Sequence record: OR352947.1
Strand: one strand, 5' to 3'
DNA from: Escherichia phage AV117
DNA length: 64,000 nucleotides
In this document: piece after piece, positions 1 to 64,000 of the stretch
Layout of the letters: every line of letters starts with the position of its first letter
How positions within the stretch are numbered: the first letter of the stretch is position 1
Notes under the pieces: model-generated
Seen by the model: the letters and a program-made list of their open reading frames with translations, nothing else
Database searches by the model: none
What the model was told of the DNA's origin: nothing
Program-made: the position numbers and the translations under genes

Positions 1-84
1 AGGACTGGAATTTTTCTGCTAGACTTTCAGGAGTCTCACGAGACAAGGCCAAATCTAATAGCTCTAAACGTTCTTTAAATGATT

Positions 85-429
85 TCATTTAAACCATTCC
101 TTAATACGTTGCCAAATAGATTTTTGTGCTTGTTTATTTACACCAATCGAACGAATAACAGGTTGTGACTGCTGATATTCTTTATAATCTTCTTTATAGA
201 TTTCGTAAGCTGCATCAACAAATGAACTGATCGCTGCCATAAAGTTTTTACGTATACCGCCAGGAGCTACTCCATTAGGGAATTCAGAATTTTCGCGAAT
301 AATTAAATATAACCCAGCTTTAACTTTAACTATAGTTCCAAGATAAGCCCCGTGGTACCAAATATCCCATCCTTCCTGAGTAGGTTCTGCACATTTACGA
401 AGTTCGTTAATAATATTCAGCTTATTCAT
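85..429 (-). CDS. hypothetical protein (114 aa)
   Basis: ORF downstream of motA on same strand; no recognisable motif. Confidence 0.45.
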   Translation of the reverse strand: MNKLNIINELRKCAEPTQEGWDIWYHGAYLGTIVKVKAGLYLIIRENSEFPNGVAPGGIRKNFMAAISSFVDAAYEIYKEDYKEYQQSQPVIRSIGVNKQAQKSIWQRIKEWFK

Positions 430-439
430 TATGTATTCC

Positions 440-1072
440 TCACAGTACGTTAGTTACAAGGGTAATGATTTCTTTGGACACATTAGGGAAGTCAATGTAA
501 GTATATTTACCACCGATCTTAATCTTAACATCATTTTCAAGAGAAGTAAACAGCTTTGATTCAGTTTCTGACATGTTGTATGCAAAGATTCTAAGAGAGC
601 CATTTCGACGAATTTCAATCTGACGAATACCTAGAACTCGTTTTGCAAATCGAACTTCTAAGTTACTACGGTTTTCACCAATTTCTTTAACTTCAACTTT
701 ATCTTTAATATTTTCAAAAACAAAGTTTGCTAATTCATGCATTTCAGGAGTAACTCCACGTGCTTTTCTAGTGTTACGTTTCTGAAGAAGTTCTGGAGCA
801 TTTTCTTGGGCAAAGAGGTCTGCAGCTTTTTGGATAATATCCATTGCTTCGCCTGTTGCTATAAGTCCATCACCAGATTTTTCGACTAAACCTTTCTTAA
901 TCAATACACCAATGTTAGAGTTAACAACCGATGCATTGTATTCCGCTTCCAGAGCTTCACGGACATTGGCAGCAGTGGCGAAGTTGTTCTTAATGATATA
1001 AACCATTATTGCAGCAGTTTTTTCATTCAGAGCGTTTTCGGAAGCTTTGATGATGTAAGCAACTTTAGACAT
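440..1072 (-). CDS. motA: middle transcription activator MotA
   Basis: 210 aa; N-terminus MSKVAYIIKAS...NSNIGVLIKKGLVEKSGDGLI matches my recollection of T4 MotA (211 aa); early promoter and GGAG RBS upstream. Confidence 0.88.
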   Translation of the reverse strand: MSKVAYIIKASENALNEKTAAIMVYIIKNNFATAANVREALEAEYNASVVNSNIGVLIKKGLVEKSGDGLIATGEAMDIIQKAADLFAQENAPELLQKRNTRKARGVTPEMHELANFVFENIKDKVEVKEIGENRSNLEVRFAKRVLGIRQIEIRRNGSLRIFAYNMSETESKLFTSLENDVKIKIGGKYTYIDFPNVSKEIITLVTNVL

Positions 1073-1100
1073 TTTATTTCTCCAAATTAGTATTTGTTTT

Positions 1101-1140
1101 GATAGGTCTATAATATCATGTTTGAAGCAAAAGTAAACTT
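1101..1140 (-). promoter_or_regulatory. T4-type early promoter (GTTTAC-N17-TATTAT) upstream of motA
   Basis: minus-strand reading GTTTAC TTTTGCTTCAAACATGA TATTAT AGACCTATC; approximate coordinates. Confidence 0.6.
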
Positions 1141-1175
1141 TATTTTGGGCTCTTTTTCAAAAGCCCTGGTAAAAT

Positions 1176-1391
1176 TTACAAACTCATTTCTTTAATAAGG
1201 CTAATAAGTTTTGCCTTTTTAGAACGAAGCTTTTCTAAATGATGTCCATTTGAACCGCGAACCACTAAAGAATTGATTTCAACTTCTAAGAAATTTAATT
1301 CTTCAACGAGTGCTTTACGTGGAGCATTCATACCAGGTTTAACTTTACCGAAACGAGTAGTTGTGTTTTGGGTTAATTTCATTTTAGACAT
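1176..1391 (-). CDS. hypothetical small basic protein (71 aa)
   Basis: ORF with near-identical promoter/RBS cassette to motA (start MSK...). Confidence 0.45.
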   Translation of the reverse strand: MSKMKLTQNTTTRFGKVKPGMNAPRKALVEELNFLEVEINSLVVRGSNGHHLEKLRSKKAKLISLIKEMSL

Positions 1392-1421
1392 TTTATTTCT
1401 CCAATTTGGTTGTTTTGTTTT

Positions 1422-1460
1422 GATAGGTCTATAATATCATGTTTGAAGCACATGTAAACT
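1422..1460 (-). promoter_or_regulatory. T4-type early promoter, near-duplicate of the motA promoter
   Basis: gataggtctataatatcatgtttgaagca...gtaaac repeated about 320 bp from the first copy; approximate. Confidence 0.6.
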
Positions 1461-1484
1461 GTTTTGTGAGAAAAATGCACAAAA

Positions 1485-1500
1485 GGGAGCCGAAGCTCCC
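1485..1500 (-). terminator. intrinsic terminator hairpin with UUCG tetraloop, downstream of gene 52
   Basis: gggagc-cgaa-gctccc on plus strand; on minus RNA followed by UUUUGUGCAUUUUU. Confidence 0.55.
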
Positions 1501-1576
1501 TAATCATGTTTGTCCAACCAATACAGCCAAATCACTAGTGCAGCTATTGCACCGAGAAATCCTAAGGCTAGGGCAC

Positions 1577-2902
1577 TCAAAGTGCCTCCAAGTCTTTAGT
1601 GTACTCTGTCACAACATCAGTAGACTTCCAATACTCATTTTCTTCTTTCTTAGCTTTAGCTTCTTCTGCCAGTTTACGCGCTTCGTCGGAAGTGATATGG
1701 AAGATGTTAAGACCTACAAGTTTATCGACATGTTCTTTATACATTTCGATTTGTGCCAGCTCTTCAGTCAAAGCTTTACGAGTCTTGCCCTGAATCACAA
1801 TTTCACCTGTAATAACTTTTTTGATGAAGTGTGCCTTAGCAAAAGCCAGTTTAAATGCTTTTTCAGATTCAAGGATTTTGTTGTCAATACGTTTCTGAAC
1901 GTAAGTCTTACGGACTTCAACAAAATCTTTGATTAAGTCCACTACGTTATCGTAGACAGCTAATTTACCCTTTTCATTAATCACTGTGATGTTTTGCGAA
2001 CGACGTTCGATGAGACTAAAATCTTTCATGATTTTTTCATGACGTAGCTCTTCATCATCAGGAAGCGAGTACTCTTTACGGAACTTCACCTTAAACCCAA
2101 AGCCGTGTTCACCGCAATCATCTTCCCATGAGATTAGACCTTTGTCTTCCAACGGGTCAAGAACCTTACTCACATACGTTTCACGGTCGAATTTATATGG
2201 GATTTCAGTTATCTGCATTTGAGTGCGAGATGTGAACTTATATGTTCCGTGAATCTCATAACGCCCATCAACTTCATGTACTTCACCACGGAATTCCGGA
2301 AATTCAACTTTTGGCTTAGTGACATTTTTACCTTGAAGAGCTTGTAATACAGCCTTTTTGACTGATTTAAAACTATGAGGCAGAATATTTGTTGCGTAAC
2401 CGGTTGCAATACCAGAGACGCCATTCAAAAGAACTGTCGGAATAATAGGAAGATAGAATTTTGGTGGAATGTGTTCTTTATCTTCATGAGCCGGAGCATA
2501 TTCAGTATCTTTATATACGTTATAGAAATTTTTACTTACACGAGCAAAAATATAACGAGATGCTGCAGCTTTTTGGACTGTTCGAGAACCAAAGTTGCCT
2601 TGGCCATCTAACAGTGGATAGTTGTTGTTCCATGTGTTAGCCATCAATGCACCTGCATCTTGTGCAGAAGATTCACCATGGTGATAACCTAAATCTGCAA
2701 CACCGCCTGCAATTGACGCAAGTTTATGAAATTTTTCTTTATTACCACGAGCCAAATCTAACGCACGATGAACCACAAAACGTTGAACCGGCTTAAATCC
2801 ATCAATCATGTTTGGGATTGCACGGTTTTCAACGGTGTACATCGCATATGCTAAGGCTTCGTTATCAATAATACTTTTTAGATTACGAGAATTCAATTGC
2901 AT
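1577..2902 (-). CDS. 52: DNA topoisomerase II medium subunit (gp52, GyrA-like)
   Basis: 441 aa, matching my recollection of T4 gp52 (442 aa); GyrA-type cleavage-domain motifs (PNMIDGFKPVQRFV, GNFGS); map position next to motA. Confidence 0.92.
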   Translation of the reverse strand: MQLNSRNLKSIIDNEALAYAMYTVENRAIPNMIDGFKPVQRFVVHRALDLARGNKEKFHKLASIAGGVADLGYHHGESSAQDAGALMANTWNNNYPLLDGQGNFGSRTVQKAAASRYIFARVSKNFYNVYKDTEYAPAHEDKEHIPPKFYLPIIPTVLLNGVSGIATGYATNILPHSFKSVKKAVLQALQGKNVTKPKVEFPEFRGEVHEVDGRYEIHGTYKFTSRTQMQITEIPYKFDRETYVSKVLDPLEDKGLISWEDDCGEHGFGFKVKFRKEYSLPDDEELRHEKIMKDFSLIERRSQNITVINEKGKLAVYDNVVDLIKDFVEVRKTYVQKRIDNKILESEKAFKLAFAKAHFIKKVITGEIVIQGKTRKALTEELAQIEMYKEHVDKLVGLNIFHITSDEARKLAEEAKAKKEENEYWKSTDVVTEYTKDLEAL

Positions 2903-2906
2903 ATTT

Positions 2907-3047
2907 TCACCATATTAATGAACGAATAACCATTATAACATCTGAAATGAAAAGCACTACTTGGACTAGCCCAAACATCACACCGTAGTACAGAACCGTA
3001 AGCAACAACAAGAGCCCGAAGGCTCCTGCTAAGATTTTCTTAATCAT
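2907..3047 (-). CDS. small hydrophobic membrane peptide (about 46 aa)
   Basis: MIKKILAGAFGLLLLLTVLYYGVMFGL...; start overlaps stop of upstream small ORF (ATGA); below ORF-track cutoff; approximate coordinates. Confidence 0.3.
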   Translation of the reverse strand: MIKKILAGAFGLLLLLTVLYYGVMFGLVQVVLFISDVIMVIRSLIW

Positions 3048-3193
3048 TGCTCGCCTTTTAATACGTTAAGAAGAGCTAAGACCGCTAAGGTACCTTGTGA
3101 CACAGCCTGTTGAAATACTGTTGTTTCGCCTGTAACTAAAGTGTTAACGAATAAAAACGACCAACATAGCAATGCAATAATCCATGCTACCAT
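3044..3193 (-). CDS. small membrane protein (about 49 aa), possible ac-like
   Basis: MVAWIIALLCWSFLFVNTLVTG...; GAGG RBS; T4 has a small membrane protein gene (ac) at this map position; approximate coordinates. Confidence 0.3.
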   Translation of the reverse strand: MVAWIIALLCWSFLFVNTLVTGETTVFQQAVSQGTLAVLALLNVLKGEQ

Positions 3194-3219
3194 TTTAATT
3201 ACCTCAAAAATAAATTAAA

Positions 3220-3237
3220 GGCCTAGCTTAATAGGCC
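3220..3237 (-). terminator. hairpin plus U-run after ndd
   Basis: ggccta-gcttaa-taggcc followed on minus RNA by CUUUAAUUUAUUUUUG. Confidence 0.4.
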
Positions 3238-3245
3238 CGTATAAA

Positions 3246-3692
3246 TTAGTAACTCTGCAGAATGAATTTGAAATTATCTGCCAGAAGACGGTTCATTTCA
3301 GTGAGTGTTTGATATTCTGATGTATGATTGCGAGTGAATGCCAGAGCCAATTGCCCTTTACCATAACCTGTAGTCAGGGGTTTCATGTTCTTAGCTGCAA
3401 CAAAGATTACATCATATTCAATATTGTTAGTGCCCATAGTACGGGCTAGTTGCGAACGGCCTTGACGAATGTGAGAAAGAATTGCGTCCAACCCTTGTTT
3501 AGAACGTTGACGTCCTACAAAGAATCGTGCTGCTACTTGTCGCCAATCAGATGAACCTTTAACAAAGAAGTAAAAACCTTCACGAGAACGAAACTCTTTA
3601 GAAACTTCAGAACCGTATTCGCCATTACGAACTACTGCAACAACTTCACCACCAACTGCCAGAAGGTCTTTACGAGTTAAATATTTGGACAT
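3246..3692 (-). CDS. ndd: nucleoid disruption protein Ndd
   Basis: 148 aa; C-terminal half (QRSKQG..ILSHIRQ.RSQLART...[40 protein letters not shown]) matches my recollection of T4 Ndd. Confidence 0.82.
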
Positions 3693-3730
3693 GCTAATTT
3701 CCTCAATTGATTAATGTTTTTGTAATCCAT

Positions 3731-3766
3731 GAGAGCATTATACTCTGCTCTCAAGAGTTTGTACAA
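3731..3766 (-). promoter_or_regulatory. early promoter (TGTACA-N17-TATAAT) inside the palindrome GAGAGCA...TGCTCTC, upstream of ndd
   Basis: gagagcattatactctgctctcaagagtttgtaca; a near-identical copy lies at 48558-48593. Confidence 0.55.
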
Positions 3767-3768
3767 TT

Positions 3769-3969
3769 TTATTCGGTTATATCAGAACGTTCAAAAAGCT
3801 CTTCAACAGTTAAACATTCTGTGTCATCCTCAATAAAGAATCGGGTCCAACACGTTGGGGCGATACAGTTATGAGTTTGTCCGGCGATAGAAGCTACACG
3901 AATAAGCTGCTGACCATTATTCAGAACAAATTTTTCACCAATTTCAACATCTTTAAAAAGCTTAGCCAT
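3769..3969 (-). CDS. hypothetical protein (66 aa)
   Basis: ORF; the ATG lies only about 10 nt downstream of the -10 element, so either leaderless or mis-started. Confidence 0.35.
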   Translation of the reverse strand: MAKLFKDVEIGEKFVLNNGQQLIRVASIAGQTHNCIAPTCWTRFFIEDDTECLTVEELFERSDITE

Positions 3970-3970
3970 T

Positions 3971-4009
3971 GATAGGACTACTATACCATAATCCTACCTT
4001 GATGTAAAC
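3971..4009 (-). promoter_or_regulatory. early promoter-like element with palindrome AGGACTA...TAGTCCT-like flanks
   Basis: GTTTAC-N18-TATAGT-AGTCCTATC on the minus strand. Confidence 0.45.
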
Positions 4010-4198
4010 AATTAAATTACATTAAAATATGTTAAAGCCAACCATGTTCCAGTGAACGAACATGCGATGTAAAAACCCGTATCACAAATTGTTCTTAGTA
4101 CAATAAGTGCATTTTTCATAAGTACCTCAATGCAATTGAAAATATTATACAAATCATAGGGATACTAAGCAACCATATTCCGATCCACATTTTAGAGC

Positions 4199-4462
4199 TC
4201 ATATCTCAACTTCCGCGAGTTCCATATATCCTTTGTTGATAACCTCTTTAAGGTCTTTAGAAAGAATAACACTAAAATGGTCGTTCATGTGTCCATTAAC
4301 CAGACGAGTTATTTCGGCTTCAGATGACATATAAGGCACGTCTGAGTCCCAATGAGATAGACCCAAATGGGTATAAATCATCCCTTCGTCATCTGCAGTG
4401 TTGTACATTGAAACAAATTCGCCTGTTACTTTATGTTTTGCGTAGAAAAATTTAAATTTCAT
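4199..4462 (-). CDS. hypothetical protein (87 aa)
   Basis: ORF with GAGGA RBS and upstream early promoter. Confidence 0.5.
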   Translation of the reverse strand: MKFKFFYAKHKVTGEFVSMYNTADDEGMIYTHLGLSHWDSDVPYMSSEAEITRLVNGHMNDHFSVILSKDLKEVINKGYMELAEVEI

Positions 4463-4479
4463 GATGTTATCCTCTTTTA

Positions 4480-4518
4480 GATAGGACTACTATATCATAG
4501 TCCTACTTAGTTGTAAAC
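4480..4518 (-). promoter_or_regulatory. early promoter within the palindrome GGACTACTATATCATAGTCC
   Basis: GTTTAC-N18-TATAGT followed by AGTCCTATC then GAGGA RBS. Confidence 0.55.
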
Positions 4519-4530
4519 ACTTTTATGAAA

Positions 4531-5151
4531 TTAAAGTTGAAGATACCACCCGTTGTAGTTGCTCTTGCGGACGATTTTCTTTAGGTCTTCATGGTCTCCC
4601 ACGAACTTTATAGAATAAGAGAAGACGTCAGGTGAGGTTTCTTTGACATCTAATATAATAATGCAATCTGCGACTCTATGGTTCAAGAAGGGCCCTATAT
4701 TGATTCCATTACCACCCGGATAATCACCGCTGTATCCTGTGGTAACCGAAATCCATTTAGAATCTATCTGGTGTGTCTTGACTTCTACACGAATTCCACA
4801 ATACTTGGGGTGGGCCAACACGTCCCATGCATACGTGTACGGGTCTTCTACGTCTTCAATACCTTTATTAACATACCCGTCTAGCCAATTTGCTACTACA
4901 TACTCTGCAAAGACCGCAACCTTACAACGTCGAACTACATCTTCTTTGTTTTGGCCAGGATTTTGGCTCAGGGAATACCGAGCAGTGTCAGCAATCTTCA
5001 CCTTCATTTCACTAGTCAAAAACTCATTCGACAGGATAAATGTCGGAAGATTCTTCAGTCTCAACAGTCCCAAGTTCGTCTTTACCATAGATACCTCTGA
5101 TGTGTAGTTCGCCAAAATAAATGCGGTCACCTTCTTCAAGATATTCTGCAT
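4531..5151 (-). CDS. hypothetical protein, possible DenB-position nuclease
   Basis: 206 aa in the T4 denB map position; weak D...EVK pattern reminiscent of PD-(D/E)xK; true start probably internal. Confidence 0.35.
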   Translation of the reverse strand: MQNILKKVTAFILANYTSEVSMVKTNLGLLRLKNLPTFILSNEFLTSEMKVKIADTARYSLSQNPGQNKEDVVRRCKVAVFAEYVVANWLDGYVNKGIEDVEDPYTYAWDVLAHPKYCGIRVEVKTHQIDSKWISVTTGYSGDYPGGNGINIGPFLNHRVADCIIILDVKETSPDVFSYSIKFVGDHEDLKKIVRKSNYNGWYLQL

Positions 5152-5362
5152 CTACCGGTGGGATTTCAATAACAACTTCGTCGCATTCTAACCAGCCGTA
5201 GTGTGCATCACCAGGATGTTTTACCAATTTAGCGCAATAAACTGATTTACACTTATGATGACCACGAAGATTAGCAATTTTGGATTCTGATACGTCAAAT
5301 GGATGAATCATAATTACCCCTAAAGAAAAAGGGGACCGAAGTCCCCAATTATTATTCTGCAA
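5024..5362 (-). CDS. hypothetical protein (true start probably internal Met near 5311, about 95 aa)
   Basis: the track ORF runs upstream through the rIIB terminator hairpin; internal MIHPFD start has an AGGGG RBS. Confidence 0.4.
   Translation of the reverse strand: MQNNNWGLRSPFSLGVIMIHPFDVSESKIANLRGHHKCKSVYCAKLVKHPGDAHYGWLECDEVVIEIPPVDAEYLEEGDRIYFGELHIRGIYGKDELGTVETEESSDIYPVE
5331..5346 (-). terminator. intrinsic terminator (UUCG tetraloop) immediately after rIIB
   Basis: ggggac-cgaa-gtcccc; minus RNA GGGGACUUCGGUCCCC followed by UUUUUCUUU. Confidence 0.65.
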
Positions 5363-6299
5363 ATAATTCAGTAACGTCTGAAATTACTTCATAACGACAA
5401 GTACGCATCTTAGCATCACCGTAGTCAACTGGGATAGATACAACATCACGTGGATGAACTTTAACCTTAACAACTTTATCTGAGCTAGAACCAAAGTAAC
5501 GAATATATGATTTAGCACAAACATGTAGACCACGGGAGCAGGTTTGAGTATCATCATCGTTAACACGAGTACGAGGCATTGAAACAACTTTACCAGGCGA
5601 GTTATCAAATGTGCCGCTATAGCAATCTAAATAGTCCTTACGAACTACTTTCCACGCATAGAAATGCCCATCTTCAGTGATTTCAATATCGTTTGCAACC
5701 AAGAAGTCGAATAAACGTTGTACAGCTTTTTCGCTTGGGTTTTCTAACAGGTTTTCAAGGAATGGCAGATAGAATTTAAAGTCTTCGCCTTTTTCCATGG
5801 AATCAATAATACGGTTAACCAGTCCTGAACGAATTTCTATACCTTGATAAAATAAACTACCACCTTCAATAGTAACATTACCGTCAACAAACTTACTAAT
5901 AGCTTTCTTGATGTTAATAAGTTCGACAGCTTTACTAAGGTTTCCTGCGACCAAATTAGCTTTAATTTCTTCAAAATTTGCATGACTTGATGGGGTCGCA
6001 TTGTATGCTACGCGTCCTTCAATAATTGAAATAAATTTAGATGACGCGTTCCATACGATTTCTGGACGATGACCGCCGATAATAGGTTCATCATTTTCTG
6101 GAACTTCTTCGATTACATAAGAGGCATCGTTTGCTTCAGGGACAACGCCTTCTGCTTTAAAATTCTTAACAATCTTACGAAGAGTATCTGTTGAAATGTC
6201 GAAGTAATCGGCAATTTCTTTACGAGTCCATTTGCCCGATTCAACCAGGCCATAAGCTTCTAACTGTTCTTCTTGGGACAAGCATTTAATATTGTACAT
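5352..6299 (-). CDS. rIIB: rIIB membrane-associated lysis-inhibition protein
   Basis: 315 aa, matching my recollection of T4 rIIB (312 aa); directly downstream of rIIA. Confidence 0.9.
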   Translation of the reverse strand: MYNIKCLSQEEQLEAYGLVESGKWTRKEIADYFDISTDTLRKIVKNFKAEGVVPEANDASYVIEEVPENDEPIIGGHRPEIVWNASSKFISIIEGRVAYNATPSSHANFEEIKANLVAGNLSKAVELINIKKAISKFVDGNVTIEGGSLFYQGIEIRSGLVNRIIDSMEKGEDFKFYLPFLENLLENPSEKAVQRLFDFLVANDIEITEDGHFYAWKVVRKDYLDCYSGTFDNSPGKVVSMPRTRVNDDDTQTCSRGLHVCAKSYIRYFGSSSDKVVKVKVHPRDVVSIPVDYGDAKMRTCRYEVISDVTELFAE

Positions 6300-6308
6300 A
6301 ATGTTTCC

Positions 6309-8522
6309 TTATTTGGCCGCTTCCACGGCCTTCATGAATTTAACGATTTGAGCGACCTGTTCTTTGGAAAGAGTACCACGTCGTCCCATGTATTCCGACA
6401 CAATATGATAATTGGTTTCGAATTCAATAACCATTTTATCATCATTATCGTAAGCATTATCTTTAAGCTTATCGAAAATTTTAGCACACAGTTCTAACTT
6501 CTTATTCAGATCTCTGTTAGTAGCACCTGAGAATCGATTCCATCCCCATCGATTATTTACTGTTGAAAGTTTTGCAAAATCTTTACTGATTTCTTTGTTC
6601 TTAGAGCTAAAATACTTACTAAGGAAGTTAAGCTCTTCATTACGAGTAATATGATTCAAATAAGGCTGTGCTCTACGACTTGGTGATACATACTCATCAT
6701 AATCTACTTTATCGATTAGCATAATATAGTCATTAATTGATTTTTCGAACAAGCATTCTACTTCACCAAGTTTACGAACTTTCTTAGCAATCTGTGGACG
6801 GACTACAGTGAACTCTTTAATACCTGACAAATCAGCAATACGGGTCAAGAAATTGGAGTCATAGTTCAACCAACCTTTATCTGCGTCAAGACATTCAGCA
6901 TTAGAACGATTACGAACTATAGCATAACCTTGGATTTCATCAGCTTCACTCGCCGGAATAAAGAGATCTTCTGATACCCAAACATCGTTTTCATTCTTAA
7001 AGAACCGATGAGCACTTGGGGATTTAGGACGAGGCCCATTAGAACGAGTCTTGACTTCAATCCATGGCTTAACGATTTGTAAAAGCTCTGAAGTCTTGTA
7101 CATGTTAATGTTGTCGCCATCAAAGATAACTTTAAGGCGTTCCAGAAGTTTCATTGCATCTTCGTCTGTAGGGTCAACGAATAGTACGCTTTTACCAAAA
7201 CCGCGTGGAACTTTACCTGTTAATTTAACCTCGTCTTTAGACATTTCAATTGAATTAAGAGCTCGCATTAATGGAACACGTCCCTTAACGTCGTCAATAA
7301 CAATTTCAACATTTTTAATGTTAATGCCAATCAGACTGTTAATTGAAATAGTTGACGATGAGCTACCACTTTCACGAATACGACGAAGACGAGGGTCTTC
7401 AATGATATCGTATACGACGCCTAGATTACACCATTCAGGTCCCATTTTAAAACGTTTGTACAACTCAGAATAAGTTAGTTGTTCTTTAGAATATTTCAGT
7501 GATTCAATATTAGAACCAGCTTTTTCCATGTATTTACGAGCTGTATAGCCAAGAGAATCGATTTCACGGAATACATGACGTGGATATTCACAATCAATCC
7601 ATTTCTTAGAATCTTCAGCAAATAATTTTGCATCGATTTCTGCAACACGTTTATGGATATTTGCTACTGTACGTTTATCAAATGACAATGCTTCACGAGA
7701 CGGGGCTACATCTAGTTCACCCATAGGGAATTTAATATAAGCTGTAGTGCATCGCGTCATCATCCATGTTTGTTCTTTAATAACACTTCCAATTGGATAT
7801 ACAATACCACCATAAACAGCCATGATATTACCACGTTCACCCCATGGAGCTTCCTTGGCCAAATATACATCATCGAATTCCGGGAAGTATTTGATATCTT
7901 TAACACCACGAACTTCTGCAATATCGCCGAGAGGACGCATAACATAAGCAATTTCGGATGCGAACTTTTCAAAATCTTCTGGGTTAACAGGCACAACTAC
8001 TTCAACGCCGGTCCGGTCATCAGGGCCCATCTTATCTACGAAGGTTGGCTTAATTTGTGGGCCTGTGTCATCTTGGTAGATTACGTAACCACGAACTTCA
8101 CCATTGTGATAAGACGTAAGGTTAAACGTATCAGTATATGCTAATGGAGCTTTAGAACCGAGTCCGAATCCACCGATGAAATCGTTACTCGATGTTTTAG
8201 TTGAAGCAAAATATGAGTTATAGATTCCTGGCTCTTCATCATTACCTCGAATGGTGAAATCACTCATACCAGGACCAAAGTCTCGAACTACAAAACGTGG
8301 GTCTAAACGACCTGGAGCCTGAACAATAAACTTATCAGTGCAACCATTAAGAATTTGTCCATCGATACAGTTTGTGATTAATTCACGTACACAAGCCAAT
8401 TCTTTGTTTGTATAAAGGTCATTAGACAAAATCTTATAAACTTTACTATTGCCTTGAATAGTAAATGCTGTGCTCTTACCGCCTGAACCAATAATTGTTT
8501 CTTTAGCCGTTTCAATAATCAT
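6309..8522 (-). CDS. rIIA: rIIA protein
   Basis: 737 aa; N-terminus MIIETAKETIIGSGGKS...LYTNK...RELITN.ID and long blocks (FIGGFGLGSK, GPQIKPTFV, APSREALS) match my recollection of T4 rIIA. Confidence 0.95.
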   Translation of the reverse strand: MIIETAKETIIGSGGKSTAFTIQGNSKVYKILSNDLYTNKELACVRELITNCIDGQILNGCTDKFIVQAPGRLDPRFVVRDFGPGMSDFTIRGNDEEPGIYNSYFASTKTSSNDFIGGFGLGSKAPLAYTDTFNLTSYHNGEVRGYVIYQDDTGPQIKPTFVDKMGPDDRTGVEVVVPVNPEDFEKFASEIAYVMRPLGDIAEVRGVKDIKYFPEFDDVYLAKEAPWGERGNIMAVYGGIVYPIGSVIKEQTWMMTRCTTAYIKFPMGELDVAPSREALSFDKRTVANIHKRVAEIDAKLFAEDSKKWIDCEYPRHVFREIDSLGYTARKYMEKAGSNIESLKYSKEQLTYSELYKRFKMGPEWCNLGVVYDIIEDPRLRRIRESGSSSSTISINSLIGINIKNVEIVIDDVKGRVPLMRALNSIEMSKDEVKLTGKVPRGFGKSVLFVDPTDEDAMKLLERLKVIFDGDNINMYKTSELLQIVKPWIEVKTRSNGPRPKSPSAHRFFKNENDVWVSEDLFIPASEADEIQGYAIVRNRSNAECLDADKGWLNYDSNFLTRIADLSGIKEFTVVRPQIAKKVRKLGEVECLFEKSINDYIMLIDKVDYDEYVSPSRRAQPYLNHITRNEELNFLSKYFSSKNKEISKDFAKLSTVNNRWGWNRFSGATNRDLNKKLELCAKIFDKLKDNAYDNDDKMVIEFETNYHIVSEYMGRRGTLSKEQVAQIVKFMKAVEAAK

Positions 8523-8534
8523 ATTTTTCTCTCA

Positions 8535-8735
8535 TCACAAGTTACGTTTAAAAATTTCTGCTACTTCAAGAAGTTCTTCTTTAGTAGCTGTATCGGTTTG
8601 TATTTTATATCGAATTTCCTTAAAGCGTTCTTTAAAGGCTTCGGCTGATTCGATATCAAAAAATCTTTGGATAAGCCGGAATTCCCGGAGCACTGCTTTA
8701 TCAAAAAGTTCCAAGTCCACGTTATATGTTCTCAT
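8535..8735 (-). CDS. hypothetical protein (rIIA.1 position)
   Basis: 66 aa ORF directly downstream of rIIA. Confidence 0.45.
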   Translation of the reverse strand: MRTYNVDLELFDKAVLREFRLIQRFFDIESAEAFKERFKEIRYKIQTDTATKEELLEVAEIFKRNL

Positions 8736-8827
8736 AATATTCTCTTCAGTAGATTCCTAGGGCACTATTACTAAAGACCATATAATCTATCATCTTATGT
8801 GTAATAGTGCCTCAGGCTATTCAGGAT

Positions 8828-9928
8828 TTACGCTGCGAAGATTTTATCCCACATCGCAACAACTGCATCTCGATTATACTTCTTCCATACTGCTTCAGCA
8901 CGTTTAACTCGAGCTTCGTATGTGTCAGTGAATTCTAATACAGCTTTTGTGTAAAGCGCAACTACTTCTTTCTTAGGAGTAGAGGAATCAATTTCTACAC
9001 GCACAGTATCTGGGTCGTATTCGAATGTCGCATGAGGATAATCCTTAAAAACTAACTGGATTACAGGGACACCTTTAGAGATAGCTTCAATAGAACTATT
9101 CTCTACTGTACCCGTGTCAGGACACGTATTAATAAGTGCTTTAGCTGTTTTAAGACGTTCCATGATTTCACTGTGTGGAGCATCAATAATAACAGGATAT
9201 TTAGCTGGTGGTGCCCATTTGCTTGGACAGTATCCTGCGCCATTTTCGCCTAGTGCTTTAATCGCTTCAAGAGCAACATCAGTACGACGCATTTTAGTGT
9301 CATAACGTTGTGCACTAATAATCAGATCAGTCGCCGGAAGAACTTCAGGTTTCTCATTCAAACAAATAACCGGATAATCTTCGGCTTCAAACAACGGATT
9401 TGCTCGCCAATAATCATAATCAATTTTGTCAGTCAGACCTGAAGTCATATAACAATATTTGCGTTCAAATTCACGGAAGGCTTTAGTAGGAGCATAACTC
9501 TTACCACCATTCTTATGAATTTGAATAGTCTGGTCCCAAATTTGAACAATGCCACGAGATACCGGTTCAAATGGTGTTGCCATAAAATTCTTATGAACTT
9601 TAGAGAGACCTGCGTCTTTAATTGCCTGAACGGTTAGTTTAGTCGGTTCCATAGTAACAACAAAATCGTATTCATGGATGCCGGCTAGTTCAACAATCTT
9701 ACGAGCCATAGTATAACTCATACCTAGACTGAATTTAGTCAGATGACCAACAGGATGGTGTGTAACTTTCCAGTCACCAAACGTGTCATTGTCAAAGCCG
9801 ATATAATCAATATCAGCACCGATGGACACAAGATATTTCAACACATTTAAATGTACTGCTTCAAGACCACCTTGTACACGGTCAGGATTAAATGGGACTG
9901 CACGAGATGGGATAAACATAACTTTCAT
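8828..9928 (-). CDS. putative GT-B fold glycosyltransferase, candidate hmC-DNA glycosyl(arabinosyl)transferase
   Basis: 366 aa; C-terminal TGTVENSSIEAISKGVPVI resembles the E-x7-E donor-binding motif of GT-B enzymes; lies between rIIA.1 and gene 39 where T4 has gene 60; no T4 agt/bgt homolog seen in the window. Confidence 0.5.
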   Translation of the reverse strand: MKVMFIPSRAVPFNPDRVQGGLEAVHLNVLKYLVSIGADIDYIGFDNDTFGDWKVTHHPVGHLTKFSLGMSYTMARKIVELAGIHEYDFVVTMEPTKLTVQAIKDAGLSKVHKNFMATPFEPVSRGIVQIWDQTIQIHKNGGKSYAPTKAFREFERKYCYMTSGLTDKIDYDYWRANPLFEAEDYPVICLNEKPEVLPATDLIISAQRYDTKMRRTDVALEAIKALGENGAGYCPSKWAPPAKYPVIIDAPHSEIMERLKTAKALINTCPDTGTVENSSIEAISKGVPVIQLVFKDYPHATFEYDPDTVRVEIDSSTPKKEVVALYTKAVLEFTDTYEARVKRAEAVWKKYNRDAVVAMWDKIFAA

Positions 9929-9953
9929 AATTAAGCCTTATTAAAATTAAAAT

Positions 9954-9971
9954 GAAGCTCCCGAAGGAGCT
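9954..9971 (-). terminator. intrinsic terminator (UUCG tetraloop) after gene 39
   Basis: aagctcc-cgaa-ggagctt abutting the gene 39 stop; minus RNA followed by CAUUUUAAUUUUAAU. Confidence 0.6.
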
Positions 9972-11788
9972 TAGGACATCCATTCTTTACGAAGTTCTGA
10001 ATCATCACCCAACAACATTTCAAAGAGTTCTTTCCAATTTTCAGGAAGTTTAACTACGTCGTACACAGGGTTTTGAATCATTTCACGATATTCTGACTTT
10101 TCAAGTGAGCCCAATCCCTTGATGTATCGAATACTATGCTTAGGCAGTGTATCTTTAGCTTCTTCATACTCAGCTACAGTATAAAACCATTTTTGAGTTT
10201 TGCCAATTTGTGCAATAATTACAGGCGTTTTAACAAAGCGAATACGTCCTTGTTCAAACAATTCAGGCCAATTACTAAAGAAAGCAAGCAAAGCCGGATA
10301 AATACTTCCAAGACCGTCATGATCGGCATCGGTCATAATTGCAATATTACGATAGTTCGTATTCTCTGCCTTTTCACCAAGAATAAGACCTGTGATAGCA
10401 CAGATATCAAAGAGCTCTTTGTTCTTCATCATATCAGCATATGACATACCCCAGCTATTCATCACCTTACCACGTAATGGGAATCCACCGTGTAGTTCAC
10501 GGTCACGAACATCAATGAGATAACCAATTGCCGAATCACCTTCTGTTAAAAACAATGTCGTATCCGCATCTTTACCGCATTGGTTAGCTTTAATATGCTT
10601 ATGAACCTTAGCTTTAGTTGCCTTTTTAGCTGCTTTAGTTTCTGCAGCCTTTTCTGCTGCCAATTTACGAGCTAATGCTGCTTCAACAATAGGCATAATC
10701 AAGGCTTCGTTTTTAAGAAGTGCCTGAGCAATTTTCTTAGCATCTAATTGGATATGATTACGAATATCACCATACGTTGACGTTAAACGTTCTTTAGTCT
10801 GAGAATCAAAACGCATGTTGCTCATGTCTCTAATAAACATCAACATTGTGAGACATTCTTTAACACGAGCTTTAGTGACTTCAATACCCTTATATTTCTT
10901 TTTAATACCCGGCAAAAGATGTTCGCAGATATCATCCATTACACATTCAACATGATGACCACCATTTTTAGTATGGATGTTATTCACATAAGTTAAATGA
11001 CGGAAGCCGTCTGGTGATGTTGTGAATGCTATAGAGACTTTATCATTTTCTTGAATGATGTTATCTTCACCAAATTGTTTAGCAAATCGTTTAAAATTAC
11101 CATCAACCTTTTTACCATTAAATGTGAACTTGATATCAGGATAAACGACTGCCAATGTTTGAAGCCGGTCTAAAGTAATATCTAAATAAATTTGAGATAA
11201 ATTATGTTCTTCAAATGAAGAGAAATCAGGAGTGAAGATTACTTTAGTGCCTTTACCTTTAGATTTCTTAGAAGACCATGATTTGTTTTCCATCCCGTTT
11301 GAACAGTTAACAGTGATTTCATTTTCGCCATCTGACGTTATGCCTGTAAACAACGTAGAGAAGATATTAGTTAAACTACTCCCGACGCCGTTCATACCAC
11401 CGGTCTTACGTTCAGAGTCATCGCCAAAGTTACCACCAGCCTTTGGAATAGTCCAGGCTGCTACAGGCCCAGGAATTTGTTCACCTGTTTGGTCGGTAAC
11501 TAAACCTTGAGGAATACCACGTCCGTTATCTTCCACCGAAACTTGATTATTTTTAATTTGCACATCAATTTTATTTGCAAACTTAAATGATGTACGAATA
11601 GCTTCATCAACCGAGTTGTCAATAATCTCATCGATTAATTTAACCAGACCAGGAACATATTCAACTTGTTGATATTTACCAAACAAAAAACGTTCGTGGG
11701 CTTCTTTGGCCGAAGAACCAATATACATGCCACTTCGTTTCTTAATATGTTCTACATCTGACAATACCTTAATTTCATTTTTAATCAT
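9971..11788 (-). CDS. 39: DNA topoisomerase II large subunit (GyrB-like), fused gp39+gp60 form
   Basis: 605 aa; GHKL ATPase motifs (DNGRGIP, GGxxGxG-like) and TOPRIM; length equals the fused 39+60 subunit of non-T4 T-evens. Confidence 0.93.
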   Translation of the reverse strand: MIKNEIKVLSDVEHIKKRSGMYIGSSAKEAHERFLFGKYQQVEYVPGLVKLIDEIIDNSVDEAIRTSFKFANKIDVQIKNNQVSVEDNGRGIPQGLVTDQTGEQIPGPVAAWTIPKAGGNFGDDSERKTGGMNGVGSSLTNIFSTLFTGITSDGENEITVNCSNGMENKSWSSKKSKGKGTKVIFTPDFSSFEEHNLSQIYLDITLDRLQTLAVVYPDIKFTFNGKKVDGNFKRFAKQFGEDNIIQENDKVSIAFTTSPDGFRHLTYVNNIHTKNGGHHVECVMDDICEHLLPGIKKKYKGIEVTKARVKECLTMLMFIRDMSNMRFDSQTKERLTSTYGDIRNHIQLDAKKIAQALLKNEALIMPIVEAALARKLAAEKAAETKAAKKATKAKVHKHIKANQCGKDADTTLFLTEGDSAIGYLIDVRDRELHGGFPLRGKVMNSWGMSYADMMKNKELFDICAITGLILGEKAENTNYRNIAIMTDADHDGLGSIYPALLAFFSNWPELFEQGRIRFVKTPVIIAQIGKTQKWFYTVAEYEEAKDTLPKHSIRYIKGLGSLEKSEYREMIQNPVYDVVKLPENWKELFEMLLGDDSELRKEWMS

Positions 11789-11837
11789 GTTGTCTCCTCG
11801 TTATGAAGGTATTCTATCATCCTAAATCTAAAGCAAA

Positions 11838-11853
11838 AAGGGCCGAAGCCCTT
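11838..11853 (-). terminator. UUCG-tetraloop hairpin plus U-run
   Basis: aagggc-cgaa-gccctt; minus RNA followed by UUUUUGCUUU. Confidence 0.55.
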
Positions 11854-12277
11854 ATTTAAATTTAATTTTCTGAAGTGCATCAATTGCAGCCAAACGCCCT
11901 TGTTCACTTTTAACTGTAATAACCACATCACCTGATACGATCACCGAACCATCAACAAATTCTACAGAGCCTTTTTTGAAATCGACAGCTGTATCTGGTT
12001 CCGGAACTTCTTCAAAGAATTTAAATTCTGCACCATAAAGCAGAATATCACCTTGCATACTATGAATAGTTCGGCCATAATCGCCTACGGCTTCTACGGC
12101 AATAACCGAAACGCCGTAACCAATCATCTCTTCCACAATAAAATCTTTGGACAATAAAGTAGTATGCAGATTAGTATTAAGACGTTTACCAGTCGTATTA
12201 AGAATTCTCAAGAAATTATCTTCTTGACCTTTGATAATACGATATTTCTTACCAACTTCAAAACCTTTAAAAGCCAT
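11852..12277 (-). CDS. hypothetical protein (141 aa; goF-position)
   Basis: ORF downstream of the zinc-ribbon ORF; size and position like T4 goF but sequence not verified. Confidence 0.45.
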   Translation of the reverse strand: MAFKGFEVGKKYRIIKGQEDNFLRILNTTGKRLNTNLHTTLLSKDFIVEEMIGYGVSVIAVEAVGDYGRTIHSMQGDILLYGAEFKFFEEVPEPDTAVDFKKGSVEFVDGSVIVSGDVVITVKSEQGRLAAIDALQKIKFK

Positions 12278-12279
12278 AA

Positions 12280-12459
12280 TTAACCCTTCTTAAGTAAGTC
12301 GTAAAAGCCGCCGTTCACATGTTTAGGAGCAGAAACCCGGCGAGTAGACAGACGATGACATTCAGGGCAAACATCGTTTTCTCGTTCAGAAATCCTTTTA
12401 ATTTTTTCATATTCATGGCCACAATCTTCAGATTGACATTTATAGTCGTATAACGGCAT
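12280..12459 (-). CDS. small zinc-ribbon protein (about 59 aa)
   Basis: MPLYDYKCQSEDCGHEYE...CPECH: two CxxC pairs, FmdB-like arrangement; below track cutoff; approximate. Confidence 0.4.
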   Translation of the reverse strand: MPLYDYKCQSEDCGHEYEKIKRISERENDVCPECHRLSTRRVSAPKHVNGGFYDLLKKG

Positions 12460-12461
12460 TA

Positions 12462-12890
12462 TTATTCCTTAAAATGTGCTTTCAACATTTGATACAAAGA
12501 CCATGCCTGGTCGTTATTTTCGATAGTAATCGTCATCACCGGAAATTCAGACAATTCGTCAAGTTCACCAGAATCTTGCTCTTCGGACGCTTGATATGGA
12601 TTTTCAACTTCGTCAAAGAACTCTGCTTCATTCGTGGAGAGCCAGATAAAGTTTTCATCAAGGATATCACCGCCTGTTGCGTATCCAACCGTGCCAGTAG
12701 ATGTCACAATTTTAGTAGGACGTCCGAGATGGTCAACATCTAAAATTTTAAATGGCTCCATGCCAAGACGTCGTGCATAAATCCCATTATCAGTGTGGTT
12801 TTTAATAAACTCTTCTTGGGCACGTTTATCTTTAAATTGGTACCATGAGTTAACGCGGAATTTATTAGCCATTAGTAAGTTTCCTTCCAA
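12462..12890 (-). CDS. hypothetical protein (142 aa)
   Basis: ORF, acidic C-terminal half. Confidence 0.5.
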
Positions 12891-13144
12891 TAAGTTGTAC
12901 CATTTTCAGTGATTTCACGGAAGATGCCATAGATAGGCATTTCGTCACCGAGTTTTTCGTAAACGTAAACCACTTCGGTGTAGCATAAAAATTCGGTCCA
13001 GTTTTTCTGTACAACAACTAAATCAGGATTAAACAGAACATCTTCAAACTCATCGATGTTTGAATCAGTAGTTACGTTTTTAATGATTTGACGTTTCATA
13101 ATATTCTCCTCTTGTTTTGATAGGTCTATAGTATCATAGACCAT
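12872..13144 (-). CDS. hypothetical protein (real start probably internal at about 13099)
   Basis: the track start lies upstream of the promoter TSS; internal MKRQ start has a GAGGAG RBS. Confidence 0.45.
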
Positions 13145-13156
13145 AGTTGTTGTACA
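13119..13156 (-). promoter_or_regulatory. early promoter within the palindrome GGTCTAT...ATAGACC
   Basis: TGTACA-N17-TACTAT-AGACCTATC on the minus strand. Confidence 0.5.
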
Positions 13157-13681
13157 TCATTTTAGCAAAATAAAATCAACTTGTTCTGACAATGAACGTC
13201 TAAACATTAATTGACAACTTCCGAGGATGAAATCAGGTGCTTCATAGACCGCGATGTAGTATCCTTTAGCTTTCAAGAGTTCAACATCCACCTGGTCATC
13301 AAACCATGCATAAACCGCGTCAACACTTTCAAATCCAAAATATAACCCTTTAGCCCAATCTTCACTCAATTCAAATGAGTGGTCAATTCTATAGTATCTT
13401 AAGATATTTTGTTCAAGGAGTTTGTCTTCATTTACTGTAGGACGATTAGGGACATTATAGTTGTCGCCGTGATGGTAGAAGTTACCTGAGAGTATTCCAT
13501 GCTTATCAAGGAACTCCCATGTTTCTTCAGAGTTGTCGGTGCCCGACCAACCGTATGGCGAACGAGGTTCTTTATTCCAAGAGGTTTCCCAAATTCTGAC
13601 GGCTTTACCATCTTCGATAGCAATTCCTGGTAATGATTCACGTTGAGTACAAAAACTACGTTCTACGCGGTAAACTAACAT
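13157..13681 (-). CDS. hypothetical protein (174 aa)
   Basis: ORF with upstream promoter. Confidence 0.5.
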   Translation of the reverse strand: MLVYRVERSFCTQRESLPGIAIEDGKAVRIWETSWNKEPRSPYGWSGTDNSEETWEFLDKHGILSGNFYHHGDNYNVPNRPTVNEDKLLEQNILRYYRIDHSFELSEDWAKGLYFGFESVDAVYAWFDDQVDVELLKAKGYYIAVYEAPDFILGSCQLMFRRSLSEQVDFILLK

Positions 13682-13699
13682 ATTATTCTCCTCTGGTTG

Positions 13700-13736
13700 A
13701 TATGGTTATAATATCAAAACCAGAGGAGAAGTAAAC
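13700..13736 (-). promoter_or_regulatory. early promoter with -10 element in the loop of the 9-bp inverted repeat CCTCTGGTT/AACCAGAGG
   Basis: GTTTAC-N17-TATTAT on the minus strand; the inverted repeat also contains the GAGGAG RBS. Confidence 0.55.
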
Positions 13737-13740
13737 AACT

Positions 13741-14160
13741 TTATGCAAAAGATGCTGGACAATATTTTTTGATTTGGAACTCAGGAACTACCATGAACTG
13801 TCCAGCGAAAACGATGTTATAAAGCTTAACACCATCTTCTACCCATTGGTCCGAAATAAAACCAGCAACTTGATTCGTTGTCCATGGAGACCCGTCAGTT
13901 GCAGAAGCAATAGTAAATTCATGGTCTTTTACAACTAAAACAGACCTGCACAGTTTCCATTTGAACGCACGTTCTTCTGGTTCAATGAATTGGCTTTTAA
14001 CATAACCAATGTTACCATCGGCGTCACGAACTTTAACTTCGTTACGTCCAAAAACCGGATCACTCACGTAAAGAACTTCAACCAACTTCCCGGCAACTTT
14101 AGAGCGAGAAGCAACAGATACATATACGTAATCACCTGTAGAGAGATTTACAATATTCAT
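13741..14160 (-). CDS. hypothetical protein, paralog family member A
   Basis: shares ASRSKVAGKLVEV and C-terminal DQWVEDG.KLYNIVF.G.F.VV with the next two ORFs. Confidence 0.55.
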   Translation of the reverse strand: MNIVNLSTGDYVYVSVASRSKVAGKLVEVLYVSDPVFGRNEVKVRDADGNIGYVKSQFIEPEERAFKWKLCRSVLVVKDHEFTIASATDGSPWTTNQVAGFISDQWVEDGVKLYNIVFAGQFMVVPEFQIKKYCPASFA

Positions 14161-14169
14161 AATAATTCC

Positions 14170-14688
14170 TTAAGCTTTAAGAGGAGACACATAGCGAGTG
14201 ATTTCAGATTCTTTAACAACTCGGAAGTCACCTAAGAATACGATATTGTATAGCTTTTCACCATCTTCAACCCATTGGTCGCTAATGAAGCCACACATGA
14301 TATCAGTTGTGCTTGGATAACCGTATTCGTCGATGTAATCAAATTCTTTATCGGTTATAAATTCAACGCCTTTGCAAAGAGCCCATTTGAACTGTACATT
14401 AGGTTCAGTAGAAGCAAAATGAGCGCTCACACGAGTTTCCAGGAATTTAGGACTTACGTAAGCGTACTGAGTATCCTGACGTCCAAAACTAGGAATGATT
14501 CGAACTTTAACTTCTTTAATGCGTCCCATGCCATTTGTGCGAAGTCCGACAACTTCAACCAGACGACCTGCGGCTTTAGACCGGGATGCAGTTGATACAC
14601 GCTTAATTTCACCAATAGTAATCATAATTTCTCTCTCTTTGTTTAAATTGAATTCACTATACTCCATCCATCCTTGGATGTACAACAT
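14170..14688 (-). CDS. hypothetical protein, paralog family member B (start probably internal MITIGEIK)
   Basis: ASRSKAAGRLVEV and DQWVEDGEKLYNIVFLGDF motifs; the track start overlaps the promoter. Confidence 0.55.
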   Translation of the reverse strand: MLYIQGWMEYSEFNLNKEREIMITIGEIKRVSTASRSKAAGRLVEVVGLRTNGMGRIKEVKVRIIPSFGRQDTQYAYVSPKFLETRVSAHFASTEPNVQFKWALCKGVEFITDKEFDYIDEYGYPSTTDIMCGFISDQWVEDGEKLYNIVFLGDFRVVKESEITRYVSPLKA

Positions 14689-15224
14689 TAATTAAGGATA
14701 TTAACTACTGCACTACGTGGAACCACACTAAAATCACCGGCATGAACAACGTTCAGAAGTTCAACACCGTCTTCAATCCATTGGTCAGTTACCCATCCAT
14801 TTACTGGACCATCGAATGGGCGTCGAATTGAAACATATTTACACAATAAATCAGTAGGCTCAATAGGCTTAATCAGAGTACCGTACATACAAACGATATC
14901 CATATCAAAGTGGAGACCATCTTTAACAGGTGCTTCTTCAATCAAGAGTTCAAAGTCGGTGCTTGGAAGGGCGGTAGTAGAAATTGTACCGTATAAATTT
15001 TTAATTTCTAAGAATAACCAAGGGCCTTCAACTTGTTTAATGAAGTTAACAATAGTGAAACTATTACCTTGAGTGGCGCCTAAAATTTCACAAAACTTTT
15101 CGTAAGCTCGCACTGAAGCACCGTACCAATTGATTTGTTTTTCGTCTTTCAGGATGTAAGTAGCCGTAGTATTGATATTCATAATGTTTTCCCGTTTGGT
15201 TAAGATAGAAAGATTATACTCCAA
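14688..15224 (-). CDS. hypothetical protein, paralog family member C (start probably internal)
   Basis: C-terminal TDQWIEDGVELLNVVHAGDFSVV; more diverged N-terminus. Confidence 0.5.
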   Translation of the reverse strand: MEYNLSILTKRENIMNINTTATYILKDEKQINWYGASVRAYEKFCEILGATQGNSFTIVNFIKQVEGPWLFLEIKNLYGTISTTALPSTDFELLIEEAPVKDGLHFDMDIVCMYGTLIKPIEPTDLLCKYVSIRRPFDGPVNGWVTDQWIEDGVELLNVVHAGDFSVVPRSAVVNILN

Positions 15225-15242
15225 CCGTCCTTGGTTGTAAAC
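15205..15242 (-). promoter_or_regulatory. early promoter; repeat family TATACTCCAACCxTCCTTGGTTGTAAAC
   Basis: GTTTAC-N18-TATAAT; near-identical copy at 57055-57094 and a third variant at 58045-58086. Confidence 0.5.
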
Positions 15243-15246
15243 TGTT

Positions 15247-15939
15247 TTATCGCTGTTTTACACTTAACGGGTCAGGATTCTCAGGGACATCTTCAAGGCC
15301 AAGCGCATAACGCTGAGCATATTTTAACATCAAAATATCTTTAGCACAATCATGAATACTATCATGGGCAACGAATCCTTTTAGCGTACCCATCGGTAAT
15401 GGACACATACTTAATCCTCGTGTCAACGAGTAAGCTTCGATTGCCGTACGAATATCGCGTTGAGCCCAGAATTTAACCGGTTCTAATTTATCAGTATCAA
15501 TATCCGGTTCAAGAACACCTTCATCACGATAGAGGTCACGAATCAAATCGACCAAGATCGGGAAGTCAAAGCTCATACCACGGCACCACATCTGTGATTT
15601 CCATTGGTCAACTTTATTAGCTCGGCAATAGTCTAAAAAGATTTTAATGCCTTCAAGCGTAGTGACATCGTCTTCAGACGGAGCCAAGTTTTTACGTGCT
15701 TCAGCCGATTGTTCTTTCCACCATTTCATAGTGGATTTAGCAAAAACTCGCTTCCCTTTCTGAGAAGCCAAATTAAATTTAATTCGCTTACCTCGTTGAA
15801 CAAGTTCTTCAAATGATTCAACAACTTCAGGGTCGGAATTATATGCAATAACCGCAAGGTCAATAACAGCCGCTTTTGATGTATTGCCGAATGTTTCAAA
15901 ATCTATAATAACATCAGTGCTCATAATTTTCTCTCTCAA
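15247..15939 (-). CDS. dexA: exonuclease A (DexA, DnaQ-like 3'-5' exonuclease)
   Basis: 230 aa; N-terminal VIIDFETFG exo I motif; map position upstream of dda as in T4. Confidence 0.8.
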   Translation of the reverse strand: MREKIMSTDVIIDFETFGNTSKAAVIDLAVIAYNSDPEVVESFEELVQRGKRIKFNLASQKGKRVFAKSTMKWWKEQSAEARKNLAPSEDDVTTLEGIKIFLDYCRANKVDQWKSQMWCRGMSFDFPILVDLIRDLYRDEGVLEPDIDTDKLEPVKFWAQRDIRTAIEAYSLTRGLSMCPLPMGTLKGFVAHDSIHDCAKDILMLKYAQRYALGLEDVPENPDPLSVKQR

Positions 15940-17249
15940 ATAAAATGGACGTCAAACCGACCACGAGTTGTGCCGACATACAATAACTGTTTAGCTAATT
16001 CTGAATCGGCATAATGGATACACGGTGTATAAACAAAGGCCGTGTCAACAGACATACCCTGGGCCTTATGGAAGGTTGATACTGGTAGTGCCTTCACCTT
16101 AGTGAACATACGTTTAGCATCCCAGAATTCGCTCCATGGAGCTTTACCACCTTTATTCCAAAATTTGTATGTTTCTGCGGTCTTAGCCAAAAACAAATTG
16201 AATTTATAAAGCTCTTCTTCAGAAGAAATAACCTTTATATCTTCGCGGATGTATTCTTCATCATCCCCATATGTTTCTACTGTAAGATTCCAGTATCGTA
16301 TCATATATTCGCCTGAAACACCACGTGCTTTAACGAATGTAGACGTTTCTACAGCATCTCGAATACGAACGAATTGGCCGTTATTGAAAAGCATTTCGGT
16401 CATATTTTTACCATCTAGCTTATATGTCTTAGTAAATGGCTCCTGTAGAACAATGACTTCGTCTTTAATAAATGGTTTTTCTGTTTCAAGAAGTTTTCGG
16501 CGAATAATTGAATTTAGCTTGTCCACCGACTTATTTGTGAATGCCATCATTCGATTTTCGAAAAGGTCTTCAGGAGTTTTAACGACGTTAAAATAGTTCA
16601 TCATATACGATTTAAGGTCTGTATATCCATGAACACCGTGCCCATCAACTACTTTATCGTAAATCCATTTGCCGTTACGAATATCAGTCGCAACATCAAT
16701 AATTGGTGCATTGCTACGTTTAACTTCCGTAAGGTTGCATTGCACGAAGTCTTTGTGAGTGAAGAAAGGACTTAGATACGCAGTTGATTCGCCTGGGTCT
16801 ACCGGACGAATCTGGCATCGGTCGCCGATGCCAATTACTGTACACCATTTAGGGATACTAGCTAACATTATTTTAAACAGAGAACGGTCGCACATTGACG
16901 CTTCATCAAATAACAGTACACGGCACAAGGCTAAGTCGGGGACCTTTTTCTGTTCAAACAATACGTTTTCTTCGTATGTAGTTGGGTTGATTTTAAGAAT
17001 GCTATGAATAGTCGATGCTTCTTGACCTGCAAGTTTGCTTAGAACCTTTTTAGCGGCATGTGTAGGGGCTGCTAAAATAATACCTGATTCTCCAGAAGAA
17101 ATAAGGGCTTCAACGATGAATCTAGTAAGGGTTGTTTTACCTGTACCAGCAGGCCCATTAATAGTTACATGATGTTTCTTTTCTTTAATAGCGTTCATAA
17201 CAACGTTGAAGGCGTTTTTCTGGCCTTCAGTCAAATCATCAAATGTCAT
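15936..17249 (-). CDS. dda: Dda DNA helicase (SF1)
   Basis: 437 aa; Walker A GPAGTGKTT, SF1 motifs; length and N-terminus MTFDDLTEGQKNAF as recalled for T4 Dda. Confidence 0.92.
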   Translation of the reverse strand: MTFDDLTEGQKNAFNVVMNAIKEKKHHVTINGPAGTGKTTLTRFIVEALISSGESGIILAAPTHAAKKVLSKLAGQEASTIHSILKINPTTYEENVLFEQKKVPDLALCRVLLFDEASMCDRSLFKIMLASIPKWCTVIGIGDRCQIRPVDPGESTAYLSPFFTHKDFVQCNLTEVKRSNAPIIDVATDIRNGKWIYDKVVDGHGVHGYTDLKSYMMNYFNVVKTPEDLFENRMMAFTNKSVDKLNSIIRRKLLETEKPFIKDEVIVLQEPFTKTYKLDGKNMTEMLFNNGQFVRIRDAVETSTFVKARGVSGEYMIRYWNLTVETYGDDEEYIREDIKVISSEEELYKFNLFLAKTAETYKFWNKGGKAPWSEFWDAKRMFTKVKALPVSTFHKAQGMSVDTAFVYTPCIHYADSELAKQLLYVGTTRGRFDVHFI

Positions 17250-17557
17250 CGTAAAGTCCCTGCAATTGGAATACTAACAATACGGCCTGTGTCCAGGATT
17301 CGTTGATACAATTTTTGCGTCTCCGCATCTAGTTTAATGTGTTTCATTTCAAGCTTATTAAACCAGAACTTACGCGGAGTTTCGACCATTCTTAGAACTC
17401 CCATTTTTAAATCTGTTTTATACTGTGTTTTCAAAGTATCAAAAACTTTATCTGCAATATCCTTTCTAAAAAATACTGCAGGACGATGCTCATCAAGTGG
17501 AACCGGGACAGTAAATCCTTCCATATCTCGATAAACTATTGCATATACATAAACCAT
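17246..17557 (-). CDS. hypothetical protein (dda.1 position)
   Basis: 103 aa ORF. Confidence 0.45.
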   Translation of the reverse strand: MVYVYAIVYRDMEGFTVPVPLDEHRPAVFFRKDIADKVFDTLKTQYKTDLKMGVLRMVETPRKFWFNKLEMKHIKLDAETQKLYQRILDTGRIVSIPIAGTLR

Positions 17558-17559
17558 AA

Positions 17560-18306
17560 TTAACCTTTAATCAGTTGGAATAATGATGCGCTAAGTGGTA
17601 AGCCACGTTTCAATTTTAATTTACCAATGAAACCAATCTTTTCAAAACGTTGCAGACCTTGGATAACTTTATCATATGTATCGAAAAGCGATTCAGCGTC
17701 AGTTAATTTAGTTTTAGTTTTCCAGTCAGAGCCTTTAAGAAGAACGTTGAGTTTAGTAAGTTCATGGCCTTCTGCTTGATGTGAGCCATTAATGCGTGCT
17801 TTCAAAGCAACAATTCTAAGTTTAGATTCGTTAGATAAAGGTTGATTTTTCATCATGTTCGCCATATGCTTAACACGATTTTCACGTTTTGCTCGGATTT
17901 TTAAAATAGTACCATAAACCTTTTTAATTTGGGCCCATTTCTTCTCGTCGAGATTAAGTTTCTCTACTTTACGGGCAGAAGGATTAGCGATACGTCTTGC
18001 AATGGCATCACGTTTCTCAATAAGTTCTTCTAATGTTAAATCAGAACGAGCCGTGTTATATTTTTTCTTAACTGGGATAACATTACCTTTAATGTAGCCG
18101 ATATCGTTATTAAAACGTTCTAAGGATAATTTCTCACCTTCAACAGAGTTATTGAAAGATTCACCTGAGTAAGCGCAGACCTTTTGATCAAGAATGTTTT
18201 TAAGGTAATTAAAATCTAAGTTAAAATCCTTAGAGCGTCTCTTCGCAGAAGCTCTGGTGTGGTCAAGACGACGATTGATTTTGTTAATTTTATTATTTGA
18301 TAACAT
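17560..18306 (-). CDS. hypothetical basic protein (srd map position)
   Basis: 248 aa, Lys/Arg-rich; positional equivalent of T4 srd, sequence identity not verified. Confidence 0.45.
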   Translation of the reverse strand: MLSNNKINKINRRLDHTRASAKRRSKDFNLDFNYLKNILDQKVCAYSGESFNNSVEGEKLSLERFNNDIGYIKGNVIPVKKKYNTARSDLTLEELIEKRDAIARRIANPSARKVEKLNLDEKKWAQIKKVYGTILKIRAKRENRVKHMANMMKNQPLSNESKLRIVALKARINGSHQAEGHELTKLNVLLKGSDWKTKTKLTDAESLFDTYDKVIQGLQRFEKIGFIGKLKLKRGLPLSASLFQLIKG

Positions 18307-18346
18307 AATATTTTCCTCTGTCTTACGGACGTTAGGTCATTTAGCT

Positions 18347-18384
18347 GATAGGTCTATAATATCATGCCCTCAGGTAGTGTACAC
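18347..18384 (-). promoter_or_regulatory. early promoter
   Basis: GTGTAC-N17-TATTAT-AGACCTATC. Confidence 0.5.
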
Positions 18385-18458
18385 TCTTTTTTCGTAAAAT
18401 GCTTTAATTTTTTATGTGTTATAATGGTTCTGAGTTCCATCTGGTTATTCCAATCCAG

Positions 18459-19067
18459 TCAGTAACTGACAATAGACAGATTCCAGATTGTATAACGTCC
18501 GTCTTGAATAATAGAATCTACACGCAGTGTAGTCCCTATAGGGAGCATAAATTCACATTCGTCAGATATAAGTCTAGCATTAGACCGTCTTGTCGCTTCA
18601 GGGAAAGCTCCATTGAACTCGCAAGATGGTGCAGCCAGAATCATATTAAGCATATGTTCACGGAAGTTGAAAGCAAATGGTGCATCTTTGATGCAGAACA
18701 TATTAAATGTTCCATAAAAATTATATGAAGCAAAGTTACGTGCCACACCAAACACTGGACTAAAGCTCATTACTCTGTCAAATTTAATAATACTACCAAC
18801 GCCTTTATCATCGAGTGTGGCCATAGTTTTCTTAGAGATTCCACGATACATTGTCTCAGGAACTGAAGAAGACCAATTTCTACGAACAATTGCACTTAAA
18901 TCTTGTTGGATGCTGTCTGGCTTGTTTTCCATACACTGCCACAGTACACTTTGTTCAATGTCACTGAATTGCTCATCGATTTTGTACTGAAGCATATCTT
19001 GATAATCCGGGCATTGAGCACGACGAACCATTTCTTCAATTTCACACTCGTTATACGGCATAAACAT
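18459..19067 (-). CDS. modA: ADP-ribosyltransferase, ModA-like
   Basis: 202 aa; R (MYRGIS), S-x-S (SFSP) and E-x-E (DECEF) elements of R-S-E ADP-ribosyltransferases; paralogous to next ORF; T4 modA/modB map position. Confidence 0.65.
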   Translation of the reverse strand: MFMPYNECEIEEMVRRAQCPDYQDMLQYKIDEQFSDIEQSVLWQCMENKPDSIQQDLSAIVRRNWSSSVPETMYRGISKKTMATLDDKGVGSIIKFDRVMSFSPVFGVARNFASYNFYGTFNMFCIKDAPFAFNFREHMLNMILAAPSCEFNGAFPEATRRSNARLISDECEFMLPIGTTLRVDSIIQDGRYTIWNLSIVSY

Positions 19068-19084
19068 TTAGGTTTCTCCTGTGG

Positions 19085-19124
19085 TTGATAAAGGTATAGT
19101 ATCATCATCGGAAGAGTTTGTACA
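19085..19124 (-). promoter_or_regulatory. early promoter upstream of the modA-like gene
   Basis: TGTACA-N17-TACTAT then AGGAG RBS. Confidence 0.5.
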
Positions 19125-19706
19125 CTAAAAATTCAACATTTTCAAATGAATGATTTTGTATAATCGAGATAAAGGGTCATATTCTAAGTCTTCAATTTCC
19201 ACAATCTCAAATCTAGAGATACCTGAGACCATGTACTCTTGTTCAGATTCAATCATATCTAGGACATCGATACGAGTTTCTTCCATAACATGCTTAGGGT
19301 TTTTTCCGGCAAGTACAATGTTAATCATGTTTTGGTAGTAATCAAAAATGAATGGAGCATTCCTGAGACTAAGAATAGTGTACGTCTGATATTCCCAGCT
19401 CCCGGAGAATTGACGAGCTGTACTGAAATCAGTTGTGAACGATGTTACTCGTCCAGGAGACCAATGACATCCAACAGAAAGAAGGGAAAGTCGTTCTACT
19501 TCTTCCGGAGTTACACCGCGGTAGAGTTCTACTGGTACTGTAGAAGTCATATGCTTACGAACAAGATGGTCTAATTCATAGTGGAAATCCGGGTCTTCCT
19601 TAGAATCGGTGCAAGCCCAGAGAATATTTTGTTCTTGGCGGGTGAATTTGCTATCAATCAGATTTGTTAGGTATTCACGTTCTTGAAGTTCAGATTGACA
19701 TGTCAT
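19125..19706 (-). CDS. modB: ADP-ribosyltransferase, ModB-like
   Basis: 193 aa; LYRGV, SFTTDFSTA, SEQEYMV elements of an R-S-E ADP-ribosyltransferase. Confidence 0.65.
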   Translation of the reverse strand: MTCQSELQEREYLTNLIDSKFTRQEQNILWACTDSKEDPDFHYELDHLVRKHMTSTVPVELYRGVTPEEVERLSLLSVGCHWSPGRVTSFTTDFSTARQFSGSWEYQTYTILSLRNAPFIFDYYQNMINIVLAGKNPKHVMEETRIDVLDMIESEQEYMVSGISRFEIVEIEDLEYDPLSRLYKIIHLKMLNF

Positions 19707-19711
19707 GATAG

Positions 19712-19762
19712 ACCTCCATTTAAAGATAAGCCTATCATAACACGAGAGGAGGGAATGTAAAC
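19712..19762 (-). promoter_or_regulatory. early promoter upstream of the modB-like gene
   Basis: GTTTAC-N17-TATGAT then GGAGG RBS. Confidence 0.5.
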
Positions 19763-19922
19763 TACTTTTTAAGCTTTCCTACTAAAGGTCCATCAGGTCC
19801 AGGTTGTTCTAACATGAATAAGGATGCTTTAAAAAGCAATGTCAACCCTTTCACCATTCGATACCATATCTCAAAGTCTTTTTCCTTGATTTCTAGTAAG
19901 AATTTCTCTTTAAATTTCTCTT

Positions 19923-20111
19923 TCATTTCCAAGGACTCCATGGTGGAGGGTCGTCATAATAAGAGGCAAGGTCTTTCAGGGCTTCAACAGGTAAACTAAA
20001 GCCGTGACGTTGTATAATACTATCTAGTTCATCAACAAGTTCACTACGATGCACTTTAGGAGCCTCAACTTCGGGCTCATCAAACATACTCATCAAGTCC
20101 ATATTATTCAC
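19923..20111 (-). CDS. hypothetical acidic protein (62 aa)
   Basis: ORF. Confidence 0.4.
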   Translation of the reverse strand: MNNMDLMSMFDEPEVEAPKVHRSELVDELDSIIQRHGFSLPVEALKDLASYYDDPPPWSPWK

Positions 20112-20568
20112 CGAGATAAAAACTAGCAGGTTCAGAGAATGTTTCTAGCGCTACACCTTTTGTCTTAAAAAATTTCCAAATAGCTCGTTGCAAATGGGTT
20201 AAATCTGCTAATGATGTAATAAAGTATTTTTTAGCAAAATACTTATGGTCTCGCTTTTCAAACAAGTCTAAACGCTTTTCAGGATTCACATAAACTGCAT
20301 TTTCCGTAGATTCATAACCTAAGTCCTTTATGCCTTCTTCAAGACTAAACGGAGAATTTTTAGAACGAGTAATAGCTCCAACTCGCTCTACACGAATTTT
20401 GTAACCTTTAGGAATCTGCAATTTACAGAATTCTTCTACGATATATTGCGGATTATTTAGACTTTTGTTAATGAGAATAGCTATTTCTAGTGGAGTCTTA
20501 TCTTCTACTGGTATATGTTTAAACGACTTGGCTTCAAGCAAATACATTTTAAATAACATAGCATCCAT
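20104..20568 (-). CDS. hypothetical protein (154 aa)
   Basis: ORF. Confidence 0.5.
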   Translation of the reverse strand: MDAMLFKMYLLEAKSFKHIPVEDKTPLEIAILINKSLNNPQYIVEEFCKLQIPKGYKIRVERVGAITRSKNSPFSLEEGIKDLGYESTENAVYVNPEKRLDLFEKRDHKYFAKKYFITSLADLTHLQRAIWKFFKTKGVALETFSEPASFYLGE

Positions 20569-20774
20569 TATAATTTCCTCGATGGTTCACCCATATAAAG
20601 TTTTACAATACGTTCGCCTTCATCTTCGATGAGCTTCTCTTCGTGTTTCTGGAATTCTTTAGCCATATTCTCTTCAAGAACATCCAGCCAATCTTCTGGA
20701 CCGACACCATCGTCCCAGCTTTTAAACCATTTTACTATTCTGTTCATTCGCAGCTCCCTGAGCTTGAACCACAA
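20568..20774 (-). CDS. hypothetical protein (68 aa)
   Basis: ORF. Confidence 0.45.
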   Translation of the reverse strand: MWFKLRELRMNRIVKWFKSWDDGVGPEDWLDVLEENMAKEFQKHEEKLIEDEGERIVKLYMGEPSRKL

Positions 20775-21067
20775 TCAGAATAACTTGACCCAGAATCACC
20801 AGGCCAAGACGATACGTATGAATGATTATAATCGGAAGAGCTTGAAGCATTAACCTGTTTTGTTTTTGGACGAACAACTTCTTCCATCATTCCGTCGCCG
20901 ATATATTCCCAACTTTTTTCGTGTGTATCAGGAATAGGCATCATACCTTCGCCTGGTTTAACAGCAAACAACTTCTTCAGCATCGTAAGCATTAATTGTT
21001 CCTCGAACAAAACGAACACCACCATCGTCCCAACGAATTTCGGCATTAAATTTGACGTCTTCACCAT
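20744..21067 (-). CDS. hypothetical Ser-rich protein (start probably internal)
   Basis: C-terminal SSSSDYNHSYVSSWPGDSGSSYSDCGSSSGSCE; overlaps next ORF. Confidence 0.35.
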   Translation of the reverse strand: MVKTSNLMPKFVGTMVVFVLFEEQLMLTMLKKLFAVKPGEGMMPIPDTHEKSWEYIGDGMMEEVVRPKTKQVNASSSSDYNHSYVSSWPGDSGSSYSDCGSSSGSCE

Positions 21068-21224
21068 CCATCATGAATGAGTGTACGACTACATCATCAT
21101 AATATCCAAGACCGTATTTCAACGAAACTTCTTGAGCAATCAAAGCACCTAATGTGTTATTAGGTTTAATCCAGCGATTTAACATATTGTTCTCCTCTTG
21201 AGTAAGTAAAGAATATCTTAACAC
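20958..21224 (-). CDS. hypothetical protein (88 aa)
   Basis: ORF. Confidence 0.4.
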   Translation of the reverse strand: MLRYSLLTQEENNMLNRWIKPNNTLGALIAQEVSLKYGLGYYDDVVVHSFMMDGEDVKFNAEIRWDDGGVRFVRGTINAYDAEEVVCC

Positions 21225-21266
21225 AGTTTTTAGTGGTTGTAAACTGTAGGTAGAAACAAAAAAAAA

Positions 21267-21288
21267 AGGAATCCCGAAGGATTCCTTA
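21267..21288 (-). terminator. strong intrinsic terminator (UUCG tetraloop) after soc
   Basis: aggaatcc-cgaa-ggattcct; minus RNA followed by a run of about 10 U. Confidence 0.7.
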
Positions 21289-21294
21289 AATTAT

Positions 21295-21531
21295 TTAACC
21301 GCTTACTGGTGTAGGGGTAAACATTGCGGCATTCTTAGTTTTCCAATCAGCTGCGTCAGAAACTACAGTAGAATATGCTGCCTTTTCTGATGGAAAGATT
21401 TGGTAATGAGAATCCGCAATCCGATGTTCGTTTGAATAAATCTCAAACGGTACAGAAACTTCCATACCTTTAACTTCTTTGCCTTCACCCGCTGGATGAG
21501 TAAAGGTCTTGATGTTAACGAAACCACCCAT
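21295..21531 (-). CDS. soc: small outer capsid protein Soc
   Basis: 78 aa; YVNIKTF...HYQ.FPSEKAAYSTV matches my recollection of T4 Soc; late promoter immediately upstream. Confidence 0.85.
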   Translation of the reverse strand: MGGFVNIKTFTHPAGEGKEVKGMEVSVPFEIYSNEHRIADSHYQIFPSEKAAYSTVVSDAADWKTKNAAMFTPTPVSG

Positions 21532-21562
21532 AATTAACTCCTTTGTTGTTTAATTACAGGTG

Positions 21563-21570
21563 TATTTATA
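21563..21570 (-). promoter_or_regulatory. T4 late promoter TATAAATA upstream of soc
   Basis: tatttata on the plus strand (TATAAATA on the coding strand) about 32 nt before the soc ATG. Confidence 0.65.
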
Positions 21571-21577
21571 TCAGTAA

Positions 21578-22114
21578 TCAGTAACCATTATCCTGGCGTT
21601 CAAAGTTGTGTTGGTTTTTCAAGTAGTAAAGTTTAAAGATTTCTTCAGCGGAAAGACCAAGACCTTGGAACATATTCAGAACAAAGTGCAGAATATCAAT
21701 CATCTCGAATTTAATTTCGAGCTGGTCTTCAGGAGACAGTTCATCGATACGACGATTTCGATATTCAGCATGTTGAGCTTTCCAAGGCTTCCATACAGAG
21801 CTAGCGGCTTTTTCACCATTGCTCATACCACCGAGTGAAGTCAACAGTTCACGGAATTCATCATCAATATAATCTTTCTGATTACGCAGCCAATCAACAA
21901 CATCGCCAGCAGTGGCCAATTCGTCAGGATGTTTGTTATGTTCAGGCTTATCATTTGCCAGACGAATCTGTAAAGATTTCTGCATATCAAGCATTACCTG
22001 CAGAGGGTCTTTATCTTCATGAATCAGAGCATTAAAATAAGCTTCTTCTGCTTTATCAACACCAGAAATAAGTTGTGAACATTCGTTAAAGTGCGCCATT
22101 ATTTTTCCTTTCAA
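21578..22114 (-). CDS. 56: dCTPase/dUTPase (gp56, MazG-like dCTP pyrophosphatase)
   Basis: start probably MAHFNEC (as in T4 gp56); DKDPLQVMLDMQ...LANDK and C-terminal EIFKLYYLKN blocks match my recollection of T4 gp56. Confidence 0.88.
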   Translation of the reverse strand: MKGKIMAHFNECSQLISGVDKAEEAYFNALIHEDKDPLQVMLDMQKSLQIRLANDKPEHNKHPDELATAGDVVDWLRNQKDYIDDEFRELLTSLGGMSNGEKAASSVWKPWKAQHAEYRNRRIDELSPEDQLEIKFEMIDILHFVLNMFQGLGLSAEEIFKLYYLKNQHNFERQDNGY

Positions 22115-22189
22115 TTCAGTATAAGAGAGTTTAATTCTAACATTAATTTTATAAAGCGTAATAAATAATAAGGTAACTAAGGAGATATT

Positions 22190-22387
22190 ATGTTTAAACT
22201 TCCATCGTTAATCAACGCTATTAAAGGCAATAAAAAGAAAACTGCTATCGCTGCAATAGTTGTAGGTGGCATTATTTCATGGAACTTCGGGATTGCGCCA
22301 TTGTTAGTTGCCCATGGTGTTATGGTTCCTTCTGTTCCATTGGATACTGTAGTTGATTTAGCCTTTGCTATTATAGGGCTTGTCTAA
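22190..22387 (+). CDS. small membrane protein (65 aa), plus strand
   Basis: strong AAGGAG RBS 7 nt before ATG; two hydrophobic segments; sits in the 56-61 intergenic gap on the opposite strand. Confidence 0.5.
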   Translation: MFKLPSLINAIKGNKKKTAIAAIVVGGIISWNFGIAPLLVAHGVMVPSVPLDTVVDLAFAIIGLV

Positions 22388-23406
22388 ATCTTAGAATAAT
22401 GAGATAATCTCATTTTAGCATGCAACCCACTTGAAATATTCTGTTTCATATATTCTAAAATTTCTTGTGGTGTTGCATTTTCTTTCATTACCATATCATT
22501 CACATCCTTTGATCTCCACGGAGCTCGGTCCCAGAACATGACACGTTCGCCTGCATCAACTAATCGCTTCATGCGAGCTATAGTATCCGGATGCCTAGGT
22601 TCATTATCCATTACCCATACCCGACGTTCTTTAAATGGTACCACATCTAAATCTATTGAGCCGCCTGTAATAGCGATTGCATTGGGTATGAATAAACTAT
22701 CAATAGGGCCTTCCATCACCCAGACGTCTCCTTCCTTAACACGTTCAACACCATAAATTTTTGTTGCAGACTCAAACGCTTTAATAGTGATATATTTCTG
22801 AGGAGCATCTTTACGAAGTGCACGTCCTTGGAATGACTCAGCCTTCCCATCTTTATTAAAAATAGGAATCACTAAACGTGGTTCGGGAATCTCTTTCTTA
22901 TACGTACCAGGTTGAATCTTGTTGACCAATTTAGGCCATTCTAATGTGAACCATAATCTGTCCCATGATTCTTTAGGAATGCATCGAGACTTAACATATT
23001 TCACAATAGGATGCTCTTCAGGCAGCTTGTCCAGACGAGAACAAGACGGCAAAGAATTTATAGTCTTTTTCTCCGGTTCTGGTTTATGTTCAGGAACCTT
23101 TTCAATCTTTGGTTCCATTCTAGCTTTTTCTTTACGAACTTCCATTAGATATTCGCGGTAAAGCTCTTCATCATACTCTTTTAAGTATCCGGAAATTGTA
23201 TTGTGGTATTGACAATTATAGCAATGTACATTACCAGGAGTACCGCCATAATACCATCCGCGAGCTTTCATTGCATCTGTCTGGGAGTCGCCACAAACCG
23301 GACAACGAAATGTTAATTTAAATGTACTTGAATTATTGATTTGTCTAAAACGAGGGAGGTGAGAAAACGCACGATAAGCAAATTCATTATCTATCCATTC
23401 AGCCAT
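22384..23406 (-). CDS. 61: DNA primase (gp61)
   Basis: 340 aa; N-terminal zinc-binding CPVCGDS...CYNC; TOPRIM region; size and order as T4 gp61. Confidence 0.9.
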   Translation of the reverse strand: MAEWIDNEFAYRAFSHLPRFRQINNSSTFKLTFRCPVCGDSQTDAMKARGWYYGGTPGNVHCYNCQYHNTISGYLKEYDEELYREYLMEVRKEKARMEPKIEKVPEHKPEPEKKTINSLPSCSRLDKLPEEHPIVKYVKSRCIPKESWDRLWFTLEWPKLVNKIQPGTYKKEIPEPRLVIPIFNKDGKAESFQGRALRKDAPQKYITIKAFESATKIYGVERVKEGDVWVMEGPIDSLFIPNAIAITGGSIDLDVVPFKERRVWVMDNEPRHPDTIARMKRLVDAGERVMFWDRAPWRSKDVNDMVMKENATPQEILEYMKQNISSGLHAKMRLSHYSKI

Positions 23407-23445
23407 AGTATTCTCCAGAGGCCTTAAATTAATAAGGCCATCATA

Positions 23446-23940
23446 TCACAACTTATTAATATTTACTTTAATTCGCTTTCTTTTCTTGGAAGGAATTTGT
23501 TCTGGACCTTTATTTACGACTGCACCTGTAGTTGTTCCTGATGCAATAGCTTGAGGACTACCGCCTGAATCACCAGCAACCATATCCTCAAATAAAGGGA
23601 GTTCTTTAAATATTTCTTTCTGTTGTTCTTCCGTAATGTTATAGCGTGAAGCTACAGCACTCCAGGCAGACATCATTGAGGCCATTCCATTAAGACCTGG
23701 AACAGTGCTCATCATTCGCTTCATTGAACGAACTGAAGCATGAAAAGGTGTATACGCAGCTTTCTCTTCGGGAGTAGAAGGACGTTTAAGAACACTTCCA
23801 CGTTCATCGATGATTTTGGCTTCGTATGCTTTCCATTCGGTAAAAGGTTTTTGCATTAGTCGAATAAACTTATATGCGTAAACAGAATCTATTGCAGTGT
23901 TAATAATACCCATAGGTACCTCCTGAGTATATTTAATCAA
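23446..23940 (-). CDS. hypothetical protein with basic C-terminal tail
   Basis: 164 aa; C-terminal PSKKRKRIKVNINKL. Confidence 0.45.
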   Translation of the reverse strand: MIKYTQEVPMGIINTAIDSVYAYKFIRLMQKPFTEWKAYEAKIIDERGSVLKRPSTPEEKAAYTPFHASVRSMKRMMSTVPGLNGMASMMSAWSAVASRYNITEEQQKEIFKELPLFEDMVAGDSGGSPQAIASGTTTGAVVNKGPEQIPSKKRKRIKVNINKL

Positions 23941-24130
23941 TTACAAAGATTGCTTTGTCACCATTTATATCTGTGACTTCATATGTAGTGCCTTCATACT
24001 GTGGAATATTCCAAATTACACCATCATTAGCTTTTACGCTAATATGGTATTGGTGTTTTGAAACAACTTCATAATCTTCAAAACTTGTAAAAACACTAAT
24101 TTTAGAACCAGTGCAAATTGCAGTAGTCAT
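23933..24130 (-). CDS. hypothetical protein (65 aa)
   Basis: ORF. Confidence 0.4.
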   Translation of the reverse strand: MTTAICTGSKISVFTSFEDYEVVSKHQYHISVKANDGVIWNIPQYEGTTYEVTDINGDKAIFVID

Positions 24131-24131
24131 T

Positions 24132-24791
24132 TTAACCTCGATTCATAAATGCATTAAATATTTGGTCATCAACAGAAATTTCTAATTCGACTTCAATTGC
24201 TTCAGCCTTTTCTTCAGGTGGTAATTCGTATCCACACACTACAATTTTTTCATCAATATCAAAATATACGGAAGCAATATGATTAATGTTATTTTCGGTT
24301 AAGTCTAAATCAACATCAACATCTTTTTGACCTACACTTAAAGGATAACTAATACGGGTTATTTTATTATCTTTAACAAAGAGACCACCGACATACTCTG
24401 TACTACGTTTGAAGTTTACACGTTTCCGAAATGAAAGATATGATGCATCTTTACCGTGAGCTCGGCTCATAGGACATAATGAATAGCTAGAATAAGAGAT
24501 GTCAAATCCTACACCTTCAATATGAGCCAACGCGTCATGATTAAACCAATTATAATCATATGCCAAATCCATTATATTGTAATATGTGAAAGGCACCGGA
24601 TTAACATCATACGTTGTACCTTTAAAATCTGCCCAGGCAACGATTTCGTTATCTTTAACAATTACAAAAATTACACCAATATGGTATCCGTTATTATTTT
24701 CGTTCGGCGTTATATTATAACATTGTGCATTAGGAAATTTACCATATTTAAATGGCGCATTTTTGTGCATATAATAAATCATATTATTCAC
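24132..24791 (-). CDS. hypothetical protein (219 aa)
   Basis: ORF. Confidence 0.5.
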   Translation of the reverse strand: MNNMIYYMHKNAPFKYGKFPNAQCYNITPNENNNGYHIGVIFVIVKDNEIVAWADFKGTTYDVNPVPFTYYNIMDLAYDYNWFNHDALAHIEGVGFDISYSSYSLCPMSRAHGKDASYLSFRKRVNFKRSTEYVGGLFVKDNKITRISYPLSVGQKDVDVDLDLTENNINHIASVYFDIDEKIVVCGYELPPEEKAEAIEVELEISVDDQIFNAFMNRG

Positions 24792-25077
24792 CTGTGATTT
24801 CGGTTACGATATCTTTGTTATCGAAATTAGGGTCACAATACAAAACATAATTGTACTGCATGATGCCGCCAGTCTTAAGTTGTTCAACAACTTTATTAAC
24901 CATATTAGGACGGTCTCGTTTAGTGATGTTCATGATATCAGAGAAGATTTGTTGTTCAACATCTTCTTGATTTGCAGTCATTGACCACTCACAGAGGTCT
25001 TTATCATAACCTGCTGTAACTGGAGCCGGTGCACATGATACTGCAAGTAAGATTGCTGCCAATGATAACTTTTTCAT
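24784..25077 (-). CDS. sp: Spackle periplasmic protein (superinfection exclusion / lysozyme inhibitor)
   Basis: 97 aa; signal peptide then AGYDKDLCEWSMTA...IMNI.KRDRP...GG.MQYNYVLYCD.NF.NK.I..E..GE matches my recollection of T4 Sp. Confidence 0.82.
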   Translation of the reverse strand: MKKLSLAAILLAVSCAPAPVTAGYDKDLCEWSMTANQEDVEQQIFSDIMNITKRDRPNMVNKVVEQLKTGGIMQYNYVLYCDPNFDNKDIVTEITGE

Positions 25078-25140
25078 TTTAACTCCTTAGTTGATTTGAT
25101 AGGACTACTATACTATAGTCCATCTATAATGTAAACAAGT

Positions 25141-25389
25141 TTATTCTTTTTCGCGAATAATAATTACTTGTTGAGTCTGCTGAGCAGATTTCTTTTCGGC
25201 AACGATAGACCAAATTAAAGTTCCAATCCAACCAACCATCGTCCAGTTAAAGAGTAAAGATACAAAGAAGATTGCTGTTGTGCTTTTTGTGCCACGAATA
25301 AGTGCGATTACCCAAGGCAACATGTAAATGATGATTGAACCAATACCTGCGATTAAAACTGCTACTGAACTAGCTACGAATAATTCCAT
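25141..25389 (-). CDS. imm: superinfection immunity protein Imm-like (membrane)
   Basis: 82 aa; LPWVIALIRGTK...IFFVSLLFNWTMVGW...LIWS fits the Imm superinfection-immunity family signature as I recall it. Confidence 0.6.
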   Translation of the reverse strand: MELFVASSVAVLIAGIGSIIIYMLPWVIALIRGTKSTTAIFFVSLLFNWTMVGWIGTLIWSIVAEKKSAQQTQQVIIIREKE

Positions 25390-25404
25390 GTTAATTTCCT
25401 CTTG

Positions 25405-25447
25405 ATTTGTTATGTTTATAATATCTTGTTTTGACTTTGGCGTAAAC
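25405..25447 (-). promoter_or_regulatory. early promoter upstream of the imm-like gene
   Basis: GTTTAC-N18-TATTAT. Confidence 0.45.
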
Positions 25448-25450
25448 CAA

Positions 25451-25819
25451 TTAATTAAATTTGTTTAAACGTTCAATACACTGGACGTAGTTATTTGCGA
25501 TTTGTTTCTGGGTAGGCTCTTTACCGGTTGTTTCAACATAGCGAATGAATGCTATTTCAGTAGCCTGTAGACAATGTTCTTTAACGCGTTGTTCTTTTGG
25601 CAATGCTACAGTATCAGAGTCACGATAACGTTGAGCATGGGCATCAGCTTGAATCATTCGATTACCTACAGTAACCGGGTCTTCCACTTCAACTTTAGGT
25701 TGGTCATACTGTTTAACATTCGGATTGTAAATCAGTTGGCCAACGTTATTAGGGATAAAGCCATGGGCACCACATCCGGTTAATCCAAATACCATTGCTA
25801 AAGCGATTAATTTTTTCAT
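25451..25819 (-). CDS. putative lipoprotein (122 aa)
   Basis: signal peptide with lipobox LTGC. Confidence 0.5.
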   Translation of the reverse strand: MKKLIALAMVFGLTGCGAHGFIPNNVGQLIYNPNVKQYDQPKVEVEDPVTVGNRMIQADAHAQRYRDSDTVALPKEQRVKEHCLQATEIAFIRYVETTGKEPTQKQIANNYVQCIERLNKFN

Positions 25820-25879
25820 TTCAATTTCCTCTGTAGTTGATAGAAAGATAGTAACACAGTATGCGATGCTTGTAAACAG

Positions 25880-26092
25880 CTATTTTAAACTTTTGCGAAA
25901 TTTGCGTTTTTCTTGACGAATCTGTCGTTTAGTCGGACGTACAGCAAATTTAACGAAGTCCACTTTGCCATGTGGAAACTTTTCAGATGCTTCACAGTCC
26001 ATCATTAGTTCCCATCCTTCCAGAATAAGAGCTTTCCATTGCGTAGTTGATGCAAATTCGTATGTTGATGGTTTAAACACAGTTGAATACAT
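25880..26092 (-). CDS. small basic protein with C-terminal VRPTKRQIR motif
   Basis: 70 aa; shares the RPTKR(Q/M)(L/I)R..KR motif with ORFs at 53862-54041 and 54466-54663. Confidence 0.45.
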   Translation of the reverse strand: MYSTVFKPSTYEFASTTQWKALILEGWELMMDCEASEKFPHGKVDFVKFAVRPTKRQIRQEKRKFRKSLK

Positions 26093-26093
26093 A

Positions 26094-26306
26094 TTATCCT
26101 CTTAAATCAGCTTCAAAAACTTTCTCGTCATTAACAAATGCTTTAACTAATGCGTTGTTCACTTCAGCAAGTTGTACAGCAACCCACTCAATTTCTTCAC
26201 GGTCACCTGATAACATGATATCTTTAGTGAACATCTCACCGCTTTTAAACCAACCAATAAAAGTAACTTTAGTTAATTTGCTCATATTTCCTCGCAAAAT
26301 GCCCAT
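26094..26306 (-). CDS. dmd: Dmd (discriminator of mRNA degradation; antitoxin vs RnlA/LsoA)
   Basis: start probably MSKLTKV; VTFIGWFK...MFTK.I....D...W...Q.AEVN.ALVKAF..D.KV.E.D.RG matches my recollection of T4 Dmd (60 aa). Confidence 0.8.
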   Translation of the reverse strand: MGILRGNMSKLTKVTFIGWFKSGEMFTKDIMLSGDREEIEWVAVQLAEVNNALVKAFVNDEKVFEADLRG

Positions 26307-26599
26307 TCAGCGTGATAAACTGTAGCACCTTTAGTATCATTCATTTGAACTACATCTACCGGAGAAATTACTCGATAGAGACGTGGTTCACCTCCATAAG
26401 AGCGTGCTGCTCGTCCTGCATAAATCTTTGCTAAACCGATATCTTCAGTAAAGAATACCCGATCCAAGTTTTTCTTACGTCCTGTTTCAGACAGAACTCC
26501 TGTTTCTTCAGGAGGACAAAGCATGTTTTCGATGTTAGCTGAACTACTTGAACCGTGATAAAAAATCTTAAATTCTGCTTTACAATCGATGGTTTTCAT
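26282..26599 (-). CDS. hypothetical protein (105 aa)
   Basis: ORF with GGAGAA RBS and promoter upstream. Confidence 0.45.
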   Translation of the reverse strand: MKTIDCKAEFKIFYHGSSSSANIENMLCPPEETGVLSETGRKKNLDRVFFTEDIGLAKIYAGRAARSYGGEPRLYRVISPVDVVQMNDTKGATVYHAEWAFCEEI

Positions 26600-26607
26600 T
26601 TTGTTCT

Positions 26608-26654
26608 CCAGTAGTTGATAGGTCTATAATAACACAACTACTGGAGAAGTAAAC
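26608..26654 (-). promoter_or_regulatory. early promoter with -10 element flanked by the 10-bp inverted repeat CCAGTAGTTG/CAACTACTGG
   Basis: GTTTAC-N17-TATTAT-AGACCTATC; the first 30 nt are duplicated at 59682-59711. Confidence 0.55.
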
Positions 26655-27029
26655 TTAAAAACGTAATTTAGATACATCTGCGTTGATTTCGCTTTGGTTT
26701 GCGTCGTATGCAATTAAACGAACAGCTTTAGATGGGTCATTCAATGCATAGAAATGATGGAACATTGCTCGAACGATATCACCATTTACGAGTTCTACCT
26801 GGATAGGAGAACCTTTTTCGAGTTGGAAATGTTCATAAGCTTTGATGGTTCGCAGATAATCAAGTTTTTGATTTCCGGCTCCAACAATTTGTACAATACG
26901 TTTGCCCATGTTTTCCATACGAGATACAATAGTTTTAGGAGCAAGAATAACGTAGGTTGCCAGCGGAGAAACTACTTCAACAGTTGTGTTTTCGGTGATT
27001 GCAGTAAAAATTGCTTGAGACATATTCAT
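26655..27029 (-). CDS. hypothetical protein (124 aa)
   Basis: ORF. Confidence 0.5.
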   Translation of the reverse strand: MNMSQAIFTAITENTTVEVVSPLATYVILAPKTIVSRMENMGKRIVQIVGAGNQKLDYLRTIKAYEHFQLEKGSPIQVELVNGDIVRAMFHHFYALNDPSKAVRLIAYDANQSEINADVSKLRF

Positions 27030-27054
27030 AATGTTTTCCTCTTGGTTTGTGTAA

Positions 27055-27088
27055 GTACATCATATCATGCCTAGAGGAAGATGTAAAC
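27055..27088 (-). promoter_or_regulatory. early promoter directly downstream of the gene 41 terminator
   Basis: GTTTAC-N18-TATGAT. Confidence 0.5.
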
Positions 27089-27093
27089 CCCGA

Positions 27094-27111
27094 AAGGAGA
27101 CCGAAGTCTCC
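27094..27111 (-). terminator. UUCG-tetraloop hairpin after gene 41
   Basis: aggagac-cgaa-gtctcct; a T-run follows on the plus strand and a weaker U-tract on the minus. Confidence 0.5.
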
Positions 27112-27117
27112 TTTTTG

Positions 27118-28560
27118 TTAAAATTTTAACTCATTGGCTAAGCTATCTAGGTCAGCACGTGTTGCTTTGGCTTTACCTACGCGTTCCGTACGATTCACCT
27201 CTGCCTGACGCATCTGAGCACCTGCGTTTTCATTTACTGTGTTAGGTGTGTTCATGCCTTCTTGCTCAATCTCAACCCATTTCTGGTTGCCTTTACGTAC
27301 ACCCATCAGGAATTTATTCCACTTATTCTTATCACCATATCGTGATTTGATCTGTTTGATAAGTTGTTGTTCAGCTTGTGCAAGTTCTTCGGTTTCAATT
27401 ACGGCCAACATGAAATCTGCTGTTGCTGGTAAACCTGCTGATTCTGCAATATCACTCATGTTCATATCCGAAGCATCCCATGCTGCACGTCCTACTTGAG
27501 CTGCAGTCCATAGAACTGTTTCAGATTCTACTGCTAATGCACGAAGTTCTTCTGCGATAGCTTTAACTAATGTGTAGCTATTTTCAGTGTAAACTCTGAT
27601 ACGACAAGACCCACAAATACCTAAGTAATCAACCATGATTACAGATGGCACAAAGTTCTTCTTGAGTTTCAATTCATTAAGCAATGCACGGAATGTATTA
27701 GCATTAGCTCCGCCAGTAGGATACTGTTTAACTACTAAACGTCCTAATGTTGTTTTTGAACGCCATTTTTCCATCTTGGCTTTATATTCAGCATAAGATA
27801 CGTTACCATCATCAATATCATCAAGTGATACGTCAAGCATGTTTGCATCTATACGCTTAGCGCAAACTTCTTCGGCCATTTCCATGGAAATATAAAGAAC
27901 ATTATGACCTGTTTGAAGATAATCTGCAGCAAGTGAACAAAGGCCTAAAGATTTACCAACGTTAACACCAGCCATTAAAACATTCAGCGTACCGGTTTCA
28001 GCACCACCTTTAGTGATTTTATTCAGAACGTTTAATTTGAACGGGACCTTACGTGCTTTATTTAGATAAGAAAGCCAGCGTGCTTCATAGTCTTCCATCC
28101 AGTCATGTCCAACATAACTATCAAACGAAATTGAAAGTGCTTGACGCATAATATCAGGAATAGCTCCTACGTCAGGCATTTTCTTGTTACGTTGTTCTGG
28201 AGGTAGTTCAGCATTAGACTGAATCTCAATGATTTTGGACGTAGCGTTATACATCGCTTTTTGCTGGACGTATTTCTCAGTTTCTTTAACCAACCATTCG
28301 TGGTCTTCAGGAGTATCAGCCAATTTTTCAATTAGGTCTGAAGTTCCTTTATATTCAGCTTCAGTTAAAGAACTGTTATCTAAAGCCACCTTTAATGCAT
28401 TTATAGACGGCATTGCATTATATTCGTTAACGTGGCTCTTTATAATTTTAAAGACATTTTTTGCCGGTCCACGCTCAAAATACTCAGAATCCATATAAGG
28501 CCAGACCTTAGAAAAATAAGCCTGGTCATATACTAGATGAGACAAAATAATTTCTACCAC
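27118..28560 (-). CDS. 41: replicative DNA helicase gp41 (DnaB-like)
   Basis: 480 aa; Walker A GVNVGKS, RecA-like core; position between 61 and uvsX. Confidence 0.95.
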   Translation of the reverse strand: MVEIILSHLVYDQAYFSKVWPYMDSEYFERGPAKNVFKIIKSHVNEYNAMPSINALKVALDNSSLTEAEYKGTSDLIEKLADTPEDHEWLVKETEKYVQQKAMYNATSKIIEIQSNAELPPEQRNKKMPDVGAIPDIMRQALSISFDSYVGHDWMEDYEARWLSYLNKARKVPFKLNVLNKITKGGAETGTLNVLMAGVNVGKSLGLCSLAADYLQTGHNVLYISMEMAEEVCAKRIDANMLDVSLDDIDDGNVSYAEYKAKMEKWRSKTTLGRLVVKQYPTGGANANTFRALLNELKLKKNFVPSVIMVDYLGICGSCRIRVYTENSYTLVKAIAEELRALAVESETVLWTAAQVGRAAWDASDMNMSDIAESAGLPATADFMLAVIETEELAQAEQQLIKQIKSRYGDKNKWNKFLMGVRKGNQKWVEIEQEGMNTPNTVNENAGAQMRQAEVNRTERVGKAKATRADLDSLANELKF

Positions 28561-28569
28561 GATAACTCC

Positions 28570-28932
28570 TTAAAAGAATTTAAATTTTTTCTTGGTCCGT
28601 TCATTAAAAGCTTGTTGTACTTGCATTGTAACACATTTTTCAACATGCGGTGCAAGTTCTGCTTTTCTGTCCTGGTCAAGAACTGCAAAGTCCATTACGA
28701 TTTTACCATCAACCCAGTCTAGTTTTGTAATATAGACTATATGATGAGAACCATCTTCAAGTGTAATCAGAATCTCTTGAATGACATTTTCCATTGCTGA
28801 ACGGATAATTTTAAGAGATTCATTAAACACTCGTTCTTTGCGAATGTCTTCCCCTTCCGAAGAAGGGGATTCATCAACGATTTCTAGATTTAAATCATCG
28901 AGATTATTCATCGAAATCTTCCATTTCGTCAA
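28570..28932 (-). CDS. 40: gp40-like protein (head vertex assembly chaperone position)
   Basis: 120 aa between 41 and uvsX as in T4; sequence identity not verified. Confidence 0.5.
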   Translation of the reverse strand: MTKWKISMNNLDDLNLEIVDESPSSEGEDIRKERVFNESLKIIRSAMENVIQEILITLEDGSHHIVYITKLDWVDGKIVMDFAVLDQDRKAELAPHVEKCVTMQVQQAFNERTKKKFKFF

Positions 28933-30076
28933 GGTCGTTTTCTATATCTGCTGCAGACGGAGCATCAGAAGTTTTAACCGGAACTTTAGTTGTGGCTTTG
29001 CAATTAATAAGGTCATTAACAGCGTCATCAACTTCTTTAATAGAAGAGATAGCACCTAGTTTATATTTAGTTTCAATTGCATCTCGGAAAGGTTTGTGTT
29101 TAAACAAAGGTCCCCAGAATTCTACACAATCAGTAGCTTTAGCACGCCATGATTTTTCTTCACGAATCATTTCGCCAGTTTCTTCGTCAAGGAATTCACG
29201 AGCATACCAACCAGCTTTAGGCTTAACTACAAAACCAATTTCAGTTGCCATTTCTAACAAGCCACTGAATGGGTCGATACCACCATCAAAATTAACAGTG
29301 ATTGGGAAAGTAGATTTTTCTTTAACGGTGCGAGATTTTTCTGCTTTCAACGTGAAGTCATAACCGGTCAATTCTGTACCTTCTTTAACCTGACGTTTAG
29401 AGATAAAAAATACCGTGTTGGCAGAATAAAGAATACCTGTACCACCACCCATAATCTCTTTAGGATACAATCCGCCGATTTCCATTGCTGTATGGTTGAT
29501 TGCAACACATGGAATATCTTTAATAGTCAGATAAGGAGTCACAATGCGGAACAGAGATTTAAGTGCCTTAGCACGAGACATATCACCTACAACTTTCTCG
29601 TTCAATGCATCTTCAGTTTCTTTCTTAGATGCAGTATTACCGATTGAATCGATAAAGATAATAACTTTATCACCGCGTTCAATCGCGTCAAGCTGATTAG
29701 TCATATCAACTTTAAGTTGTTCGACAGATTGAATCGGAGTATGAACTACACGGTCTAAATCAACACCCATTGAACGAAAATAAGATTCTGAAGCACCAAA
29801 TTCCGAATCATAGAACAAACAAATTGCATCTTTATATTTCTTCATATATGCTGCAACCATGGTCAGCCCAAACAACGTTTTAAAGTGTTTAGAAGGAGCA
29901 GCAAAAATAGTTAAGCCTGATTGCAACCCGGCATTCAGTGCACCACCTAATGCAATATTCAACATCGGAATACGAGTAGGGACTTCATCGCGATTATTAA
30001 ACAACTTAGACTTAGTCAAGTCTGCAGTCATTTTAGAAGTAGAAGCTTTAATCAGACGAGATTTTAAATCAGACAT
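28904..30076 (-). CDS. uvsX: UvsX recombinase (RecA/Rad51-like)
   Basis: 390 aa; RecA core, Walker-type motifs; length as T4 UvsX. Confidence 0.95.
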   Translation of the reverse strand: MSDLKSRLIKASTSKMTADLTKSKLFNNRDEVPTRIPMLNIALGGALNAGLQSGLTIFAAPSKHFKTLFGLTMVAAYMKKYKDAICLFYDSEFGASESYFRSMGVDLDRVVHTPIQSVEQLKVDMTNQLDAIERGDKVIIFIDSIGNTASKKETEDALNEKVVGDMSRAKALKSLFRIVTPYLTIKDIPCVAINHTAMEIGGLYPKEIMGGGTGILYSANTVFFISKRQVKEGTELTGYDFTLKAEKSRTVKEKSTFPITVNFDGGIDPFSGLLEMATEIGFVVKPKAGWYAREFLDEETGEMIREEKSWRAKATDCVEFWGPLFKHKPFRDAIETKYKLGAISSIKEVDDAVNDLINCKATTKVPVKTSDAPSAADIENDLDEMEDFDE

Positions 30077-30175
30077 TGTATTTTTCCATAGGCATCATTA
30101 TATTTTACTCATGTTTAAAAGATAAGACGATTATATACTAACGGTTATACAGCATTTAAAACTTTAAACAGGCTC

Positions 30176-30724
30176 TTAACGAGCCCATTTGATAATTTCT
30201 GTAATCAAATTATTACGTTCGCTTGCATTAAATCCTATAACTTTGTTAGCACCATCATGATTAAGTAATTGATACGTTTGGATTTTGTTATGAATTGCAA
30301 ACTCTTCAAAATATGAAATGACTGTATTAAAACCGAATGAAGACAAAGTAATAAGGTCGTCTTCAAAACTTTCAGTCATTTCGTTACGTGTTAAAATAAT
30401 TGTGAACACATCATGGTTTTGGCAAAGACGAACATAATCCTGTTCATAAACGTCAAGAACCGAGTCCACATCTTGTCGAATACGTCCATAAACCCAGTTA
30501 CTAATATATCCACGGTCTAACAGATAAATCTTAGTAGGGTCTAAATAATTCAACATCGTTTCGAAACAGCCAACTTCATTTCGAGACTTAACATCGAAAC
30601 GTCCATCAACTGTTCGTTTAGGGAAATCAATCTTTACATATCTTTCACTAATTTCCATTATGTCATTAATGAAAGTTGTTTTACCAGCATTATCCGGGCC
30701 ATCTACTAAAATAATTTTAGCCAT
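30176..30724 (-). CDS. thymidylate-kinase-like P-loop nucleotide kinase
   Basis: 182 aa; P-loop ILVDGPDNAGKTT (compare Tmk GxEGxGKTT) and LLDRGY (Tmk DRY-like motif). Confidence 0.55.
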   Translation of the reverse strand: MAKIILVDGPDNAGKTTFINDIMEISERYVKIDFPKRTVDGRFDVKSRNEVGCFETMLNYLDPTKIYLLDRGYISNWVYGRIRQDVDSVLDVYEQDYVRLCQNHDVFTIILTRNEMTESFEDDLITLSSFGFNTVISYFEEFAIHNKIQTYQLLNHDGANKVIGFNASERNNLITEIIKWAR

Positions 30725-30725
30725 T

Positions 30726-31625
30726 TTATTCCTCGATTACGACATCTTCATATTTAGGTATATTATACGGCGAAGAAATTAAAGCATTAAAGTAGATGAA
30801 CTCGCCAAGACCTGGATGGAATACTTCTTCAGGATTTTCGAAGTATTGAATCTTCGGACGTCCTTTAAGAATTTGATAGTACTCAGTTTTAGTTGGTTTA
30901 AAAATTCGAATCAGCGCTTCTTCAGGATACTTATTTCTGTCGAAGCTATTATTTGGATCGGTTATATAAAGCGGTTGACCTAATTGAATTGCACATTCAA
31001 CCACTTGTTCAAAACGATAGCACGGGTCACTAATTCGAAATGGATGAAAAATACCATCTAGATGAATAGGAGCCAAATCACCTACAAGACGCTGCATGAT
31101 GGAAGGACGTATAACTTTCTGCGTTACGATAATCTTATTACCATCTGCACCTGCGTTAACCAGCACTTCTTTTTGACGTTCATTCAACACAGTAGTTTGA
31201 AGTGAACGATTAACAGACAACATGTCGGTTTTTAAGAATTCGTCAATATAAAAACGTGGTTTATTAGGGTCTGCAGTGATATTGAAATTGAATTCTACGT
31301 CAAAAGTGCCGTCATATCCAGTGATATCTGTGATTAGAAAATCACAATCATAATAATCAATTAATGAATCAACCACAAATTCATTTTCAGACCAGAAATA
31401 TTTACGAGTGTTATATGCGTTATCTTTATACCATAATGGAACAAACTTAAATTCTGGGAAAAGTCGTTCACATTCTTTAATATCAGATGCATTACGTGGA
31501 TATGTAATCACATCACCCGGATTAGCACGGTGCAAATGAAGTTGGAAGTTGCCATCCTTAAGGATAGCATACTGTCCAGTTTCATAAGACCGCATACTCA
31601 AGATAGGTACGCGGAAAATAGCCAT
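30726..31625 (-). CDS. hypothetical enzyme (299 aa) in the T4 beta-gt map position
   Basis: no recognisable motif; 1-nt gap to downstream kinase and shared stop/start with the hydroxymethylase. Confidence 0.5.
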   Translation of the reverse strand: MAIFRVPILSMRSYETGQYAILKDGNFQLHLHRANPGDVITYPRNASDIKECERLFPEFKFVPLWYKDNAYNTRKYFWSENEFVVDSLIDYYDCDFLITDITGYDGTFDVEFNFNITADPNKPRFYIDEFLKTDMLSVNRSLQTTVLNERQKEVLVNAGADGNKIIVTQKVIRPSIMQRLVGDLAPIHLDGIFHPFRISDPCYRFEQVVECAIQLGQPLYITDPNNSFDRNKYPEEALIRIFKPTKTEYYQILKGRPKIQYFENPEEVFHPGLGEFIYFNALISSPYNIPKYEDVVIEE

Positions 31626-32341
31626 TAGTCAAGGAATCCTTTAACATAATCAAAATCACGTTCAAACACATGGGCACTTACCATGGTATGAGTATAATCA
31701 CCAACTTCTACACCACATTCTTTAGCGATATAATGAAGTAATTTTCCTTGGAGATAAAAATCCAACTGCATAACAACAGCACAGTTCTGAGAACGCATAT
31801 GGCAGTGGGTATAAAGCTTACCATCACGAATATAATAAGTCACTGAGTCAGTACATGGATATTCAAGTGTTTCGTCCGAATCAAGCAAAGCCTGATCTGA
31901 ACTTTCAAGAATTTGAAACACAACTCTTCGAGAGTTAGGTTTTTCTTTAAGTTCTTTTAGAAGAGTTGGTAACTGGGCCGCAATGCGAGGACCGTAGAAA
32001 GTGTTGAAGTTTGCAGGCAAAGCATCTGATTTCGGTTTAGAAATAAATTTAGCGACGTTAGGATATGCCTTAAATGCTTCTTCTGCATCAGTACCACCAG
32101 AAATCATAAATTTCCAGAAATCTTCAGCATATTCATAAGAGATGCGATTAATACGTGGGTCGGTCATTTTGAATGATGAAGGGGTATCAACAACTACTGT
32201 CATAGACCCAATTTCATTACAACGTCCAATACGAGAATCAGTAACGAACTGTGGATTTTCTAAAATTTCACGATTGACAGCTTTAAATGCGGATTGAAAA
32301 TCTTCGGCTTTAATATATTTCATTGTGTTATGTTTTCCCAT
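31625..32341 (-). CDS. 42: deoxycytidylate 5-hydroxymethyltransferase (gp42-type, thymidylate-synthase fold)
   Basis: 238 aa; PNSRRVVFQIL, YPCTDSVTYYIRDGKL (catalytic Cys), MRSQNCAVVMQLDF align by eye with the T4 gp42 blocks I recall; an Asp appears at the base-specificity position. Confidence 0.78.
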   Translation of the reverse strand: MGKHNTMKYIKAEDFQSAFKAVNREILENPQFVTDSRIGRCNEIGSMTVVVDTPSSFKMTDPRINRISYEYAEDFWKFMISGGTDAEEAFKAYPNVAKFISKPKSDALPANFNTFYGPRIAAQLPTLLKELKEKPNSRRVVFQILESSDQALLDSDETLEYPCTDSVTYYIRDGKLYTHCHMRSQNCAVVMQLDFYLQGKLLHYIAKECGVEVGDYTHTMVSAHVFERDFDYVKGFLD

Positions 32342-32354
32342 GTTTACCTCAATA

Positions 32355-32390
32355 CAGTTATTATATACTCAATTCATAAAGCTTATTTGA
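32355..32390 (-). promoter_or_regulatory. candidate MotA-dependent middle promoter upstream of the hydroxymethylase gene
   Basis: minus strand AAGCTTTA (MotA-box-like) - 11 nt - TATAAT, then GAGGT RBS; approximate. Confidence 0.4.
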
Positions 32391-32478
32391 ATTTCTTAGC
32401 GATGTTGATATAACGTAGAGCTTCGGCTTAGTATTCCAATTGAACAGGTCCTTTAATCACTTTAGCCGCTTTAGTTTC

Positions 32479-32502
32479 AAAAAGGCCCTTATGGGCCTTT
32501 TT
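32479..32502 (-). terminator. strong symmetric hairpin terminator after the 386-aa gene
   Basis: aaaaaggccc-ttat-gggccttttt: 10-bp stem flanked by A5/T5, could terminate in either direction. Confidence 0.55.
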
Positions 32503-32579
32503 AAGAATTTGTTCGTTGCTGTTAATTTTAATAGTCAAAATCTCTTCGTTAAGTTGGTGGTTAAAAGTTTTTCTAGAAA

Positions 32580-33740
32580 TCATTCTGGGTACCTCAAAGC
32601 GTCATCAGAGTTAGTTATATCAATAATAGATATAGAGTTTTCTGATAACCCATTTTTAGATAACTGACGTTTATAATATCTTTCACAATATGTACACGTC
32701 GTCCCACAGATTTCATTAGCACAATCGAAATCTGGATGTTTGAACCACCTTTTTTCTAAAAAGCCGTCTAACAAAGAGGTTTCAATATTTACCGTATGTG
32801 AAAACTCAGTCTCATTTTCAAGAGTGAAAATGGTCTCTAAAGGCTTCCACAATTCCAACAAATTACCTTCAAATTTTTCAGAAGCATAAGCTTCAAGAAC
32901 TTTCAAAATGTAGTCTGTGCTACCTGTACGTCCTGAAACTTTGAATTGAGTGATACCAATATCATTATAAAGTTTCAAATCTTGAGGACGAACAAAACGA
33001 GTTCTCAACCAGTTAAATGGGTCTGTATCACGAGCTTTAATACAGTGTTGCATTGGATATCCATTTAAGGATTTGGCATCATCTACTGTAACGTCAGTGC
33101 TATGGAAAATATAGCAAGAGTCACGATAGCTACAATGTGTTGTATACCCTTTACCAGCATTAGAACAGAACTCATTTACAAGAACTTCAAATATTATATT
33201 GTTCTTATTACAAAACTCTGCTGCACGTTTCAGGAAAGAAACTGAACGGTTCTTATGAATTCCACAGCAGACCTTTTTGATATTATATTGGTCATGCAAG
33301 TATTTGATTTGAGTTACAGCATCGACATGTAGAATTGTTGAAACTTCAATCTCAATGTCTTTATTGACTTCACGAACAATTTCCATAACAACAGGGTTAG
33401 CGATAGTAATACGCCATACGCCTATTGACCAAAGATACTGAACATAATCCTGAATAGCTTTCTTCTTCCACTCAACTAGTTCTCTTTTTGAACCAGGATT
33501 TATCGTGTTGAGTGTATAGTTAAAGCAAATACCTAATTCGTTACAACGTTTAACGTAATCTTCTAACATCTTTTTGTCAACGTCAGGAAGCCTAAAATCA
33601 GGTCTGGCTGCTACAAAAGCCATTTCTCTTGTAGAGCCGTATACTTCGTTTATCAAGCTATTAGGATAAGTTTTATTGAGCTCTACGATTTTATCAAGAA
33701 GAGCTAAATCAAAATTCGTTCCGATTTTAAAAGTATTCAT
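32580..33740 (-). CDS. hypothetical Cys-rich enzyme (386 aa)
   Basis: C-terminal cluster CANEICGTTCTYCERYY (contains C-x3-C-x2-C) plus internal VCCG and CS..AGKGYTTHCSYRDSC; possible metal/Fe-S site; function unknown. Confidence 0.5.
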   Translation of the reverse strand: MNTFKIGTNFDLALLDKIVELNKTYPNSLINEVYGSTREMAFVAARPDFRLPDVDKKMLEDYVKRCNELGICFNYTLNTINPGSKRELVEWKKKAIQDYVQYLWSIGVWRITIANPVVMEIVREVNKDIEIEVSTILHVDAVTQIKYLHDQYNIKKVCCGIHKNRSVSFLKRAAEFCNKNNIIFEVLVNEFCSNAGKGYTTHCSYRDSCYIFHSTDVTVDDAKSLNGYPMQHCIKARDTDPFNWLRTRFVRPQDLKLYNDIGITQFKVSGRTGSTDYILKVLEAYASEKFEGNLLELWKPLETIFTLENETEFSHTVNIETSLLDGFLEKRWFKHPDFDCANEICGTTCTYCERYYKRQLSKNGLSENSISIIDITNSDDALRYPE

Positions 33741-33800
33741 TTTTTTTTTTGCATCCCACGTTAATTGATGCGATGGTTTTTGCAGGTCTTACTTAAATTA

Positions 33801-34202
33801 TTATAGATTCGGTTTATATGATTTAAATGTTTCGAATTCGCCTTTATTCATAAGAGCTTTGAATTCGTCAGGACGCATAGCTTTGTCGTCGATAATCCAA
33901 TCATATACTGGTTTATGTGTTAGCAAATTATGGTACTTCAATCCAATGTTTGCCAAGTTCTGAATCAGACTTGGGAGAATGTCAATTGCTATACGACCAG
34001 GACCGACTGACTTCATACCGCGAGCAGTGTAAAGCGTTATGGTATGCCCTGCATCATACAGGGCATTAATGGCAGACACCATTTCGACGTCTGGTTTGAA
34101 GTTCACGTAATCACGATTGTTATTCCACTCTGTTATACAATCATCGACATCAAAACAAAGATTAAGCATGTTTTCTACACGGTGCATTAGATTCGTTCCC
34201 AT
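33801..34202 (-). CDS. HAD-superfamily phosphatase, small cap-less (KdsC/GmhB-like) form
   Basis: 133 aa; motif I FDVDDCIT (DxDx[TV]), LYTAR, K, DWIIDD; overlaps the upstream gene by 16 nt. Confidence 0.6.
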   Translation of the reverse strand: MGTNLMHRVENMLNLCFDVDDCITEWNNNRDYVNFKPDVEMVSAINALYDAGHTITLYTARGMKSVGPGRIAIDILPSLIQNLANIGLKYHNLLTHKPVYDWIIDDKAMRPDEFKALMNKGEFETFKSYKPNL

Positions 34203-35872
34203 TGATGAGTGATATCGCCACCGATTGGACGATAAGAAACACCGGTTTCTTTATCAGTTAGTACCCATTTACCAGGATTTTTTGTAATCAGAGTAGCCGT
34301 TACAGGTTCTGCTACGTCATAACTAATAGAGCCGTCCTGAAGTACACGGCCCATGTTACGTAATTGCTTAGTCAGAAGTTCCATACCTTTATAATATGCG
34401 GCTACCGCTTTAAGTGGATTATTCTTGAAATAACCACCTAATGCAATCCAGATAATTGCCGCTGCCAAATGATGATACTCGTTAAACGAACTCATCTTTC
34501 CATATTTGTAAACTAATGGATTGATGTTAATAGACACATTACAAGTTGTTTCATCGATAGTAAACTGTCCCCAGGTCGGATTAGCATTGAATTCATCATA
34601 ACCTGAAACAGCGTAAAGCACTTTAGCTTCATCATACAATTTTGGGCCGTAAATCTTGGTTTCGCCAAAATATCCACGAGGGTCGATAAACTTGACTTCG
34701 CCGTTATCAGTAATCATAGTATTACTGAAGTTCGGGTCACCATGAATAACAGAGTACTGTCCCTGAGAACGGTTATGATAACGAATAAGGTGTTCTAAAG
34801 CTTGTTTCAGCATTGGTTTCAGACGCCCAATCTTAGTGTAGTTCACATGTGTGATTTTACCAAATGAATCAATCAATGGTTGAATACTTTCACAACGATC
34901 AATGACTTTAGTATAGAATTCTTTAGTGAAATCACGACGAACAGTTTCAGGACTTACAAAATAAGTGTCTGTGCTGAATTTCAGTGCGTCTAAAATTGCA
35001 TCAACAATTTGTGGACGAGCAAGACTCGATTTGGATTTAATATATTCAAATGCTGGCTTACCTTTAATGCGTTCCATTTCAAAGTTATTTTCATTAACAG
35101 AAACTAACTGAGGAACTGAATCTGATTTCACTTTAAGATACCATGAAATCTCATCTTTCTGAAGAGCTCGACCCTGTTCGGTTAATGCGAATTTAGTTAC
35201 AGTTTCTTCACCAATTTCAACTGCATTAAAACTACGATTAAGTTCACGAACTTCATGAGCTTTTTCAAGTTTAGGCATATCACCTAAATCAATTAGATTC
35301 ATAAGCTCTGATTTATTGAATGCGCTGCCGTAAAGGAATTCTACGAAATCGCGTCCTTTGCAGTATTCATGAATTTCCTCATCAGTAGAACCCATATAGA
35401 ATTCCCAGTCTTTGAACTGATAAATTCCTACAACATTACCACCTGTTGAACCTACGTTAGTGATATTTTCACCGTCGAAATTATATCGACATTCGTCACC
35501 CTTAACATAGATTGCGTTAACATTCCAAGACCATGAACCAAAATCAGGAATAATATCACACCAGTTAACAATTACATTATGGCCGTCTAAATCTTTGTGC
35601 AATTTAGCAAGAGCATAAGCAGAACCATACGCTTCATCAACTGTACGAATAGTCACATTGAACCCTTCTTGCTCACAATAAGCTCGAACAGTTTCAGCAA
35701 ATTTTGAATGAACTACTACAATAATTTCATCTGCGCCAAGGTCAGAATAAATTGTATACAAATTGCTCAGAATAGTGTCTTGTTTATAATTAACAAGCAC
35801 CTTAGGAATATGATGCGTTATTGGATACAAACGAGTTGCCAGTCCAGCACCAAGAATAACAGCTTTTTTCAT
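34187..35872 (-). CDS. bifunctional sugar-1-phosphate nucleotidyltransferase (N-terminal) / APH-like anomeric sugar kinase (C-terminal)
   Basis: 561 aa; N-terminal AVILGAGLATRLYPIT..IPK (RmlA/GlmU-type GxGTRL motif); C-terminal VIHGDPNFSNTMI and FIDPRG (HxDxxxxN catalytic loop and IDxxG of aminoglycoside/choline-kinase fold). Confidence 0.7.
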   Translation of the reverse strand: MKKAVILGAGLATRLYPITHHIPKVLVNYKQDTILSNLYTIYSDLGADEIIVVVHSKFAETVRAYCEQEGFNVTIRTVDEAYGSAYALAKLHKDLDGHNVIVNWCDIIPDFGSWSWNVNAIYVKGDECRYNFDGENITNVGSTGGNVVGIYQFKDWEFYMGSTDEEIHEYCKGRDFVEFLYGSAFNKSELMNLIDLGDMPKLEKAHEVRELNRSFNAVEIGEETVTKFALTEQGRALQKDEISWYLKVKSDSVPQLVSVNENNFEMERIKGKPAFEYIKSKSSLARPQIVDAILDALKFSTDTYFVSPETVRRDFTKEFYTKVIDRCESIQPLIDSFGKITHVNYTKIGRLKPMLKQALEHLIRYHNRSQGQYSVIHGDPNFSNTMITDNGEVKFIDPRGYFGETKIYGPKLYDEAKVLYAVSGYDEFNANPTWGQFTIDETTCNVSININPLVYKYGKMSSFNEYHHLAAAIIWIALGGYFKNNPLKAVAAYYKGMELLTKQLRNMGRVLQDGSISYDVAEPVTATLITKNPGKWVLTDKETGVSYRPIGGDITHQWERI

Positions 35873-35913
35873 GTTGTGGTCCTCATTGGTAAGTAGGAGT
35901 ATTGTACACTATT

Positions 35914-36057
35914 CTAGTTAAAGCATTCATACTTTGCTTGTAGTCCAATCATAATCCATCCGATTATAAGAGTCGGAACCATTACTGGAGCCGTTAAGCT
36001 CCAGTAGATAGTCATGACAAGCATCAATAGTAAAAGTCCTATTGTTATTGCTTTCAT
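35914..36057 (-). CDS. small membrane protein (about 47 aa), translationally coupled to the isomerase gene
   Basis: MKAITIGLLLLMLVMTIYWSL...; ATG overlaps the SIS gene stop (ATGA); GAGG RBS; approximate. Confidence 0.35.
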   Translation of the reverse strand: MKAITIGLLLLMLVMTIYWSLTAPVMVPTLIIGWIMIGLQAKYECFN

Positions 36058-36689
36058 TGTTCGCCTCGTAACATGGCACCTAGTGCACCGCCAGGGTGGA
36101 ACTTAAGGAAGTCATTAGAGGTAAATCCACGCTCAGACGAAAGGTTGATAGCAAACGTATCGATAAGCGCTAACAACAATGTAGTGGACATAGTCGGAGC
36201 CAGAGAATTCTCATCAACCTCTACTGCGATGCCTGTACAGAAAGAGTAATCAAAAAGGGCTTCATTTTCTTGTGGAATGTCTGGGTTACAATGCAACAGA
36301 ATCTGTTTGACGTTAGGACGAATCATTTTAAGATGCTTAGCCACGCCTATCATTTCTTCAGTTTTACCAGAACGACTAATATGAATCAACACATCATTAG
36401 GCGCAATGAATCCTGCATCACCGTGAGAATAATGCCCAGTGTTCAAGTACATACTCGGGATACCGAGTGAAGCAAATGTCTCAGAAGCTTTAGTTGCAAT
36501 ATTAGCATTCTTACCAACACCCGTAATAATTACTCGGCTTTCATAATTACTAAGTCCAGGGCGTCGAAGAGTTTCTAGAATAGCATTATAACGAGCAGGG
36601 TTTTGACTAATTACTTTGGCCATAGCGGCCAAAGAAGAAGCTTGTTTTATGATTGCGTCAATAGCGATAGTAATAGGAGTAGTTTTCAT
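36054..36689 (-). CDS. arabinose-5-phosphate isomerase-like SIS-domain protein (KpsF/GutQ-type, no CBS domains)
   Basis: 211 aa; FASLGIPSMYLNTGHYSHGDAGFI, ISRSGKTEEM, LAPTMSTTLLLALIDTFAI and RGFTSNDFLKFHPGGALG align block-for-block with the KpsF motifs I recall. Confidence 0.78.
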   Translation of the reverse strand: MKTTPITIAIDAIIKQASSLAAMAKVISQNPARYNAILETLRRPGLSNYESRVIITGVGKNANIATKASETFASLGIPSMYLNTGHYSHGDAGFIAPNDVLIHISRSGKTEEMIGVAKHLKMIRPNVKQILLHCNPDIPQENEALFDYSFCTGIAVEVDENSLAPTMSTTLLLALIDTFAINLSSERGFTSNDFLKFHPGGALGAMLRGEQ

Positions 36690-36729
36690 ATTTCTCTCAT
36701 TTAATTAGTTTACCGTCCATGACATTATA

Positions 36730-39441
36730 TCAAAAATCGAACATATCGAACAGAGATGCTTTCTTCTCGTAATCGAGTTTCGCTGCTGATGTGAATCCTT
36801 CAAGTGGTTTAATAAATGTCTTCTCAAGGAGAACAGTGTAGTCCATCCAATGAAGTACGTCGTCTTTAATTAAATCTGTGATTTCAGTACCAGAAGGCCA
36901 TGCGATACATTTATCACCGAATGGGTTTCCTTCACGTAAAGGCAGAACATATACTTTTTCACCTTCTACAACTTGCGGTGCATCGATATTACCTTTGATA
37001 GCCCGGTTATACGTCAGAATTCCACGAATATGGAATGGACATTTAGGACCAGGGAATCCACCTACATCATATTTAGCAATGTTATTCGCAGAAGATACCG
37101 ACGCGATGCTAATATAATTCAATTGACGGAATTCTTTTTCAAACTCTTTAAAATATTCTTGTAATGATTCTTCACCTTCTTGAAGCATACGACGAATACA
37201 TTCTTTAAGAGCTTTCTGTACTGCTTTAGGAGTCGAAGATTTCTGAGTCTCTAGACCCATGATTTTGAGTTTAGGCTCAGCGTAACGAGTACCTTCCATA
37301 TCCCACACGTTTAATGCATAACGTTTCTTACCAGTCCAGAATCCGCCAATACCTTTAGAACCAAGCGGAGGCCCAGCGATAGCTTCTCGGTCCATGAACA
37401 TTAAGTGTTGTTTATTGTTCATGTATTCACACATTTCACGGAAACCTCTATCAATAGCTGGTTCCATACGTTCACGTGCAAACTTATCTAAGAAGTCTAC
37501 CCAATGGTTGGTATCACGGAATTTAGATTCACCAACCTTATCGATAATTTTATCAGCAGATACGTAAATAGAGTCTGTATCACCGTAAAGAACGAAAGCT
37601 TCACCTTCTGTGCCACAAACTTCATTCAGATATTCATTAACTTTACGTTCAATCCACTGTAAAGCCATTTGACCAAATGTTGTGATTGCAGTAGCATTAC
37701 GCAAATCATAATAACGGAACCAAACGTTTCCAAGTGCACCATAAAGTGAGTTGATAAGCAATTTACGGTTAATTTGGGCAGTCATACCTGCAACTTCAGT
37801 ACGTTGAGCTCTAAACAACATTTCATTAAGAGATTTAGCAGACAACTTTTTAATCTTTTCTTTAATCTCATCACTGAAGTCGAAACGATAATCAACATCT
37901 AATGGTTCGTCAACAGAAAGATTAGGATTATGCAATGCCTCTTTAATTATTTCACCATTACGTTGAGCTGCAAGCATGTAACCTTTATGTTCTTTACGTT
38001 GATTAAAGACCTTAGTGATTTCGGTTGGAACTACACCGTCACGGTCTTTATAATACATCATGCCGTTAGGAGAACAACTGTACACATCAGAAGGACGCTC
38101 AGCGATTGCGTTAATATAATCATGCAGTGGAGCTACTTTAAACGTTCCTGCTATTGTTTCTGGGCTAATATTCACTTGGCGAATAATACTTGGATACAGA
38201 GATGTAAGGTCGAAACTCATTACATATTTGTATCGATTTGGAATAGGTTCCTTAACAAAAGCGCCAGGATAAGGTTGAACCGGGTGAGAACGACCTTGTG
38301 GAATCACCTTGTTCTGCTCTTTAAGGCTATTAAAAATAATAGCATCCCATGTTTTAATTGGACTAAACACAGATTGAATCTGTATCTTAGCATAATAACC
38401 CATGTCCAAGCTCAAGTTAATGAACTGACGTTTACCATCAATTTGCAATACACGATACACGTCGATAATGTTATAAGAAATATATCGTTGGTGATTGCTT
38501 TCACGAAGCTTAGAAATAGGGCCGTCATATTTCAGTTTACCAACGTTCAATTCAAATTCTGAAATGTAATCCAGAGAATATGATGGTTGATTGGTAAAAG
38601 AGAATTTTTTGTAAAGGTCAATGTAATCAAGAACAGAGATACCGAACAATGTAATGATTTCACGAGAACCATACATGTTTTCGATAACTTTAACACGAGT
38701 TTTACGATGTGGTGACAACCGTTTTGCTGTGGATTCGCCAAAAATATTCTTGATTCGGTTATACACATATGGAATATCAAATGACTCAACGTTCCATCCA
38801 GTCAAAATGACAGGAGTTTTCTGTTGCCAGAAGTTGAGATATTCCATCAACAATTCTTTTTCGTTATCGAACGGCATATAAATGATTTTATCGATAATTT
38901 CGGATGGAACTTCATCACCACCTTGTTCTTGAAGCTTAGCCGCAATTTCGATAGACCATTCTTCTACATTACCATATGGAGAATTCAATAGATCAAATAC
39001 GTAGAACCTGTCGTCAATTGAGTCATAATGGGTGATAGCATCAATCGGATGTTTTGCTTGTGACGGCTCAGGGAACCCGTCCGGAGATGTTACTTCGATG
39101 TCGAAGTTAGCCACACGAATTTTTGTATGGTCGTATTTGATTTCATAGTTATAAGTGTCAGACAAATACGCTAATTTGAAATCGTCCATGCCAAGTGCTT
39201 CAAGTCCGATATCTTCCATGCGTTTAATCCATTGGGAGGCATCACGCATATTGGCGAACAACTTACGAGTACACGGCTTACCGTAGATATCGAAATATTT
39301 CGTAGCCTGACTTTCTGGACAATGAGCAAACAGTGATGGTTTATATTCTACTTCACGAGTACGTTCACGGCCATTAGAATCGATGTAACGTTCAAAAATT
39401 GAATCACCAATCTGTTCAACCGTTAAGTAAAATTCTTTCAT
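36730..39441 (-). CDS. 43: DNA polymerase gp43 (family B)
   Basis: 903 aa; exo motifs (FDIEV, YNIIDV), polymerase motifs (DxxSLYPS, YGDTDS); N-terminus MKEFYLTVEQIGDSIFERYIDSNGRERTREVEYKPSLFAH matches the RB69 polymerase as I recall it. Confidence 0.97.
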   Translation of the reverse strand: MKEFYLTVEQIGDSIFERYIDSNGRERTREVEYKPSLFAHCPESQATKYFDIYGKPCTRKLFANMRDASQWIKRMEDIGLEALGMDDFKLAYLSDTYNYEIKYDHTKIRVANFDIEVTSPDGFPEPSQAKHPIDAITHYDSIDDRFYVFDLLNSPYGNVEEWSIEIAAKLQEQGGDEVPSEIIDKIIYMPFDNEKELLMEYLNFWQQKTPVILTGWNVESFDIPYVYNRIKNIFGESTAKRLSPHRKTRVKVIENMYGSREIITLFGISVLDYIDLYKKFSFTNQPSYSLDYISEFELNVGKLKYDGPISKLRESNHQRYISYNIIDVYRVLQIDGKRQFINLSLDMGYYAKIQIQSVFSPIKTWDAIIFNSLKEQNKVIPQGRSHPVQPYPGAFVKEPIPNRYKYVMSFDLTSLYPSIIRQVNISPETIAGTFKVAPLHDYINAIAERPSDVYSCSPNGMMYYKDRDGVVPTEITKVFNQRKEHKGYMLAAQRNGEIIKEALHNPNLSVDEPLDVDYRFDFSDEIKEKIKKLSAKSLNEMLFRAQRTEVAGMTAQINRKLLINSLYGALGNVWFRYYDLRNATAITTFGQMALQWIERKVNEYLNEVCGTEGEAFVLYGDTDSIYVSADKIIDKVGESKFRDTNHWVDFLDKFARERMEPAIDRGFREMCEYMNNKQHLMFMDREAIAGPPLGSKGIGGFWTGKKRYALNVWDMEGTRYAEPKLKIMGLETQKSSTPKAVQKALKECIRRMLQEGEESLQEYFKEFEKEFRQLNYISIASVSSANNIAKYDVGGFPGPKCPFHIRGILTYNRAIKGNIDAPQVVEGEKVYVLPLREGNPFGDKCIAWPSGTEITDLIKDDVLHWMDYTVLLEKTFIKPLEGFTSAAKLDYEKKASLFDMFDF

Positions 39442-39499
39442 TTAATTTCCTTTAGACGAGTTATTGTCTTTTGTTTGTTGATGAACTTATTATACTCCA

Positions 39500-39519
39500 A
39501 ATGGGACCGAAGTCCCATT
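39500..39519 (-). terminator. UUCG-tetraloop terminator after regA
   Basis: tgggac-cgaa-gtccca; a TATAAT box for gene 43 follows immediately downstream on the coding strand. Confidence 0.55.
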
Positions 39520-39522
39520 GCT

Positions 39523-39900
39523 TTAATTACCAATTGTATATTTTGCTTTCAAAGTCCAGTCATCTTTCTGTTTAAAAGAGATAACACGGAAGTTATTAGT
39601 CAAGCCAAACAGATCTTCACGAGCAGAGTCTTCAATAACAATCAATCCCCAGTCTTCAAGCAACTGAGCAATCGAATCACGTCGCTGATAGTCTTCACCG
39701 TCAATATCAACCAGACGTCCGTCCATACGCAGCATTTCTTTAAAGTGGACGATGTAATATTTACCTTGCTTTTGGAGGATATGACAAGACTGGTAAAGGA
39801 CTTTATCCTTGTTATTAGCGATGCCCATACGGGTCAAAGTCTCTTTGACTTTCAGAAAATCTTCAGGGTTCTTCAATTTAATTTCAATCATTTTTACCAT
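39523..39900 (-). CDS. regA: translational repressor RegA
   Basis: start probably MIEIKL; [36 protein letters not shown] matches my recollection of T4 RegA. Confidence 0.92.
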
Positions 39901-40457
39901 TCCAATGCTAATTTTTTAAATTGTTTTTGTTCTTTCACATTTTTTGTAACTTCTTTGAGAAACTCATCAGTGACCATGGCCTTCAGTTCTTTAAGGACTA
40001 TTGGCAACTTGTTATTTTTTTCAAGGAGCCGCTTATACTCAGTAGCATCATTCATGTTGATTGTGTAATGTTTCATCAACAGTTTGATAACTAGTAACTC
40101 TGAAGTGTCTTCGACTAGTTTAGCCCATTTAGAGAATCGACGACCACGAGGAATTGCCGCCATCATATAGTTGAAGTGCGCTTCATCACTTAATTCAGAA
40201 CCGACTAAGTTCATCATGTAAACAGCTGGCATACATTCTGGGAACTGGGATAATGAGTTCTCAACCATAAATTTTGAGTAGTCGACCTGAGCAATTGACA
40301 TAGATTTCTTTTCATTAATAGCATTAATGATTTTAAAGAATTCATTCTCAGGTTTTTCTTTAAACATATCAGCACATTTTTGAATCGCATCAGCGTCATT
40401 AGACTTCCATGCAATTTGGTGCTCGTTAAGCCGGACGTCATCATCGAATAAGTTCAT
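39894..40457 (-). CDS. 62: clamp loader small subunit gp62
   Basis: 187 aa (T4 gp62 is 187 aa as I recall); directly downstream of gene 44. Confidence 0.85.
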
Positions 40458-40458
40458 A

Positions 40459-41421
40459 TTATTTCCAAGTCAGTTCGCAGGTCAGTTGAAGAAGCATATA
40501 CATAACATGTAATTCAATATTACTTGCTAATCCATGAAACTTATTGTTTTCGCCTGCAATTTCATAAAGCGAAATAATACTTTTACCAGGTGCAACTTGG
40601 TCATAACATTCTGAAACTAATTTATCGATGAACCATGAATAATCTGCGGCATATTTTGGAGCTAATGCACGAAGCTGTTTGATATCTTTGTTCTTCATTG
40701 CTTCGATAACATCAGAGACTGTGCCACGGTCATTAGTTACGATAGACAAAATACCCGCATCAAGAACACCTTTAGACGAGTACTGGTCTAATTGACCAAT
40801 TGTGCGACGAAAGTCTGGGAAGTTCTTTTTAACCAGAGCTGCAACAACTTTCATATCAGCGATTTCGATATTTTCATTCTTACAGATTTCAACCATACGA
40901 TGAATCATTTTCTTCATCATCGAGATTTTATCTTCTTCGGTTGGACGTCCGAATTCGATAACTCGACAACGACTACGTAATGGTTCAATAATTCCATCGA
41001 TGTTGTTAGCAGTAATAATAATAGAACAGTTACTAGAGAATTCTTCCATAAACGTACGAAGGTGTCGTTGTGATTCGGCGAGGCCACTACGGTCAAATTC
41101 ATCAATAACAATAACTTTAGGCTTGCCTTCCATTGAGACTGAACGAGCGAATGCGGTTAACGGACCCCGCACAAAATCAATCTTACAATCAGAACCGTTG
41201 ACGAACATCATTTCGGCATTGATATCATTACATAATGCTTTTGCTACGGTTGTTTTACCTGTACCAGGAGAAGGAGAGTGCAAAATAATATGAGGAAGTT
41301 TTCCTTTAGATACTAAAGACTTGAATGTTTCATGGTCATACGCAGGCAGAATACATTCGTCAATGGAAGAAGGACGATATTTCTGTTCTAGAATGTGTTC
41401 TTTGGAATTGATAGTAATCAT
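40459..41421 (-). CDS. 44: clamp loader ATPase subunit gp44 (AAA+)
   Basis: 320 aa; Walker [11 protein letters not shown], Walker [12 protein letters not shown]-like motif. Confidence 0.93.
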
Positions 41422-41496
41422 GTAATTTTCCTCATTATCATTAAACTGGAGGATTTCTCCTCCATAATCGTATCACAATAAACGTAAAGCTTTAAC

Positions 41497-42198
41497 TTAA
41501 AAGTCGTGAGTAGAATCGGCTTCCATCGCAATAACATAACTTACTTGAGAGCTTTCAAACTTGGCTGCAACTTTATCACCAGCTCCCCACAGCATTACTT
41601 TATAGTTACCTGGCTGGATTTTCATATTAGCCATATTGATTACGAAGTTAAAATTGTTAGAACCATCATAATCGGTAAGAGTCAAAGAATACTTAGGACG
41701 GGTTAGTCCAGAATCTTCAACTTTATTATAGCCATTGATAACAATTTTACCATCTTTATTTGTAATAGCAATTGTATCAATCTGAAGACCACGTGAAACT
41801 CGAAGCAATTGTTGAAGGTCTTCAGCTTTAATTTCAGTAATCACAGAAGCCACTGGGAATTGAATTGGCTTATTAGGAAAAACAATGGTGCTCTTGTCAG
41901 CGGCAGGCCAATAAACCGTGGAACGTGTATCTGCAATTTTAATATTGCCATCGGTGTGCATTGAAATTTCAGCATCATCAGACACTAAACTCAAAATGCT
42001 TAAGAAGCTATTCAAATCATAAAGTGCTACGTCAAAATCAATTTCATCAGAGATATTTGCTTCCGCATAAGTGGTGCCATTAACTGCACGAGTCATAATA
42101 AATTTACCTTGACTCAGCAGAATACCGGAGTTAATAGAGGCAAAGTTTTTCAGAATAGCGATAGTATCTTTAGACAGTTTCATTTTATTTCCTTTCAA
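41497..42198 (-). CDS. 45: sliding clamp gp45
   Basis: start probably second Met (MKLSKDT); long blocks (FIMTRAVNGTTYAEANISD, EIKAEDLQQLLRVSRGLQIDTIAIT, EADSTHDF) match my recollection of T4 gp45. Confidence 0.95.
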   Translation of the reverse strand: MKGNKMKLSKDTIAILKNFASINSGILLSQGKFIMTRAVNGTTYAEANISDEIDFDVALYDLNSFLSILSLVSDDAEISMHTDGNIKIADTRSTVYWPAADKSTIVFPNKPIQFPVASVITEIKAEDLQQLLRVSRGLQIDTIAITNKDGKIVINGYNKVEDSGLTRPKYSLTLTDYDGSNNFNFVINMANMKIQPGNYKVMLWGAGDKVAAKFESSQVSYVIAMEADSTHDF

Positions 42199-42225
42199 GA
42201 CAATTCAAAGTTTATAACAAATTTA

Positions 42226-42642
42226 TTATGCAGCAACCATTTGCTTTTTAATAGCTTCAGGCAGTGATTCAATATATTCTGGAATTTTAGAAGCAACAAT
42301 TTCGCCAGCTGCAATTAGTTGTTCGTCGGCATCAACACAGTAGAGATCTTCCAGACGCTCAGAACCATCTTTATCAAGAACGATTTTTCCGCCGGCTTCA
42401 ATAGAATCTTTATAGTGCTTACGCATCAGATGAATCCACATATCAGATACATCGTTATCAATAAAACCATAAATCATAAAACGAGTTTCTTGTGGCAAAG
42501 ATTGGAGTTTTTTAGCACTTGCGTCATCACAATGCAGGACCCATGCTTTACGAACACGATTATGGTTATGTGGGTTAGCGTCAGTACGGATAGAAGTAAC
42601 TTTCAGATCAGCAGCAGTGAAACCTTTAGCAGTAGTAAACAT
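42226..42642 (-). CDS. hypothetical protein (RpbA map position)
   Basis: 138 aa downstream of gene 45; identity to T4 RpbA not verified. Confidence 0.45.
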   Translation of the reverse strand: MFTTAKGFTAADLKVTSIRTDANPHNHNRVRKAWVLHCDDASAKKLQSLPQETRFMIYGFIDNDVSDMWIHLMRKHYKDSIEAGGKIVLDKDGSERLEDLYCVDADEQLIAAGEIVASKIPEYIESLPEAIKKQMVAA

Positions 42643-42654
42643 ATTATTTCTCTC

Positions 42655-42855
42655 TTATTCGTAGAAGTCGGTAACTGTCCATGCGGAATTGCGATTAGAC
42701 ATTATTTTATTATACTCATCTTTAAAAGCAGATTTGAGCATTTGTTCAGTAACAATATGTTCTTCGCCTGAAAACGTATTGGTCAAAACATATTTTTTAA
42801 TTTCAGGGACAACTAGAAGATGTTGTCCGGTTGAATACTCCATGTTGTTCTCCAT
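42655..42855 (-). CDS. hypothetical protein (66 aa)
   Basis: ORF. Confidence 0.4.
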   Translation of the reverse strand: MENNMEYSTGQHLLVVPEIKKYVLTNTFSGEEHIVTEQMLKSAFKDEYNKIMSNRNSAWTVTDFYE

Positions 42856-42897
42856 TTAATTTGATGTGGTCATTATAACCACATCGTGTTAAAGCGT

Positions 42898-44586
42898 TTA
42901 TGAAACAGTCATTACCGTAAATCGTCCAACTTTGCTCATCTGAAGATGTTGTCCGTACCGTTGAGGGTCATGGTCTCGATGGGAGATAATGAACACATTA
43001 GTATTTTGTAAACTTCCAAGGATGGTATCTATAGCCTTAACAGCCTCAGAATCGACAGCACCATCAAAAACCTCATCAAGAATCAGAGTGTTGATTTTAA
43101 CACCAGAGACCTTTTCAGCAATATCTCGCCATGTAAACAACAATGCGATATCGATACGTGCCTTTTCACCTTGACTAAATGAAGCATAACTAAAATCTTC
43201 ACGACCACGTGATTTTATAGATTCATTGAATTCTTCGTCAATAGAAAACACGTAATCAGCTTCCATGATTTTAAGATAATGGTTAATCTGCTTGTTGAAC
43301 AGAGGCACATATTTTTTAATGATAGCACCTTTAATACCAGAATCTTTTAACATATCTGTGATAATACCACGATGGTATTTTTCAAGAACGATATCTGATT
43401 TTGTTTTAATGATTTTATCAAGTTCTTTTTGAAGCAAAGCTATCTCATCGGCATGGTCGATAAATTCAGCTGAGGCTTGTTCTATTGCAGCTTTAACTTT
43501 CTTAGCTTTATCAATAGTGGCAATCATTGCTTGTTTCTTAGTACGAATATCAGATGCAAGGTCCTGTTTAGTCTTAACATTAGCTCTATATTCGTCAACT
43601 AGGACACTCAGATTATCTCTGTGACATGTAAGTTGCTCGAATGAGTGATTACATTCGTGAAGCTTATCGGTAATCTTAGAGACAATAGGGTCACCCTGGT
43701 GCAACTGTGATGCGCAAGTAGGACATGTACCACCATCATGATACATCTTAATAACTTTATTATATGAGTCAATTTTAGATTTAATCAAGAATGCTTCTTG
43801 TCCTATCTTGTTGAATGCCTCAGTAGGGTCTTCATCAAGAACGATATTAAGTAGTCGCTCATTAGCTTCTTCGATTTCTGCTTTTAATGAACGAGCTTCT
43901 TTGGCTAGGTCGTCATACATATTCTGTAGACGCGCTACATTATCACCAGATAATTTCTTTTGACGTTCGATATTCTCGTTATAAATCTTAATTTGTTGGA
44001 TAATACCATCTTTCTTGGCATCGAGAACTTGTCCCTGGGAATTAAGTTCTCGAACTTGAGACTTATTGATTTTATCCATTTCAGCGAGTGTGCCGACTTC
44101 TAAAAGGTCTTCGACAAGTTTTCTGCGAGCAGGGGTGCTAAGAGCCATGAAAGGGGTATACCCTGCCGTCCCAAGCACAACGATTTGTTTAAAAGACGCG
44201 TATGACATTCCGATGCTACGTTCAAATTCTTCTTGGAAGTCACGACTGCTGGCAGATTCATCAAGACGAACACCGTCAACGGAGATTTCGAAAATATTGG
44301 GTTTTTGGCCACGTTTAATGAAGTATTTTTTACCATCGAATTCCATCCAAAGCTCAACTAAGAGCTCTTTCTTGTTCGTGCTATTAATGATTTGCCCTTT
44401 CTTAACATCACGAAATGGTTTACCGAAAAGTCCGAAAGTAATGGCTTCTAACATCGTAGATTTACCACCACCATTTTTACCAGTGATTAATGTCTTTTGG
44501 ACTTTATCTAATTGGATGTCAATAGGATTCCCACCTACCGACATGATGTTTTGATAACGAACACGATTTAATTTAAATGATTTCAT
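42898..44586 (-). CDS. 46: recombination endonuclease subunit gp46 (Rad50/SbcC-like ATPase)
   Basis: 562 aa; Walker A GKNGGGKST, long coiled-coil with CPTC zinc hook, C-terminal signature/Walker B (LILDE). Confidence 0.93.
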   Translation of the reverse strand: MKSFKLNRVRYQNIMSVGGNPIDIQLDKVQKTLITGKNGGGKSTMLEAITFGLFGKPFRDVKKGQIINSTNKKELLVELWMEFDGKKYFIKRGQKPNIFEISVDGVRLDESASSRDFQEEFERSIGMSYASFKQIVVLGTAGYTPFMALSTPARRKLVEDLLEVGTLAEMDKINKSQVRELNSQGQVLDAKKDGIIQQIKIYNENIERQKKLSGDNVARLQNMYDDLAKEARSLKAEIEEANERLLNIVLDEDPTEAFNKIGQEAFLIKSKIDSYNKVIKMYHDGGTCPTCASQLHQGDPIVSKITDKLHECNHSFEQLTCHRDNLSVLVDEYRANVKTKQDLASDIRTKKQAMIATIDKAKKVKAAIEQASAEFIDHADEIALLQKELDKIIKTKSDIVLEKYHRGIITDMLKDSGIKGAIIKKYVPLFNKQINHYLKIMEADYVFSIDEEFNESIKSRGREDFSYASFSQGEKARIDIALLFTWRDIAEKVSGVKINTLILDEVFDGAVDSEAVKAIDTILGSLQNTNVFIISHRDHDPQRYGQHLQMSKVGRFTVMTVS

Positions 44587-44837
44587 ATGTATTCTCTTCG
44601 AATGAAGTCCTCTACATATTTTAACATGTCATCTCTATCAGCAAAATATTCATCTAGTTCTGCATACATAACAACACCTGGTGCGTACTCACAGGTAACG
44701 TACATTGTTCCAAAGAAACGAGGAGTTGATTCCTCGTAATTCTCAGTCCATTCAACGATACCAATATAACCATCACCAATACTAAACTCATGACGATGGA
44801 TTTCATAATCTGTCTTAGTCATTATATGCATCCTCAA
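44583..44837 (-). CDS. hypothetical protein (84 aa)
   Basis: ORF between 46 and 47. Confidence 0.45.
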   Translation of the reverse strand: MRMHIMTKTDYEIHRHEFSIGDGYIGIVEWTENYEESTPRFFGTMYVTCEYAPGVVMYAELDEYFADRDDMLKYVEDFIRREYI

Positions 44838-45066
44838 TACACGCTTCAGCCATTTTAAGAATAGAGCCAGGAGTATCGTTGTCCATTATATTAAAGCTAA
44901 ATTCAATAGCCCAGTCGGTGCAGACATGAACTGCTTTAACTTCATTGCCTTCAACGCGTAATGGCTCAATCCAATACTTGATAGTGTTCTCGAATCCATC
45001 GTCATCTTTAACGTCCATTTCAACTTCAAGGTTGAGTCCAGCATTGTTAAATTCATCTAAAGTCAT
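44815..45066 (-). CDS. hypothetical protein (83 aa)
   Basis: ORF between 46 and 47. Confidence 0.45.
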   Translation of the reverse strand: MTLDEFNNAGLNLEVEMDVKDDDGFENTIKYWIEPLRVEGNEVKAVHVCTDWAIEFSFNIMDNDTPGSILKMAEACIEDAYND

Positions 45067-46082
45067 TGTGTTGCCTCAATATAAAGTTCGTTGGAATATT
45101 TGACCAGCGCTTCTCTGTCTTCGTCTGAGATATCTGGAATCGCGTCAATATATTCTTTAATGATATCTTGAAGTGATTTAATCTCGATTTCCTGGTCGTC
45201 ATCAGATTCAACACTGTTATCAACTTTAGAAACCATACGAAGAGAGTGAACTACTTTTTCAAGTTCAGATTCAAACTTAGTCAACTCTGAATCAATTTCT
45301 GATACTATAACACGTACGGCTAGATTAGTATAATCAGAATAATTGATTTTGCCTTTAAACGGATAAGTGATTCGTCGATGCCATGTTGTTTCATTAGGAA
45401 TAAATTCCATACGTTCAACATCGGTGTCAAATACCCAGAATCCTCGAGGGTCGTTTTCATCACCTGCAGTAAGGGTCCATGGTGTCCCAATATATTTGAC
45501 GTTAGCAGCTTCAGAGATTGTGTGGAAGTGGCCGGACCAGACTTGTTTATAGGTCTTTAAGAAATCAGGTTCAAGCCCATGAGACTTCATTCCTTTATAG
45601 AAATAAAAGCCATTCAGTTCCCAGTGCCCAACACAAAAAGAAGCAGATGAAGTTTTGATATGTTCAAGAATTTCACCAGTATTTTCTTCGCACATCCAAG
45701 GAATTAAATCAATCAAACATCCGTCAAAATCTACTGTAGTAGGCTTATCATATACTTTAACATTAGGATATTTAGCTAAAAGCTCAGTAGAAGCGTTTGG
45801 AGTTAAAGTATTTTTAAAGTGCATATCATGGTTTCCTACAACAGTATGTAGGGTAATACCAGCATCATCAAGCATTTGAACTATTTCACGTGCGAACTCC
45901 ATAGTTTTATGCGTGATTGCTTTTCGCACATCAAAAATATCACCGTATTGAATCCATGTAGTAATTCCATTTTTCTTGGAATATTCTATCGCCTGCTTAA
46001 TTCCATCCAACTGAATGGATTGAACCCACTCATCATCGGCTTTAACACCTAAATGCCAATCACCTAAATTTAAAATTTTCAT
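45063..46082 (-). CDS. 47: recombination endonuclease subunit gp47 (Mre11/SbcD-like)
   Basis: 339 aa; calcineurin-like phosphoesterase motifs (LGDWH, GNHD, GHWE). Confidence 0.93.
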   Translation of the reverse strand: MKILNLGDWHLGVKADDEWVQSIQLDGIKQAIEYSKKNGITTWIQYGDIFDVRKAITHKTMEFAREIVQMLDDAGITLHTVVGNHDMHFKNTLTPNASTELLAKYPNVKVYDKPTTVDFDGCLIDLIPWMCEENTGEILEHIKTSSASFCVGHWELNGFYFYKGMKSHGLEPDFLKTYKQVWSGHFHTISEAANVKYIGTPWTLTAGDENDPRGFWVFDTDVERMEFIPNETTWHRRITYPFKGKINYSDYTNLAVRVIVSEIDSELTKFESELEKVVHSLRMVSKVDNSVESDDDQEIEIKSLQDIIKEYIDAIPDISDEDREALVKYSNELYIEATQ

Positions 46083-46134
46083 ATTATTTCCTCATTAGTT
46101 AATTCATTCTATCATCCGTTTATAAAGCAAAAAA

Positions 46135-46154
46135 AGGAACTCCGAAGAGTTCCT
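46135..46154 (-). terminator. UUCG-tetraloop terminator upstream of gene 47
   Basis: aggaactc-cgaa-gagttcct; minus RNA followed by UUUUUUUGCUUU. Confidence 0.6.
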
Positions 46155-46368
46155 ATCCACATAGTACACCGTACAGAGGCTCATTTGAACTTTTAAATCG
46201 AATGGGCTTGTATGTAATAGTTCCTTCTGCTTTAGCTTTATCATGAGACTCTTTAAAACGTCTCATCATTTCTACTTTAGAGGAACGAATTTTATTATAA
46301 TCTATTTCAGAAGTCGGGATGTTCGTCATGCATAAGCACCTCTCAGAAAATGCCTAAATCAATTTCTC

Positions 46369-46590
46369 TCATCGTTTCCACCATTTCTTAACTTGAAATG
46401 AATCAACCCACACGAGTTGTTTTGGGTCTGCCTTTACAATAGGCGGACAAATTTCTGTAATAGAACCGTCGTGATATTCCTTTTCAGAGATTTTAACACA
46501 AAGAGGACCTCCCAATTTAAGGGTGAATCCTGCGTTCAGATTAAGACGTTTAAACTTTGTTTGAACTAGCGCCATTAATGATGTCCTCAA
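46369..46590 (-). CDS. hypothetical protein (73 aa)
   Basis: ORF. Confidence 0.4.
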   Translation of the reverse strand: MRTSLMALVQTKFKRLNLNAGFTLKLGGPLCVKISEKEYHDGSITEICPPIVKADPKQLVWVDSFQVKKWWKR

Positions 46591-46873
46591 TAGCCTGACG
46601 AGTAGTAACCCACTGGATTTTAATTAACTTGTCATTATATGGTTGTCGTAGAATATCCCGAGATTTCTTAATAGCATATTCGTAAGCTTCGAAGTTGTTT
46701 TGAATTGCTGCTTCTTGAGCATGAGCATAAAGACGGTTTAGTTCAAAACGATTCTTTTTAAGAATCTTTTCGGATTTTTTACGTGCTTCAGCTTCATTTT
46801 TCTTTTGGATTTCTTGTAGCATTTTAGCTACTGCATCTTCTGCTTCTTTATTTTCAATAATCTCGGTAGTCAT
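46550..46873 (-). CDS. hypothetical protein (107 aa)
   Basis: ORF, predicted helical. Confidence 0.45.
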   Translation of the reverse strand: MTTEIIENKEAEDAVAKMLQEIQKKNEAEARKKSEKILKKNRFELNRLYAHAQEAAIQNNFEAYEYAIKKSRDILRQPYNDKLIKIQWVTTRQAIEDIINGASSNKV

Positions 46874-46874
46874 A

Positions 46875-47168
46875 TTATCTCATTAAATTAAAATAAAAAC
46901 GTCCATCCTCTTCAATACAGAACTCATACTCGACCGGAGTCCCATTTATCGAAAATGACACGTCATGTGGGTTCAAAGGGTCGATGTCAAAATTAATTTT
47001 AAATTCACGACCCAACAGTTTTATCAAATAAGGGATTGCTTCGTCAAAAGGTTCTTCTAAGTAGTTAGAGATGTCAATTGTCATCCTCATATAAAAAATC
47101 CAAACTAGGCGAATCGCTAACAACTTCCTTCTTTTCAGCCCCAGGAGCTTTATAAGCGGATTCTTCAT
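46875..47168 (-). CDS. hypothetical protein (start probably internal)
   Basis: the track ORF overlaps the gene 55 3' end. Confidence 0.4.
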
Positions 47169-47631
47169 AATGCGTCATTTTATCGTAGATGTCTTGAATA
47201 AACGTTTCATCTACCAACGCTACCATATCATCGTCATGACTGTCGTAGACGTTATGAACGAAGTAACTATATTTCTTTGCAACTTCCTTACGTTCTTTTT
47301 TGATACGTTGGACAAAAGCATTAAAACAAGCTCGAGTTATGTATGCATGTGGGTTATTGTACTTAGTTTCGTCGAAATTATGAAGTCCCTTAATAGAGGC
47401 TTCAATCCCATCTGCAATCATCTCCTGCTTCCAAGACTGGGTATATCCTGAAAAGTTGAAACGTTTGGACAGGCCTTCGGCGATAAGCATAATTGCTAAA
47501 CCGATGGTATCATTCTGACGAATAATTTTGTTTGGGTCTTTATTATTTAAGAGCTCCTTTTTCCACTCGATTATAGCGGCGAGAAGCTCTTTATTATTCA
47601 CATAGTTATTTTTAGGTTTTTGTTCAGTCAT
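47074..47631 (-). CDS. 55: late-transcription sigma factor gp55
   Basis: 185 aa; [64 protein letters not shown] matches my recollection of T4 gp55. Confidence 0.95.
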
Positions 47632-47703
47632 AAGTACCTCTTAGCTCAATTCATAGGTCTATTATATCATAATATTTAGAGACCTATCTTAAAGCACGAG
47701 ATA

Positions 47704-47973
47704 CTATCGGAGCAAACAATAAGCCTGAAACACTTTTTCCATTAAACGTTTGAACTCATGGATATCGATATAAAGCTCAGTAAGACCGGCATTATAAAGA
47801 AAATCTAAAAAGTTCTCATGTGTTTCGTTATAGTCGCCTTCGTTTAATTGAGATACATGAGTTTCCCAAAAACCAACACCTTTAACGAATGGAAAATACG
47901 TGACTTTCATGTATTCGTCAACATAAAATTCGCCCAGCTTTTCTTCAGTTATACTGATTCGAGTTAATTTCAT
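47704..47973 (-). CDS. hypothetical protein (89 aa)
   Basis: ORF. Confidence 0.45.
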   Translation of the reverse strand: MKLTRISITEEKLGEFYVDEYMKVTYFPFVKGVGFWETHVSQLNEGDYNETHENFLDFLYNAGLTELYIDIHEFKRLMEKVFQAYCLLR

Positions 47974-48197
47974 TCTAGTTCCTTTGCTGCTTCAAGAGCA
48001 TCATCCAACGAATCAAATTGGTCAACGAAATCGATATTCAACGCATCGTCAGCCGTAGCATATAGCCACCATTGTTTGAATTCATATTCTAGGATAAATC
48101 CAAGCCCTTCAATCTGAGAAAGACCTAGGCTATTTGTACCAACTTCGTAACCAGCTAGACGCAGGTCATTAATCAAAGATTCTGTTAATACGCTCAT
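47970..48197 (-). CDS. hypothetical acidic protein (75 aa)
   Basis: ORF. Confidence 0.45.
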   Translation of the reverse strand: MSVLTESLINDLRLAGYEVGTNSLGLSQIEGLGFILEYEFKQWWLYATADDALNIDFVDQFDSLDDALEAAKELE

Positions 48198-48565
48198 TTT
48201 ACCGCCTTAACAATTTTCAGGTCAACGAATTTTTTCTTACGTTGATTTTTCATACGACGGATAGTCTTTTCAGAGATTTCATGTTTCTGATAAGCTTTAG
48301 ATTCAACACCAAATGCAGCAACGTCAAATTCAGAAAGAATATATTGTACTAGAATTTCACGAATAGAATTACGTCCAATTTTCTGGTCGTGTTTTTGCAT
48401 GATTTCATAAAGACGGAATTCCCATGCGTCAAGGACTTGAGGAGTAACAATATTGCCGGATTCCAGAAGAGCAACAACTTTATCGAAAGCGAAAGAATTA
48501 ACTACGTTTTTGATTTTAGTAGACATATTATTTTCCTCGGTTATTTTATTATCCAATGAGAGCAT
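48194..48565 (-). CDS. hypothetical protein (real start probably internal MSTKIKN at about 48526)
   Basis: the track start overlaps the -10 of the duplicated promoter; internal start has a GAGGAAAA RBS. Confidence 0.45.
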   Translation of the reverse strand: MLSLDNKITEENNMSTKIKNVVNSFAFDKVVALLESGNIVTPQVLDAWEFRLYEIMQKHDQKIGRNSIREILVQYILSEFDVAAFGVESKAYQKHEISEKTIRRMKNQRKKKFVDLKIVKAVK

Positions 48566-48593
48566 TATACTCTGCTCTCAAGAGTTTGTGCAT
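48558..48593 (-). promoter_or_regulatory. early promoter, near-identical duplicate of the ndd promoter
   Basis: gagagcattatactctgctctcaagagtttgtgca, 1 mismatch over about 35 nt versus 3731-3766. Confidence 0.55.
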
Positions 48594-48832
48594 TATTCCG
48601 TGATAAGATAATGTAAATAGTTTGCTTGACGAACACTGATATCAACACCCATATCAAAGATACCTTTATAGAACGGGTATTTGTTTTCAGTAGAATCTAG
48701 ACTAAAAGCCTTTCCACCACAACTAACGGTAATAGCATCAGTTAAAGTGTCATATACAAACTTAATAGTTGAGCCATTCACTACGACTTCAAGACGTTTT
48801 TTCGATGTAATAACGTCTAATTCTTGTTCCAT
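48593..48832 (-). CDS. hypothetical protein (79 aa)
   Basis: ORF. Confidence 0.45.
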   Translation of the reverse strand: MEQELDVITSKKRLEVVVNGSTIKFVYDTLTDAITVSCGGKAFSLDSTENKYPFYKGIFDMGVDISVRQANYLHYLITE

Positions 48833-48895
48833 GATATTTTCCTCATTTTAAGACGATAGGAAGATAATAACACGTCTTCCTATCGTTGTACATTA

Positions 48896-49108
48896 TTAAC
48901 CGAACTTTTTAGCGCCTTTCCAGCCTTCATACATAGCTGCACAAGTCAGTAGTACAGCGTGCTGGCATTCTTTGTATTTGTAAATCCAGAACCAACGTAA
49001 AAAGTCTTCGTCCTCAACGCCGTTGAGTTTCATATTGGCAAAGAATTCGGCACGTTCTTCACGAAGTTGCCATGACACAATATTTTCAGGATTCATTTTG
49101 TGTTCCAC
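48896..49108 (-). CDS. hypothetical protein (70 aa)
   Basis: ORF. Confidence 0.45.
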   Translation of the reverse strand: MEHKMNPENIVSWQLREERAEFFANMKLNGVEDEDFLRWFWIYKYKECQHAVLLTCAAMYEGWKGAKKFG

Positions 49109-49320
49109 GTCCCATTTTCATCGATGAACTTAATCCAGTCATTTACAGACCATTTAGTTGTATCACCCTTTGGATTAACATTTAAAGTATATAATCCCTG
49201 CTTAAAAAGCATTCGTTTGATATTCATAATTTCCTCAACTGTAACGATAACATTCATTAGCTTTACGTTTGGCTTCAGTATGAGAAGTATTATAATCATA
49301 ATCTTCTTTACTGTAAACAT
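49093..49320 (-). CDS. hypothetical protein (start probably internal at about 49227)
   Basis: internal MNIKRM start has a GAGGAAATT RBS. Confidence 0.4.
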   Translation of the reverse strand: MFTVKKIMIIILLILKPNVKLMNVIVTVEEIMNIKRMLFKQGLYTLNVNPKGDTTKWSVNDWIKFIDENGTWNTK

Positions 49321-49555
49321 CTTTTTTCAACTTACGAACTTCTTTGCGGAGTTGTCGATTCATTTCGTTCTTGACTTCGGAATCAACGCCTTTCATACGT
49401 TTCCATTTATCTGAGCGGAAAATGTTTTCAACCATGTCTTTGTGGCTAACACCGTCAGGAGCTTTACGTTTACCAAAATAGTCGTAATCACGAACTTTCA
49501 AATCTTTACGACGATACGTTTTACCCATAAGTACCTCAGAGGTTGATTGATACAA
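49235..49555 (-). CDS. hypothetical basic protein (106 aa)
   Basis: Lys/Arg-rich ORF. Confidence 0.45.
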   Translation of the reverse strand: MYQSTSEVLMGKTYRRKDLKVRDYDYFGKRKAPDGVSHKDMVENIFRSDKWKRMKGVDSEVKNEMNRQLRKEVRKLKKDVYSKEDYDYNTSHTEAKRKANECYRYS

Positions 49556-49784
49556 TGCGTTTGATAAAATTCATTTCACTTACTGAAAGGTCTTTAAGAC
49601 CGATTGATTCTAAACGCTGAGTAAGCGTCAACATTGGGATATAGTCCCATTGTGTTTTAGACGTTTGATAAGTACGGACGCCATTAGCAATTTCAACATG
49701 CAAATCGGAAATGGTAACGAATACTGGACGTTCGTTGTTTACATTAAGAGTTAGAACAACTTTCTTTGAATCTAAACTAATCAT
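49536..49784 (-). CDS. hypothetical protein (82 aa)
   Basis: ORF. Confidence 0.45.
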   Translation of the reverse strand: MISLDSKKVVLTLNVNNERPVFVTISDLHVEIANGVRTYQTSKTQWDYIPMLTLTQRLESIGLKDLSVSEMNFIKRIVSINL

Positions 49785-50083
49785 GGCTTAATTTCCTTCG
49801 CAATTGAACAGAAGATACCACGGTCACAAAGCATTTCACCAATTTCTGGATATTTGATTGAACGGTACCAAACATCCAGGCTTGAAACTCTGGTTATCTG
49901 TATTGCATTACCATTGACAGAATAGTACTGGTCGACCTTAATTTCTTTATCTTCAATTGTCATTTTATTTTCCTCTATAGTAGATGGTTTAATCTTAACA
50001 CATCTATTGAGGATGTAAACTGTTTTATGAAAATATTTTCGATTTGAGAGGGGCACAAGGAGATAGTGAAGTGAAGATTCCAA
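49781..50083 (-). CDS. hypothetical protein (100 aa)
   Basis: ORF. Confidence 0.4.
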   Translation of the reverse strand: MESSLHYLLVPLSNRKYFHKTVYILNRCVKIKPSTIEENKMTIEDKEIKVDQYYSVNGNAIQITRVSSLDVWYRSIKYPEIGEMLCDRGIFCSIAKEIKP

Positions 50084-50128
50084 TGGATTATATTAGAAAT
50101 GAGATAAAGAAGACCAGGCGGCACCTGG

Positions 50129-50581
50129 TCAATCTTCTATGATATCAGAGTCATATCCTAATGAAATCAAGGACTTTTTAAACTCTGCAATATTCTTTTG
50201 TTTCTTATCATTTAAAAATATGACAGGATAACGAATATTAAGTGAAGTGAATCCTGCACGTTTAGCAAGAGATACGATTAAAGGACGGTCATATTCAATC
50301 TTACCATTATTAGTGAGGACTTTATAAAATGTATAAGGAGCATTGAGCTCCTTTAAAAGTTTTGTAACAGTATAACATCCCGGACAACGTCCTACTTCTT
50401 CAGGGATGCCATAAATTTCAATCTTGTTCTTTAAGTTCGAGTTTTGTTCCACGAGAAATAATTCCTTGGTAAGCCCAATAAGGAGGATTAACAGAATCCT
50501 CGCCAGAGTTTTCTTCAGGAAAATAAACCTGGATAACAAATCCAGATGCATCAAAGGTAAAATAAACCGTAGGCAGTTCAC
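50129..50581 (-). CDS. nrdH: NrdH-like glutaredoxin (true start probably internal, possibly GTG near 50452)
   Basis: CPGC redox motif in IEIYGIPEEVGRCPGCYTVTKLL; the N-terminal 45 aa of the track ORF overlap the upstream gene. Confidence 0.55.
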   Translation of the reverse strand: MNCLRFILPLMHLDLLSRFIFLKKTLARILLILLIGLTKELFLVEQNSNLKNKIEIYGIPEEVGRCPGCYTVTKLLKELNAPYTFYKVLTNNGKIEYDRPLIVSLAKRAGFTSLNIRYPVIFLNDKKQKNIAEFKKSLISLGYDSDIIED

Positions 50582-50735
50582 CTAACAATTCGGCGCGAGC
50601 ATTAATTTCTTCGAGATCTCGTTCACGTCCAGCCCAAAAACTAGGATTTAGACTACATTCATAGAAATAATAGTCATTACCGAACATATCAAAACCTTTC
50701 CAACTCTCTACCACATACTGCTCAAAACTAATCAT
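50418..50735 (-). CDS. hypothetical protein (105 aa)
   Basis: ORF. Confidence 0.45.
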   Translation of the reverse strand: MISFEQYVVESWKGFDMFGNDYYFYECSLNPSFWAGRERDLEEINARAELLGELPTVYFTFDASGFVIQVYFPEENSGEDSVNPPYWAYQGIISRGTKLELKEQD

Positions 50736-50737
50736 AA

Positions 50738-50977
50738 TTAAGCCTTTTTATCAAGAACAGAATTCAGTTTATTAGTAATTTTGTCCAAACGTTCATTGAA
50801 TTCGCTGGAGGATAAACCCTTTTCCGGAGAAATTAAACTAATCACGAAAAATACACCAGTAAAAGGAATAAGAAAAATAGCTCCAACTGCCATAAACAAA
50901 AAGAACGTTACAGTTGTAAGAAAATCAGCTAAACCTTTACGAAATTTATACATATTTACCCTTAATTGATTAACCAA
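50738..50977 (-). CDS. hypothetical membrane protein (79 aa)
   Basis: one long hydrophobic segment. Confidence 0.45.
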   Translation of the reverse strand: MVNQLRVNMYKFRKGLADFLTTVTFFLFMAVGAIFLIPFTGVFFVISLISPEKGLSSSEFNERLDKITNKLNSVLDKKA

Positions 50978-51067
50978 ACATTGATAAACACTAAACTATA
51001 TTGCGAATAAAATTCTGGACCAAAACGAAAAATCATATCATTTATAGTATCCATAGTGTAATTCAAT

Positions 51068-51538
51068 TTAATCATGTTTCCACACCCCATCGGTATTTGA
51101 CCAAAGTCGCTGATTATCTGATCCTCGCCACAGTTTTTTGGTCGGAAGATTTTTCTCATACTTCCCATCAATAATAACATCAACATATTTAAGCATTTCT
51201 AGTTGTTTAATATCTTCAAACTTGTACCCTGTCCACAACCAAATGCTTTTATTGGGATAAAGATTTTTTACTGTTTGAGCAATGCAATGAACAACATCTC
51301 TGTTATCAGGATAAAGAGGGTCTCCTCCAGTTATAGTTAATCCTTCTATATAATCATTATTCAAACATTCAATTAATTGCTCTAGTGTTTCACCAGTGAA
51401 TGGAATACCATTTCTAGCGTTCCATGTTGATTTATTATAACACCCTTCACATTTATGCAAACAACCTGTAACGAAAAGAACGACCCTGCATCCAGGGCCA
51501 TTCACAAAATCACAGGGATAAAATCTATCATAATTCAT
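51068..51538 (-). CDS. nrdG: anaerobic ribonucleotide reductase activating protein NrdG (radical SAM)
   Basis: 156 aa; CxxxCxxC radical-SAM motif (GCLHKCEGC); directly downstream of nrdD. Confidence 0.92.
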   Translation of the reverse strand: MNYDRFYPCDFVNGPGCRVVLFVTGCLHKCEGCYNKSTWNARNGIPFTGETLEQLIECLNNDYIEGLTITGGDPLYPDNRDVVHCIAQTVKNLYPNKSIWLWTGYKFEDIKQLEMLKYVDVIIDGKYEKNLPTKKLWRGSDNQRLWSNTDGVWKHD

Positions 51539-53352
51539 TGGTGTTTAACCCTATGCATGATTTCTTTATTTTTGCCGAGATTAAATCCACGTTCATTCGG
51601 ATTTCCAAGATAACCGCATGTTCTTCTTATTGTGTTCATCTTTTTAGGATCAGTTTCTCCACAAATAGAACAAACAAATCCGTTTTCGGTAGGAGTCATT
51701 TCATGGGTACTTCCACACGTAAAACATTTATCTACTGGCATATTAACACCAAAATAATCTAAATGTTGCGCAGCATAATCCCAGACAGCCTCAAGACCTT
51801 TTAGGTTATTTTTCATATCAGGAAGTTCAACATAAGAAATGTGTCCACCGGTCGCAATGAAATGATATGGGGCTTCGCGAGAAATCTTTTCAAACGGAGT
51901 AATATTTTCTTCTACTGAAACGTGGAAACTATTAGTGTACCAGCCTTTATCAGTAACATCTTTTACACTTCCATATTTTTCGATATCAAGTTTACAGAAG
52001 CGATAGCACAGGTTTTCAGCAGGTGTAGAATACAAGCTAAAAGCAAAACCGGTTCTTTCGGTCCACTGCTTAAGACGAGCATTCATTTTAGTTAAAATTT
52101 CCTTTCCAATATCACGACCGACAAGAATATTCAATTCGTGAATACCAATGTATCCTAAGGACACTGAACTTCTACCGTTTTTAAATAACTCAATTATATC
52201 GTCCTCAGGTTTAAGACGAACCCCGAATGCACCTTCTTGGTAAAGAATAGGAGCAACAGTAGCTTTAACTCCTTTTAAGGAACTAATTCTACACATCAAA
52301 GCTTCAAAACACAGATCCATTCGTTCATTAAATAGCTCAACAAATTTCTGTTCATTGAATTGTGTTCCAATATAAGAATCTAACGCAATACGAGGAAGAT
52401 TCAGTGTTACAACACCAAGATTATTACGTCCATCAAGAATTTCATTACCGGTCGAATCTTTCCATACGCTCAAGAAACTACGGCAACCCATTGGAGAAAC
52501 AGGAACAGATGAACCGGTGATAGCTTTATTATTCTTAACTGAAATAATATCAGGATACATTCTTTTGCTTGCGCATTCTAAAGCAAGCTGCTTAATATCA
52601 TAGTTCGGGTCGTCTTTATAAAGATTGACACCCTCTTCAACGAACATAACAAGTTTAGGGAAAATAGGAGTTATTCCATCACGACCAAGACCTTTGATAC
52701 GATTTTTCAGAATTGCTTTCTGAATCATTCGTTCAGTCCAGTCAGTTCCCGTGCCAAATGTAATTGTTACAAAAGGCGTTTGTCCGTTTGAACTAAAGAG
52801 AGTATTTACTTCGTATTCATACGCTTGGAATGCATCGTATACGTCTTTTTCTGTTTTAGATTGGGCATAATTCAACGCATCAGCGATTTGCCATTTTTCT
52901 GCATCCTCAATATGTTTTGCATAGGTGCGTTTAACATAAGGAGAAAGTACTTTATCTACATTAGCAAAAGTCGTTCCGCCGTACTGATGTGAAGCAACTT
53001 GTGCAGTAATTTGTGCCATAATTGCAGTAGCAACGCCGATTGATTTAGGAGTTTCAATTTGAGCATTGCCTAATTTAAATCCATTCTCAAGCATCCCCTT
53101 TAAATCGACTAAACAGCAATTAGTAAATGGAAGAGCAGGAGAATAATCAATATCATGGAAATGGATAATTCCGCTTTCATGTGCTTTCATAATAAAAGAC
53201 GGGACCATATTTTTGGCAATGTGCTTAGACACAATACCAGCCATAAGGTCCCGTTGAGTTGGAAAAACACGAGAATCTTTATTAGCATTCTCGTTCAAAA
53301 GATCTTTATTAGTTTTATGAATTAATCCTTCAATTTCTTTTTCAATTTTCAT
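51535..53352 (-). CDS. nrdD: anaerobic ribonucleoside-triphosphate reductase NrdD
   Basis: 605 aa; C-terminal zinc-ribbon cysteines and glycyl-radical motif RRTCGYLG; uninterrupted (no intron). Confidence 0.95.
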   Translation of the reverse strand: MKIEKEIEGLIHKTNKDLLNENANKDSRVFPTQRDLMAGIVSKHIAKNMVPSFIMKAHESGIIHFHDIDYSPALPFTNCCLVDLKGMLENGFKLGNAQIETPKSIGVATAIMAQITAQVASHQYGGTTFANVDKVLSPYVKRTYAKHIEDAEKWQIADALNYAQSKTEKDVYDAFQAYEYEVNTLFSSNGQTPFVTITFGTGTDWTERMIQKAILKNRIKGLGRDGITPIFPKLVMFVEEGVNLYKDDPNYDIKQLALECASKRMYPDIISVKNNKAITGSSVPVSPMGCRSFLSVWKDSTGNEILDGRNNLGVVTLNLPRIALDSYIGTQFNEQKFVELFNERMDLCFEALMCRISSLKGVKATVAPILYQEGAFGVRLKPEDDIIELFKNGRSSVSLGYIGIHELNILVGRDIGKEILTKMNARLKQWTERTGFAFSLYSTPAENLCYRFCKLDIEKYGSVKDVTDKGWYTNSFHVSVEENITPFEKISREAPYHFIATGGHISYVELPDMKNNLKGLEAVWDYAAQHLDYFGVNMPVDKCFTCGSTHEMTPTENGFVCSICGETDPKKMNTIRRTCGYLGNPNERGFNLGKNKEIMHRVKHQ

Positions 53353-53822
53353 TTTAAACTCTTTCTAAGCTGCTTTTTGAATGAAGCTATTAATTGTGTT
53401 TTGGTATCAGATTCATTATATTCAAATCCTCTTTGAAGCATCTCAGCCATCATTTCCTCTTTACCTAGTCTTGAGAACTCTTTAGTTTTGTCTGGAACAA
53501 AATTAGGATGGATATTATTATCAGAATAATCTTGTTTCAAATAAGCAAGAAGAGCTTCAAGCCATTCGAGGTAGTCGACATCACGTCCTTTAAGACCGGA
53601 ACGGTTGAACTTATGCTTCATTTGACCTTCTGCTGCGTTGCACAGATTACAGAGTAACCCACGAACTCTACCGGCTTGTGGCCCGTTTAATTCGTGGTCG
53701 TGGTCAAGGTGGTTACCTTGAACATCAGGGTCTAATTCACGGTGGCAAATAGGACACTTACCGTTCTGTGCATCATAAAATTTTTGTTTTTCTTCTTTAT
53801 ATTTTGCGCCTGATAATAACAT
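53349..53822 (-). CDS. 49: endonuclease VII (gp49, Holliday junction resolvase)
   Basis: 157 aa; near-identical to T4 gp49 as I recall it (KEEKQKFYDAQNGKC.IC.REL...HLDHDHELNGP.AG.VRGLLCNLCNAAEGQMKHKF...LQRGFEYNESDTKTQLIASFKKQLRKSLK). Confidence 0.95.
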   Translation of the reverse strand: MLLSGAKYKEEKQKFYDAQNGKCPICHRELDPDVQGNHLDHDHELNGPQAGRVRGLLCNLCNAAEGQMKHKFNRSGLKGRDVDYLEWLEALLAYLKQDYSDNNIHPNFVPDKTKEFSRLGKEEMMAEMLQRGFEYNESDTKTQLIASFKKQLRKSLK

Positions 53823-53851
53823 GATAAACCCTTACCTTAAATAGATAAGGG

Positions 53852-53859
53852 TATTTATA
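53852..53859 (-). promoter_or_regulatory. T4 late promoter TATAAATA upstream of gene 49
   Basis: tatttata on the plus strand about 30 nt before the gene 49 ATG. Confidence 0.6.
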
Positions 53860-53861
53860 AT

Positions 53862-54041
53862 TTAGTAAACGTTATAAAAGTCTCGATGAAAACGTTTATA
53901 TTGGCGAATCATTCTTTTAGTAGGACGTGTTACCGAAATGATTGAAGTCCTCATGTTCGGATTGTTTGGAGCACCAATTATAACAAATTTCCAAGATTTT
54001 TGACCGTTTGTTCTTTCGCCAAAAAATAATGCAGTTTTCAT
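53862..54041 (-). CDS. small basic protein (about 59 aa) with TRPTKRMIR motif
   Basis: MKTALFFGERTNGQKSWKFVIIGAPNNPNMRTSIISVTRPTKRMIRQYKRFHRDFYNVY; AAGGG RBS; below track cutoff; approximate. Confidence 0.4.
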   Translation of the reverse strand: MKTALFFGERTNGQKSWKFVIIGAPNNPNMRTSIISVTRPTKRMIRQYKRFHRDFYNVY

Positions 54042-54050
54042 AATAAGCCC

Positions 54051-54464
54051 TTAACTTAAACGTCTTTCTAAATATTCAATGTATTCCGCTGCGGCTTGCA
54101 TCAGATTACCTTCATAACCGTCATTATTTTCTTGGGCGGCTAATTTAGCTAAAGCATAAGAAATACGTTCACCTTCGAATTCGCCAAGTCCACCATCACA
54201 AACTACTTGGTCAATTTCTTCGAGTTCATCTATTGAATGGGATTCCCAGAAGCACCAAAGAGAAGTATCACGGTCATAGATGCAAAGTTTCTCACCTGTG
54301 TTCAACATCACTTCGATAATGCCATGGTCGCCATAACCATCTTCGGCAGTAGTACCAATTACCTTGATGATCGTATCTTTCTTTAATTCGGGAAACTTAT
54401 CTTGGAGTTCTTCGTCTTCTTTAACAATCTTGAACCATTTACCGCGAGTTTCAGAAATATTCAT
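54051..54464 (-). CDS. hypothetical acidic protein (137 aa)
   Basis: ORF. Confidence 0.5.
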   Translation of the reverse strand: MNISETRGKWFKIVKEDEELQDKFPELKKDTIIKVIGTTAEDGYGDHGIIEVMLNTGEKLCIYDRDTSLWCFWESHSIDELEEIDQVVCDGGLGEFEGERISYALAKLAAQENNDGYEGNLMQAAAEYIEYLERRLS

Positions 54465-54465
54465 A

Positions 54466-54663
54466 TCAATATTCTCTATAAAAGTTACGATGAGAACGTT
54501 TAGCTTTGCGAAGCTGACGTTTAGTAGGACGAACTGTAAATGGTTGTCCAGAGAAAAAATTTGGTTCAGTTTTAATCAACACATACCAATCGTGTTCGCC
54601 GCTTTTTAATAAACGATATAACAATTTAACTTGCATAATAATCTCTTCCAATTTCCAAATCAA
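54466..54663 (-). CDS. small basic protein with VRPTKRQLR motif (start probably MQVKLL at about 54636)
   Basis: paralog of the 53862-54041 and 25880-26092 ORFs. Confidence 0.45.
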   Translation of the reverse strand: MIWKLEEIIMQVKLLYRLLKSGEHDWYVLIKTEPNFFSGQPFTVRPTKRQLRKAKRSHRNFYREY

Positions 54664-54764
54664 TCATATCGTTTACTGTAGGTTCATCATAACACGTTTC
54701 TTCGTCGTTGTAAACTGTTTCGACGTCTGGCTCGACAGTTTCCCATCGAGCCGAATACCATGGT

Positions 54765-55121
54765 TTAACCCCGGAGTTTATTGAGCTCTTCATAATCAAT
54801 CCAGGATTCTAGCCCTGACGGCAGGTCACATTCAATGTTCCACAGAAGCTCTTCAACGGCTTGCAGGCGATTATATTCTTCAACGGTAATGGTAACCATT
54901 GGTGCAACCGGTTCCGCCTTTTTAACCATCATATCGTTCATCAGGACGTAAAGGTCATCACGAACGACGGTGTCGTTCCAACCCCATGATTTGGCTTCGT
55001 AAGCTAATGATGAAGGGAGCACATTTAAAACTTCAATAATAGTTGGAGCATCAGGACCAAGTTCATTGGCACAAACTTCGTATACATCTTGGAAATCTTT
55101 AAGATTTAATGAATATGTCAT
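54765..55121 (-). CDS. hypothetical protein (118 aa)
   Basis: ORF. Confidence 0.5.
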   Translation of the reverse strand: MTYSLNLKDFQDVYEVCANELGPDAPTIIEVLNVLPSSLAYEAKSWGWNDTVVRDDLYVLMNDMMVKKAEPVAPMVTITVEEYNRLQAVEELLWNIECDLPSGLESWIDYEELNKLRG

Positions 55122-55396
55122 TTAAAATATTCTCGCAGTTGGTCAAATCCACCAATATGACTTCCATCAGGAGCAAACACTTGAGGCATAGTCAATCCGA
55201 CTTGTGATTCACGTCCAAGCTTAACCAGAAGCTCAGCAATTTTCTCATCATCAAAAACACCTTTTTCTGGCATAACATTAATGAATTCGAATGGCTGTTT
55301 CTTAACAGTCAGCAATCGTTTCGCATTATCACAATAAATGCATTTATGAATAGTAGAGTCATACCCGTACACTTTAAACATTATTTTTCCTTTCAT
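55118..55396 (-). CDS. nrdC: thioredoxin/glutaredoxin NrdC
   Basis: start probably MFKVYGYDS; CIYC redox motif (T4 has CVYC); near-identical to T4 NrdC (87 aa) as I recall it. Confidence 0.9.
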   Translation of the reverse strand: MKGKIMFKVYGYDSTIHKCIYCDNAKRLLTVKKQPFEFINVMPEKGVFDDEKIAELLVKLGRESQVGLTMPQVFAPDGSHIGGFDQLREYFK

Positions 55397-55787
55397 CGAT
55401 TAAATATGTAATGCCAAATACAATACATGTAATAAAACCTGTGATACAGATAGAAACCAACAACACTGTACCAAAGAACCAAATCAAGTTATCTTTAGTA
55501 GTTTGTTTGATATCCATCTCACGAATTTCTATAGCTATCGTATCACCTTTATTCAGAAGCGTATAAAACGACGGTGATACATGCCTGTCAAAAACACGGC
55601 CTTGTTCATCTTTATAAACTGCAATAAATTCCAATTTAGAATATTTTCCTGTAGATTGGCCTGAGATTAATTCCACTACCTCCACAGGAATTACTTTAGT
55701 TTCCATGTAAGTATTCTGGCTGTTCCAAATGAATGGAATAATAGCAAAAACTAAAGCTGCGATAAAACAACGAAGGCTATATCTCAT
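55374..55787 (-). CDS. hypothetical membrane protein (137 aa)
   Basis: N- and C-terminal hydrophobic segments. Confidence 0.5.
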   Translation of the reverse strand: MRYSLRCFIAALVFAIIPFIWNSQNTYMETKVIPVEVVELISGQSTGKYSKLEFIAVYKDEQGRVFDRHVSPSFYTLLNKGDTIAIEIREMDIKQTTKDNLIWFFGTVLLVSICITGFITCIVFGITYLIDERKNNV

Positions 55788-56092
55788 TATAATGTTCTCT
55801 CAAATTTGTGGAAGCATTTACGGCATTTCAATTTCAAGTTATCAGTGGTCCAGTTAACCAGTTGGACTTGGATAGTTCCACATTCCGGGCACGGATGTTT
55901 TGCTGCCGTTTTGGCAGCATTTTCACGTCGTTCAACCATTTTCATTATTTCGTTCCATGCCGGAGGAACGAACTCTCCTTCACCGTGGATTTTATCTCGC
56001 TGAACAAATTCAATCTTTGAACTATCGTCAATAAACTTAACCAAGCCGTGATTAGTGCTCATATCAATATCCTCTAAAAGACGTAGTTTCAT
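55787..56092 (-). CDS. hypothetical zinc-ribbon protein (101 aa)
   Basis: CPECG...CRKC. Confidence 0.5.
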   Translation of the reverse strand: MKLRLLEDIDMSTNHGLVKFIDDSSKIEFVQRDKIHGEGEFVPPAWNEIMKMVERRENAAKTAAKHPCPECGTIQVQLVNWTTDNLKLKCRKCFHKFERTL

Positions 56093-57036
56093 TATAAAAC
56101 CTCAATGGCATTTCGTAAACCATCAGCTTTTGCATTCAGAGCTTTTAATGATTTAGTTTGTTCTGCAATCTGGGCTTCGACTTCTTTCAGGCGAGATTTG
56201 AGATATTCGCGTTCTTCTCTTAAGTTATCAACTTTTTCTGCTTTAGGCTCTTTAATAGGCTTATACTCGTTAGGGTTCTTCAACTTAATTTGAATGCGAG
56301 AACTGTATAACATTGAACCATTATCTTCGGTTTCATCATACATTTCTACCACGTCCATGATTCTTAACATCATGCGAAGTTTATAAGACAGCGAACGAAT
56401 GGTTTTGTTGTGCTTATTAATTTCTTCGGCTTTCATGGTACCGAGATTACGTGAGTAGTAATAAGGAACCTGGATATCAATTGATAATGATGCGGTACCA
56501 TTACCTGTTGGTTTGAACACTGCAGTAACCCAATCTTTAGCATGAACTGTATTTGTACGATCATCGCCACCTGTGAATAATTTACGTGAATGTTTAAAAA
56601 GCATATTCACTTGGTTATTGAATTCACAAGCAAATTTATCAGCAAATTTAGTTTCAGGAATGGTAGTTAACCAATCAGCCAAATGAGTCTTTTTAACATC
56701 ATTAACAATAGTGAATTCAACCAAATCGGTTTTAGATGTCACAGATTTAATAAAGCTCGGCTTCATAAAGTTTTTAATGTTATCGCGAGCTACAGTAGAA
56801 GATAATAAACGAGAACGTTTGAACCATTGAAGCAGTGTCCCTAATGAATGAGAATACGCATTCTGAGTATCTTTACAGATATGATTTTCTTGGCCTGTGT
56901 ATGTACCAAAATCGCGAAGAATACCACTTACTACATCTCGGTGTGGAACATCAAATCCTAGTGCACCAGTAGCGCGCTGAGCATGAACGTTAGCGATAAG
57001 ACCTGCAAAATAATCAATGTAATGTGAACGTGTCAT
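56092..57036 (-). CDS. hypothetical protein with C-terminal coiled coil (314 aa)
   Basis: C-terminal heptad-like LREEREYLKSRLKEVEAQIAEQTKSLKALNAKADGLRNAIEVL. Confidence 0.5.
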   Translation of the reverse strand: MTRSHYIDYFAGLIANVHAQRATGALGFDVPHRDVVSGILRDFGTYTGQENHICKDTQNAYSHSLGTLLQWFKRSRLLSSTVARDNIKNFMKPSFIKSVTSKTDLVEFTIVNDVKKTHLADWLTTIPETKFADKFACEFNNQVNMLFKHSRKLFTGGDDRTNTVHAKDWVTAVFKPTGNGTASLSIDIQVPYYYSRNLGTMKAEEINKHNKTIRSLSYKLRMMLRIMDVVEMYDETEDNGSMLYSSRIQIKLKNPNEYKPIKEPKAEKVDNLREEREYLKSRLKEVEAQIAEQTKSLKALNAKADGLRNAIEVL

Positions 57037-57054
57037 AATATTTTCCTCTCGTTA

Positions 57055-57094
57055 AGATAGAAAGATTATACTCCAACCATCCTTGGTTGTAAAC
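57055..57094 (-). promoter_or_regulatory. early promoter, near-identical duplicate of the 15205-15242 element
   Basis: gttaagatagaaagattatactccaaccatccttggttgtaaactg. Confidence 0.5.
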
Positions 57095-57098
57095 TGAT

Positions 57099-58031
57099 TT
57101 ATGATTTTAATGCATTCATTGCGTTAAAAAGTTTAGAGTACTGCAACTGGAGCTTGGTAACTACTTGTTGAGCATCACGAAGCTTAGCTTGTGCTTTGTC
57201 AAGTTCAACAGACAGTTGGTCCGCAGTGGCTTTGATTTGATTATAATAGTAATCTTCGGCAGGAAGAAGACCGTTAGAGATTTCCAGTTTAGTCGACGGT
57301 GTGCCATTAAACATAACAGGTTGTGCTGAAGCCGCATTAATCTTACCGATAGTCGGGGCGACAATAATTGACGCTTCGAACGTTGCATTTTCCTTTTTAA
57401 GATTTTTATAATATTCAGAGTCTTTGTGCCACCATGGCGCAGGAACCTTTTTACCAATAGATACACGAGCCTGGATAGCGATATGGCCCTTATTCTTGAT
57501 AACGTCGATAATATTAAGCTCACGAGAATAAATTGCTTTAATCTGGTAAATATTATCACCTAACACTTCCAACGCTTGGTGGAATACACGAGCAACGTTA
57601 TCATTCTTAGGTTTATACGTAAGAGTGAACTCGTTCTCACTGATAACCATGATTTCTAACTTATCGTAAGTATATTTCAAATGTTTCATGTTAATTGCTT
57701 GAGGACGAATACGAGAAGCAATGGCCATCAGATTGTTAAGGTTATTTCTGAACTGTTTAGCAAAATATTGTCCTTCACCGCCAATACAAAAATTACGAAG
57801 TTTCTGTTTGGCTAATAAACGACTGAACTCGCCATTTTTAATGAACTCTTTAACTGGTGTGTTAGTAACGCATTCAAATTGAGTAAACTTACGAGAAGTA
57901 ATCCCATAATATGAACAGATTTCCTCAATCTCTTCAGGAGTCTTTACAGGCATACGGATAGGATTAGGTCCTGGGGTATATGCGTTCGAGGTAAATTCTT
58001 TGATAAGTTCTCTACGTGTAATAAAAGCCAT
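57099..58031 (-). CDS. hypothetical protein with C-terminal coiled coil (310 aa)
   Basis: C-terminal ADQLSVELDKAQAKLRDAQQVVTKLQLQYSKLFNAMNALKS. Confidence 0.5.
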   Translation of the reverse strand: MAFITRRELIKEFTSNAYTPGPNPIRMPVKTPEEIEEICSYYGITSRKFTQFECVTNTPVKEFIKNGEFSRLLAKQKLRNFCIGGEGQYFAKQFRNNLNNLMAIASRIRPQAINMKHLKYTYDKLEIMVISENEFTLTYKPKNDNVARVFHQALEVLGDNIYQIKAIYSRELNIIDVIKNKGHIAIQARVSIGKKVPAPWWHKDSEYYKNLKKENATFEASIIVAPTIGKINAASAQPVMFNGTPSTKLEISNGLLPAEDYYYNQIKATADQLSVELDKAQAKLRDAQQVVTKLQLQYSKLFNAMNALKS

Positions 58032-58044
58032 TTTATATTCCTCA

Positions 58045-58086
58045 TGTTGAAAAATTTATTATACTCCAACCATCCCTGGTTGTACA
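58045..58086 (-). promoter_or_regulatory. early promoter, third member of the TATACTCCAACC repeat family
   Basis: TGTACA-N17-TATAAT then GAGGAA RBS. Confidence 0.5.
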
Positions 58087-59082
58087 TCATTCCTTAAGAA
58101 GTTTTACTACTTGAATAAGATTAGCTCGTTCCGTTTTATTTTTACCATTTAAGCCTGCTAATCGTGAGATTTCATCATCAGTCTGTTGAATAGTTACATT
58201 AAGTTCGTTAATCAAAGCTTCAAAGTATTTGATTTGCTCAGCATGTTTTGATTCAAATTTCTGAACCGGAATAACGTCTTGGTTCAGTTCATCAATAAGG
58301 TCTTTAAGAGCATCTTCTTGGTTGATATCATATTCAACTTCTTTTATTTCTTCAACGAGCTCGTCTTTATATCTAACGTCTTTTAGTCCTGGTGCTGGTC
58401 CTGAAATCTCTTCTTTAAGAGTACAAACATATCCAATACGGTATCCAATGCCGTCTCGCTTGATATCAACTTCGTCAATAAATCCACAATGTTTAAGACC
58501 AGAGCCGATTAGGTCAAAATATCCTTGACGTCGTCCTTCAAACGTTACACGAACTACTAAGACAGTTTTACCTGCAACCTTTTGAAGCTCACATTTATAA
58601 AAGTTTGTTGAACCTGAATACCGTGGATGAGTTTTAAAGTTCATCTGACGATCTAGGCCCATTTGTAAGCGTGCTGATACGGCCATAAAACGTGTTTGGT
58701 TCTCGTTAAGATGAGCAACAATCCATTTCAAAGGCATTTTACACTGTTCACGACCGAACAAATCAGTACGTCCTAGATTACGCAGAATGTTGTTAGAGTT
58801 AATCATCGACAGAACGTTAAGTTTATTCAGCGCGCTGAAGATTCCATCAGCCATTGATTTTCCGTAACCTTTACACGCTTTAATAAGCGCTCGCGGTAGA
58901 TTAGTATAAATTTCAGACGGCATATGAAAATCAAATTTACTAGTCAGTAATTGATGAACTTGGATAGCAATTTGCTCATAATTAAGTGCTCTGCGATCAT
59001 TATGGTCTTTAAACCACACTTTAATCTGTGAAGCACATAAACCGTTAATTTCATGTTTTACCGCATCAGATGTAATGCTCAT
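58087..59082 (-). CDS. hypothetical protein with C-terminal coiled coil (331 aa)
   Basis: C-terminal heptad-like region after residue 240. Confidence 0.5.
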   Translation of the reverse strand: MSITSDAVKHEINGLCASQIKVWFKDHNDRRALNYEQIAIQVHQLLTSKFDFHMPSEIYTNLPRALIKACKGYGKSMADGIFSALNKLNVLSMINSNNILRNLGRTDLFGREQCKMPLKWIVAHLNENQTRFMAVSARLQMGLDRQMNFKTHPRYSGSTNFYKCELQKVAGKTVLVVRVTFEGRRQGYFDLIGSGLKHCGFIDEVDIKRDGIGYRIGYVCTLKEEISGPAPGLKDVRYKDELVEEIKEVEYDINQEDALKDLIDELNQDVIPVQKFESKHAEQIKYFEALINELNVTIQQTDDEISRLAGLNGKNKTERANLIQVVKLLKE

Positions 59083-59144
59083 AACTATTTCCTCAGATTG
59101 AATTGGAACTCAAAACCATTATAACCCGTCCTTGGGTAAAGCGT

Positions 59145-59672
59145 TTATGCGTGAACCGTCTTTAAACGTTCTTCAAATTTCCGAAGAGTACTAATACGTT
59201 CTGCTTTCTGTTTTGTATAGTTTGCAATACGTTCTGAAGTGAGAGCGTATCGTTCATTTACTGTTTCTTTCATGAAGTCAGGGATTTCACGAGAAGCTTT
59301 AATTTCATCAAACTTATCGAGTACTGCCTGGTCTTCAGCGATTAAATTTTCGTACATCTCGATATCTTTCTTGATAAACTCGATATCTTCCTGGGTTACT
59401 TTGGATAAACGAGATGCTTTATCCTTTTTGTACTGCTCGTTAGTTTCACGAGACCAGAATAATGTACGTTTTTTGTTAGTGTTTTTGTAGACTTCCACAA
59501 TTCCAACTGAATCGATGATAGCAATCCAATTCCAGCGAGATTTGAAAATCTGACCTCCGTCTACGGTAATCTCGTTACCATAAGCAACGTCATTAAAGAA
59601 CTTGCTTTGTGCTTCAGATTTAAATTTACCGTCGTTATAATTTACCAGGTTGAAAATATCTTTAGCGTTCAT
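59145..59672 (-). CDS. hypothetical protein (175 aa)
   Basis: predicted helical/coiled-coil C-terminal half. Confidence 0.5.
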   Translation of the reverse strand: MNAKDIFNLVNYNDGKFKSEAQSKFFNDVAYGNEITVDGGQIFKSRWNWIAIIDSVGIVEVYKNTNKKRTLFWSRETNEQYKKDKASRLSKVTQEDIEFIKKDIEMYENLIAEDQAVLDKFDEIKASREIPDFMKETVNERYALTSERIANYTKQKAERISTLRKFEERLKTVHA

Positions 59673-59681
59673 GTTTTACCT

Positions 59682-59728
59682 CCAGTAGTTGATAGGTCTA
59701 TAATAACATAACCATAGACCTTGTAAAC
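59682..59728 (-). promoter_or_regulatory. early promoter, partial duplicate of the 26608-26654 element
   Basis: ccagtagttgataggtctataataaca shared; GTTTAC-N17-TATTAT. Confidence 0.5.
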
Positions 59729-59730
59729 AA

Positions 59731-60018
59731 CTAAAAGAAACTTTTTTCGGTATTTTTTCCACTGAACCAAACCGATTTCGGAATTTTCTGTAATTTTTCA
59801 GATTTAAGTTTCTCTTCCTGTTCTTTCTTATATGCATCCTTGTCGTACTGGAACAACTCTAGGGCATTCTTTTGCAAACGATCTAAGGTAATTAAGGCTT
59901 TAGTTTTTCCTTTCAAGGAAGAGTCCTGGCGAACCTCCTCGCTGTATTGCATCGTAGAACTAACCATACGATGAGCATACAGTTCGACTGCGGCTTTAAT
60001 TTTTTGCATAAAATCCAT
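59731..60018 (-). CDS. hypothetical protein (95 aa)
   Basis: ORF. Confidence 0.4.
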   Translation of the reverse strand: MDFMQKIKAAVELYAHRMVSSTMQYSEEVRQDSSLKGKTKALITLDRLQKNALELFQYDKDAYKKEQEEKLKSEKLQKIPKSVWFSGKNTEKSFF

Positions 60019-60156
60019 AACATATCCTCTTTGATTTGTATACCATTATTTTTAAATATTTCTATGCCCTCAGTAGGTTCCTGGTGTCCTTCTTTGAGGT
60101 AAGCCATATGATTATTCATCTTTATGGCTTTTGTTACCTCAGAACTTCCTATAAGC

Positions 60157-61158
60157 TTATTTCAGTAAAGTTACTTCAGAGATTTCCTCCCAACCATCTT
60201 TATCAGTTGAAATAAAATCTGCTACATAAAGAGCCGTACGTAATGATACATTGCGAAGACGAGATACGTTGGCCTTCATCCAGGACAATGCTTTATACGT
60301 TTCTGCATCTGTCAGACCACGTTTCTGCATCATGTCAGTAGATAATATTACATCTTCAACTCGAACCATAATCTCTTCATTAGAGTGTACTCCGAGGTCG
60401 AGATACACTGAACGAGATACTAAAGCTTGAAGGTGTGGGGCAAGTTTCGAACCGCGTTCTAACTCTTTATCGATATCAACGTTTGTAATGAAAACGATAG
60501 TACCTTCAAACTCAAATTCTTTATCAATACCCTTATCATCGAGATAAGATGACGCAGTGCTCCAGCAAACTTTGCGTTTATCTCCAGTATCTAATGCTGC
60601 TTTAAGAAGGTTCAAGATGTCCATATCCGAGAATACGTCAACGTCGTCGATTAAGAGAACGCTGTCTGCATCACGGTTGAGCCAAAGTTGTTCGTAAAGG
60701 CCAATACCAGAGATTTTACCATTAATGCTTTTGTATTTGATGAAACCATTATCATTAGCATTATTAAGTGCTTTATCCAGAGAATACGTCTTACCAATAC
60801 CAGCTGCACCTGAAATAATGAGTGAACGAATTTTGCCATCGATAATGCCATTCGTCATCATGTTCATTACTTTAAAGCGTTTGTTGATACGAGTTTTCAT
60901 ATCTTCAGTGCTTTCAACAACTGCAACTGGTGATGTCTCAACTCCTTCCATTACGATGTCTGATTTGAAGACCCATACTCCACGTTCAGAACCATCAATC
61001 ATAACGAAAATTTTACCATCACCTAAGTGGGAACATTCAGGATTAAGCTTTGCCGGGAACCATGTCTTTGTGGCAACATAAGAACCAGAGATTTCGTTAT
61101 TACGATAGATACCTTTTTTGATTTGAACGTTGAACATTTTATTCTCCAATTTACTCAT
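60157..61158 (-). CDS. P-loop NTPase of unknown function (333 aa)
   Basis: Walker A SGAAGIGKT and Walker B VLLIDDVD; N-terminal domain of about 110 aa with no recognised motif. Confidence 0.55.
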   Translation of the reverse strand: MSKLENKMFNVQIKKGIYRNNEISGSYVATKTWFPAKLNPECSHLGDGKIFVMIDGSERGVWVFKSDIVMEGVETSPVAVVESTEDMKTRINKRFKVMNMMTNGIIDGKIRSLIISGAAGIGKTYSLDKALNNANDNGFIKYKSINGKISGIGLYEQLWLNRDADSVLLIDDVDVFSDMDILNLLKAALDTGDKRKVCWSTASSYLDDKGIDKEFEFEGTIVFITNVDIDKELERGSKLAPHLQALVSRSVYLDLGVHSNEEIMVRVEDVILSTDMMQKRGLTDAETYKALSWMKANVSRLRNVSLRTALYVADFISTDKDGWEEISEVTLLK

Positions 61159-61164
61159 TTCGTT

Positions 61165-61205
61165 TCGATAGGTCTATAATAACATATCCTAAAAGCATGT
61201 ACACT
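61165..61205 (-). promoter_or_regulatory. early promoter downstream of the 61236-61253 terminator
   Basis: GTGTAC-N17/18-TATTAT-AGACCTATC. Confidence 0.5.
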
Positions 61206-61235
61206 ACTTTTTTAAAAATATTTTAACCCCCTAAA

Positions 61236-61253
61236 GGGACCCGAAGGTCCCCA
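61236..61253 (-). terminator. UUCG-tetraloop hairpin after the small secreted-protein gene
   Basis: gggacc-cgaa-ggtcccc. Confidence 0.5.
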
Positions 61254-61256
61254 CAT

Positions 61257-61520
61257 TTACTTATCGCACTTAGCAACATAATTAGGCATATCACAGAATA
61301 CGGAGCGAGTAACTACTCGGCCCTTTGACCATGCTTCAGTTGCTTGTCCGGCTGTGCTATTAATATAGCTTGATCTAATGTTCTCAATACCCTGAGAATG
61401 TGATGCATTTACAGAACCATTAGAAGTCCCAGAAGACTGGTTACTACCAGCTGCACCCGTGGTAGCACCAACAGAGAATGCCATCATTACTGCGAATAAA
61501 CCAATTACTAATTTTTTCAT
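61257..61520 (-). CDS. small secreted protein (87 aa) with signal peptide
   Basis: MKKLVIGLFAVMMAFSVGA signal sequence; Ser/Gly/Asn-rich mature region; C-terminal Cys pair; late promoter upstream. Confidence 0.5.
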   Translation of the reverse strand: MKKLVIGLFAVMMAFSVGATTGAAGSNQSSGTSNGSVNASHSQGIENIRSSYINSTAGQATEAWSKGRVVTRSVFCDMPNYVAKCDK

Positions 61521-61551
61521 ATTTACCTCAAGTTAATGGTTATTTATCTAC

Positions 61552-62541
61552 TTATTTATAGTAAGAATTATGATTTTCGAGATAGACTTGTTCAAGGAAG
61601 TCATCCCAGAAACTCATATCTACTTTTTGTTGCATACCGTTCTTGGCAGCTTGTTCTGACGCATGTTCAACTTGGTCAACGATATCTTCTAGGAATTCTT
61701 GAACAGTTTTAAACGTATGTTTACCAAGCTTAACATCGAGAATAAATGGAGCATCCTGAAGTGGGTAAACCAGGTCGCCTGTTTTGTAAATTTCCAATAA
61801 TTGAAGTCCACCACGACATGCATGACTCAATGCTTTCCAGTCAATACCTTCGTTAGCTTCTGCCTTACGAGCACGTTCACCATAGTTCTCTTCCAGTTTA
61901 ACCAGGATGGCATTGAACTCTTTATTGGTTAACGTGTCTTGGAATTTACGGTCTAACAGATTATAGAATGTTTGCTTACCTGTTTTCTCGTTTTCAGTTT
62001 CAACCCACGAAGCAAATTCACCTACAGGCAGAACATTCTTCATATGTGATAAACGAATTACCGCACCATTATCAAAGTATTGTCCCCATTCATTAGAACG
62101 TTTAAGGGCTTGACGAAGAACAGCCAGTCGAGAACCCTTGACACCGTATTTAGAAGCTTGCTTACGGACATACCCTAAATAAGATTTCATGTTAGTGGTA
62201 TAGAAACGAGACCTGTTATCTTGAATATACTTCCATACATCAGGCAAATCAGATTTAACTACTAAACTTGGTGGAGTGTGAAGCATATCTAATGCGACGG
62301 TTTCACCATCCGCCGCTAATTTAAAGAAATATTTGAGACTATACAACTCATGGTCTACGTCGTCTTTTGTGTTCTTAGAAGATGTGTTATTCGTGTTCTT
62401 GCTCATGTGTTCTTTAACGTTACCGGTCAAGATATCACGAGCGTGAGGGACATAAATTTCTTTAAAATCGACGTCAGATTCAGGAGTAGACGTTCCGTAA
62501 AGGTGGCTACCAAAGTAGCCTTTCATAATTGTTTTCATCAT
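61552..62541 (-). CDS. Pol-beta-superfamily nucleotidyltransferase-fold protein (329 aa)
   Basis: N-terminal GYFGSHLYGTSTPESDVDF (GS...[DE]x[DE] minimal NTase signature) with a downstream acidic residue (VALDML); helical C-terminal domain. Confidence 0.5.
   Translation of the reverse strand: MMKTIMKGYFGSHLYGTSTPESDVDFKEIYVPHARDILTGNVKEHMSKNTNNTSSKNTKDDVDHELYSLKYFFKLAADGETVALDMLHTPPSLVVKSDLPDVWKYIQDNRSRFYTTNMKSYLGYVRKQASKYGVKGSRLAVLRQALKRSNEWGQYFDNGAVIRLSHMKNVLPVGEFASWVETENEKTGKQTFYNLLDRKFQDTLTNKEFNAILVKLEENYGERARKAEANEGIDWKALSHACRGGLQLLEIYKTGDLVYPLQDAPFILDVKLGKHTFKTVQEFLEDIVDQVEHASEQAAKNGMQQKVDMSFWDDFLEQVYLENHNSYYK
61553..61560 (-). promoter_or_regulatory. T4 late promoter TATAAATA upstream of the secreted-protein gene
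   Basis: tatttata on the plus strand about 33 nt before the ATG at 61520. Confidence 0.5.
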
Positions 62542-63011
62542 TTAGCCTTATATTCAAGAGTAGGACAGATTTTTTCTTTACGAGCTTTAAGGTATTCACC
62601 TATTAATGATTTCTTACGTTCAATAGGTTCAAGTCCGTTTTTAATTCGTTCTTGGTTTTGCGCAATGAGCTCAATTTCTTTATAATATTTTCTGTCGTTA
62701 TATTTGTCTAACAACCAAGACGGACCAATTACCAACCCGGCAGAAATAAAAGCCATGACTGCTACCATTAAAATGCCTACACCAATTGAGGCCGGAACTA
62801 ATGTCCATAGACTGCTAAAAACAAAGAATCTAGTTAAAATTTCTTGGCCAATGATTGTTACTGCTGCTAAAATCGCAAATCCAATAATTGAAACAGCCAA
62901 TACCGGGATTAACGTTTTCCAAAAATAAGCACACAACGTTTTCGGACGATTCCATGTACTATTGAACGCGGCATAAATTTTAAAGTGCCAAGAGTTTTCA
63001 TTGATAATCAT
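62538..63011 (-). CDS. hypothetical membrane protein (157 aa)
   Basis: 2-3 predicted TM helices (LIPVLAVSIIGFAILAAVTIIG; VGILMVAVMAFISAGLVIG). Confidence 0.5.
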   Translation of the reverse strand: MIINENSWHFKIYAAFNSTWNRPKTLCAYFWKTLIPVLAVSIIGFAILAAVTIIGQEILTRFFVFSSLWTLVPASIGVGILMVAVMAFISAGLVIGPSWLLDKYNDRKYYKEIELIAQNQERIKNGLEPIERKKSLIGEYLKARKEKICPTLEYKAK

Positions 63012-63020
63012 AATAATTCC

Positions 63021-63563
63021 TTATTTCAAAGTCGGGATAATAGAATCAAGATAAGCTTTAAGAGCAACTGCTTCATCTTTGTCTAATGTAACGATATGTT
63101 GACGAAGGTCATCAATTTGACGAATAACTACGACATCACCATCTTCATAAGAAGGATTAACGCCTAGGACTGTTGTATAGTCAGGGCGGTCCTGATTTGT
63201 AATAAAAGCATTACGGCATTTAGCCCATTGAAGTTTGGCCTTTTTGGCTGTTTCAGATTCCATGAATTCTTTCACTTTAGCGACGAATGTTTTCCAATTA
63301 TTAATAGAAAAACATTCGTCTTCAGTTTCGATATTAACCCCACTATAAAGTCCATGATAAAAACGAACTTGAAGGTCTTCGTTAATGTTAATTACAGATG
63401 CATGACCCGGTGGATTGAGTTTCAAAATCTTGTCTAGTTCCATAGGAAGAATAGTAGCAGCATCATCTTCTTGTGTCAGAACATACACATAACCACGTTT
63501 TTCGATACATAAATCACCAAACAACTCGGTTGTTTCAATTACAGTTTTCATATTATTCACCAA
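63021..63563 (-). CDS. hypothetical protein (180 aa)
   Basis: ORF. Confidence 0.5.
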   Translation of the reverse strand: MVNNMKTVIETTELFGDLCIEKRGYVYVLTQEDDAATILPMELDKILKLNPPGHASVININEDLQVRFYHGLYSGVNIETEDECFSINNWKTFVAKVKEFMESETAKKAKLQWAKCRNAFITNQDRPDYTTVLGVNPSYEDGDVVVIRQIDDLRQHIVTLDKDEAVALKAYLDSIIPTLK

Positions 63564-64000
63564 TTAAAGTTTCAACAAAATTCACCAAAGCATTCTGACA
63601 AGCATCAACCTGATTTTCATAAAAGTCTACATTATCATTTACCGCATGATAAGCTACATCATTCAAATCTGAATCGGCTTCACGTAAGTCACGGATAAGG
63701 TCCATCAATTTATTAGCTTGTTCACGGGTCATTTTACCATACTCGTTTCAATAAGATTCACTATGCCGTTTACCATGTTATAAGTAAACATCGGATAATT
63801 GTATTGTACTACAACATAAGCGATAAGCAAAAGTTTCATTTTGTTCTCCATTTGTTTTGGTAGGACTACTATAACATAGTCCTACCAAGACGTAAACTAC
63901 CGATTGTGTTTTAAATGTTGATAAAGCTCTTCAACTTGTTTGGGGTCCAAAACAATTAAGTCATTTTCTTGGCGAAGATAAATCCATCCCTTATCCCCAG

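Follow-up and report, generated by a model that had tools for sequence, protein, structure and literature searches.

Why should a T4-type phage carry a sugar-phosphate isomerase gene directly behind its DNA polymerase gene? E. coli already has KdsD and GutQ, and a phage copy is thus not obviously required. We considered this question in the window, a stretch of 64,000 nucleotides from Escherichia phage AV117 (sequence record OR352947.1), which represents a portion of a T4-type phage genome with a G+C content of ~37% and in which the large ORFs of the region all lie on the minus strand. The protein is very probably a single-domain arabinose-5-phosphate isomerase, predicted to feed the synthesis of UDP-arabinofuranose for DNA arabinosylation. 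The evidence determined here comprises fold, family, active-site conservation, identity to RB69 gp55 and gene order.

Gene order and identity of the island

The isomerase ORF spans 36054..36689 on the minus strand, begins with ATG and encodes 211 aa. Its start lies 40 bp downstream of the stop codon of gene 43 (36730..39441), which encodes a 903-aa DNA polymerase, and it is therefore the first gene of a block of seven to eight genes bounded by gene 43 and uvsX (28904..30076). The translation contains TFASLGIPSMYLNTGHYSHGDAGFI, HISRSGKT, LAPTMSTT and RGFTSNDFLKFHPGGALG. An earlier note on this DNA had recognized the motifs of a KpsF/GutQ SIS domain in the protein and had placed its gene at the head of an island directly downstream of gene 43; all of the quoted motifs are present in the translation, and the short gap to gene 43 confirms that the gene opens the block. 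From gene 43 towards uvsX, the features are:

36724..36732, minus strand: possible promoter TGATATAAT, extended -10-like, read from the sequence; it overlaps the gene 43 stop codon and lies 35 nt upstream of the isomerase ATG
36054..36689, minus strand: predicted single-SIS-domain arabinose-5-phosphate isomerase, 211 aa, identical to RB69 gp55; predicted to interconvert ribulose 5-phosphate and arabinose 5-phosphate
35914..36057, minus strand: 47-aa hydrophobic ORF whose ATG overlaps the isomerase stop codon (ATGA); PHROG 3610, 1e-26
34187..35872, minus strand: bifunctional protein of 561 aa, nucleotidyltransferase (N-terminal) and kinase (C-terminal) by Pfam and NCBIfam; 97% identical to the HY126 protein at the AfhE position
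33801..34202, minus strand: HAD-type phosphatase (AfhF equivalent), TIGR01689 at 4e-13; 100% identical to the HY126 protein
32580..33740, minus strand: peptidase-U32-family protein (RB69 gp50), 386 aa; Pfam 6e-11, PHROG 5757
31625..32341, minus strand: thymidylate synthase homologue, 98% identical to RB69 gp48
30726..31625, minus strand: putative DNA arabinosyltransferase 1, 299 aa, PHROG 3891; RB69 gp46:47 equivalent, assignment from PMC13326640
30176..30724, minus strand: nucleotide kinase-like protein (RB69 gp45), 182 aa, PHROG 761, with a weak dTMP kinase match; PMC13326640 Table 1

The possible promoter is absent from the output of the consensus promoter scan, which missed it because it has no -35 match. 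Between gene 43 and uvsX the order is isomerase, kinase/nucleotidyltransferase, HAD phosphatase, U32 protein, thymidylate synthase homologue, glycosyltransferase and kinase, and the content and order of the island match RB69 gp45–55 and the HY126 Afh cluster (order compared in 308Ecol101PP, HY126 and RB69). The proposal that the phage copy adjoins a DNA-modification enzyme holds at the level of this block but not for the immediate neighbourhood, which consists of the 47-aa ORF and the sugar nucleotidyltransferase-kinase; the thymidylate synthase homologue and the putative DNA arabinosyltransferase lie 3.7–5 kb further down the block.

The 47-aa ORF is annotated in related phages, with a marked transmembrane segment in phage LC53, and one record names it a ‘putative phosphosugar isomerase’. 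Its reading as an isomerase fragment is unsupported, since it matches PHROG 3610 alone (function unknown), and the same position in the locus of a distant homologue is occupied by an unrelated soluble protein of 92 aa. There is likewise no second isomerase behind the RefSeq label ‘phosphoheptose isomerase’, which is the name of PHROG 1238 attached to the HAD phosphatase. For that phosphatase, a 128-aa form starting at 34187 is annotated in related records. The 299-aa ORF of the putative arabinosyltransferase is intact in the window and split (46/47) in the RB69 record.

The isomerase is 100% identical to RB69 gp55 (ORF055c, NP_861745.1), which bears the RefSeq name arabinose 5-phosphate isomerase. 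Across the island (30000–37000), the DNA is 97.5–98.6% identical to many Mosigvirus genomes, including PNJ-6, F2, HX01, HY126 and JS09, and most of those records annotate the gene as a D-arabinose 5-phosphate isomerase. DNA identity of the region is 97.4–97.7% to RB69 and 97.5% to HY126; at ~97.5% over the region, the window is not RB69 itself. Homologues of the isomerase were found in 275 phage records, mainly of T4-like phages, with Escherichia, Shigella, Acinetobacter, Serratia, Enterobacter, Yersinia and Erwinia as hosts, plus Sphingomonas phage PAU. The gene is thus already known: the identical protein is annotated, has its own PHROG family and is discussed in two publications (PMC6024577, PMC13326640). 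The value of the present finding is confirmation, the published logic of the RB69 arabinosylation island having been recovered from raw sequence.

A separate observation concerns the U32 protein of the island, which is conserved at 82% identity or more in 221 phage records. Where hosts are named, they are mostly enterobacteria, with a Shewanella phage in addition; these bacteria are facultative anaerobes. None of the 221 matches apparently comes from an Acinetobacter phage, and 57 Acinetobacter phage records carry the isomerase together with the kinase/nucleotidyltransferase. In Serratia phage LC53, the gene directly after the U32 gene encodes chorismate mutase, the enzyme that makes prephenate, and a chorismate mutase is also annotated beside the U32 gene in a Klebsiella phage record. 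The small ORF that follows the U32 gene in Mosigvirus was considered as a degraded chorismate mutase, and no similarity was detected. The U32 family has been linked to oxygen-independent, prephenate-dependent hydroxylation, including that which yields 5-hydroxycytidine in 23S rRNA (PMC5727448, PMC6599085, PMC10990095). The U32 gene of the island may encode an oxygen-independent cytosine hydroxylase and so offer a way to 5-hydroxycytosine under anaerobic conditions, in addition to the thymidylate synthase homologue, which depends on oxygen and flavin. In the list of Lee et al. (PMC13326640), the U32 protein appears only as ‘sugar or heterocycle reductase’.

Family assignment, fold and active site

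Profile searches place the protein among the arabinose-5-phosphate isomerases. Pfam recovered SIS (PF01380) as its sole domain, at residues 51–181 (1e-10), and the NCBIfam matches were led by kpsF (2e-32), KdsD (7e-31) and GutQ (9e-23); the next matches, to SIS domains of regulators, were no better than 1e-6. PHROG 5670, named ‘arabinose 5-phosphate isomerase’, matched at 4e-116. At the level of sequence, the profile match is far beyond chance. The scores do not reach the curated NCBIfam cut-offs (112.9 versus 203.7 bits for TIGR00393 and 107.7 versus 505 for KdsD) because the full-length models include a CBS half and only their SIS half can be matched; in TIGR00393, positions 2–153 of 268 were aligned.

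No CBS domain was detected by Pfam. With only 30 residues between the end of SIS and the C-terminus at residue 211, the protein has no room for a CBS pair; the phage homologues are all of similar length (~205–226 aa). A hidden CBS pair or a longer ORF was also rejected, as the stop codon lies at 36054–36056 and the next ORF encodes the unrelated 47-aa hydrophobic peptide. The earlier statement that the phage protein, unlike the bacterial enzymes, is devoid of the CBS pair is consequently well founded.

The choice between the KpsF family and GmhA, or another SIS enzyme, had been named in the earlier note as the check on which its assignment would turn. The best profile matches are KpsF, KdsD and GutQ, and no GmhA model appeared among the matches even at E<=10. 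Sedoheptulose-7-phosphate isomerase (GmhA) was rejected on these grounds and on the rank of its structures, which stand at 25th or lower in the Foldseek search, with 16% identity and rmsd values of ~5 Å. Sequence comparison thus supports the assignment of the protein as a predicted KpsF/GutQ/KdsD-type SIS isomerase rather than a GmhA.

Searches against the PDB with the single sequence returned 3ETN, a single-domain enzyme of Bacteroides fragilis (2.6e-25), 5UQI, the E. coli CFT073 protein c3406 with bound arabinose 5-phosphate (4e-23), and 2XHZ, the SIS domain of E. coli KdsD (3.5e-19). A family profile built from 27 phage and metagenomic homologues, with identities down to 39%, extended these matches to 4e-39 for 5UQI and 2e-37 for 3ETN. 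From the same alignment, AlphaFold produced a model with a mean pLDDT of 95.4, a pTM of 0.91 and a core of alternating strands and helices. Foldseek comparison of this model with the PDB gave 2XHZ, 5UQI and 3ETN as top matches, with rmsd values of 2.0–2.5 Å at 29–31% identity and TM-scores, normalized to the target, of 0.89 for the single-domain enzymes 5UQI and 3ETN. By sequence, by profile and by fold, the leading matches are therefore the same three arabinose-5-phosphate isomerases.

Conservation extends to the catalytic centre. Residues K60, H89, E112, E157 and H198 of the isomerase align with K59, H88, E111, E152 and H193 of KdsD, which we take to be its active-site or catalytic residues from the KdsD structure and mutagenesis, and all five are invariant in the 27-sequence family alignment. 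In 2XHZ, K59 is mutated to alanine. The C-terminal motif FHPGGALG aligns with YHPGGALG in 5UQI and RHHGGYLG in 3ETN.

Arabinose supply and rival explanations

Arabinose on RB69 DNA was described by Thomas et al. 2018 (PMC6024577), who pointed to the 211-residue ORF055c and to ORF53_52c, both in the module bounded by the polymerase gene and uvsX, as candidate genes of UDP-arabinose synthesis. The modified base is now described as arabosylated 5-hydroxycytosine and not as a hydroxymethylcytosine derivative, with gp48 making 5-hydroxy-dCMP (Lee et al., NAR 2026, PMC13326640); RB69 gp48 is an experimentally confirmed 5-hydroxy-dCMP synthase (Table 1 of the same paper). Arabinosylated 5-hydroxycytosine is present in the virion DNA of RB69 and of other Mosigvirus phages (PMC13326640, PMC13390438). 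Lee et al. repeat the UDP-arabinose supply proposal for gp55 and list its assignment as computational (PMC13326640). For HY126, He et al. 2026, as relayed in PMC13326640, assign arabinose-5-phosphate 1-kinase and UDP-arabinose pyrophosphorylase activities to AfhE and the dephosphorylation of arabinose 1,5-bisphosphate to arabinose 1-phosphate to AfhF, so that these downstream enzymes turn arabinose 5-phosphate into UDP-arabinose. Given the kinase activity relayed there for AfhE, the predicted product of the isomerase is the substrate of the next enzyme. The earlier note had suggested that arabinose 5-phosphate is diverted to make a sugar donor for DNA, and this coincides with the published model for the identical RB69 gp55 (PMC6024577, PMC13326640).

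These elements can be assembled into a pathway in which the modification chemistry and the downstream enzyme activities are taken from the literature, and the isomerase activity of the protein and the reason for a phage copy are what we infer. The isomerase, produced by the phage in the course of infection, would draw ribulose 5-phosphate out of the pentose phosphate pathway of the host and convert it to D-arabinose 5-phosphate. The 561-aa kinase/nucleotidyltransferase would phosphorylate C1, the HAD phosphatase would then remove the 5-phosphate, and the nucleotidyltransferase domain of the 561-aa protein would make UDP-arabinofuranose. The thymidylate synthase homologue of the same block would supply the base as 5-hydroxy-dCMP, and phage glycosyltransferases would attach arabinose to 5-hydroxycytosine in the phage DNA.

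A phage copy would, under this scheme, supply arabinose 5-phosphate beyond the output of the host Kdo pathway. A genome of ~167.6 kb with a G+C content of ~37% holds ~62,000 cytosines; at one to two arabinoses per cytosine and at least a hundred genomes per burst, demand would presumably exceed the normal Kdo flux. The missing CBS domains might also free the isomerase from regulation of the host type and permit high flux. With arabinose on its cytosines, phage DNA is protected against restriction enzymes and CRISPR systems, and it is recognized by type IV restriction enzymes; both properties influence the choice of therapeutic phages.

Independent support comes from gene linkage. Serratia phage LC53 has the same order of isomerase, short ORF and kinase/nucleotidyltransferase, as does a 310-kb metagenomic contig whose isomerase homologue is 46% identical. 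In some homologues of the 561-aa protein, HAD, SIS, nucleotidyltransferase and kinase domains, in this order, are joined in a single polypeptide of 912–955 aa; in one such fusion, the SIS part shares 33% identity with the phage isomerase (E 6e-29) and retains GxGK, SHGD, SxSGxTEE and HPGG. Independently of the phage literature, gene fusion thus links the three phage activities into one pathway. The linkage is not universal: the kinase/nucleotidyltransferase homologue occurs in 373 phage records versus 275 for the isomerase, and about 100 records carry the former without any isomerase homologue, which indicates that the sugar module can exist without the isomerase. In Dhakavirus AnYang, the position held by the isomerase in RB69-like phages is occupied by an unrelated 166-aa ORF with no family match.

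Three other explanations were weighed, and each is much less likely than an arabinose-5-phosphate isomerase. The best placed of them, although improbable, is that the enzyme acts on another sugar phosphate, such as a hexose phosphate, and that arabinose 5-phosphate comes from host KdsD or GutQ. Fold alone cannot fix the substrate, because the Listeria SIS protein 3FXA, which has the same single-SIS architecture, is presumably a glucose-6-phosphate isomerase. Its match to the phage protein is significant (1.8e-13, and 3.8e-22 with the family profile), and the phages that carry the downstream module without an isomerase gene are compatible with a host source of arabinose 5-phosphate. The match to proven arabinose-5-phosphate isomerases is, however, much stronger, and in the profile alignments the motifs G(V/M)GK, HGD and (A/T)P(T/S), common to the phage family and the proven isomerases, are replaced in 3FXA by GCGTSG, HGT and MLAT. 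The predicted product is, moreover, exactly the substrate that PMC13326640, relaying He et al., gives for the next enzyme of the operon, which again favours arabinose 5-phosphate.

Still less probable is an auxiliary metabolic gene that would maintain or redirect the synthesis of host envelope components (Kdo, LPS or capsule) in the infected cell and be unrelated to DNA modification. Kdo and capsule synthesis are indeed what KdsD, KpsF and GutQ serve in cells, and RefSeq notes a similarity to a capsule expression protein. Against this stands the surrounding island, in which Pfam, NCBIfam and PHROG revealed no Kdo-8-phosphate synthase, Kdo-8-phosphate phosphatase or CMP-Kdo synthetase; the isomerase is instead embedded in the arabinosylation cluster, its order with the kinase/nucleotidyltransferase is kept across distant phages, and SIS is fused to the kinase/nucleotidyltransferase module in other viruses. 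A non-catalytic, sugar-phosphate-binding sensor or regulator of the RpiR/MurR/HexR type is the least probable of all. Weak profile matches (HexR, AlsR and MurR SIS domains, 1e-6 to 3e-3) and structural matches to such regulators (E ~1e-7) speak for it; against it, the regulator matches fall short of those to the isomerases by over 20 orders of magnitude, the protein has no DNA-binding domain and its catalytic residues are all invariant.

The arabinose-5-phosphate isomerase reading may extend further. Tentatively, and with more doubt than confidence, we suggest that the isomerase may not simply duplicate host KdsD but may be the first enzyme of a viral pathway, complete in itself, that leads from ribulose 5-phosphate to NDP-D-arabinose and is distributed far more widely than RB69-like phages. 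If true, such a route implies D-arabinosylated DNA or glycans in the viruses of the fused-protein contigs, apparent giant viruses of eukaryotes. The fused modules, the isomerase-less phages and the U32 protein may be worth more than the isomerase gene.

The contigs that encode the fused HAD–SIS–nucleotidyltransferase–kinase proteins are giant-virus-like in content. They also carry genes for MutS-HNH, an RNA polymerase Rpb2 subunit, a 1553-aa family B polymerase, a ubiquitin hydrolase and a Ulp1-type protease. One further fusion of this type derives from a Ceratiomyxa transcriptome.

Comparison with known systems

The closest known system is RB69 and the other Mosigvirus phages (HY126, HX01, JS09, ST0, F2 and others; PHROG 5670), whose orthologues represent the same protein (100% in RB69), in the same position after gene 43 and within the same island. 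Relative to the RB69 record, the ORFs of the window are intact where RB69 has split genes 46/47 and 52/53, whereas the isomerase itself shows no difference.

Among cellular proteins, the single-domain enzymes c3406 (5UQI) and that of B. fragilis (3ETN) resemble the phage protein in architecture: all consist of ~200 aa with a SIS domain only and no CBS domains, at 29–31% identity and rmsd values of 2.4–2.5 Å, and share the motifs GxGK, HGD, SxSG..E, APT/APS and H(P/H)GG. They differ in setting, as c3406 and the B. fragilis enzyme are cellular and belong to capsule or Kdo synthesis, whereas the phage enzyme is predicted to feed nucleotide-sugar synthesis for DNA glycosylation. The phage family has features of its own with respect to these two enzymes, namely an N-terminal helical region (residues 1–45) and a conserved HCNP segment. 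E. coli KdsD, GutQ and KpsF have the same SIS fold and active-site residues (2XHZ, rmsd 2.0 Å) but possess a C-terminal CBS pair that the phage protein lacks. With GmhA, the phage isomerase has only the general SIS fold in common.

The fused proteins (P0204, P0209, P0229 and others) hold counterparts of the isomerase (33% identity) and of the kinase/nucleotidyltransferase (29–35%), together with a phosphatase. In these proteins, one polypeptide unites what three genes encode in the phage, and BLAST revealed no similarity between their HAD domain, which is of a different subfamily, and the phosphatase of the phage.

The U32-family protein and its neighbours

Window 32580-33740, minus strand: U32-family protein of 386 aa within the island, the equivalent of RB69 gp50
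Window 32428-32583, minus strand: small ORF of 51 aa, after the U32 gene and before that of the thymidylate synthase homologue
LC53 locus (L012) 4492-6002: U32 region of the Serratia phage, including a chorismate mutase gene

Oxygen-independent, prephenate-dependent hydroxylations have been linked to the U32 proteins RlhA, TrhP and UbiU/V (PMC5727448, PMC6599085, PMC10990095). The phage protein may be a cytosine C5 hydroxylase that is likewise oxygen-independent and prephenate-dependent; its sole label in the NAR 2026 paper is ‘sugar or heterocycle reductase’ (PMC13326640). In LC53, the gene immediately following the U32 gene matches CM_2 (1.7e-11) and encodes a chorismate mutase; one is also annotated adjoining the U32 gene in a Klebsiella phage record. 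The U32 protein retains at least 82% identity over 221 phage records. Most of the hosts named in them are enterobacteria, and a Shewanella phage is also among them. Acinetobacter phages are apparently not represented among these 221 matching records, although they carry the remaining module genes.

No similarity was found between the window small ORF and the LC53 chorismate mutase encoded at the same position. The RB69 counterpart of the small ORF (RB69 locus L008, 6257-6496) encodes 79 aa, and other relatives encode 40-53 aa. The window copy has an internal deletion and a stop, downstream of which the RB69 C-terminal residues can still be read in frame.

Flanks of the isomerase gene and phages that lack it

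Window 36724-36732, minus strand: TGATATAAT, which resembles an extended -10 element and lies 35 nt before the isomerase start
Window 35914-36057, minus strand: strongly hydrophobic 47-aa ORF whose start overlaps the isomerase stop codon (ATGA)

The extended -10-like element overlaps the stop codon of gene 43 and, judged from its sequence, is a putative promoter that could serve the island separately; it lacks a -35 match. On the other side of the isomerase, the 47-aa ORF is kept in RB69, HY126 and LC53 and matches PHROG 3610 (1e-26). The name ‘putative phosphosugar isomerase’, given to it in one GenBank record, is supported by nothing.

The kinase/nucleotidyltransferase, at roughly 28-43% identity to the window protein, is encoded without an isomerase homologue in about 100 phage records, which belong to Dhakavirus, Klebsiella, Proteus and Vibrio phages. 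Escherichia phage AnYang (Dhakavirus; L011 4440-9175), with a 43% kinase/nucleotidyltransferase match, carries imm after gene 43 together with an unrelated 166-aa ORF, for which no family match was found. Such phages may draw arabinose 5-phosphate from the host, or may use a different sugar.

Fused versions of the arabinose module

Single polypeptides of 912-955 aa combine four activities of the phage module: phosphatase, isomerase, nucleotidyltransferase and kinase.

L005 7001-9781: fused protein P0204
L009 8001-10862: fused protein P0209
L010 5545-8283: fused protein P0229
Ceratiomyxa fruticulosa transcriptome: fused protein P0211

The fusion-bearing contigs look like giant viruses from their gene content, which includes MutS-HNH, Rpb2, a 1553-aa PolB, a ubiquitin hydrolase, a Ulp1 protease and an SNF2 helicase.

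Phosphatase naming and reading frames split in RB69

Window 33801-34202, minus strand: HAD phosphatase, matching the capsule biosynthesis phosphatase model TIGR01689 (4e-13)
Window 30726-31625, minus strand: one intact 299-aa ORF
Window 34187-35872, minus strand: one intact 561-aa ORF

PHROG 1238 and RefSeq records, including that of RB69 (RB69p051), name the HAD phosphatase ‘phosphoheptose isomerase’; this looks like a propagated misnomer, which could wrongly imply a second isomerase. In the RB69 reference record, the 299-aa ORF is split into 46/47 (L008 4598-5498) and the 561-aa ORF into 52/53 (L008 8095-9781). The RB69 splits have been stated to be sequencing errors (PMC13326640), an account with which both intact window ORFs are consistent.

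Follow-up and report, generated by a model that had tools for sequence, protein, structure and literature searches.

Absence of the T-even glucosyltransferase genes from a 64-kb window of Escherichia phage AV117 and a probable arabinosyl-5-hydroxycytosine pathway

In T4, the gene of the alpha-glucosyltransferase (a-gt) is located between genes 47 and 55. The corresponding interval of Escherichia phage AV117 holds small ORFs instead, which raises the question of why the glucosyltransferase is missing and what becomes of cytosine in the DNA of this phage. The locus was analyzed within a stretch of 64,000 nucleotides of the sequence record OR352947.1, referred to here as the window. The window belongs to a Mosigvirus of the JS09/RB69 type, a relative of T4. 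A 3-kb stretch around the interval shared 98-99% identity with pEK20, PNJ-6, and ST0, which are Mosigvirus phages of the JS09 type, and RB69, the type Mosigvirus, was 93% identical over 45002-47695.

Gene content and junction of the interval between genes 47 and 55

Positions 46083-47073 make up the exact gap between the start of gene 47 at 46082 and the end of gene 55 at 47074, with both genes encoded on the minus strand. The order of genes in the region (45, rpbA, 45.2, 46, 46.1, 46.2, 47, small ORFs, and 55, all on the minus strand) was that of T4. Four conserved small ORFs in the interval were identified as orthologues of T4 a-gt.2, a-gt.3, a-gt.4, and a-gt.5 (58, 68, 107, and 69 aa, respectively), where the first-pass annotation had counted only three ORFs of 73-107 aa. 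Their RB69 counterparts share 79-100% identity with them and have carried the a-gt.2-5 names since the deposit of the RB69 genome. Matches to the Pfam families of a-gt.2, a-gt.4, and a-gt.5 scored 129.5, 96.6, and 48.4 bits, above the gathering cut-offs of 27, 25, and 27, respectively. Three of the four products matched Pfam DUF families, and PHROGs assigned all four to unknown function.

No ORF of about 400 aa, the size of a glucosyltransferase, occurred between gene 47 and gene 55, which confirms the earlier reading that a-gt is absent from this position. The T4 interval holds 47.1, a-gt, and mobB besides a-gt.2 to a-gt.5. Homology to T4 by blastn was found at 45042-46084 and 46119-47696, and the T4 segment L003 16451-18702 was without a counterpart. 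While genes 47 and 55 on either side and the four small ORFs between them are orthologous in both phages, the 2252 bp of 47.1, a-gt, and mobB in T4 stand against 34 bp here. This a-gt slot of unmatched sequence lies inside a 70-bp intergenic region.

The same cassette, from a-gt.5 to a-gt.2, is found between genes 55 and 47 of the Klebsiella phage Mineola (Jiaodavirus). There, an a-gt homologue with 66% identity to that of T4 is located between a-gt.2 and gene 47, without 47.1 or mobB, while the slot is empty here. Two genera, Tequatrovirus and Jiaodavirus, thus have a filled slot. Because it is filled in Mineola and empty in this window, conservation of the cassette does not depend on a-gt; the designations a-gt.2 to a-gt.5 therefore denote position only and, for purposes of annotation, imply no glucosylation.

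In gene orientation, the junction consists of the stop codon of a-gt.2, a hairpin and its U run, the MotA-box-like TTTGCTTTA, the -10 element TAGAAT, an RBS (GAGGA at 46093-46089), and the gene 47 ATG (Table 1). This hairpin element is likewise located 3' of a-gt.2 in T4 and RB69. The fold of the 93-nt junction was not more stable than that of shuffled sequences (z = -0.45, not significant), so that the terminator call rests on the motif and its conservation in these two phages. We take TTTGCTTTA to be similar to the MotA-box consensus of T4 middle promoters, and the site upstream of gene 47 may function as a middle promoter. The hairpin and the MotA-box-like promoter 3' of a-gt.2 are conserved in T4, where the homologous elements are located upstream of mobB and a-gt. 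Here, terminator hairpin and promoter-like site would feed straight into gene 47. A sigma-70 promoter scan of the interval returned 8 sites compared to 6.9 +/- 2.7 in shuffled sequences, which is no enrichment. The Rfam scan of 45800-47400 gave a chance-level snoRNA match alone (E=0.52), well under the gathering score.

Table 1. Position and characteristics of the features discussed, in coordinates of the 64,000-nucleotide window.
Feature	Position	Strand	Characteristics
GT4-like glycosyltransferase, RB69 ORF003c/gp3; proposed second arabinosyltransferase	8828..9928	-	366 aa; 99.2% identity to RB69p003; adjoins rIIA
Gene 56, dCTPase/dUTPase	21578..22099	-	96.5% identity to RB69 gp56; Pfam dUTPase_2
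Thymidylate-kinase-like nucleotide kinase, RB69 gp45	30176..30724	-	97.8% identity to RB69p045; phrog_761
Predicted GT-B glycosyltransferase, RB69 gp46:47; proposed first DNA arabinosyltransferase	30726..31625	-	299 aa, single ORF; between uvsX and the ThyA homologue
ThyA-family enzyme at the gene 42 position, RB69 gp48 orthologue (5-hydroxy-dCMP synthase)	31625..32341	-	97.9% identity to RB69 gp48, 25% to T4 gp42; PF00303, 1.5e-15
Peptidase-U32-like protein, RB69 gp50	32580..33740	-	99% identity to RB69p050; PF01136
HAD-type sugar phosphatase, RB69 gp51, AfhF-like	33801..34187	-	99.2% identity to RB69p051; phrog_1238
Bifunctional nucleotidyltransferase and kinase, RB69 gp52:53, AfhE-like; predicted UDP-arabinose synthesis	34187..35872	-	561 aa, single ORF; 99% identity to RB69p052/p053
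Arabinose-5-phosphate isomerase, RB69 gp55	36054..36689	-	100% identity to RB69p055; Pfam SIS
Gene 47, SbcD-like recombination nuclease subunit	45063..46082	-	339 aa; 86% identity to T4 gp47, 88% to RB69 gp47; Pfam Metallophos; left border
Tequatrovirus-like recombination tract, 5' 480 nt of gene 47	45603..46082	-	97.5% identity to Tequatrovirus PP01; 92-100% per 60-nt tile
34 bp in place of the T4 2252-bp block 47.1 + a-gt + mobB	46085..46118	.	blastn of window against T4
Middle-promoter-like site	46106..46131	-	MotA-box-like TTTGCTTTA (46131-46123), 11-nt spacer, -10 TAGAAT (46111-46106); read from sequence
Intrinsic-terminator-like hairpin GGAACUC-UUCG-GAGUUCC + U run	46128..46154	-	overlaps a-gt.2 stop codon; terminator scan and RNA fold
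a-gt.2 orthologue, DUF5486	46153..46329	-	58 aa; 91% identity to T4 a-gt.2, 79% to RB69p067; PF17588, 4e-38
a-gt.3 orthologue	46369..46575	-	68 aa (73 aa from upstream TTG); 69% identity to T4 a-gt.3, 98.5% to RB69p068; phrog_1648
a-gt.4 orthologue, DUF2654	46550..46873	-	107 aa; 58% identity to T4 a-gt.4, 100% to RB69p069; PF10849, 1e-27
a-gt.5 orthologue, DUF5491	46875..47084	-	69 aa (97 aa from upstream ATG inside gene 55); 45% identity to T4 a-gt.5, 98.6% to RB69p070; PF17595
Gene 55, late sigma factor	47074..47631	-	185 aa; 91% identity to T4 gp55, 99.5% to RB69 gp55; right border

Glucosyltransferase searches and cytosine-modification genes

The T-even enzymes a-gt and b-gt belong to the CAZy families GT72 and GT63, respectively. 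A tblastn search of the 64-kb window with both T4 proteins returned no credible match. The best b-gt match had an E-value of 1.8 (word size 2) and the best ba-gt match one of 1.3, both within unrelated genes. The best a-gt match, which spans 61011-60772 and had an E-value of 0.011 at word size 2, was dismissed as spurious, as it vanishes at default settings and as the 333-aa ORF that contains it (60157-61158) had weak, sub-threshold matches to AAA-ATPase and HTH families as its sole Pfam matches. As a positive control, the same queries recovered both T4 enzymes at 100% in T4.

The complete-genome tblastn with T4 agt and bgt that the first-pass annotation had suggested was done on a proxy, which consisted of the window and the remainder of pEK20, the closest complete genome used, with the ends of the window mapping to pEK20 positions 8249 and ~113,124. 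For a-gt and b-gt, no match at E<=1 was found in window and remainder, and the T2-type ba-gt, with the query taken from phage PP01, reached E=1.3 at best. The view that b-gt is absent as well and that the canonical T-even glucosylation enzymes are missing is thereby supported for a-gt, b-gt, and ba-gt throughout the window and the pEK20 remainder. Among 50,697 phage records, the listed homologues of a-gt belonged to Tequatrovirus-type phages (90-100% identity) and to Klebsiella and Raoultella phages (~66%), and those of b-gt to other groups.

Genes 42 and 56 had been taken as a sign of 5-hydroxymethylcytosine (hmC) synthesis. While a ThyA-family gene and gp56 are present, the enzyme at the gene 42 position is of the RB69 gp48 type (98% identity), which makes 5-hydroxy-dCMP (PMC13326640). 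Its product matched PDB 9iqc, 9ir2, and 9iqu over the full length (E=8e-161). It has the ThyA fold, and its catalytic Cys163 and cytosine-specifying Asp194 align with the FMCTN and RND motifs of T4 gp42. Identity to T4 was 25% over 218 aa for this homologue compared to 62-91% for 41, 43, 44, 45, 46, 47, and 55, which places it outside the range of the core genes and does not indicate orthology to T4 gp42. In vivo, RB69 gp48 together with a phage dNMP kinase leads to 5-hydroxy-dC and not 5-hydroxymethyl-dC in DNA (Lee et al. 2026, PMC13326640). The enzyme binds flavin, and O2 is the source of the oxygen, as followed by 18O2 incorporation (PMC13326640). The premise that this phage synthesizes hmC is very probably wrong, and the probable replacement system is encoded in the same window.

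All RB69 genes for cytosine arabinosylation were found in the window, with 97-100% protein identity (Table 1). The 561-aa protein showed a Pfam NTP_transferase match in its N-terminal part and kinase-like matches in its C-terminal part, and its predicted role follows PMC13326640. For the 299-aa and 366-aa ORFs, Pfam (E<=0.01) returned no glycosyltransferase domain, and PHROGs placed both in unknown function. Their transferase nature was therefore shown via PDB sequence matches and structure prediction. The 366-aa protein matched PDB 9iqz/9ir0, entered as "phage HY126 glycosyltransferase", over the full length (E=6.5e-250). A phmmer search of the 299-aa ORF against PDB sequences gave no match, and its structure prediction has a GT-B fold. 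In the Foldseek comparison of the glycosyltransferase candidates, MshA (3c4q) was among the top matches, and T4 b-gt was not among the matches listed. Both candidates for DNA glycosyltransferases are GT4-like and are not orthologues of a-gt or b-gt.

Arabinosyl-5-hydroxycytosine as the probable modification

We consider it very probable that this Mosigvirus uses arabinosyl-5-hydroxycytosine chemistry instead of the T-even glucosyl-hmC chemistry; such phages do not use the latter and therefore possess no a-gt, b-gt, or ba-gt. None of the data obtained contradicted this explanation. In RB69, virion DNA contains mono- and di-arabinosylated 5-hydroxycytosine, as determined by LC-MS/MS and NMR, with m/z values of 376 and 508 for the two nucleosides (Lee et al. 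2026, PMC13326640). Arabinose in RB69 DNA and the lack of an a-gt, b-gt, or ba-gt homologue were already described by Thomas et al. 2018 (section 3.2, PMC6024577), and Lee et al. 2026 (PMC13326640) also state that a-gt and b-gt homologues are missing. The same pathway is attributed to phage HY126, with Afh enzymes and crystal structures, by He et al., and to Bas46, Bas47, and others by Mahler et al. 2025, both as cited in PMC13326640. Given enzymes of 97-100% identity, the DNA of this isolate probably carries the same modification as that of RB69.

In the proposed pathway, the gp56 dCTPase would supply dCMP, which the ThyA homologue encoded in the place of gene 42, a flavin-dependent enzyme, would convert to 5-hydroxy-dCMP, an activity taken from literature on proteins of 97-100% identity. 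The product would be phosphorylated and then incorporated in place of C. The cluster between uvsX and the DNA polymerase gene, with its arabinose-5-phosphate isomerase, bifunctional kinase/UDP-sugar pyrophosphorylase, and HAD phosphatase, is expected to provide UDP-arabinofuranose (UDP-Araf). Its route would run from ribulose-5-phosphate over arabinose-5-phosphate to UDP-Araf, again according to literature on proteins of 97-100% identity. The two putative GT-B transferases, the 299-aa one beside the ThyA homologue and the 366-aa one beside rIIA, may then add one and subsequently two arabinoses to the 5-hydroxyl. For RB69, the addition of the first arabinose by gp46:47 and of the second by gp3 is a proposal, and the role is putative (PMC13326640). 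DNA of this kind would lack a hydroxymethyl group and would thus offer no substrate to a-gt and b-gt. The interval between genes 47 and 55 would accordingly represent the conserved cassette of a-gt.2 to a-gt.5, with no a-gt inserted.

Other readings of the missing gene were weighed against this pathway. An a-gt or b-gt so diverged that it is unrecognisable by sequence, for instance the 299-aa ORF, which occupies the position of b-gt, appears improbable. The idea that this transferase is a degenerate b-gt, suggested by its position, was ruled out on the fold ranking. It is highly improbable that the phage makes T4-like hmC and leaves it unglycosylated, as a natural equivalent of the T4 a-gt- b-gt- mutant. 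A ThyA-family gene and the gp56 dCTPase do occur at the T4 positions, and T4 gp42 shares both the catalytic Cys and the Asp that specifies cytosine. However, with 25% identity to T4 gp42 and 98% to RB69 gp48, the homologue is of the type for which 5hodC, in place of 5hmdC, was the product in vivo (PMC13326640). The window also encodes a complete UDP-arabinose cluster and two GT-B transferases. For RB69, arabinose in the DNA has been described (PMC6024577) and the absence of 5hmdC has already been shown by nucleoside LC-MS.

The small size of the interval, and nothing else, would speak for a deletion specific to this isolate or an artefact of assembly, the probability of which is next to nil. 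In each of 146 phage records, one match spanned 80% or more of the 3 kb around the interval, and RB69, ST0, pEK20, and mar005P1 are all annotated with the order 47, a-gt.2-5, and 55. Moreover, terminator, promoter-like site, and RBS are intact at the junction. The arabinosyl-5-hydroxycytosine pathway is also consistent with the comparison to RB69 and other Mosigviruses, with which gene order is shared. There, the layout from 47 over a-gt.2-5 to 55 is identical (95.7% DNA identity), the arabinosylation proteins are 97-100% identical, and a-gt, b-gt, and ba-gt are likewise absent.

The logic of the glucosyl-hmC system of T-even phages (gp42 dCMP hydroxymethylase, a-gt, b-gt, and the ba-gt of T2 and T6) is the same, in that a dCTPase and a ThyA-family enzyme lead to a C5-oxygenated dCMP. 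In both, the modified base replaces C and is then glycosylated by GT-B transferases with a UDP-sugar. One putative transferase adjoins the ThyA homologue here, as b-gt does in T4. While the base is 5-hydroxymethylated in T-even phages, it is 5-hydroxylated in the RB69-type system, and the UDP-glucose of the host is replaced by arabinofuranose from phage enzymes (PMC13326640). In sequence, the GT4-like transferases of this window bear no similarity to a-gt, b-gt, or ba-gt.

It is already known from publications of 2018, 2025, and 2026 that RB69-type phages are devoid of a-gt and b-gt and have arabinose chemistry in their stead. As a discovery, the missing gene therefore carries little weight; it is real but ordinary. 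For annotation, "gene 42" of Mosigviruses should not be called a dCMP hydroxymethylase. From the type of modification, the response of the phage to defences based on type IV restriction, CRISPR, and DNA glycosylases can be predicted, a point of relevance if such phages are used in therapy.

Recombination tracts beside the a-gt slot

The window differs from RB69 in the 5' half of gene 47 and in part of a-gt.2, which are Tequatrovirus-like here. In a tile-wise comparison, the tract at the 5' end of gene 47 (Table 1) reached only 65-87% identity with RB69 and mar005P1, both of them Mosigviruses. Another tract of Tequatrovirus-like sequence, a short one, was located at 46203-46322 in a-gt.2. The return to Mosigvirus-like sequence coincided with the start codon of gene 47 and thereby with the edge of the a-gt slot, and 120 bp at the slot were 97-100% Mosigvirus-like. 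In PP01, 47.1 and a-gt are located between the counterparts of the two tracts.

Tracts on both sides of the slot suggest that DNA of glucosyl-hmC phages entered the lineage, with a-gt neither co-transferred nor retained. The occurrence of such flanking tracts around a Mosigvirus-like empty slot is, as far as we are aware, a new observation. Phages of incompatible chemistry (glucosyl-hmC and arabinosyl-5hoC) might exchange DNA up to the indel, with a-gt either barred or acquired and then purged without a substrate in a 5hoC genome, but we regard this as rather unlikely. It is no less likely that the two tracts are independent, small conversion patches of no particular significance. Conversion by a homing endonuclease of the mobB type, the gene of which adjoins a-gt in T4, might be the source of the flanking tracts. 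A further difference from RB69 concerns ORFs 46/47 and 52/53, which are split in that phage, while each pair forms a single ORF here.

Tequatrovirus-like tracts around the a-gt slot

The empty a-gt slot, located between a-gt.2 and gene 47, is bracketed by two Tequatrovirus-like tracts at 45603-46082 and 46203-46322. The first of these, which lies in gene 47 and ends at its start codon, shares 97.5% identity with the Tequatrovirus PP01, versus 65-87% with the Mosigviruses RB69 and mar005P1, while the stretch separating both tracts is Mosigvirus-like (97-100%). Judged from sequence comparison, the two flanking tracts and the Mosigvirus-like junction indicate that glucosyl-hmC and arabinosyl-5hoC phages have probably exchanged DNA up to the boundary of the indel.

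At the junction of a-gt.2 and gene 47, a UUCG-tetraloop terminator hairpin overlaps the stop codon of a-gt.2 and is followed by a predicted MotA-box-like middle promoter. Both elements are kept in T4 and RB69. However, while the hairpin and promoter-like site are found upstream of mobB and a-gt in T4, they lead straight into gene 47 in the window. The only marginal T4 a-gt tblastn match fell in a 333-aa ORF at 60157-61158 and was rejected as spurious; Pfam gave only weak, sub-threshold AAA-ATPase and HTH matches for this ORF.

Features of the junction and of the modification cluster
Feature	Position	Strand	Description
RB69 ORF046/047 counterpart	30726-31625		single ORF, 299 aa
RB69 ORF052/053 counterpart	34187-35872		single ORF, 561 aa
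UUCG-tetraloop terminator hairpin, then MotA-box-like middle promoter (predicted)	46106-46154	minus	

Mobile inserts and other variable patches

Genes 46, 46.1, and 46.2 lie in a hotspot of mobile inserts. The stretch 44583-45066 was compared with 35304-36164 of stretch L007 from pEK20, the nearest complete genome: pEK20 has a MobD-like homing-endonuclease gene between 46.2 and 46, whereas the window lacks this gene and carries an 84-aa 46.1 homologue there instead. PP01 differs by an additional 284-aa ORF between 46 and 46.1.

Identity to RB69 falls to about 80-89% in the 300-bp tiles at 42901-43200, 48601-48900, and 49501-50000, compared to 96-100% elsewhere. They lie within gene 46, in its 3' part, and within small ORFs downstream of gene 55, and may represent additional mosaic patches. 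Within the modification cluster, the small ORF at 32386-32583 (RB69p049 homologue), flanked by the ThyA homologue and the U32-like gene, shares only 77% identity with RB69, while the ORFs on either side share 98-99%; by its sequence, it is a locally variable patch.

Genes of the arabinosylation set and a possible further link

Two genes that are split in the RB69 reference, ORF046/047 and ORF052/053, are each one unbroken ORF in the window. This fits the published statement that sequencing errors account for the splits in RB69.

Beyond the window, pEK20 has a 330-aa gene (35360-36352 of stretch L005) with the annotation 2-keto-3-deoxy-D-arabino-heptulosonate-7-phosphate synthase. Enzymes of this class are relatives of the KDO8P synthases, which use arabinose-5-phosphate, and a tie of the pEK20 gene to phage arabinose-5-phosphate metabolism is conceivable.

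Follow-up and report, generated by a model that had tools for sequence, protein, structure and literature searches.

The window analysed here, a 64,000-nucleotide stretch of Escherichia phage AV117 (OR352947.1), comes from an RB69/JS09-type T4-like phage of the genus Mosigvirus. An earlier note made from the sequence alone had claimed three related small open reading frames (ORFs) in it, and all three (A, B and C below) are found, on the minus strand and at two loci. The first, the pin locus, is 96-97% identical to that of vB_EcoM_JS09, pEK20, JN02 and other RB69-like T4-type phages, and reads, on the minus strand, nrdC, an RB69ORF091c-like gene, a 49.1-like gene, ORF B, pin, ORF A, gene 49 (endonuclease VII) and nrdD. 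ORF B (54466..54636, minus strand, 56 aa) is of the RB69ORF089c type and ORF A (53862..54041, minus strand, 59 aa), between pin and gene 49, of the RB69ORF087c type; both are short-form paralogs of TifA. Between them, pin (54051..54464, minus strand, 137 aa; annotated as such in relatives) encodes PinA, the inhibitor of the host Lon protease. Its product matches the Pfam family PF10465 (Inhibitor_I24) over its full length (E-value 3.8e-47, residues 7-137 on positions 2-136 of the 136 of the profile). The three genes are tightly packed, with 1 nt from the stop codon of B to the ATG of pin and 9 nt from pin to A. The second locus, also read on the minus strand, comprises gene 41, two ORFs, dmd, ORF C, imm.1 and imm. 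Here, dmd (26094..26285, minus strand; annotated Dmd in relatives) encodes the inhibitor of the RnlA toxin and is the upstream operon partner of tifA, the gene represented by ORF C (25880..26092, minus strand, 70 aa), a long-form member and the orthologue of gp61.4, which follows dmd after 1 nt, an arrangement shared with T4.

The good ribosome-binding sites ascribed to the three ORFs are borne out by Shine-Dalgarno-like sequences upstream of A (TAAGGG, 6 nt), B (GGAAGAG, 6 nt) and C (AGAGGA, 5 nt), and such a sequence precedes pin as well. For B, the ORF previously placed at 54466-54663 exists, with its start elsewhere: JS09, ATK48, UGJNEcP1 and mar005P1 are annotated from the ATG at 54636, a reading that shares 11 nt with the 3' end of the preceding gene, and the TTG at 54663, which would give a 65-aa version, is probably not the start in use. 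Scans for promoters and terminators around both loci gave no excess over the shuffled expectation at the pin locus.

The three proteins have in common the motif (V/T)RPTKR(Q/M)(L/I)R..KR. It is encoded on the minus strand by codons R52-R63 of C (25904..25939, RPTKRQIRQEKR), which cover the PT helix cap and the basic RNA-binding face; by codons R39-R50 of A (53892..53927, RPTKRMIRQYKR), which align to R52-R63 of TifA with all the family-invariant residues present; and by codons R36-R47 of B (54496..54531, RPTKRQLRKAKR). The judgement that this motif is too specific to be a product of chance holds quantitatively: the six-frame translation of the window contains three RPTKR pentapeptides, where 0.05 are expected (300 shuffles and an analytic estimate), and each of the three sits inside the full motif RPTKR(Q/M)(I/L)R..KR. 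Alignment of the peptides agrees with this, since A and B are 36% identical over their full length (BLASTP E-value 2e-10) and A matches C significantly across the motif only (E-value 5e-5). Outside the helix that carries the motif, A and B are just 28-36% identical to C.

All three ORFs match the Pfam family PF23945 (DUF7279), with E-values of 1.8e-14 (A), 4.9e-14 (B) and 3.5e-20 (C), and their bit scores (53.8, 52.4 and 72.1, respectively) clear its curated gathering threshold of 24.5 bits. They are likewise covered by two families of the PHROG collection, A and B by the short form PHROG 3272 (E-values 2e-30 and 8e-26) and C by the long form PHROG 2375, two related families with cross-matches between them. 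An alignment of 17 long-form members shows five invariant residues (W27, P53, T54, R59, R66) and four near-invariant ones (V44, K55, R56, Q57). A and B carry every one of them except V44, which is not among the columns conserved in alignments of the short forms. The Pro-Thr cap followed by a basic cluster (P53, T54, K55, R56 and R59 in TifA numbering) is present in A, B and C. It is therefore virtually certain that the three ORFs are paralogs within the TifA family, a family of small early-gene phage proteins. The family is already known (TifA, DUF7279), and A and B add two new members to it, both uncharacterised. Some copies have been named 'DUF7279 family protein' by NCBI, and NCBIfam has no model matching A, B or C. 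The DUF7279 and PHROG entries carry no function; the Pfam copy that we searched gives 'unknown function', although its founding member is TifA. The earlier note had placed the family outside the T4 gene list, which does not hold for the family, since T4 gene 61.4 is tifA (PMC9391042), and does hold for A and B: T4 retains pin but has neither of them as a gene.

Six-frame scans with profile hidden Markov models of the window and of the remaining 105 kb of JS09 (96-97% identical) revealed no fourth copy. The same scan of the whole T4 genome retrieved tifA only, plus a weak match that leads to the tail of pin. Exhaustive searching of 1.84 billion representatives with HMMER returned just 25 clusters at E-values of at most 0.001, and a word-indexed search of a large database returned 16 proteins; hence the family is small and restricted to phages. 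One strong-looking match was discarded as noise: P0018, an ankyrin-repeat protein of 1685 aa that matched in 12 stretches. The Enterococcus protein also called 'TifA' is unrelated in spite of the shared name.

ORF C is identical at all 70 positions to the database protein P0069, whose accessions include the RB69 protein AAP75940.1 (RB69 gp61.4). It is annotated gp61.4 in JS09, and is 56-57% identical to the TifA of T4 and T2. Gene 61.4 of T4 was renamed tifA, for ToxN inhibitory factor A, in 2022 (PMC9391042, Srikant et al.). In that study, T4 escaped a plasmid-borne toxIN, a type III toxin-antitoxin system, by an approximately tenfold amplification of dmd-tifA, a two-gene early operon, and the TifA of T4, T2, T6 and RB69 neutralised the endoribonuclease ToxN (PMC9391042). 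Subsequent work described the helix of TifA, with its conserved Pro-Thr cap and solvent-exposed basic residues (PMC10853763, Guegler et al. 2023). TifA binds RNA whatever the sequence tested, TifA_RB69 doing so with a Kd of 0.36-2.3 uM and also binding ssDNA and dsDNA in vitro, and the substitutions P53A T54A or K55A R56A R59A abolish the co-purification of RNA, the neutralisation of ToxN and its co-precipitation (PMC10853763). ToxN is trapped by TifA on 16S rRNA, and the potency against ToxN is tuned by residue 41, whose loop lies at the predicted interface; the published interface between the two proteins is a medium-confidence AlphaFold model (PMC10853763).

Counted along ORF C, the motif reads R52, P53, T54, K55, R56, Q57, I58 and R59. 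This numbering fits the published P53/T54 and K55/R56/R59 mutants, and so the shared motif is the experimentally defined RNA-binding element of TifA. The AlphaFold2 (AF2) model of C (pLDDT 77) has strands at residues 2-6, 27-33 and 43-49 and a helix at 55-69, with a low-confidence stretch at 7-26 and a loop at 34-42, which joins the last two strands and contains H41. It fits the published description of TifA. We equate the published '~20-aa loop' with residues 7-26 of C, a reading of the model that is our own; C would then have both of the TifA loops that face ToxN in the published model (residues 7-26 and 34-42). We thus regard C with high confidence as a functional TifA. As TifA is understood from the literature, C would be made early, from the dmd-tifA operon. 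Its C-terminal basic helix, capped by Pro-Thr, would bind RNA, and its face of beta-sheet and loops would contact the toxin. ToxN would in this way be held inactive as a ribonucleoprotein on an abundant RNA (16S rRNA), and once it is locked there, phage transcripts would escape cutting. The proposal of the earlier note, a small protein that binds nucleic acids or ribosomes, was thus well aimed as to the element, which in TifA binds RNA and traps the toxin on 16S rRNA, and missed the role, which as characterised is the inhibition of a toxin and not a housekeeping function of the ribosome.

The short forms differ from C in what surrounds this element. The AF2 model of A (pLDDT 86.6) is a beta-beta-beta-alpha fold, with strands at residues 2-9, 15-22 and 31-36 and a helix at 42-58. 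From its identity to A along the full length, B is expected to have the same three-stranded sheet and helix. C has an A-like core plus the excursion at residues 7-26. The link between the first two strands, which spans ~20 residues in C, is a turn of 5 residues in A and B. The loop of residue 41, between the second and third strands, is 3-6 residues shorter in A and B, and the P-(H/F)-G of TifA is missing from it. The hydrophobic middle segment that had been pointed out is real; it corresponds in the AlphaFold models to beta strand 2 (a W-x-hydrophobic run), and its reading as a membrane segment was rejected. C belongs to TifA proper both by its loops (a long one of ~20 aa plus the residue-41 loop) and by its position next to dmd; A and B lie outside it on both counts, flanking pin instead. 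Structural comparisons gave no significant relative: a PDB sequence search found none at E-values of at most 1, the family being without a solved structure, and Foldseek found nothing significant in the PDB (best match Pur-alpha, E-value 1.1) or in BFVD (best matches other uncharacterised phage proteins, E-value 0.01 or worse).

The short forms keep the RNA-binding half of TifA and are trimmed where the published model places ToxN. A and B would thus be a stripped-down TifA scaffold, co-transcribed with pin, that keeps the three-stranded sheet and the PT-capped basic helix and, with them, the binding of RNA. Because all the residues shown to be needed are retained, and on a confidently predicted helix, we infer that A and B are likely to bind RNA. 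The family assignment of the three ORFs and this activity, taken together, form a well-favoured reading. The nucleic-acid partner of A and B could nevertheless be RNA or DNA, given that TifA also binds ssDNA and dsDNA. The missing excursion and the trimmed residue-41 loop suggest a changed protein partner, i.e., A and B would not duplicate the contact that TifA makes with ToxN. That the loss of the loop changes specificity is a soft premise, because the ToxN-TifA interface is itself a medium-confidence model.

These differences bear on a rival explanation for three copies in one genome, in which A and B would be additional inhibitors of ToxN, the same toxin as that of C, and thus a natural and fixed form of the increase in tifA dosage seen with T4 in the laboratory. 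Extra copies of tifA can indeed be selected, as the escape of T4 by amplification shows, and toxIN restricts T4 far more strongly than it does the RB69-type phages, which have all three copies (PMC9391042). The helix required for the inhibition of ToxN is also retained in A and B. However, both have diverged from C outside this helix, to the identities given above, and have no 7-26 excursion and a shorter residue-41 loop, while TifA_RB69 on its own explains the strong neutralisation of ToxN. Moreover, more distant homologs inhibited no ToxN that was tested (PMC10853763), and A is missing from about two thirds of the Mosigvirus records. We consider this explanation quite unlikely. The functional panel of that study (Table S2 of PMC10853763) includes only proteins of 70-98 aa, and in it six more distant TifA homologs neutralised none of seven toxins, so that membership in the family gives no forecast of the target.

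The literature has, nonetheless, already counted the short form among the homologs of TifA: Fig. 5C of PMC10853763 lists the phiE142 protein A0A0U4JDN8, which is the UniRef accession of P0003, the hybrid protein of this phage described below. Neither PMC9391042 nor PMC10853763 uses the word 'paralog' or remarks on the three copies of RB69. The literature on DUF7279 and on RB69ORF087c and RB69ORF089c yielded nothing relevant, and papers from 2024 onward that mention TifA added nothing on paralogs.

The earlier note had staked the family beforehand on its conservation in related phages, and this conservation is found. Among 50,697 phage records searched with tblastn, A-type genes are present in 359, B-type genes in 145 and TifA-type genes in 639. 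The A-type genes fall into 54 records at >=80% identity and 304 below 60%; the latter are at 50-59% in nearly all the rows listed and are mostly from Tequatrovirus, where they adjoin pin. The B-type genes are all at >=80% identity and all in RB69-like phages. RB69ORF087c and RB69ORF089c share their clusters with A and B, RB69ORF089c being annotated as just 38 aa in the RB69 record. We computed pairwise dN/dS by the method of Nei and Gojobori against JS09, ATK48, UGJNEcP1, mar005P1 and Shf125875. The values are 0.04-0.10 for A (with dS up to 0.85) and 0.06-0.21 for B, reaching 0.56 solely in the comparisons with a recombinant hybrid, and are comparable to those of pin (0.04-0.25).

The shortness of A and B, the 38-aa annotation of RB69ORF089c and the absence of A from many relatives would also fit unexpressed ORFs that arose by chance or are duplicates in decay. 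Against this stand dN/dS values of 0.04-0.21 at dS up to 0.85, the intact ORFs in 145-359 records of two genera (at 50-59% protein identity), the retention of all the family-invariant residues and the confident prediction of the fold. We regard this explanation as extremely improbable and as effectively refuted by the dN/dS. A and B are under purifying selection, yet they are gained and lost between relatives.

This pattern also matters for the possibility that A and B regulate translation, mRNA stability or host shut-off as general binders of RNA or DNA, with no target in defence, and that the shared helix is a mere arginine-rich module for binding nucleic acids. Such a role would suit the little that A and B have beyond a minimal sheet and helix, and TifA itself binds any tested RNA, as well as ssDNA and dsDNA, with affinities in the micromolar to sub-micromolar range (PMC10853763). 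Patchy presence and absence in near-identical phages, however, fits accessory genes of counter-defence and not core regulators, and the sole characterised member of the family is a specific inhibitor of a toxin. We hold a purely regulatory role to be rather unlikely.

The pin locus exists in several arrangements, whose frequencies we estimated roughly by sampling 599 of the matching records at even intervals. The order B-pin-A, found in the window and in JS09, ATK48 and UGJNEcP1, accounts for about 53 records, and B-pin with A cleanly absent, as in mar005P1, for about 65. A third arrangement, in about 30 records including Shf125875 and phiE142, has a single B::A hybrid and pin deleted. The hybrid consists of the body of B followed by the last residues of A and its 3' flank. 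A hybrid without pin is the expected product of recombination between A and B, two paralogs in direct repeat. These sample-based estimates imply that about two thirds of the Mosigvirus records are without A and that about 30 records appear to be without pin. ESh33, a Tequatrovirus, has pin-A, T4 has the arrangement of ESh33 minus a clean 137-bp deletion, and RB33 combines a T4-type fused pin with an intact A. Gain, loss and fusion among near-identical genomes are typical of accessory counter-defence genes.

The deletion of T4 left a trace in PinA. It takes out the stop codon of pin and codons 1 to about 43 of the A-type gene, and leaves the SFSD-R of PinA continuing in frame into MIQQYKRLHQMFYNT, which is the tail of that gene. 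The PinA of T4 has 161 aa, with its extra C-terminal residues past the Pfam PinA domain, which ends at residue 136/137. From the in-frame fusion and the position of the tail beyond the domain, we conclude that T4 PinA ends in 16 residues that are the fossil of an A-type gene, i.e., of a TifA paralog.

The order of the genes raises the question of whether PinA has A and B as accessory partners, which would be co-translated with it and help to inhibit or redirect Lon, which is itself a nucleic-acid binder. The spacers of 1 and 9 nt, the A-type genes adjoining pin in Tequatrovirus too and the in-frame fusion of an A-type tail to the PinA of T4 would be in line with such a partnership. Yet A, B and pin assort freely: T4 has pin alone, in mar005P1 pin is accompanied by B and A is missing, a B::A hybrid persists in Shf125875 and phiE142 with pin deleted, as pin appears to be in some 30 records, and the Pfam PinA domain stops before the T4 tail. 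A partnership with PinA is accordingly very unlikely in our assessment.

We favour instead the view that A and B act against defences other than the toxIN countered by C. They would form an RNA-anchored trap like that of TifA, aimed at another partner, most plausibly an RNase-type defence toxin or a divergent ToxN. That they inhibit a defence RNase is a serious possibility, if somewhat short of an even one. A broader and more tentative proposal, possible but on balance doubtful, is that the DUF7279 scaffold is a modular trap, in which the invariant helix provides the anchor on RNA and the variable sheet and loops choose the victim, and that A and B hit RNase toxins distinct from ToxN. If so, a single Mosigvirus would carry three TifA-type inhibitors with different aims, and B-pin-A would be a second anti-toxin island, in which PinA blocks Lon. 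The Lon protease degrades the protein antitoxins of type II toxin-antitoxin systems.

TifA is among the few phage counter-defence proteins known to glue a host toxin to RNA. The two naturally minimised copies of the RB69-type phages offer a ready way to separate the action of the RNA-binding helix by itself from the contribution of the loops. Part of the resistance of RB69 to RNase-based defences may be due to genes of the A and B types. The pin locus also illustrates how paralogs can drive changes in a genome, as seen in the loss of pin when A and B recombine and in the fossil tail of the A type kept by the PinA of T4. As these observations concern a family that already has a name, they open no new field and will not surprise the specialist.

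Among known systems, the closest is TifA itself (gp61.4 of T4 and RB69), and C is this protein. A and B resemble it in the Pfam family, the invariant W..RPTKR..R..KR..R, the predicted three-stranded sheet, the PT-capped basic helix, and their location in early gene clusters on the minus strand. They differ in length (56-59 aa versus 70-85 aa) and in having pin, rather than dmd, as a neighbour. Dmd (T4 61.5), the inhibitor of RnlA and LsoA, is like TifA a small early phage antitoxin and is encoded immediately upstream of it, in the proposed 'anti-TA island'. It is unrelated to TifA in sequence and, according to the cited literature, inhibits directly by protein-protein contact, without an RNA cofactor. 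The ToxI RNA antitoxin and the pseudo-ToxI repeats borne by phages have ToxN as a target in common with TifA and use an overlapping surface, and mutations of ToxN that escape TifA also weaken the binding of toxI (PMC10853763). ToxI, however, is an RNA, whereas the members of the TifA family are proteins with RNA as a co-factor. Two further likenesses, drawn by the authors of the TifA studies (PMC10853763), are analogies of mechanism only, with no homology to TifA. The first is the HIV-1 Vif-RNA-APOBEC3 'molecular glue', in which a viral antagonist holds a host antiviral enzyme inactive via RNA, as TifA does; the second is the arginine-rich-motif peptides, which, like TifA, contact nucleic acids through a short basic helix.

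The arrangement of the pin locus varies between phages, and the two short TifA-family paralogs that flank pin in AV117, A and B, are found fused, lost or recombined elsewhere. The final 16 residues of the 161-residue T4 PinA (RMIQQYKRLHQMFYNT) are the C-terminal end of an A-type TifA paralog, read in frame, and they lie beyond the end of the Pfam PinA domain. The T4 segment (NC_000866, 46897-46950) was compared with the ESh33 locus (L008, 1190-1380) and with positions 53862-53915 of the window, which showed that the T4 arrangement equals that of ESh33 minus a clean 137-bp deletion, which takes out the stop codon of pin together with roughly the first 43 codons of A. RB33 (L007, 679-1377) carries a fused pin of the T4 type followed by a second, intact A, and the TTCTTTTTCTGAC junction is duplicated. 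In the phage Shf125875 (L012, 1301-1471), pin is deleted and a B::A hybrid gene is present, which looks like the product of recombination between the two paralogs flanking pin. Other phages, e.g., mar005P1 (L011, 1301-1934), have B and pin without A. Among the RB69-like records, B-pin-A, B-pin, and hybrid arrangements occur at a ratio of about 53:65:30 (rough frequencies).

The synonymous divergence of A differs from that of the adjacent pin when the window is compared with ATK48 (ATK48/UGJNEcP1; L009, L010). The dS of A is 0.68 and that of pin is 0.11, i.e., about six times lower, which suggests that the recombination histories of the two genes differ within 200 bp. The B-type protein of RB69, ORF089c (P0066), was entered in the RB69 record as 38 residues from an internal methionine (MLIKTDPNFF...). 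The annotated start is probably too late, because a 56-residue form is backed by all other annotated relatives and by the conservation pattern.

The stop codon of A is separated from the start of gene 49 by a stretch (53823-53861, minus strand) that holds a TATAAATA box (53852-53859, minus strand) and an inverted repeat, ACCCTTA...TAAGGGT (53828-53852, minus strand), the repeat lying immediately 5' of the gene 49 start. The 40-nt element between the two genes is found at 97.5% identity in many Tequatrovirus genomes, and in ATK48 it carries a terminator annotation. It probably corresponds to the late promoter and hairpin that are known to control gene 49 in T4.

Directly upstream of dmd-tifA lie two ORFs of the RB69ORF040c/041c types, one of 105 residues (26282-26599, minus strand) and the other of 124 residues (26655-27029, minus strand), neither of which had a match in a Pfam search. 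The region that they occupy was described by the authors of the TifA study as a possible anti-toxin island, and the record of a relative, HX01, includes an "ADP-ribosyl transferase" among the products named for the stretch upstream of dmd-tifA, not tied to one ORF. The two ORFs may be further counter-defence candidates. On the other side, imm and imm.1 are directly downstream of tifA in the window (25141-25819) and are followed by sp, whereas in T4 (L003, 19758-20051 and 26373-27013) tifA is followed by sp, and imm/imm.1 lie at a distance of about 6 kb, with gene 42 on one side and gene 43 on the other. Relative to T4, superinfection-exclusion genes are thus rearranged beside the anti-toxin genes in the window.

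Follow-up and report, generated by a model that had tools for sequence, protein, structure and literature searches.

The 329-aa nucleotidyltransferase (NTase) of Escherichia phage AV117 is the Mosigvirus ortholog of T4 NrdC.11, a Pol-beta nucleotidyltransferase of the RlaP family (Pfam PF10127). It was studied in a window of 64,000 nucleotides from sequence record OR352947.1, the window being the whole stretch of DNA that was analysed. By analogy with characterized RlaPs, we lean toward the view that NrdC.11 extends RNA 3'-OH ends with added nucleotides, independently of a template, and that it would restore nucleotides trimmed from a cleaved tRNA before the tRNA is ligated. The genes around it encode a P-loop ATPase (NrdC.10), a membrane protein and an 87-aa putative secreted protein. 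The best explanation is that these and the NTase gene are separate genes, and that their products are not subunits of one system.

Identification of nrdC.11

The NTase gene lies at 61552..62541 on the minus strand, an assignment made from the ORF call, Pfam, the phrog_388 profile and identity to T4. By alignment, T4 NrdC.11 (NP_049709, annotated 'nucleotidyltransferase') is 79% identical over the full length of the NTase, and phmmer comparison of the NTase with the T4 ORF gave an E value of 4.8e-176. The phrog_388 'nucleotidyltransferase' profile matched at 2.6e-126. A second ATG is present at 62538, and most database entries of the NTase start there, giving a protein of 328 aa.

Mosigvirus genomes, which are T4-like, are 98% identical to the window. 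The window also has the T4 gene order nrdC.10 - nrdC.11 - (mobD) - mobD.1 of the nrdC-tk early region, and the annotation of the same-species phage ST0 agrees. On the upstream side, T4 synteny is marked by a MobD.1 (y05I) ortholog at 63021..63563, minus strand (PF24449, 2.9e-40; PF24448, 2.1e-19; phmmer to T4 mobD.1, 1.9e-47). T4 differs in carrying the mobD homing endonuclease gene at the site of the membrane-protein gene, and in having neither the membrane protein nor the 87-aa ORF; the NTase gene is kept in T4 at the same position and on the same strand. The first-pass annotation did not recognize these genes as standard T4 genes. That statement cannot be kept: nrdC.11 is the T4 name of the NTase gene, nrdC.10 that of the gene for the P-loop protein (77% identical to its T4 counterpart), and the two are in T4 order.

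nrdC.11 is an ordinary, widely conserved gene of the T4 family that was already known, and accessory rather than housekeeping. Published work showed that T4 tolerates deletion of the nrdC.11-mobD.3 segment. Profile assignment to a known housekeeping phage function had been named in advance as an outcome that would speak against a special role. What was found is an assignment to a known family, RlaP/NrdC.11, without the housekeeping part.

Catalytic site and predicted structure

The minimal NTase signature GS-x9-SDVD and the downstream acidic residue reported earlier are present, as G11-S12-x9-S22-D23-V24-D25 (codons at 62467..62511, minus strand), D63 (62353-62355, minus strand) and D85 (62287-62289, minus strand). 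A homolog search gave near-identical Mosigvirus proteins only, and diverse relatives were taken from a library clustered at 50% identity. Among the 140 relatives of this set, G11 is kept in 140, S12, D23 and D25 in 139 each, and D85 in 136. Position 63 is acidic in all 140 (D in 135, E in 5). In canonical RlaP, the residues aligned with D63 and D85 are an invariant Asp and an invariant Glu, respectively. These data support the NTase as a member of the Pol-beta superfamily with an intact, strongly conserved active site. With that site kept in at least 136 of 140 relatives, the enzyme is probably catalytically competent, as had been proposed. Two divalent metal ions would most likely be held by D23, D25 and D63, with D85 close by.

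An AF2 model of the NTase, built from an alignment that did not include the T4 sequence, had a pLDDT of 94.6. The model has an alpha/beta N-terminal domain and a mainly helical C-terminal half ending in a long helix, residues 309-328. The expected helical C-terminal domain was thus seen, and residues 177-201 add a small sheet of three strands to it. When the PDB was searched directly by sequence and by family profile, nothing matched the NTase, and canonical RlaP likewise gave no match, the PfRlaP crystal structure being outside the PDB set searched. Foldseek matches of the model were weak and generic, namely KNTase, 3c18 and Hailong HalB (PDB 9dbh/9dbj), with E values of at least 3e-3, TM scores of about 0.3 and 8-16% identity. 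HalB is the closest solved structural relative, and no solved structure is close.

HalB has been shown to be protein-primed and to make oligo-dA for a channel partner, and KNTase modifies aminoglycosides; the gene contexts of the NTase point to neither activity. Because HalB is its closest solved relative, the NTase might make an oligonucleotide. It would then be a nucleotide- or oligonucleotide-signal enzyme like HalB or a CD-NTase, possibly working with the membrane protein, whose gene is translationally coupled to its own, but we consider such an enzyme extremely unlikely. A related proposal is that the membrane protein and the NTase form a phage-borne Hailong-like or anti-Hailong module, in which an oligonucleotide gates the membrane protein or, as a decoy, holds a HalA-type channel of the host closed; this we hold to be very improbable. 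A PADLOC search with five proteins, at E values up to 0.1, found no defence-system match. CD-NTase identity was rejected, there being no PADLOC, Pfam or fold match of that kind. RNA ends are the best-supported of the NTase targets suggested in the first-pass annotation, and its suggestion of a defence-like or CD-NTase enzyme is not borne out.

Relationship to the RlaP family

The RlaP family was reportedly defined by Burroughs and Aravind in 2016. The Pfam RlaP profile (PF10127) matched NTase residues 7-152 through profile positions 23-148 of 249, scoring 49.1 bits (E 7.7e-13), above the gathering cutoff of 23. In hhalign, the NTase and canonical RlaPs aligned with a probability of 93.6% (E 2e-7) and about 14% identity, over the N-terminal ~130 residues only. 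The Pol-beta catalytic motif of the family (GS, DxD and a third carboxylate) is present and conserved in the NTase. Further, T4 NrdC.11 has been assigned by name to SSN cluster 5 of PF10127 (bioRxiv 10.64898/2025.12.29.696909).

RlaP activity has been characterized for the Pseudomonas fluorescens and P. aeruginosa enzymes (bioRxiv 10.64898/2025.12.29.696909). In that work, RlaP added one or two NMPs to an RNA 3'-OH without base specificity, used any NTP and preferred Mn2+. The preferred substrate was the 5' half of a cleaved tRNA; full-length tRNAs and rRNAs were also labelled in vitro, and there was no action on DNA or proteins, E. coli proteins not being labelled by the Pseudomonas enzymes (bioRxiv 10.64898/2025.12.29.696909). 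The PfRlaP crystal structure shows an N-terminal NTase domain and a C-terminal helical domain whose last helix is packed back onto the NTase domain, and the authors called the biological role of RlaP unproven (bioRxiv 10.64898/2025.12.29.696909).

The NTase shares with canonical Pseudomonas RlaP the Pfam family and the GS...DxD...D site and, as judged from its AF2 model, probably also an N-terminal NTase domain with a mainly helical C-terminal domain. In contrast to canonical RlaPs, which are in SSN cluster 1a, the cluster 5 NTase is about 60-75 residues longer and has the extra sheet at 177-201. Its C-terminal half (153-329, including the sheet) does not align with canonical RlaP in Pfam or hhalign, and substrate choice could therefore differ.

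Gene neighbourhoods of the relatives

The neighbours of full-length NTase relatives (33-52% identity) were surveyed over a 6-kb range at 80 bacterial and archaeal loci. RtcB was present at 10 loci, Pnkp at 8, Hen1 at 7 and Ro60/TROVE at 4. A second, canonical RlaP was directly downstream of the NTase relative at 12 individually inspected loci, and automatic counting found a second RlaP ORF at 20 of the 80. At least one of Pnkp, Hen1, RtcB, Ro60 and a second RlaP was found at 32 of the 80 loci; the other 48 had no RNA-repair neighbour within 6 kb. Location in RtcB and Pnkp/Hen1 operons is seen for canonical RlaP and for part of the relatives of the NTase subfamily, and in bacteria the NrdC.11-type RlaP often adjoins canonical RlaP instead of replacing it. 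These findings point to a distinct subfamily for the phage-type 'long' RlaP, often found in bacteria beside canonical RlaP in RNA-repair operons.

The phage loci are arranged differently. A search for Rnl1 and Pnk in the 64-kb window found neither, and phage ST0 encodes both about 85 kb from its NTase. As no RNA ligase adjoins the phage NTase, the neighbourhood that defines the RlaP family is seen only in bacterial relatives, and in part of them. Counts of Rnl1 matches per phage host genus were about equal to the NTase counts, a co-occurrence that mostly reflects shared ancestry within the Straboviridae.

Some T4 tRNAs need the host cca gene to mature, which argues that T4 lacks a CCA-adding activity of its own. 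This bears on another possible identity of the NTase, that of an enzyme for general RNA 3'-end tailing or for tRNA 3'-end (CCA) maturation or repair, which would mature, protect or mark RNAs and would not act in anticodon-loop repair. In phage RcXuper the NTase homolog heads a tRNA gene array, and T4-type phages encode tRNAs. The labelling of full-length tRNAs and rRNAs by RlaP with any NTP would fit such an activity as well, but the addition of only one or two nucleotides without base specificity speaks against a CCA role (bioRxiv 10.64898/2025.12.29.696909). Further, the ligases, Pnkp, Hen1 and RtcB found with the bacterial relatives indicate repair of breaks, not CCA addition. We regard the tailing or CCA identity as unlikely.

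The same neighbours weigh on a third possibility, that the NTase is an MntA-type protein nucleotidyltransferase which AMPylates, and so neutralizes, a host HEPN-domain RNase toxin. The bacterial neighbours are RNA-repair enzymes, not toxins, and the Pseudomonas RlaPs, as noted above, did not label proteins. Matches bearing on the MntA-type reading were all far below threshold, and Pfam searches found no HEPN partner gene nearby. The chance that this reading is correct appears to be very small. Identity of the NTase with an MNT (MntA) antitoxin or KNTase was rejected, there being no nearby HEPN partner by Pfam and no close KNTase fold match.

The genes flanking nrdC.11

All four ORFs are on the minus strand, at the coordinates reported earlier, and encode proteins of 333, 87, 329 and 157 aa. 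The 157-aa membrane protein (phrog_944; 62538..63011) was assigned from the ORF call and a hydrophobic block. The block, residues 25-102, has room for 2-3 TM segments, in agreement with the multi-TM protein described previously. The overlap described with it is also present, the stop of the membrane-protein gene overlapping the NTase start by 4 nt (ATGA), but the membrane-protein gene is upstream in the direction of transcription rather than downstream. Many T4-like phages, Acinetobacter phage AbTZA1 among them, have it immediately upstream of nrdC.11, and homologs were also found in ICP1 and one jumbo phage. The membrane protein had no PDB match in direct sequence searches or with its family profile.

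The 87-aa ORF (phrog_2243; 61257..61520, minus strand) is located between nrdC.11 and nrdC.10 and has two C-terminal Cys residues. Its N terminus resembles a signal peptide, and the T4 late-promoter consensus TATAAATA (61553-61560, minus strand) overlaps the last NTase codons, 33 nt before the ATG of the ORF. As judged from sequence, then, the product may well be the late-expressed secreted peptide that had been described. There are three copies of the promoter motif in the 64 kb, versus 7.1 expected. A 7-bp GC-rich hairpin with a UUCG loop (61235..61252, minus strand) directly follows the ORF, and could be a terminator or a stabilizing hairpin; the folding energy of its 58-nt context was indistinguishable from that of shuffled sequences (z -0.73). 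After the hairpin is a promoter-like site for nrdC.10 (61203-61176, minus strand). Rfam searches found no RNA family in the whole window, and the five ORFs downstream of nrdC.10 showed no paralogy with one another in BLASTP.

The 333-aa NrdC.10 ortholog (60157..61158, minus strand) is a P-loop, AAA+-like ATPase that matched phrog_1250 at 1.1e-161. Both Walker motifs claimed for it were found, Walker A as GAAGIGKT at residues 117-124 and Walker B as LLIDDVD at 168-174. The two are invariant or nearly so in seven diverse homologs; also invariant there are N226, R249 (in an SRS/SRC motif), R302 and R307. With the RFC and ORC1/Cdc6 AAA+ ATPases, NrdC.10 shares a GxxGxGKT Walker A, an hhhhDDxD Walker B and a sensor-1 Asn after the 'FITN' strand. 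Its SR(S/C) motif aligns with the RFC SRC motif, and conserved C-terminal arginines are shared too. NrdC.10 differs from the clamp-loader and initiator AAA+ proteins in having its own, unique N-terminal domain of about 85 aa, and all of the profile matches were below threshold. Pfam AAA_16 and AAA_22 gave 20-22 bits against cutoffs of 27-33, and weak PDB profile matches were to RFC4, ORC1 and Cdc6 (E 0.02-0.24). In hhalign, the NrdC.10 profile matched one phage gp44-type clamp loader with a probability of 3%. A single-sequence AF2 model had a pLDDT of 35.

The idea that the NTase, the NrdC.10 ATPase and the membrane protein make up one functional module, implied in the first-pass annotation, has in its favour that the three genes share a strand within 2.9 kb and that many Tevenvirinae, as well as Acinetobacter phage AbTZA1, keep the block. 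However, nrdC.10 is set apart from the NTase gene by the late promoter motif, the hairpin and the promoter-like site. Further, nrdC.10 homologs of Schizotequatrovirus, other Vibrio phages and jumbo phages are surrounded by genes for replication and nucleotide metabolism. In ValKK3, Vibrio phage D510, CRJP21 and Deifobo, no NTase was found within 5 kb of nrdC.10, whose neighbours there are topoisomerase, RNR, clamp-loader, dUTPase and helicase genes. Conversely, nrdC.10 is missing from the neighbourhood of the NTase homologs in Aeromonas phage 50AhydR13PP, Shewanella phage Thanatos-1 and RcXuper. Genus counts for nrdC.10 versus the NTase also differ, being 149 versus 286 for Klebsiella and 121 versus 59 for Vibrio. 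Finally, the NTase is present in T4, where the membrane protein is not, and other phages carry nrdC.10 or the membrane protein without the NTase. A functional trio is therefore highly doubtful, and NrdC.10 is an independent conserved phage gene. The flanking genes would adjoin nrdC.11 through an inherited T4-type gene order.

A possible role in tRNA repair

T4 Pnk and Rnl1 are the classic case of a virus repairing a tRNA cut by a host suicide nuclease. Nucleases of the RloC type also remove the wobble nucleotide, so that simple re-ligation is defeated. Extrapolating from the Pseudomonas RlaPs, NrdC.11 would add one or two NMPs, template-free, to an RNA 3'-OH, and would prefer the 5' half left when a tRNA is cut in its anticodon loop. 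During infection it may work with the phage polynucleotide kinase/phosphatase and RNA ligase 1, putting back nucleotides lost to host anticodon nucleases that cut and then trim. Refilling by NrdC.11 followed by ligation would give some functional tRNA. It counts against this restoration role that non-specific addition would supply the correct nucleotide only part of the time.

Previous work had already predicted that phage RlaPs restore RloC-removed nucleotides before ligation; the RloC-repair idea is thus in the literature, and the window brings no new kind of element. What is added here is a clear assignment of the four genes, together with evidence against a partnership of the NTase with its flanking genes and for a separate 'long' RlaP subfamily. 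It is conceivable, though improbable, that the 'long' NrdC.11-type RlaP has a specific job unlike that of canonical RlaP, e.g., restoring a particular nucleotide; a distinct job would explain why both forms are kept in tandem in bacterial Hen1-Pnkp and RtcB operons. If NrdC.11 does restore nucleotides removed by RloC-type nucleases, it would supply phage tRNA repair with its missing third enzyme, one that more than 1,500 sequenced phages carry.

The NTase and its neighbors are T4-type genes

Four minus-strand ORFs occupy 60157–63011, positioned as the first-pass annotation had claimed: a 157-aa membrane protein (62538–63011), a 329-aa nucleotidyltransferase (NTase, 61552–62541), its ATG sharing the sequence ATGA with the stop of the gene before it, an 87-aa protein (61257–61520) and a 333-aa P-loop protein (60157–61158). 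The features ascribed to these proteins were all found, and the initial observation is therefore confirmed. The NTase signature reads G11-S12, nine residues, then S22-D23-V24-D25, and the 333-aa protein has the Walker A and B motifs GAAGIGKT and LLIDDVD. The supposed multi-TM protein is hydrophobic over residues 25–102, with room for two or three membrane spans, and the 87-aa protein, described as secreted, has a signal-peptide-like N-terminal segment. The next ORF upstream of the membrane-protein gene is MobD.1/y05I (63021–63563). Many Mosigvirus (T4-like, Straboviridae) genomes, e.g., vB_EcoM-ZQ3 and ST0, match the 3.5-kb stretch at 97–98.5% identity. T4 has the order nrdC.10–nrdC.11–mobD–mobD.1 across the same stretch, and its NrdC.11 and NrdC.10 are 79% and 77% identical to the 329-aa and 333-aa proteins, respectively. 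Given these identities and the upstream MobD.1, the earlier remark denying that these belong to the standard T4 set was wrong for both large proteins. The 329-aa protein is an ortholog of NrdC.11, and we regard its identity as a T4 NrdC.11-type RlaP as nearly certain.

The NTase active site is conserved

At the profile level the NTase belongs to RlaP (PF10127, “RNA repair pathway DNA polymerase beta family”), which Pfam assigns to residues 7–152 (49.1 bits; cutoff 23); in PHROGs it matches phrog_388, “nucleotidyltransferase”, at 2.6e-126. Neither Pfam nor PADLOC pointed to a CD-NTase, poly(A)-polymerase or defense-system identity. NTase matches were found by tblastn in 1,542 phage records, and a library clustered at 50%, searched exhaustively, gave 3,214 relatives at E ≤0.001, 742 of them reaching 1e-30. 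Conservation was scored in an alignment of 140 representatives from the clustered library, 34–53% identical to the query. G11 is invariant (140/140), S12, D23 and D25 are each kept in 139 of the 140, position 63 holds Asp in 135 relatives and Glu in the other 5, and D85 is kept in 136. It had been proposed that loss of the catalytic acidic residues in orthologs would speak against a working enzyme; by these counts there is no such loss, and the active site is intact and strongly conserved. The C-terminal half carries a near-invariant basic and aromatic set: Y124, Q128, K131, Y132, R138, Y220, R223, D234-W235-K236, H240, R243 and K271. In a profile-profile comparison the NTase matched canonical short RlaPs (probability 93.6%, E 2e-7), which pairs D63 with an Asp and D85 with a Glu that are both invariant in the short RlaPs. 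Because D63 aligns in this way and sits on a beta strand in the AlphaFold2 model, we infer that D23, D25 and D63 form the metal-binding triad.

The model itself, built with the 140-sequence alignment, is confident (mean pLDDT 94.6, pTM 0.85). The N-terminal domain is alpha/beta and, as predicted from the sequence, helices dominate the C-terminal half, which also has a three-stranded sheet (177–201) and a long last helix. Among predicted viral structures, other phage NTases match at TM up to 0.75. Foldseek found no close solved structure in the PDB, the best matches being kanamycin nucleotidyltransferase, 3c18 “NTase-like” and Hailong HalB (E 3e-3 to 1e-2, TM ~0.3). That the NTase might be an MntA-like protein AMPylase, or a Hailong- or CD-NTase-like signal synthase, is a weak proposal in either case, drawing solely on fold similarity that is weak and generic.

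The flanking genes are unlikely NTase partners

In NrdC.10 the Walker A and B motifs are invariant. The protein also has a sensor-1 Asn (N226), conserved C-terminal arginines and, in register with the SRC motif of RFC, an SR(S/C) motif (R249). Its matches to AAA_16 and AAA_22 are sub-threshold and its profile matches to RFC4, ORC1 and Cdc6 are weak; tentatively, it is probably a clamp-loader/initiator-type AAA+ ATPase with an extra N-terminal domain. Jumbo phages also keep an NrdC.10-type ATPase, as in CRJP21 (Asteriusvirus; L008 4977–5750) and Deifobo (Pseudomonas; L009 4656–5816). The CRJP21 copy lacks the ~85-aa N-terminal domain, so core and domain are separable. No NTase lies near the NrdC.10 homologs of ValKK3, Vibrio phage D510 and two jumbo phages, which sit among topoisomerase, ribonucleotide reductase, clamp-loader, dUTPase, helicase or uncharacterized genes. 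Conversely, no NrdC.10 gene adjoins the NTase homologs of Aeromonas, Shewanella and Rhodobacter phages, and phage genus counts for the two proteins are unequal. NrdC.10 is very probably not an NTase partner.

Nor, in all likelihood, is the membrane protein. It adjoins the NTase in many T4-like phages and has homologs in ICP1 and one jumbo phage, but it was never seen beside bacterial NTase relatives and is absent from T4. There the mobD homing endonuclease gene (14430–15209 of the T4 comparison locus) fills its slot, which suggests that insertion of mobD came with replacement or loss of the membrane gene. Both the membrane protein and the 87-aa ORF are common in other T4-like phages. The latter falls at a site where T4 has a 115-bp gap. 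Its product (phrog_2243), widespread though missing from T4, combines a signal peptide with a central part rich in Ser, Gly, Asn and Thr and a pair of Cys close to the C terminus, and gives a weak, sub-threshold match (E 0.0025) to the NCBIfam BLB8/JUQZ-1 family. Between the two large genes are a late-promoter motif, TATAAATA (61553–61560, minus strand), a UUCG hairpin after the 87-aa ORF and a promoter-like site ahead of nrdC.10; the 87-aa protein is probably late-expressed. The motif recurs in the window at 21563–21570 and 53852–53859, also on the minus strand and always on the coding strand; three copies in 64 kb, against 7.1 expected, suggest that stray late promoters have been selected against in this early/middle gene region. 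Of the three genes flanking the NTase, two are unrelated conserved genes and one is a small late gene. Elsewhere in the window, three consecutive minus-strand ORFs of ~310–330 aa (56092–59082) each end in a predicted coiled-coil-like tail; the middle one matches DUF7235, and BLASTP found no pairwise similarity among them.

Cellular relatives lie among RNA-repair genes

One genome per bacterial or archaeal species was scanned with the family alignment, giving 80 loci with full-length relatives at 33–52% identity; neighboring ORFs were clustered and recurrent clusters annotated with Pfam. Pnkp (kinase, phosphatase and ligase) lies near the long, NrdC.11-type RlaP at 8 of the 80 loci, Hen1 at 7, RtcB at 10 and Ro60/TROVE at 4. 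Inspection of individual loci showed a second NTase directly downstream on the same strand in no fewer than 12, and automatic counting found second RlaP ORFs at 20 of 80; this second NTase is a canonical short RlaP of ~252–277 aa (PF10127 full length, 1.9e-62). At least one of these neighbors is present at 32/80 loci, and several have the typical bacterial order Hen1–Pnkp–long RlaP–short RlaP. Because of these neighborhoods, we conclude that the phage-type enzyme represents a long RlaP subfamily of its own, one that in cellular genomes is itself linked to RNA repair. The tandem arrangement of a long (~310–350 aa) and a short RlaP is very frequent in bacterial genomes and occurs at bacterial loci L016, L031, L037, L047, L054, L059, L062, L065, L074, L081, L083 and L086, in most with the NTase match at ~6001–6990 and the short RlaP gene right after it on the same strand. 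The RlaP preprint (bioRxiv 10.64898/2025.12.29.696909) does not mention such pairs. Phages have the long form only.

Predicted role of NrdC.11

Two Pseudomonas RlaPs were characterized in that preprint, of December 2025. These enzymes extend RNA 3'-OH ends by one or two NMPs (or dNMPs) with little base preference, favor Mn2+, and do not use DNA or proteins as substrates (10.64898/2025.12.29.696909). The favored substrate is the 5' half of tRNA cleaved in the anticodon loop, and RlaP treatment before ligation of a tRNA missing one anticodon-loop nucleotide partly restored aminoacylation (10.64898/2025.12.29.696909). In the sequence-similarity network of PF10127, T4 NrdC.11 was assigned by name to cluster 5, its function given as unknown (10.64898/2025.12.29.696909). 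An earlier comparative study of jumbo phages found RlaP NTases distributed in these phages in parallel with RNA ligases and predicted that they replace nucleotides lost to RloC-like nucleases before ligation. The characterized RlaPs align with the NTase over the N-terminal ~130–150 residues only; its C-terminal half is subfamily-specific.

In Rhodobacter phage RcXuper the NTase homolog (5001–5990 of its comparison locus) heads an array of more than 12 tRNA genes (337–412 and 6269–10509), a position that fits a tRNA-directed function. No RNA ligase or polynucleotide kinase was found within the 64-kb window; ST0, of the same species, encodes both, ~85 kb from the NTase. RNA ligase 1 (Rnl1) and NTase matches are nearly equal by host genus (Escherichia 636/627, Klebsiella 287/286, Shigella 83/83, Acinetobacter 69/69), a parity that stems mostly from shared ancestry and carries little weight as evidence. 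We somewhat favor the view that the NTase is an RNA-repair enzyme acting with the phage polynucleotide kinase (Pnk) and Rnl1: during infection the three would rebuild tRNAs cut and trimmed by host anticodon nucleases. Because RlaP is promiscuous in vitro, the NTase is possibly instead a general RNA or tRNA 3'-end tailing enzyme, but the cellular RNA-repair neighborhoods match general tailing less well than they match repair.

In sum, the finding is real but ordinary. T4-type phages conserve the NTase as an accessory gene. Existing annotations already call it a nucleotidyltransferase, and published work has already placed it in the RlaP RNA-repair family; the T4 nrdC.11–mobD.3 segment can be deleted, and the gene is dispensable in the laboratory. 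NrdC.11 may be T4’s answer to nucleotide-excising anticodon nucleases.
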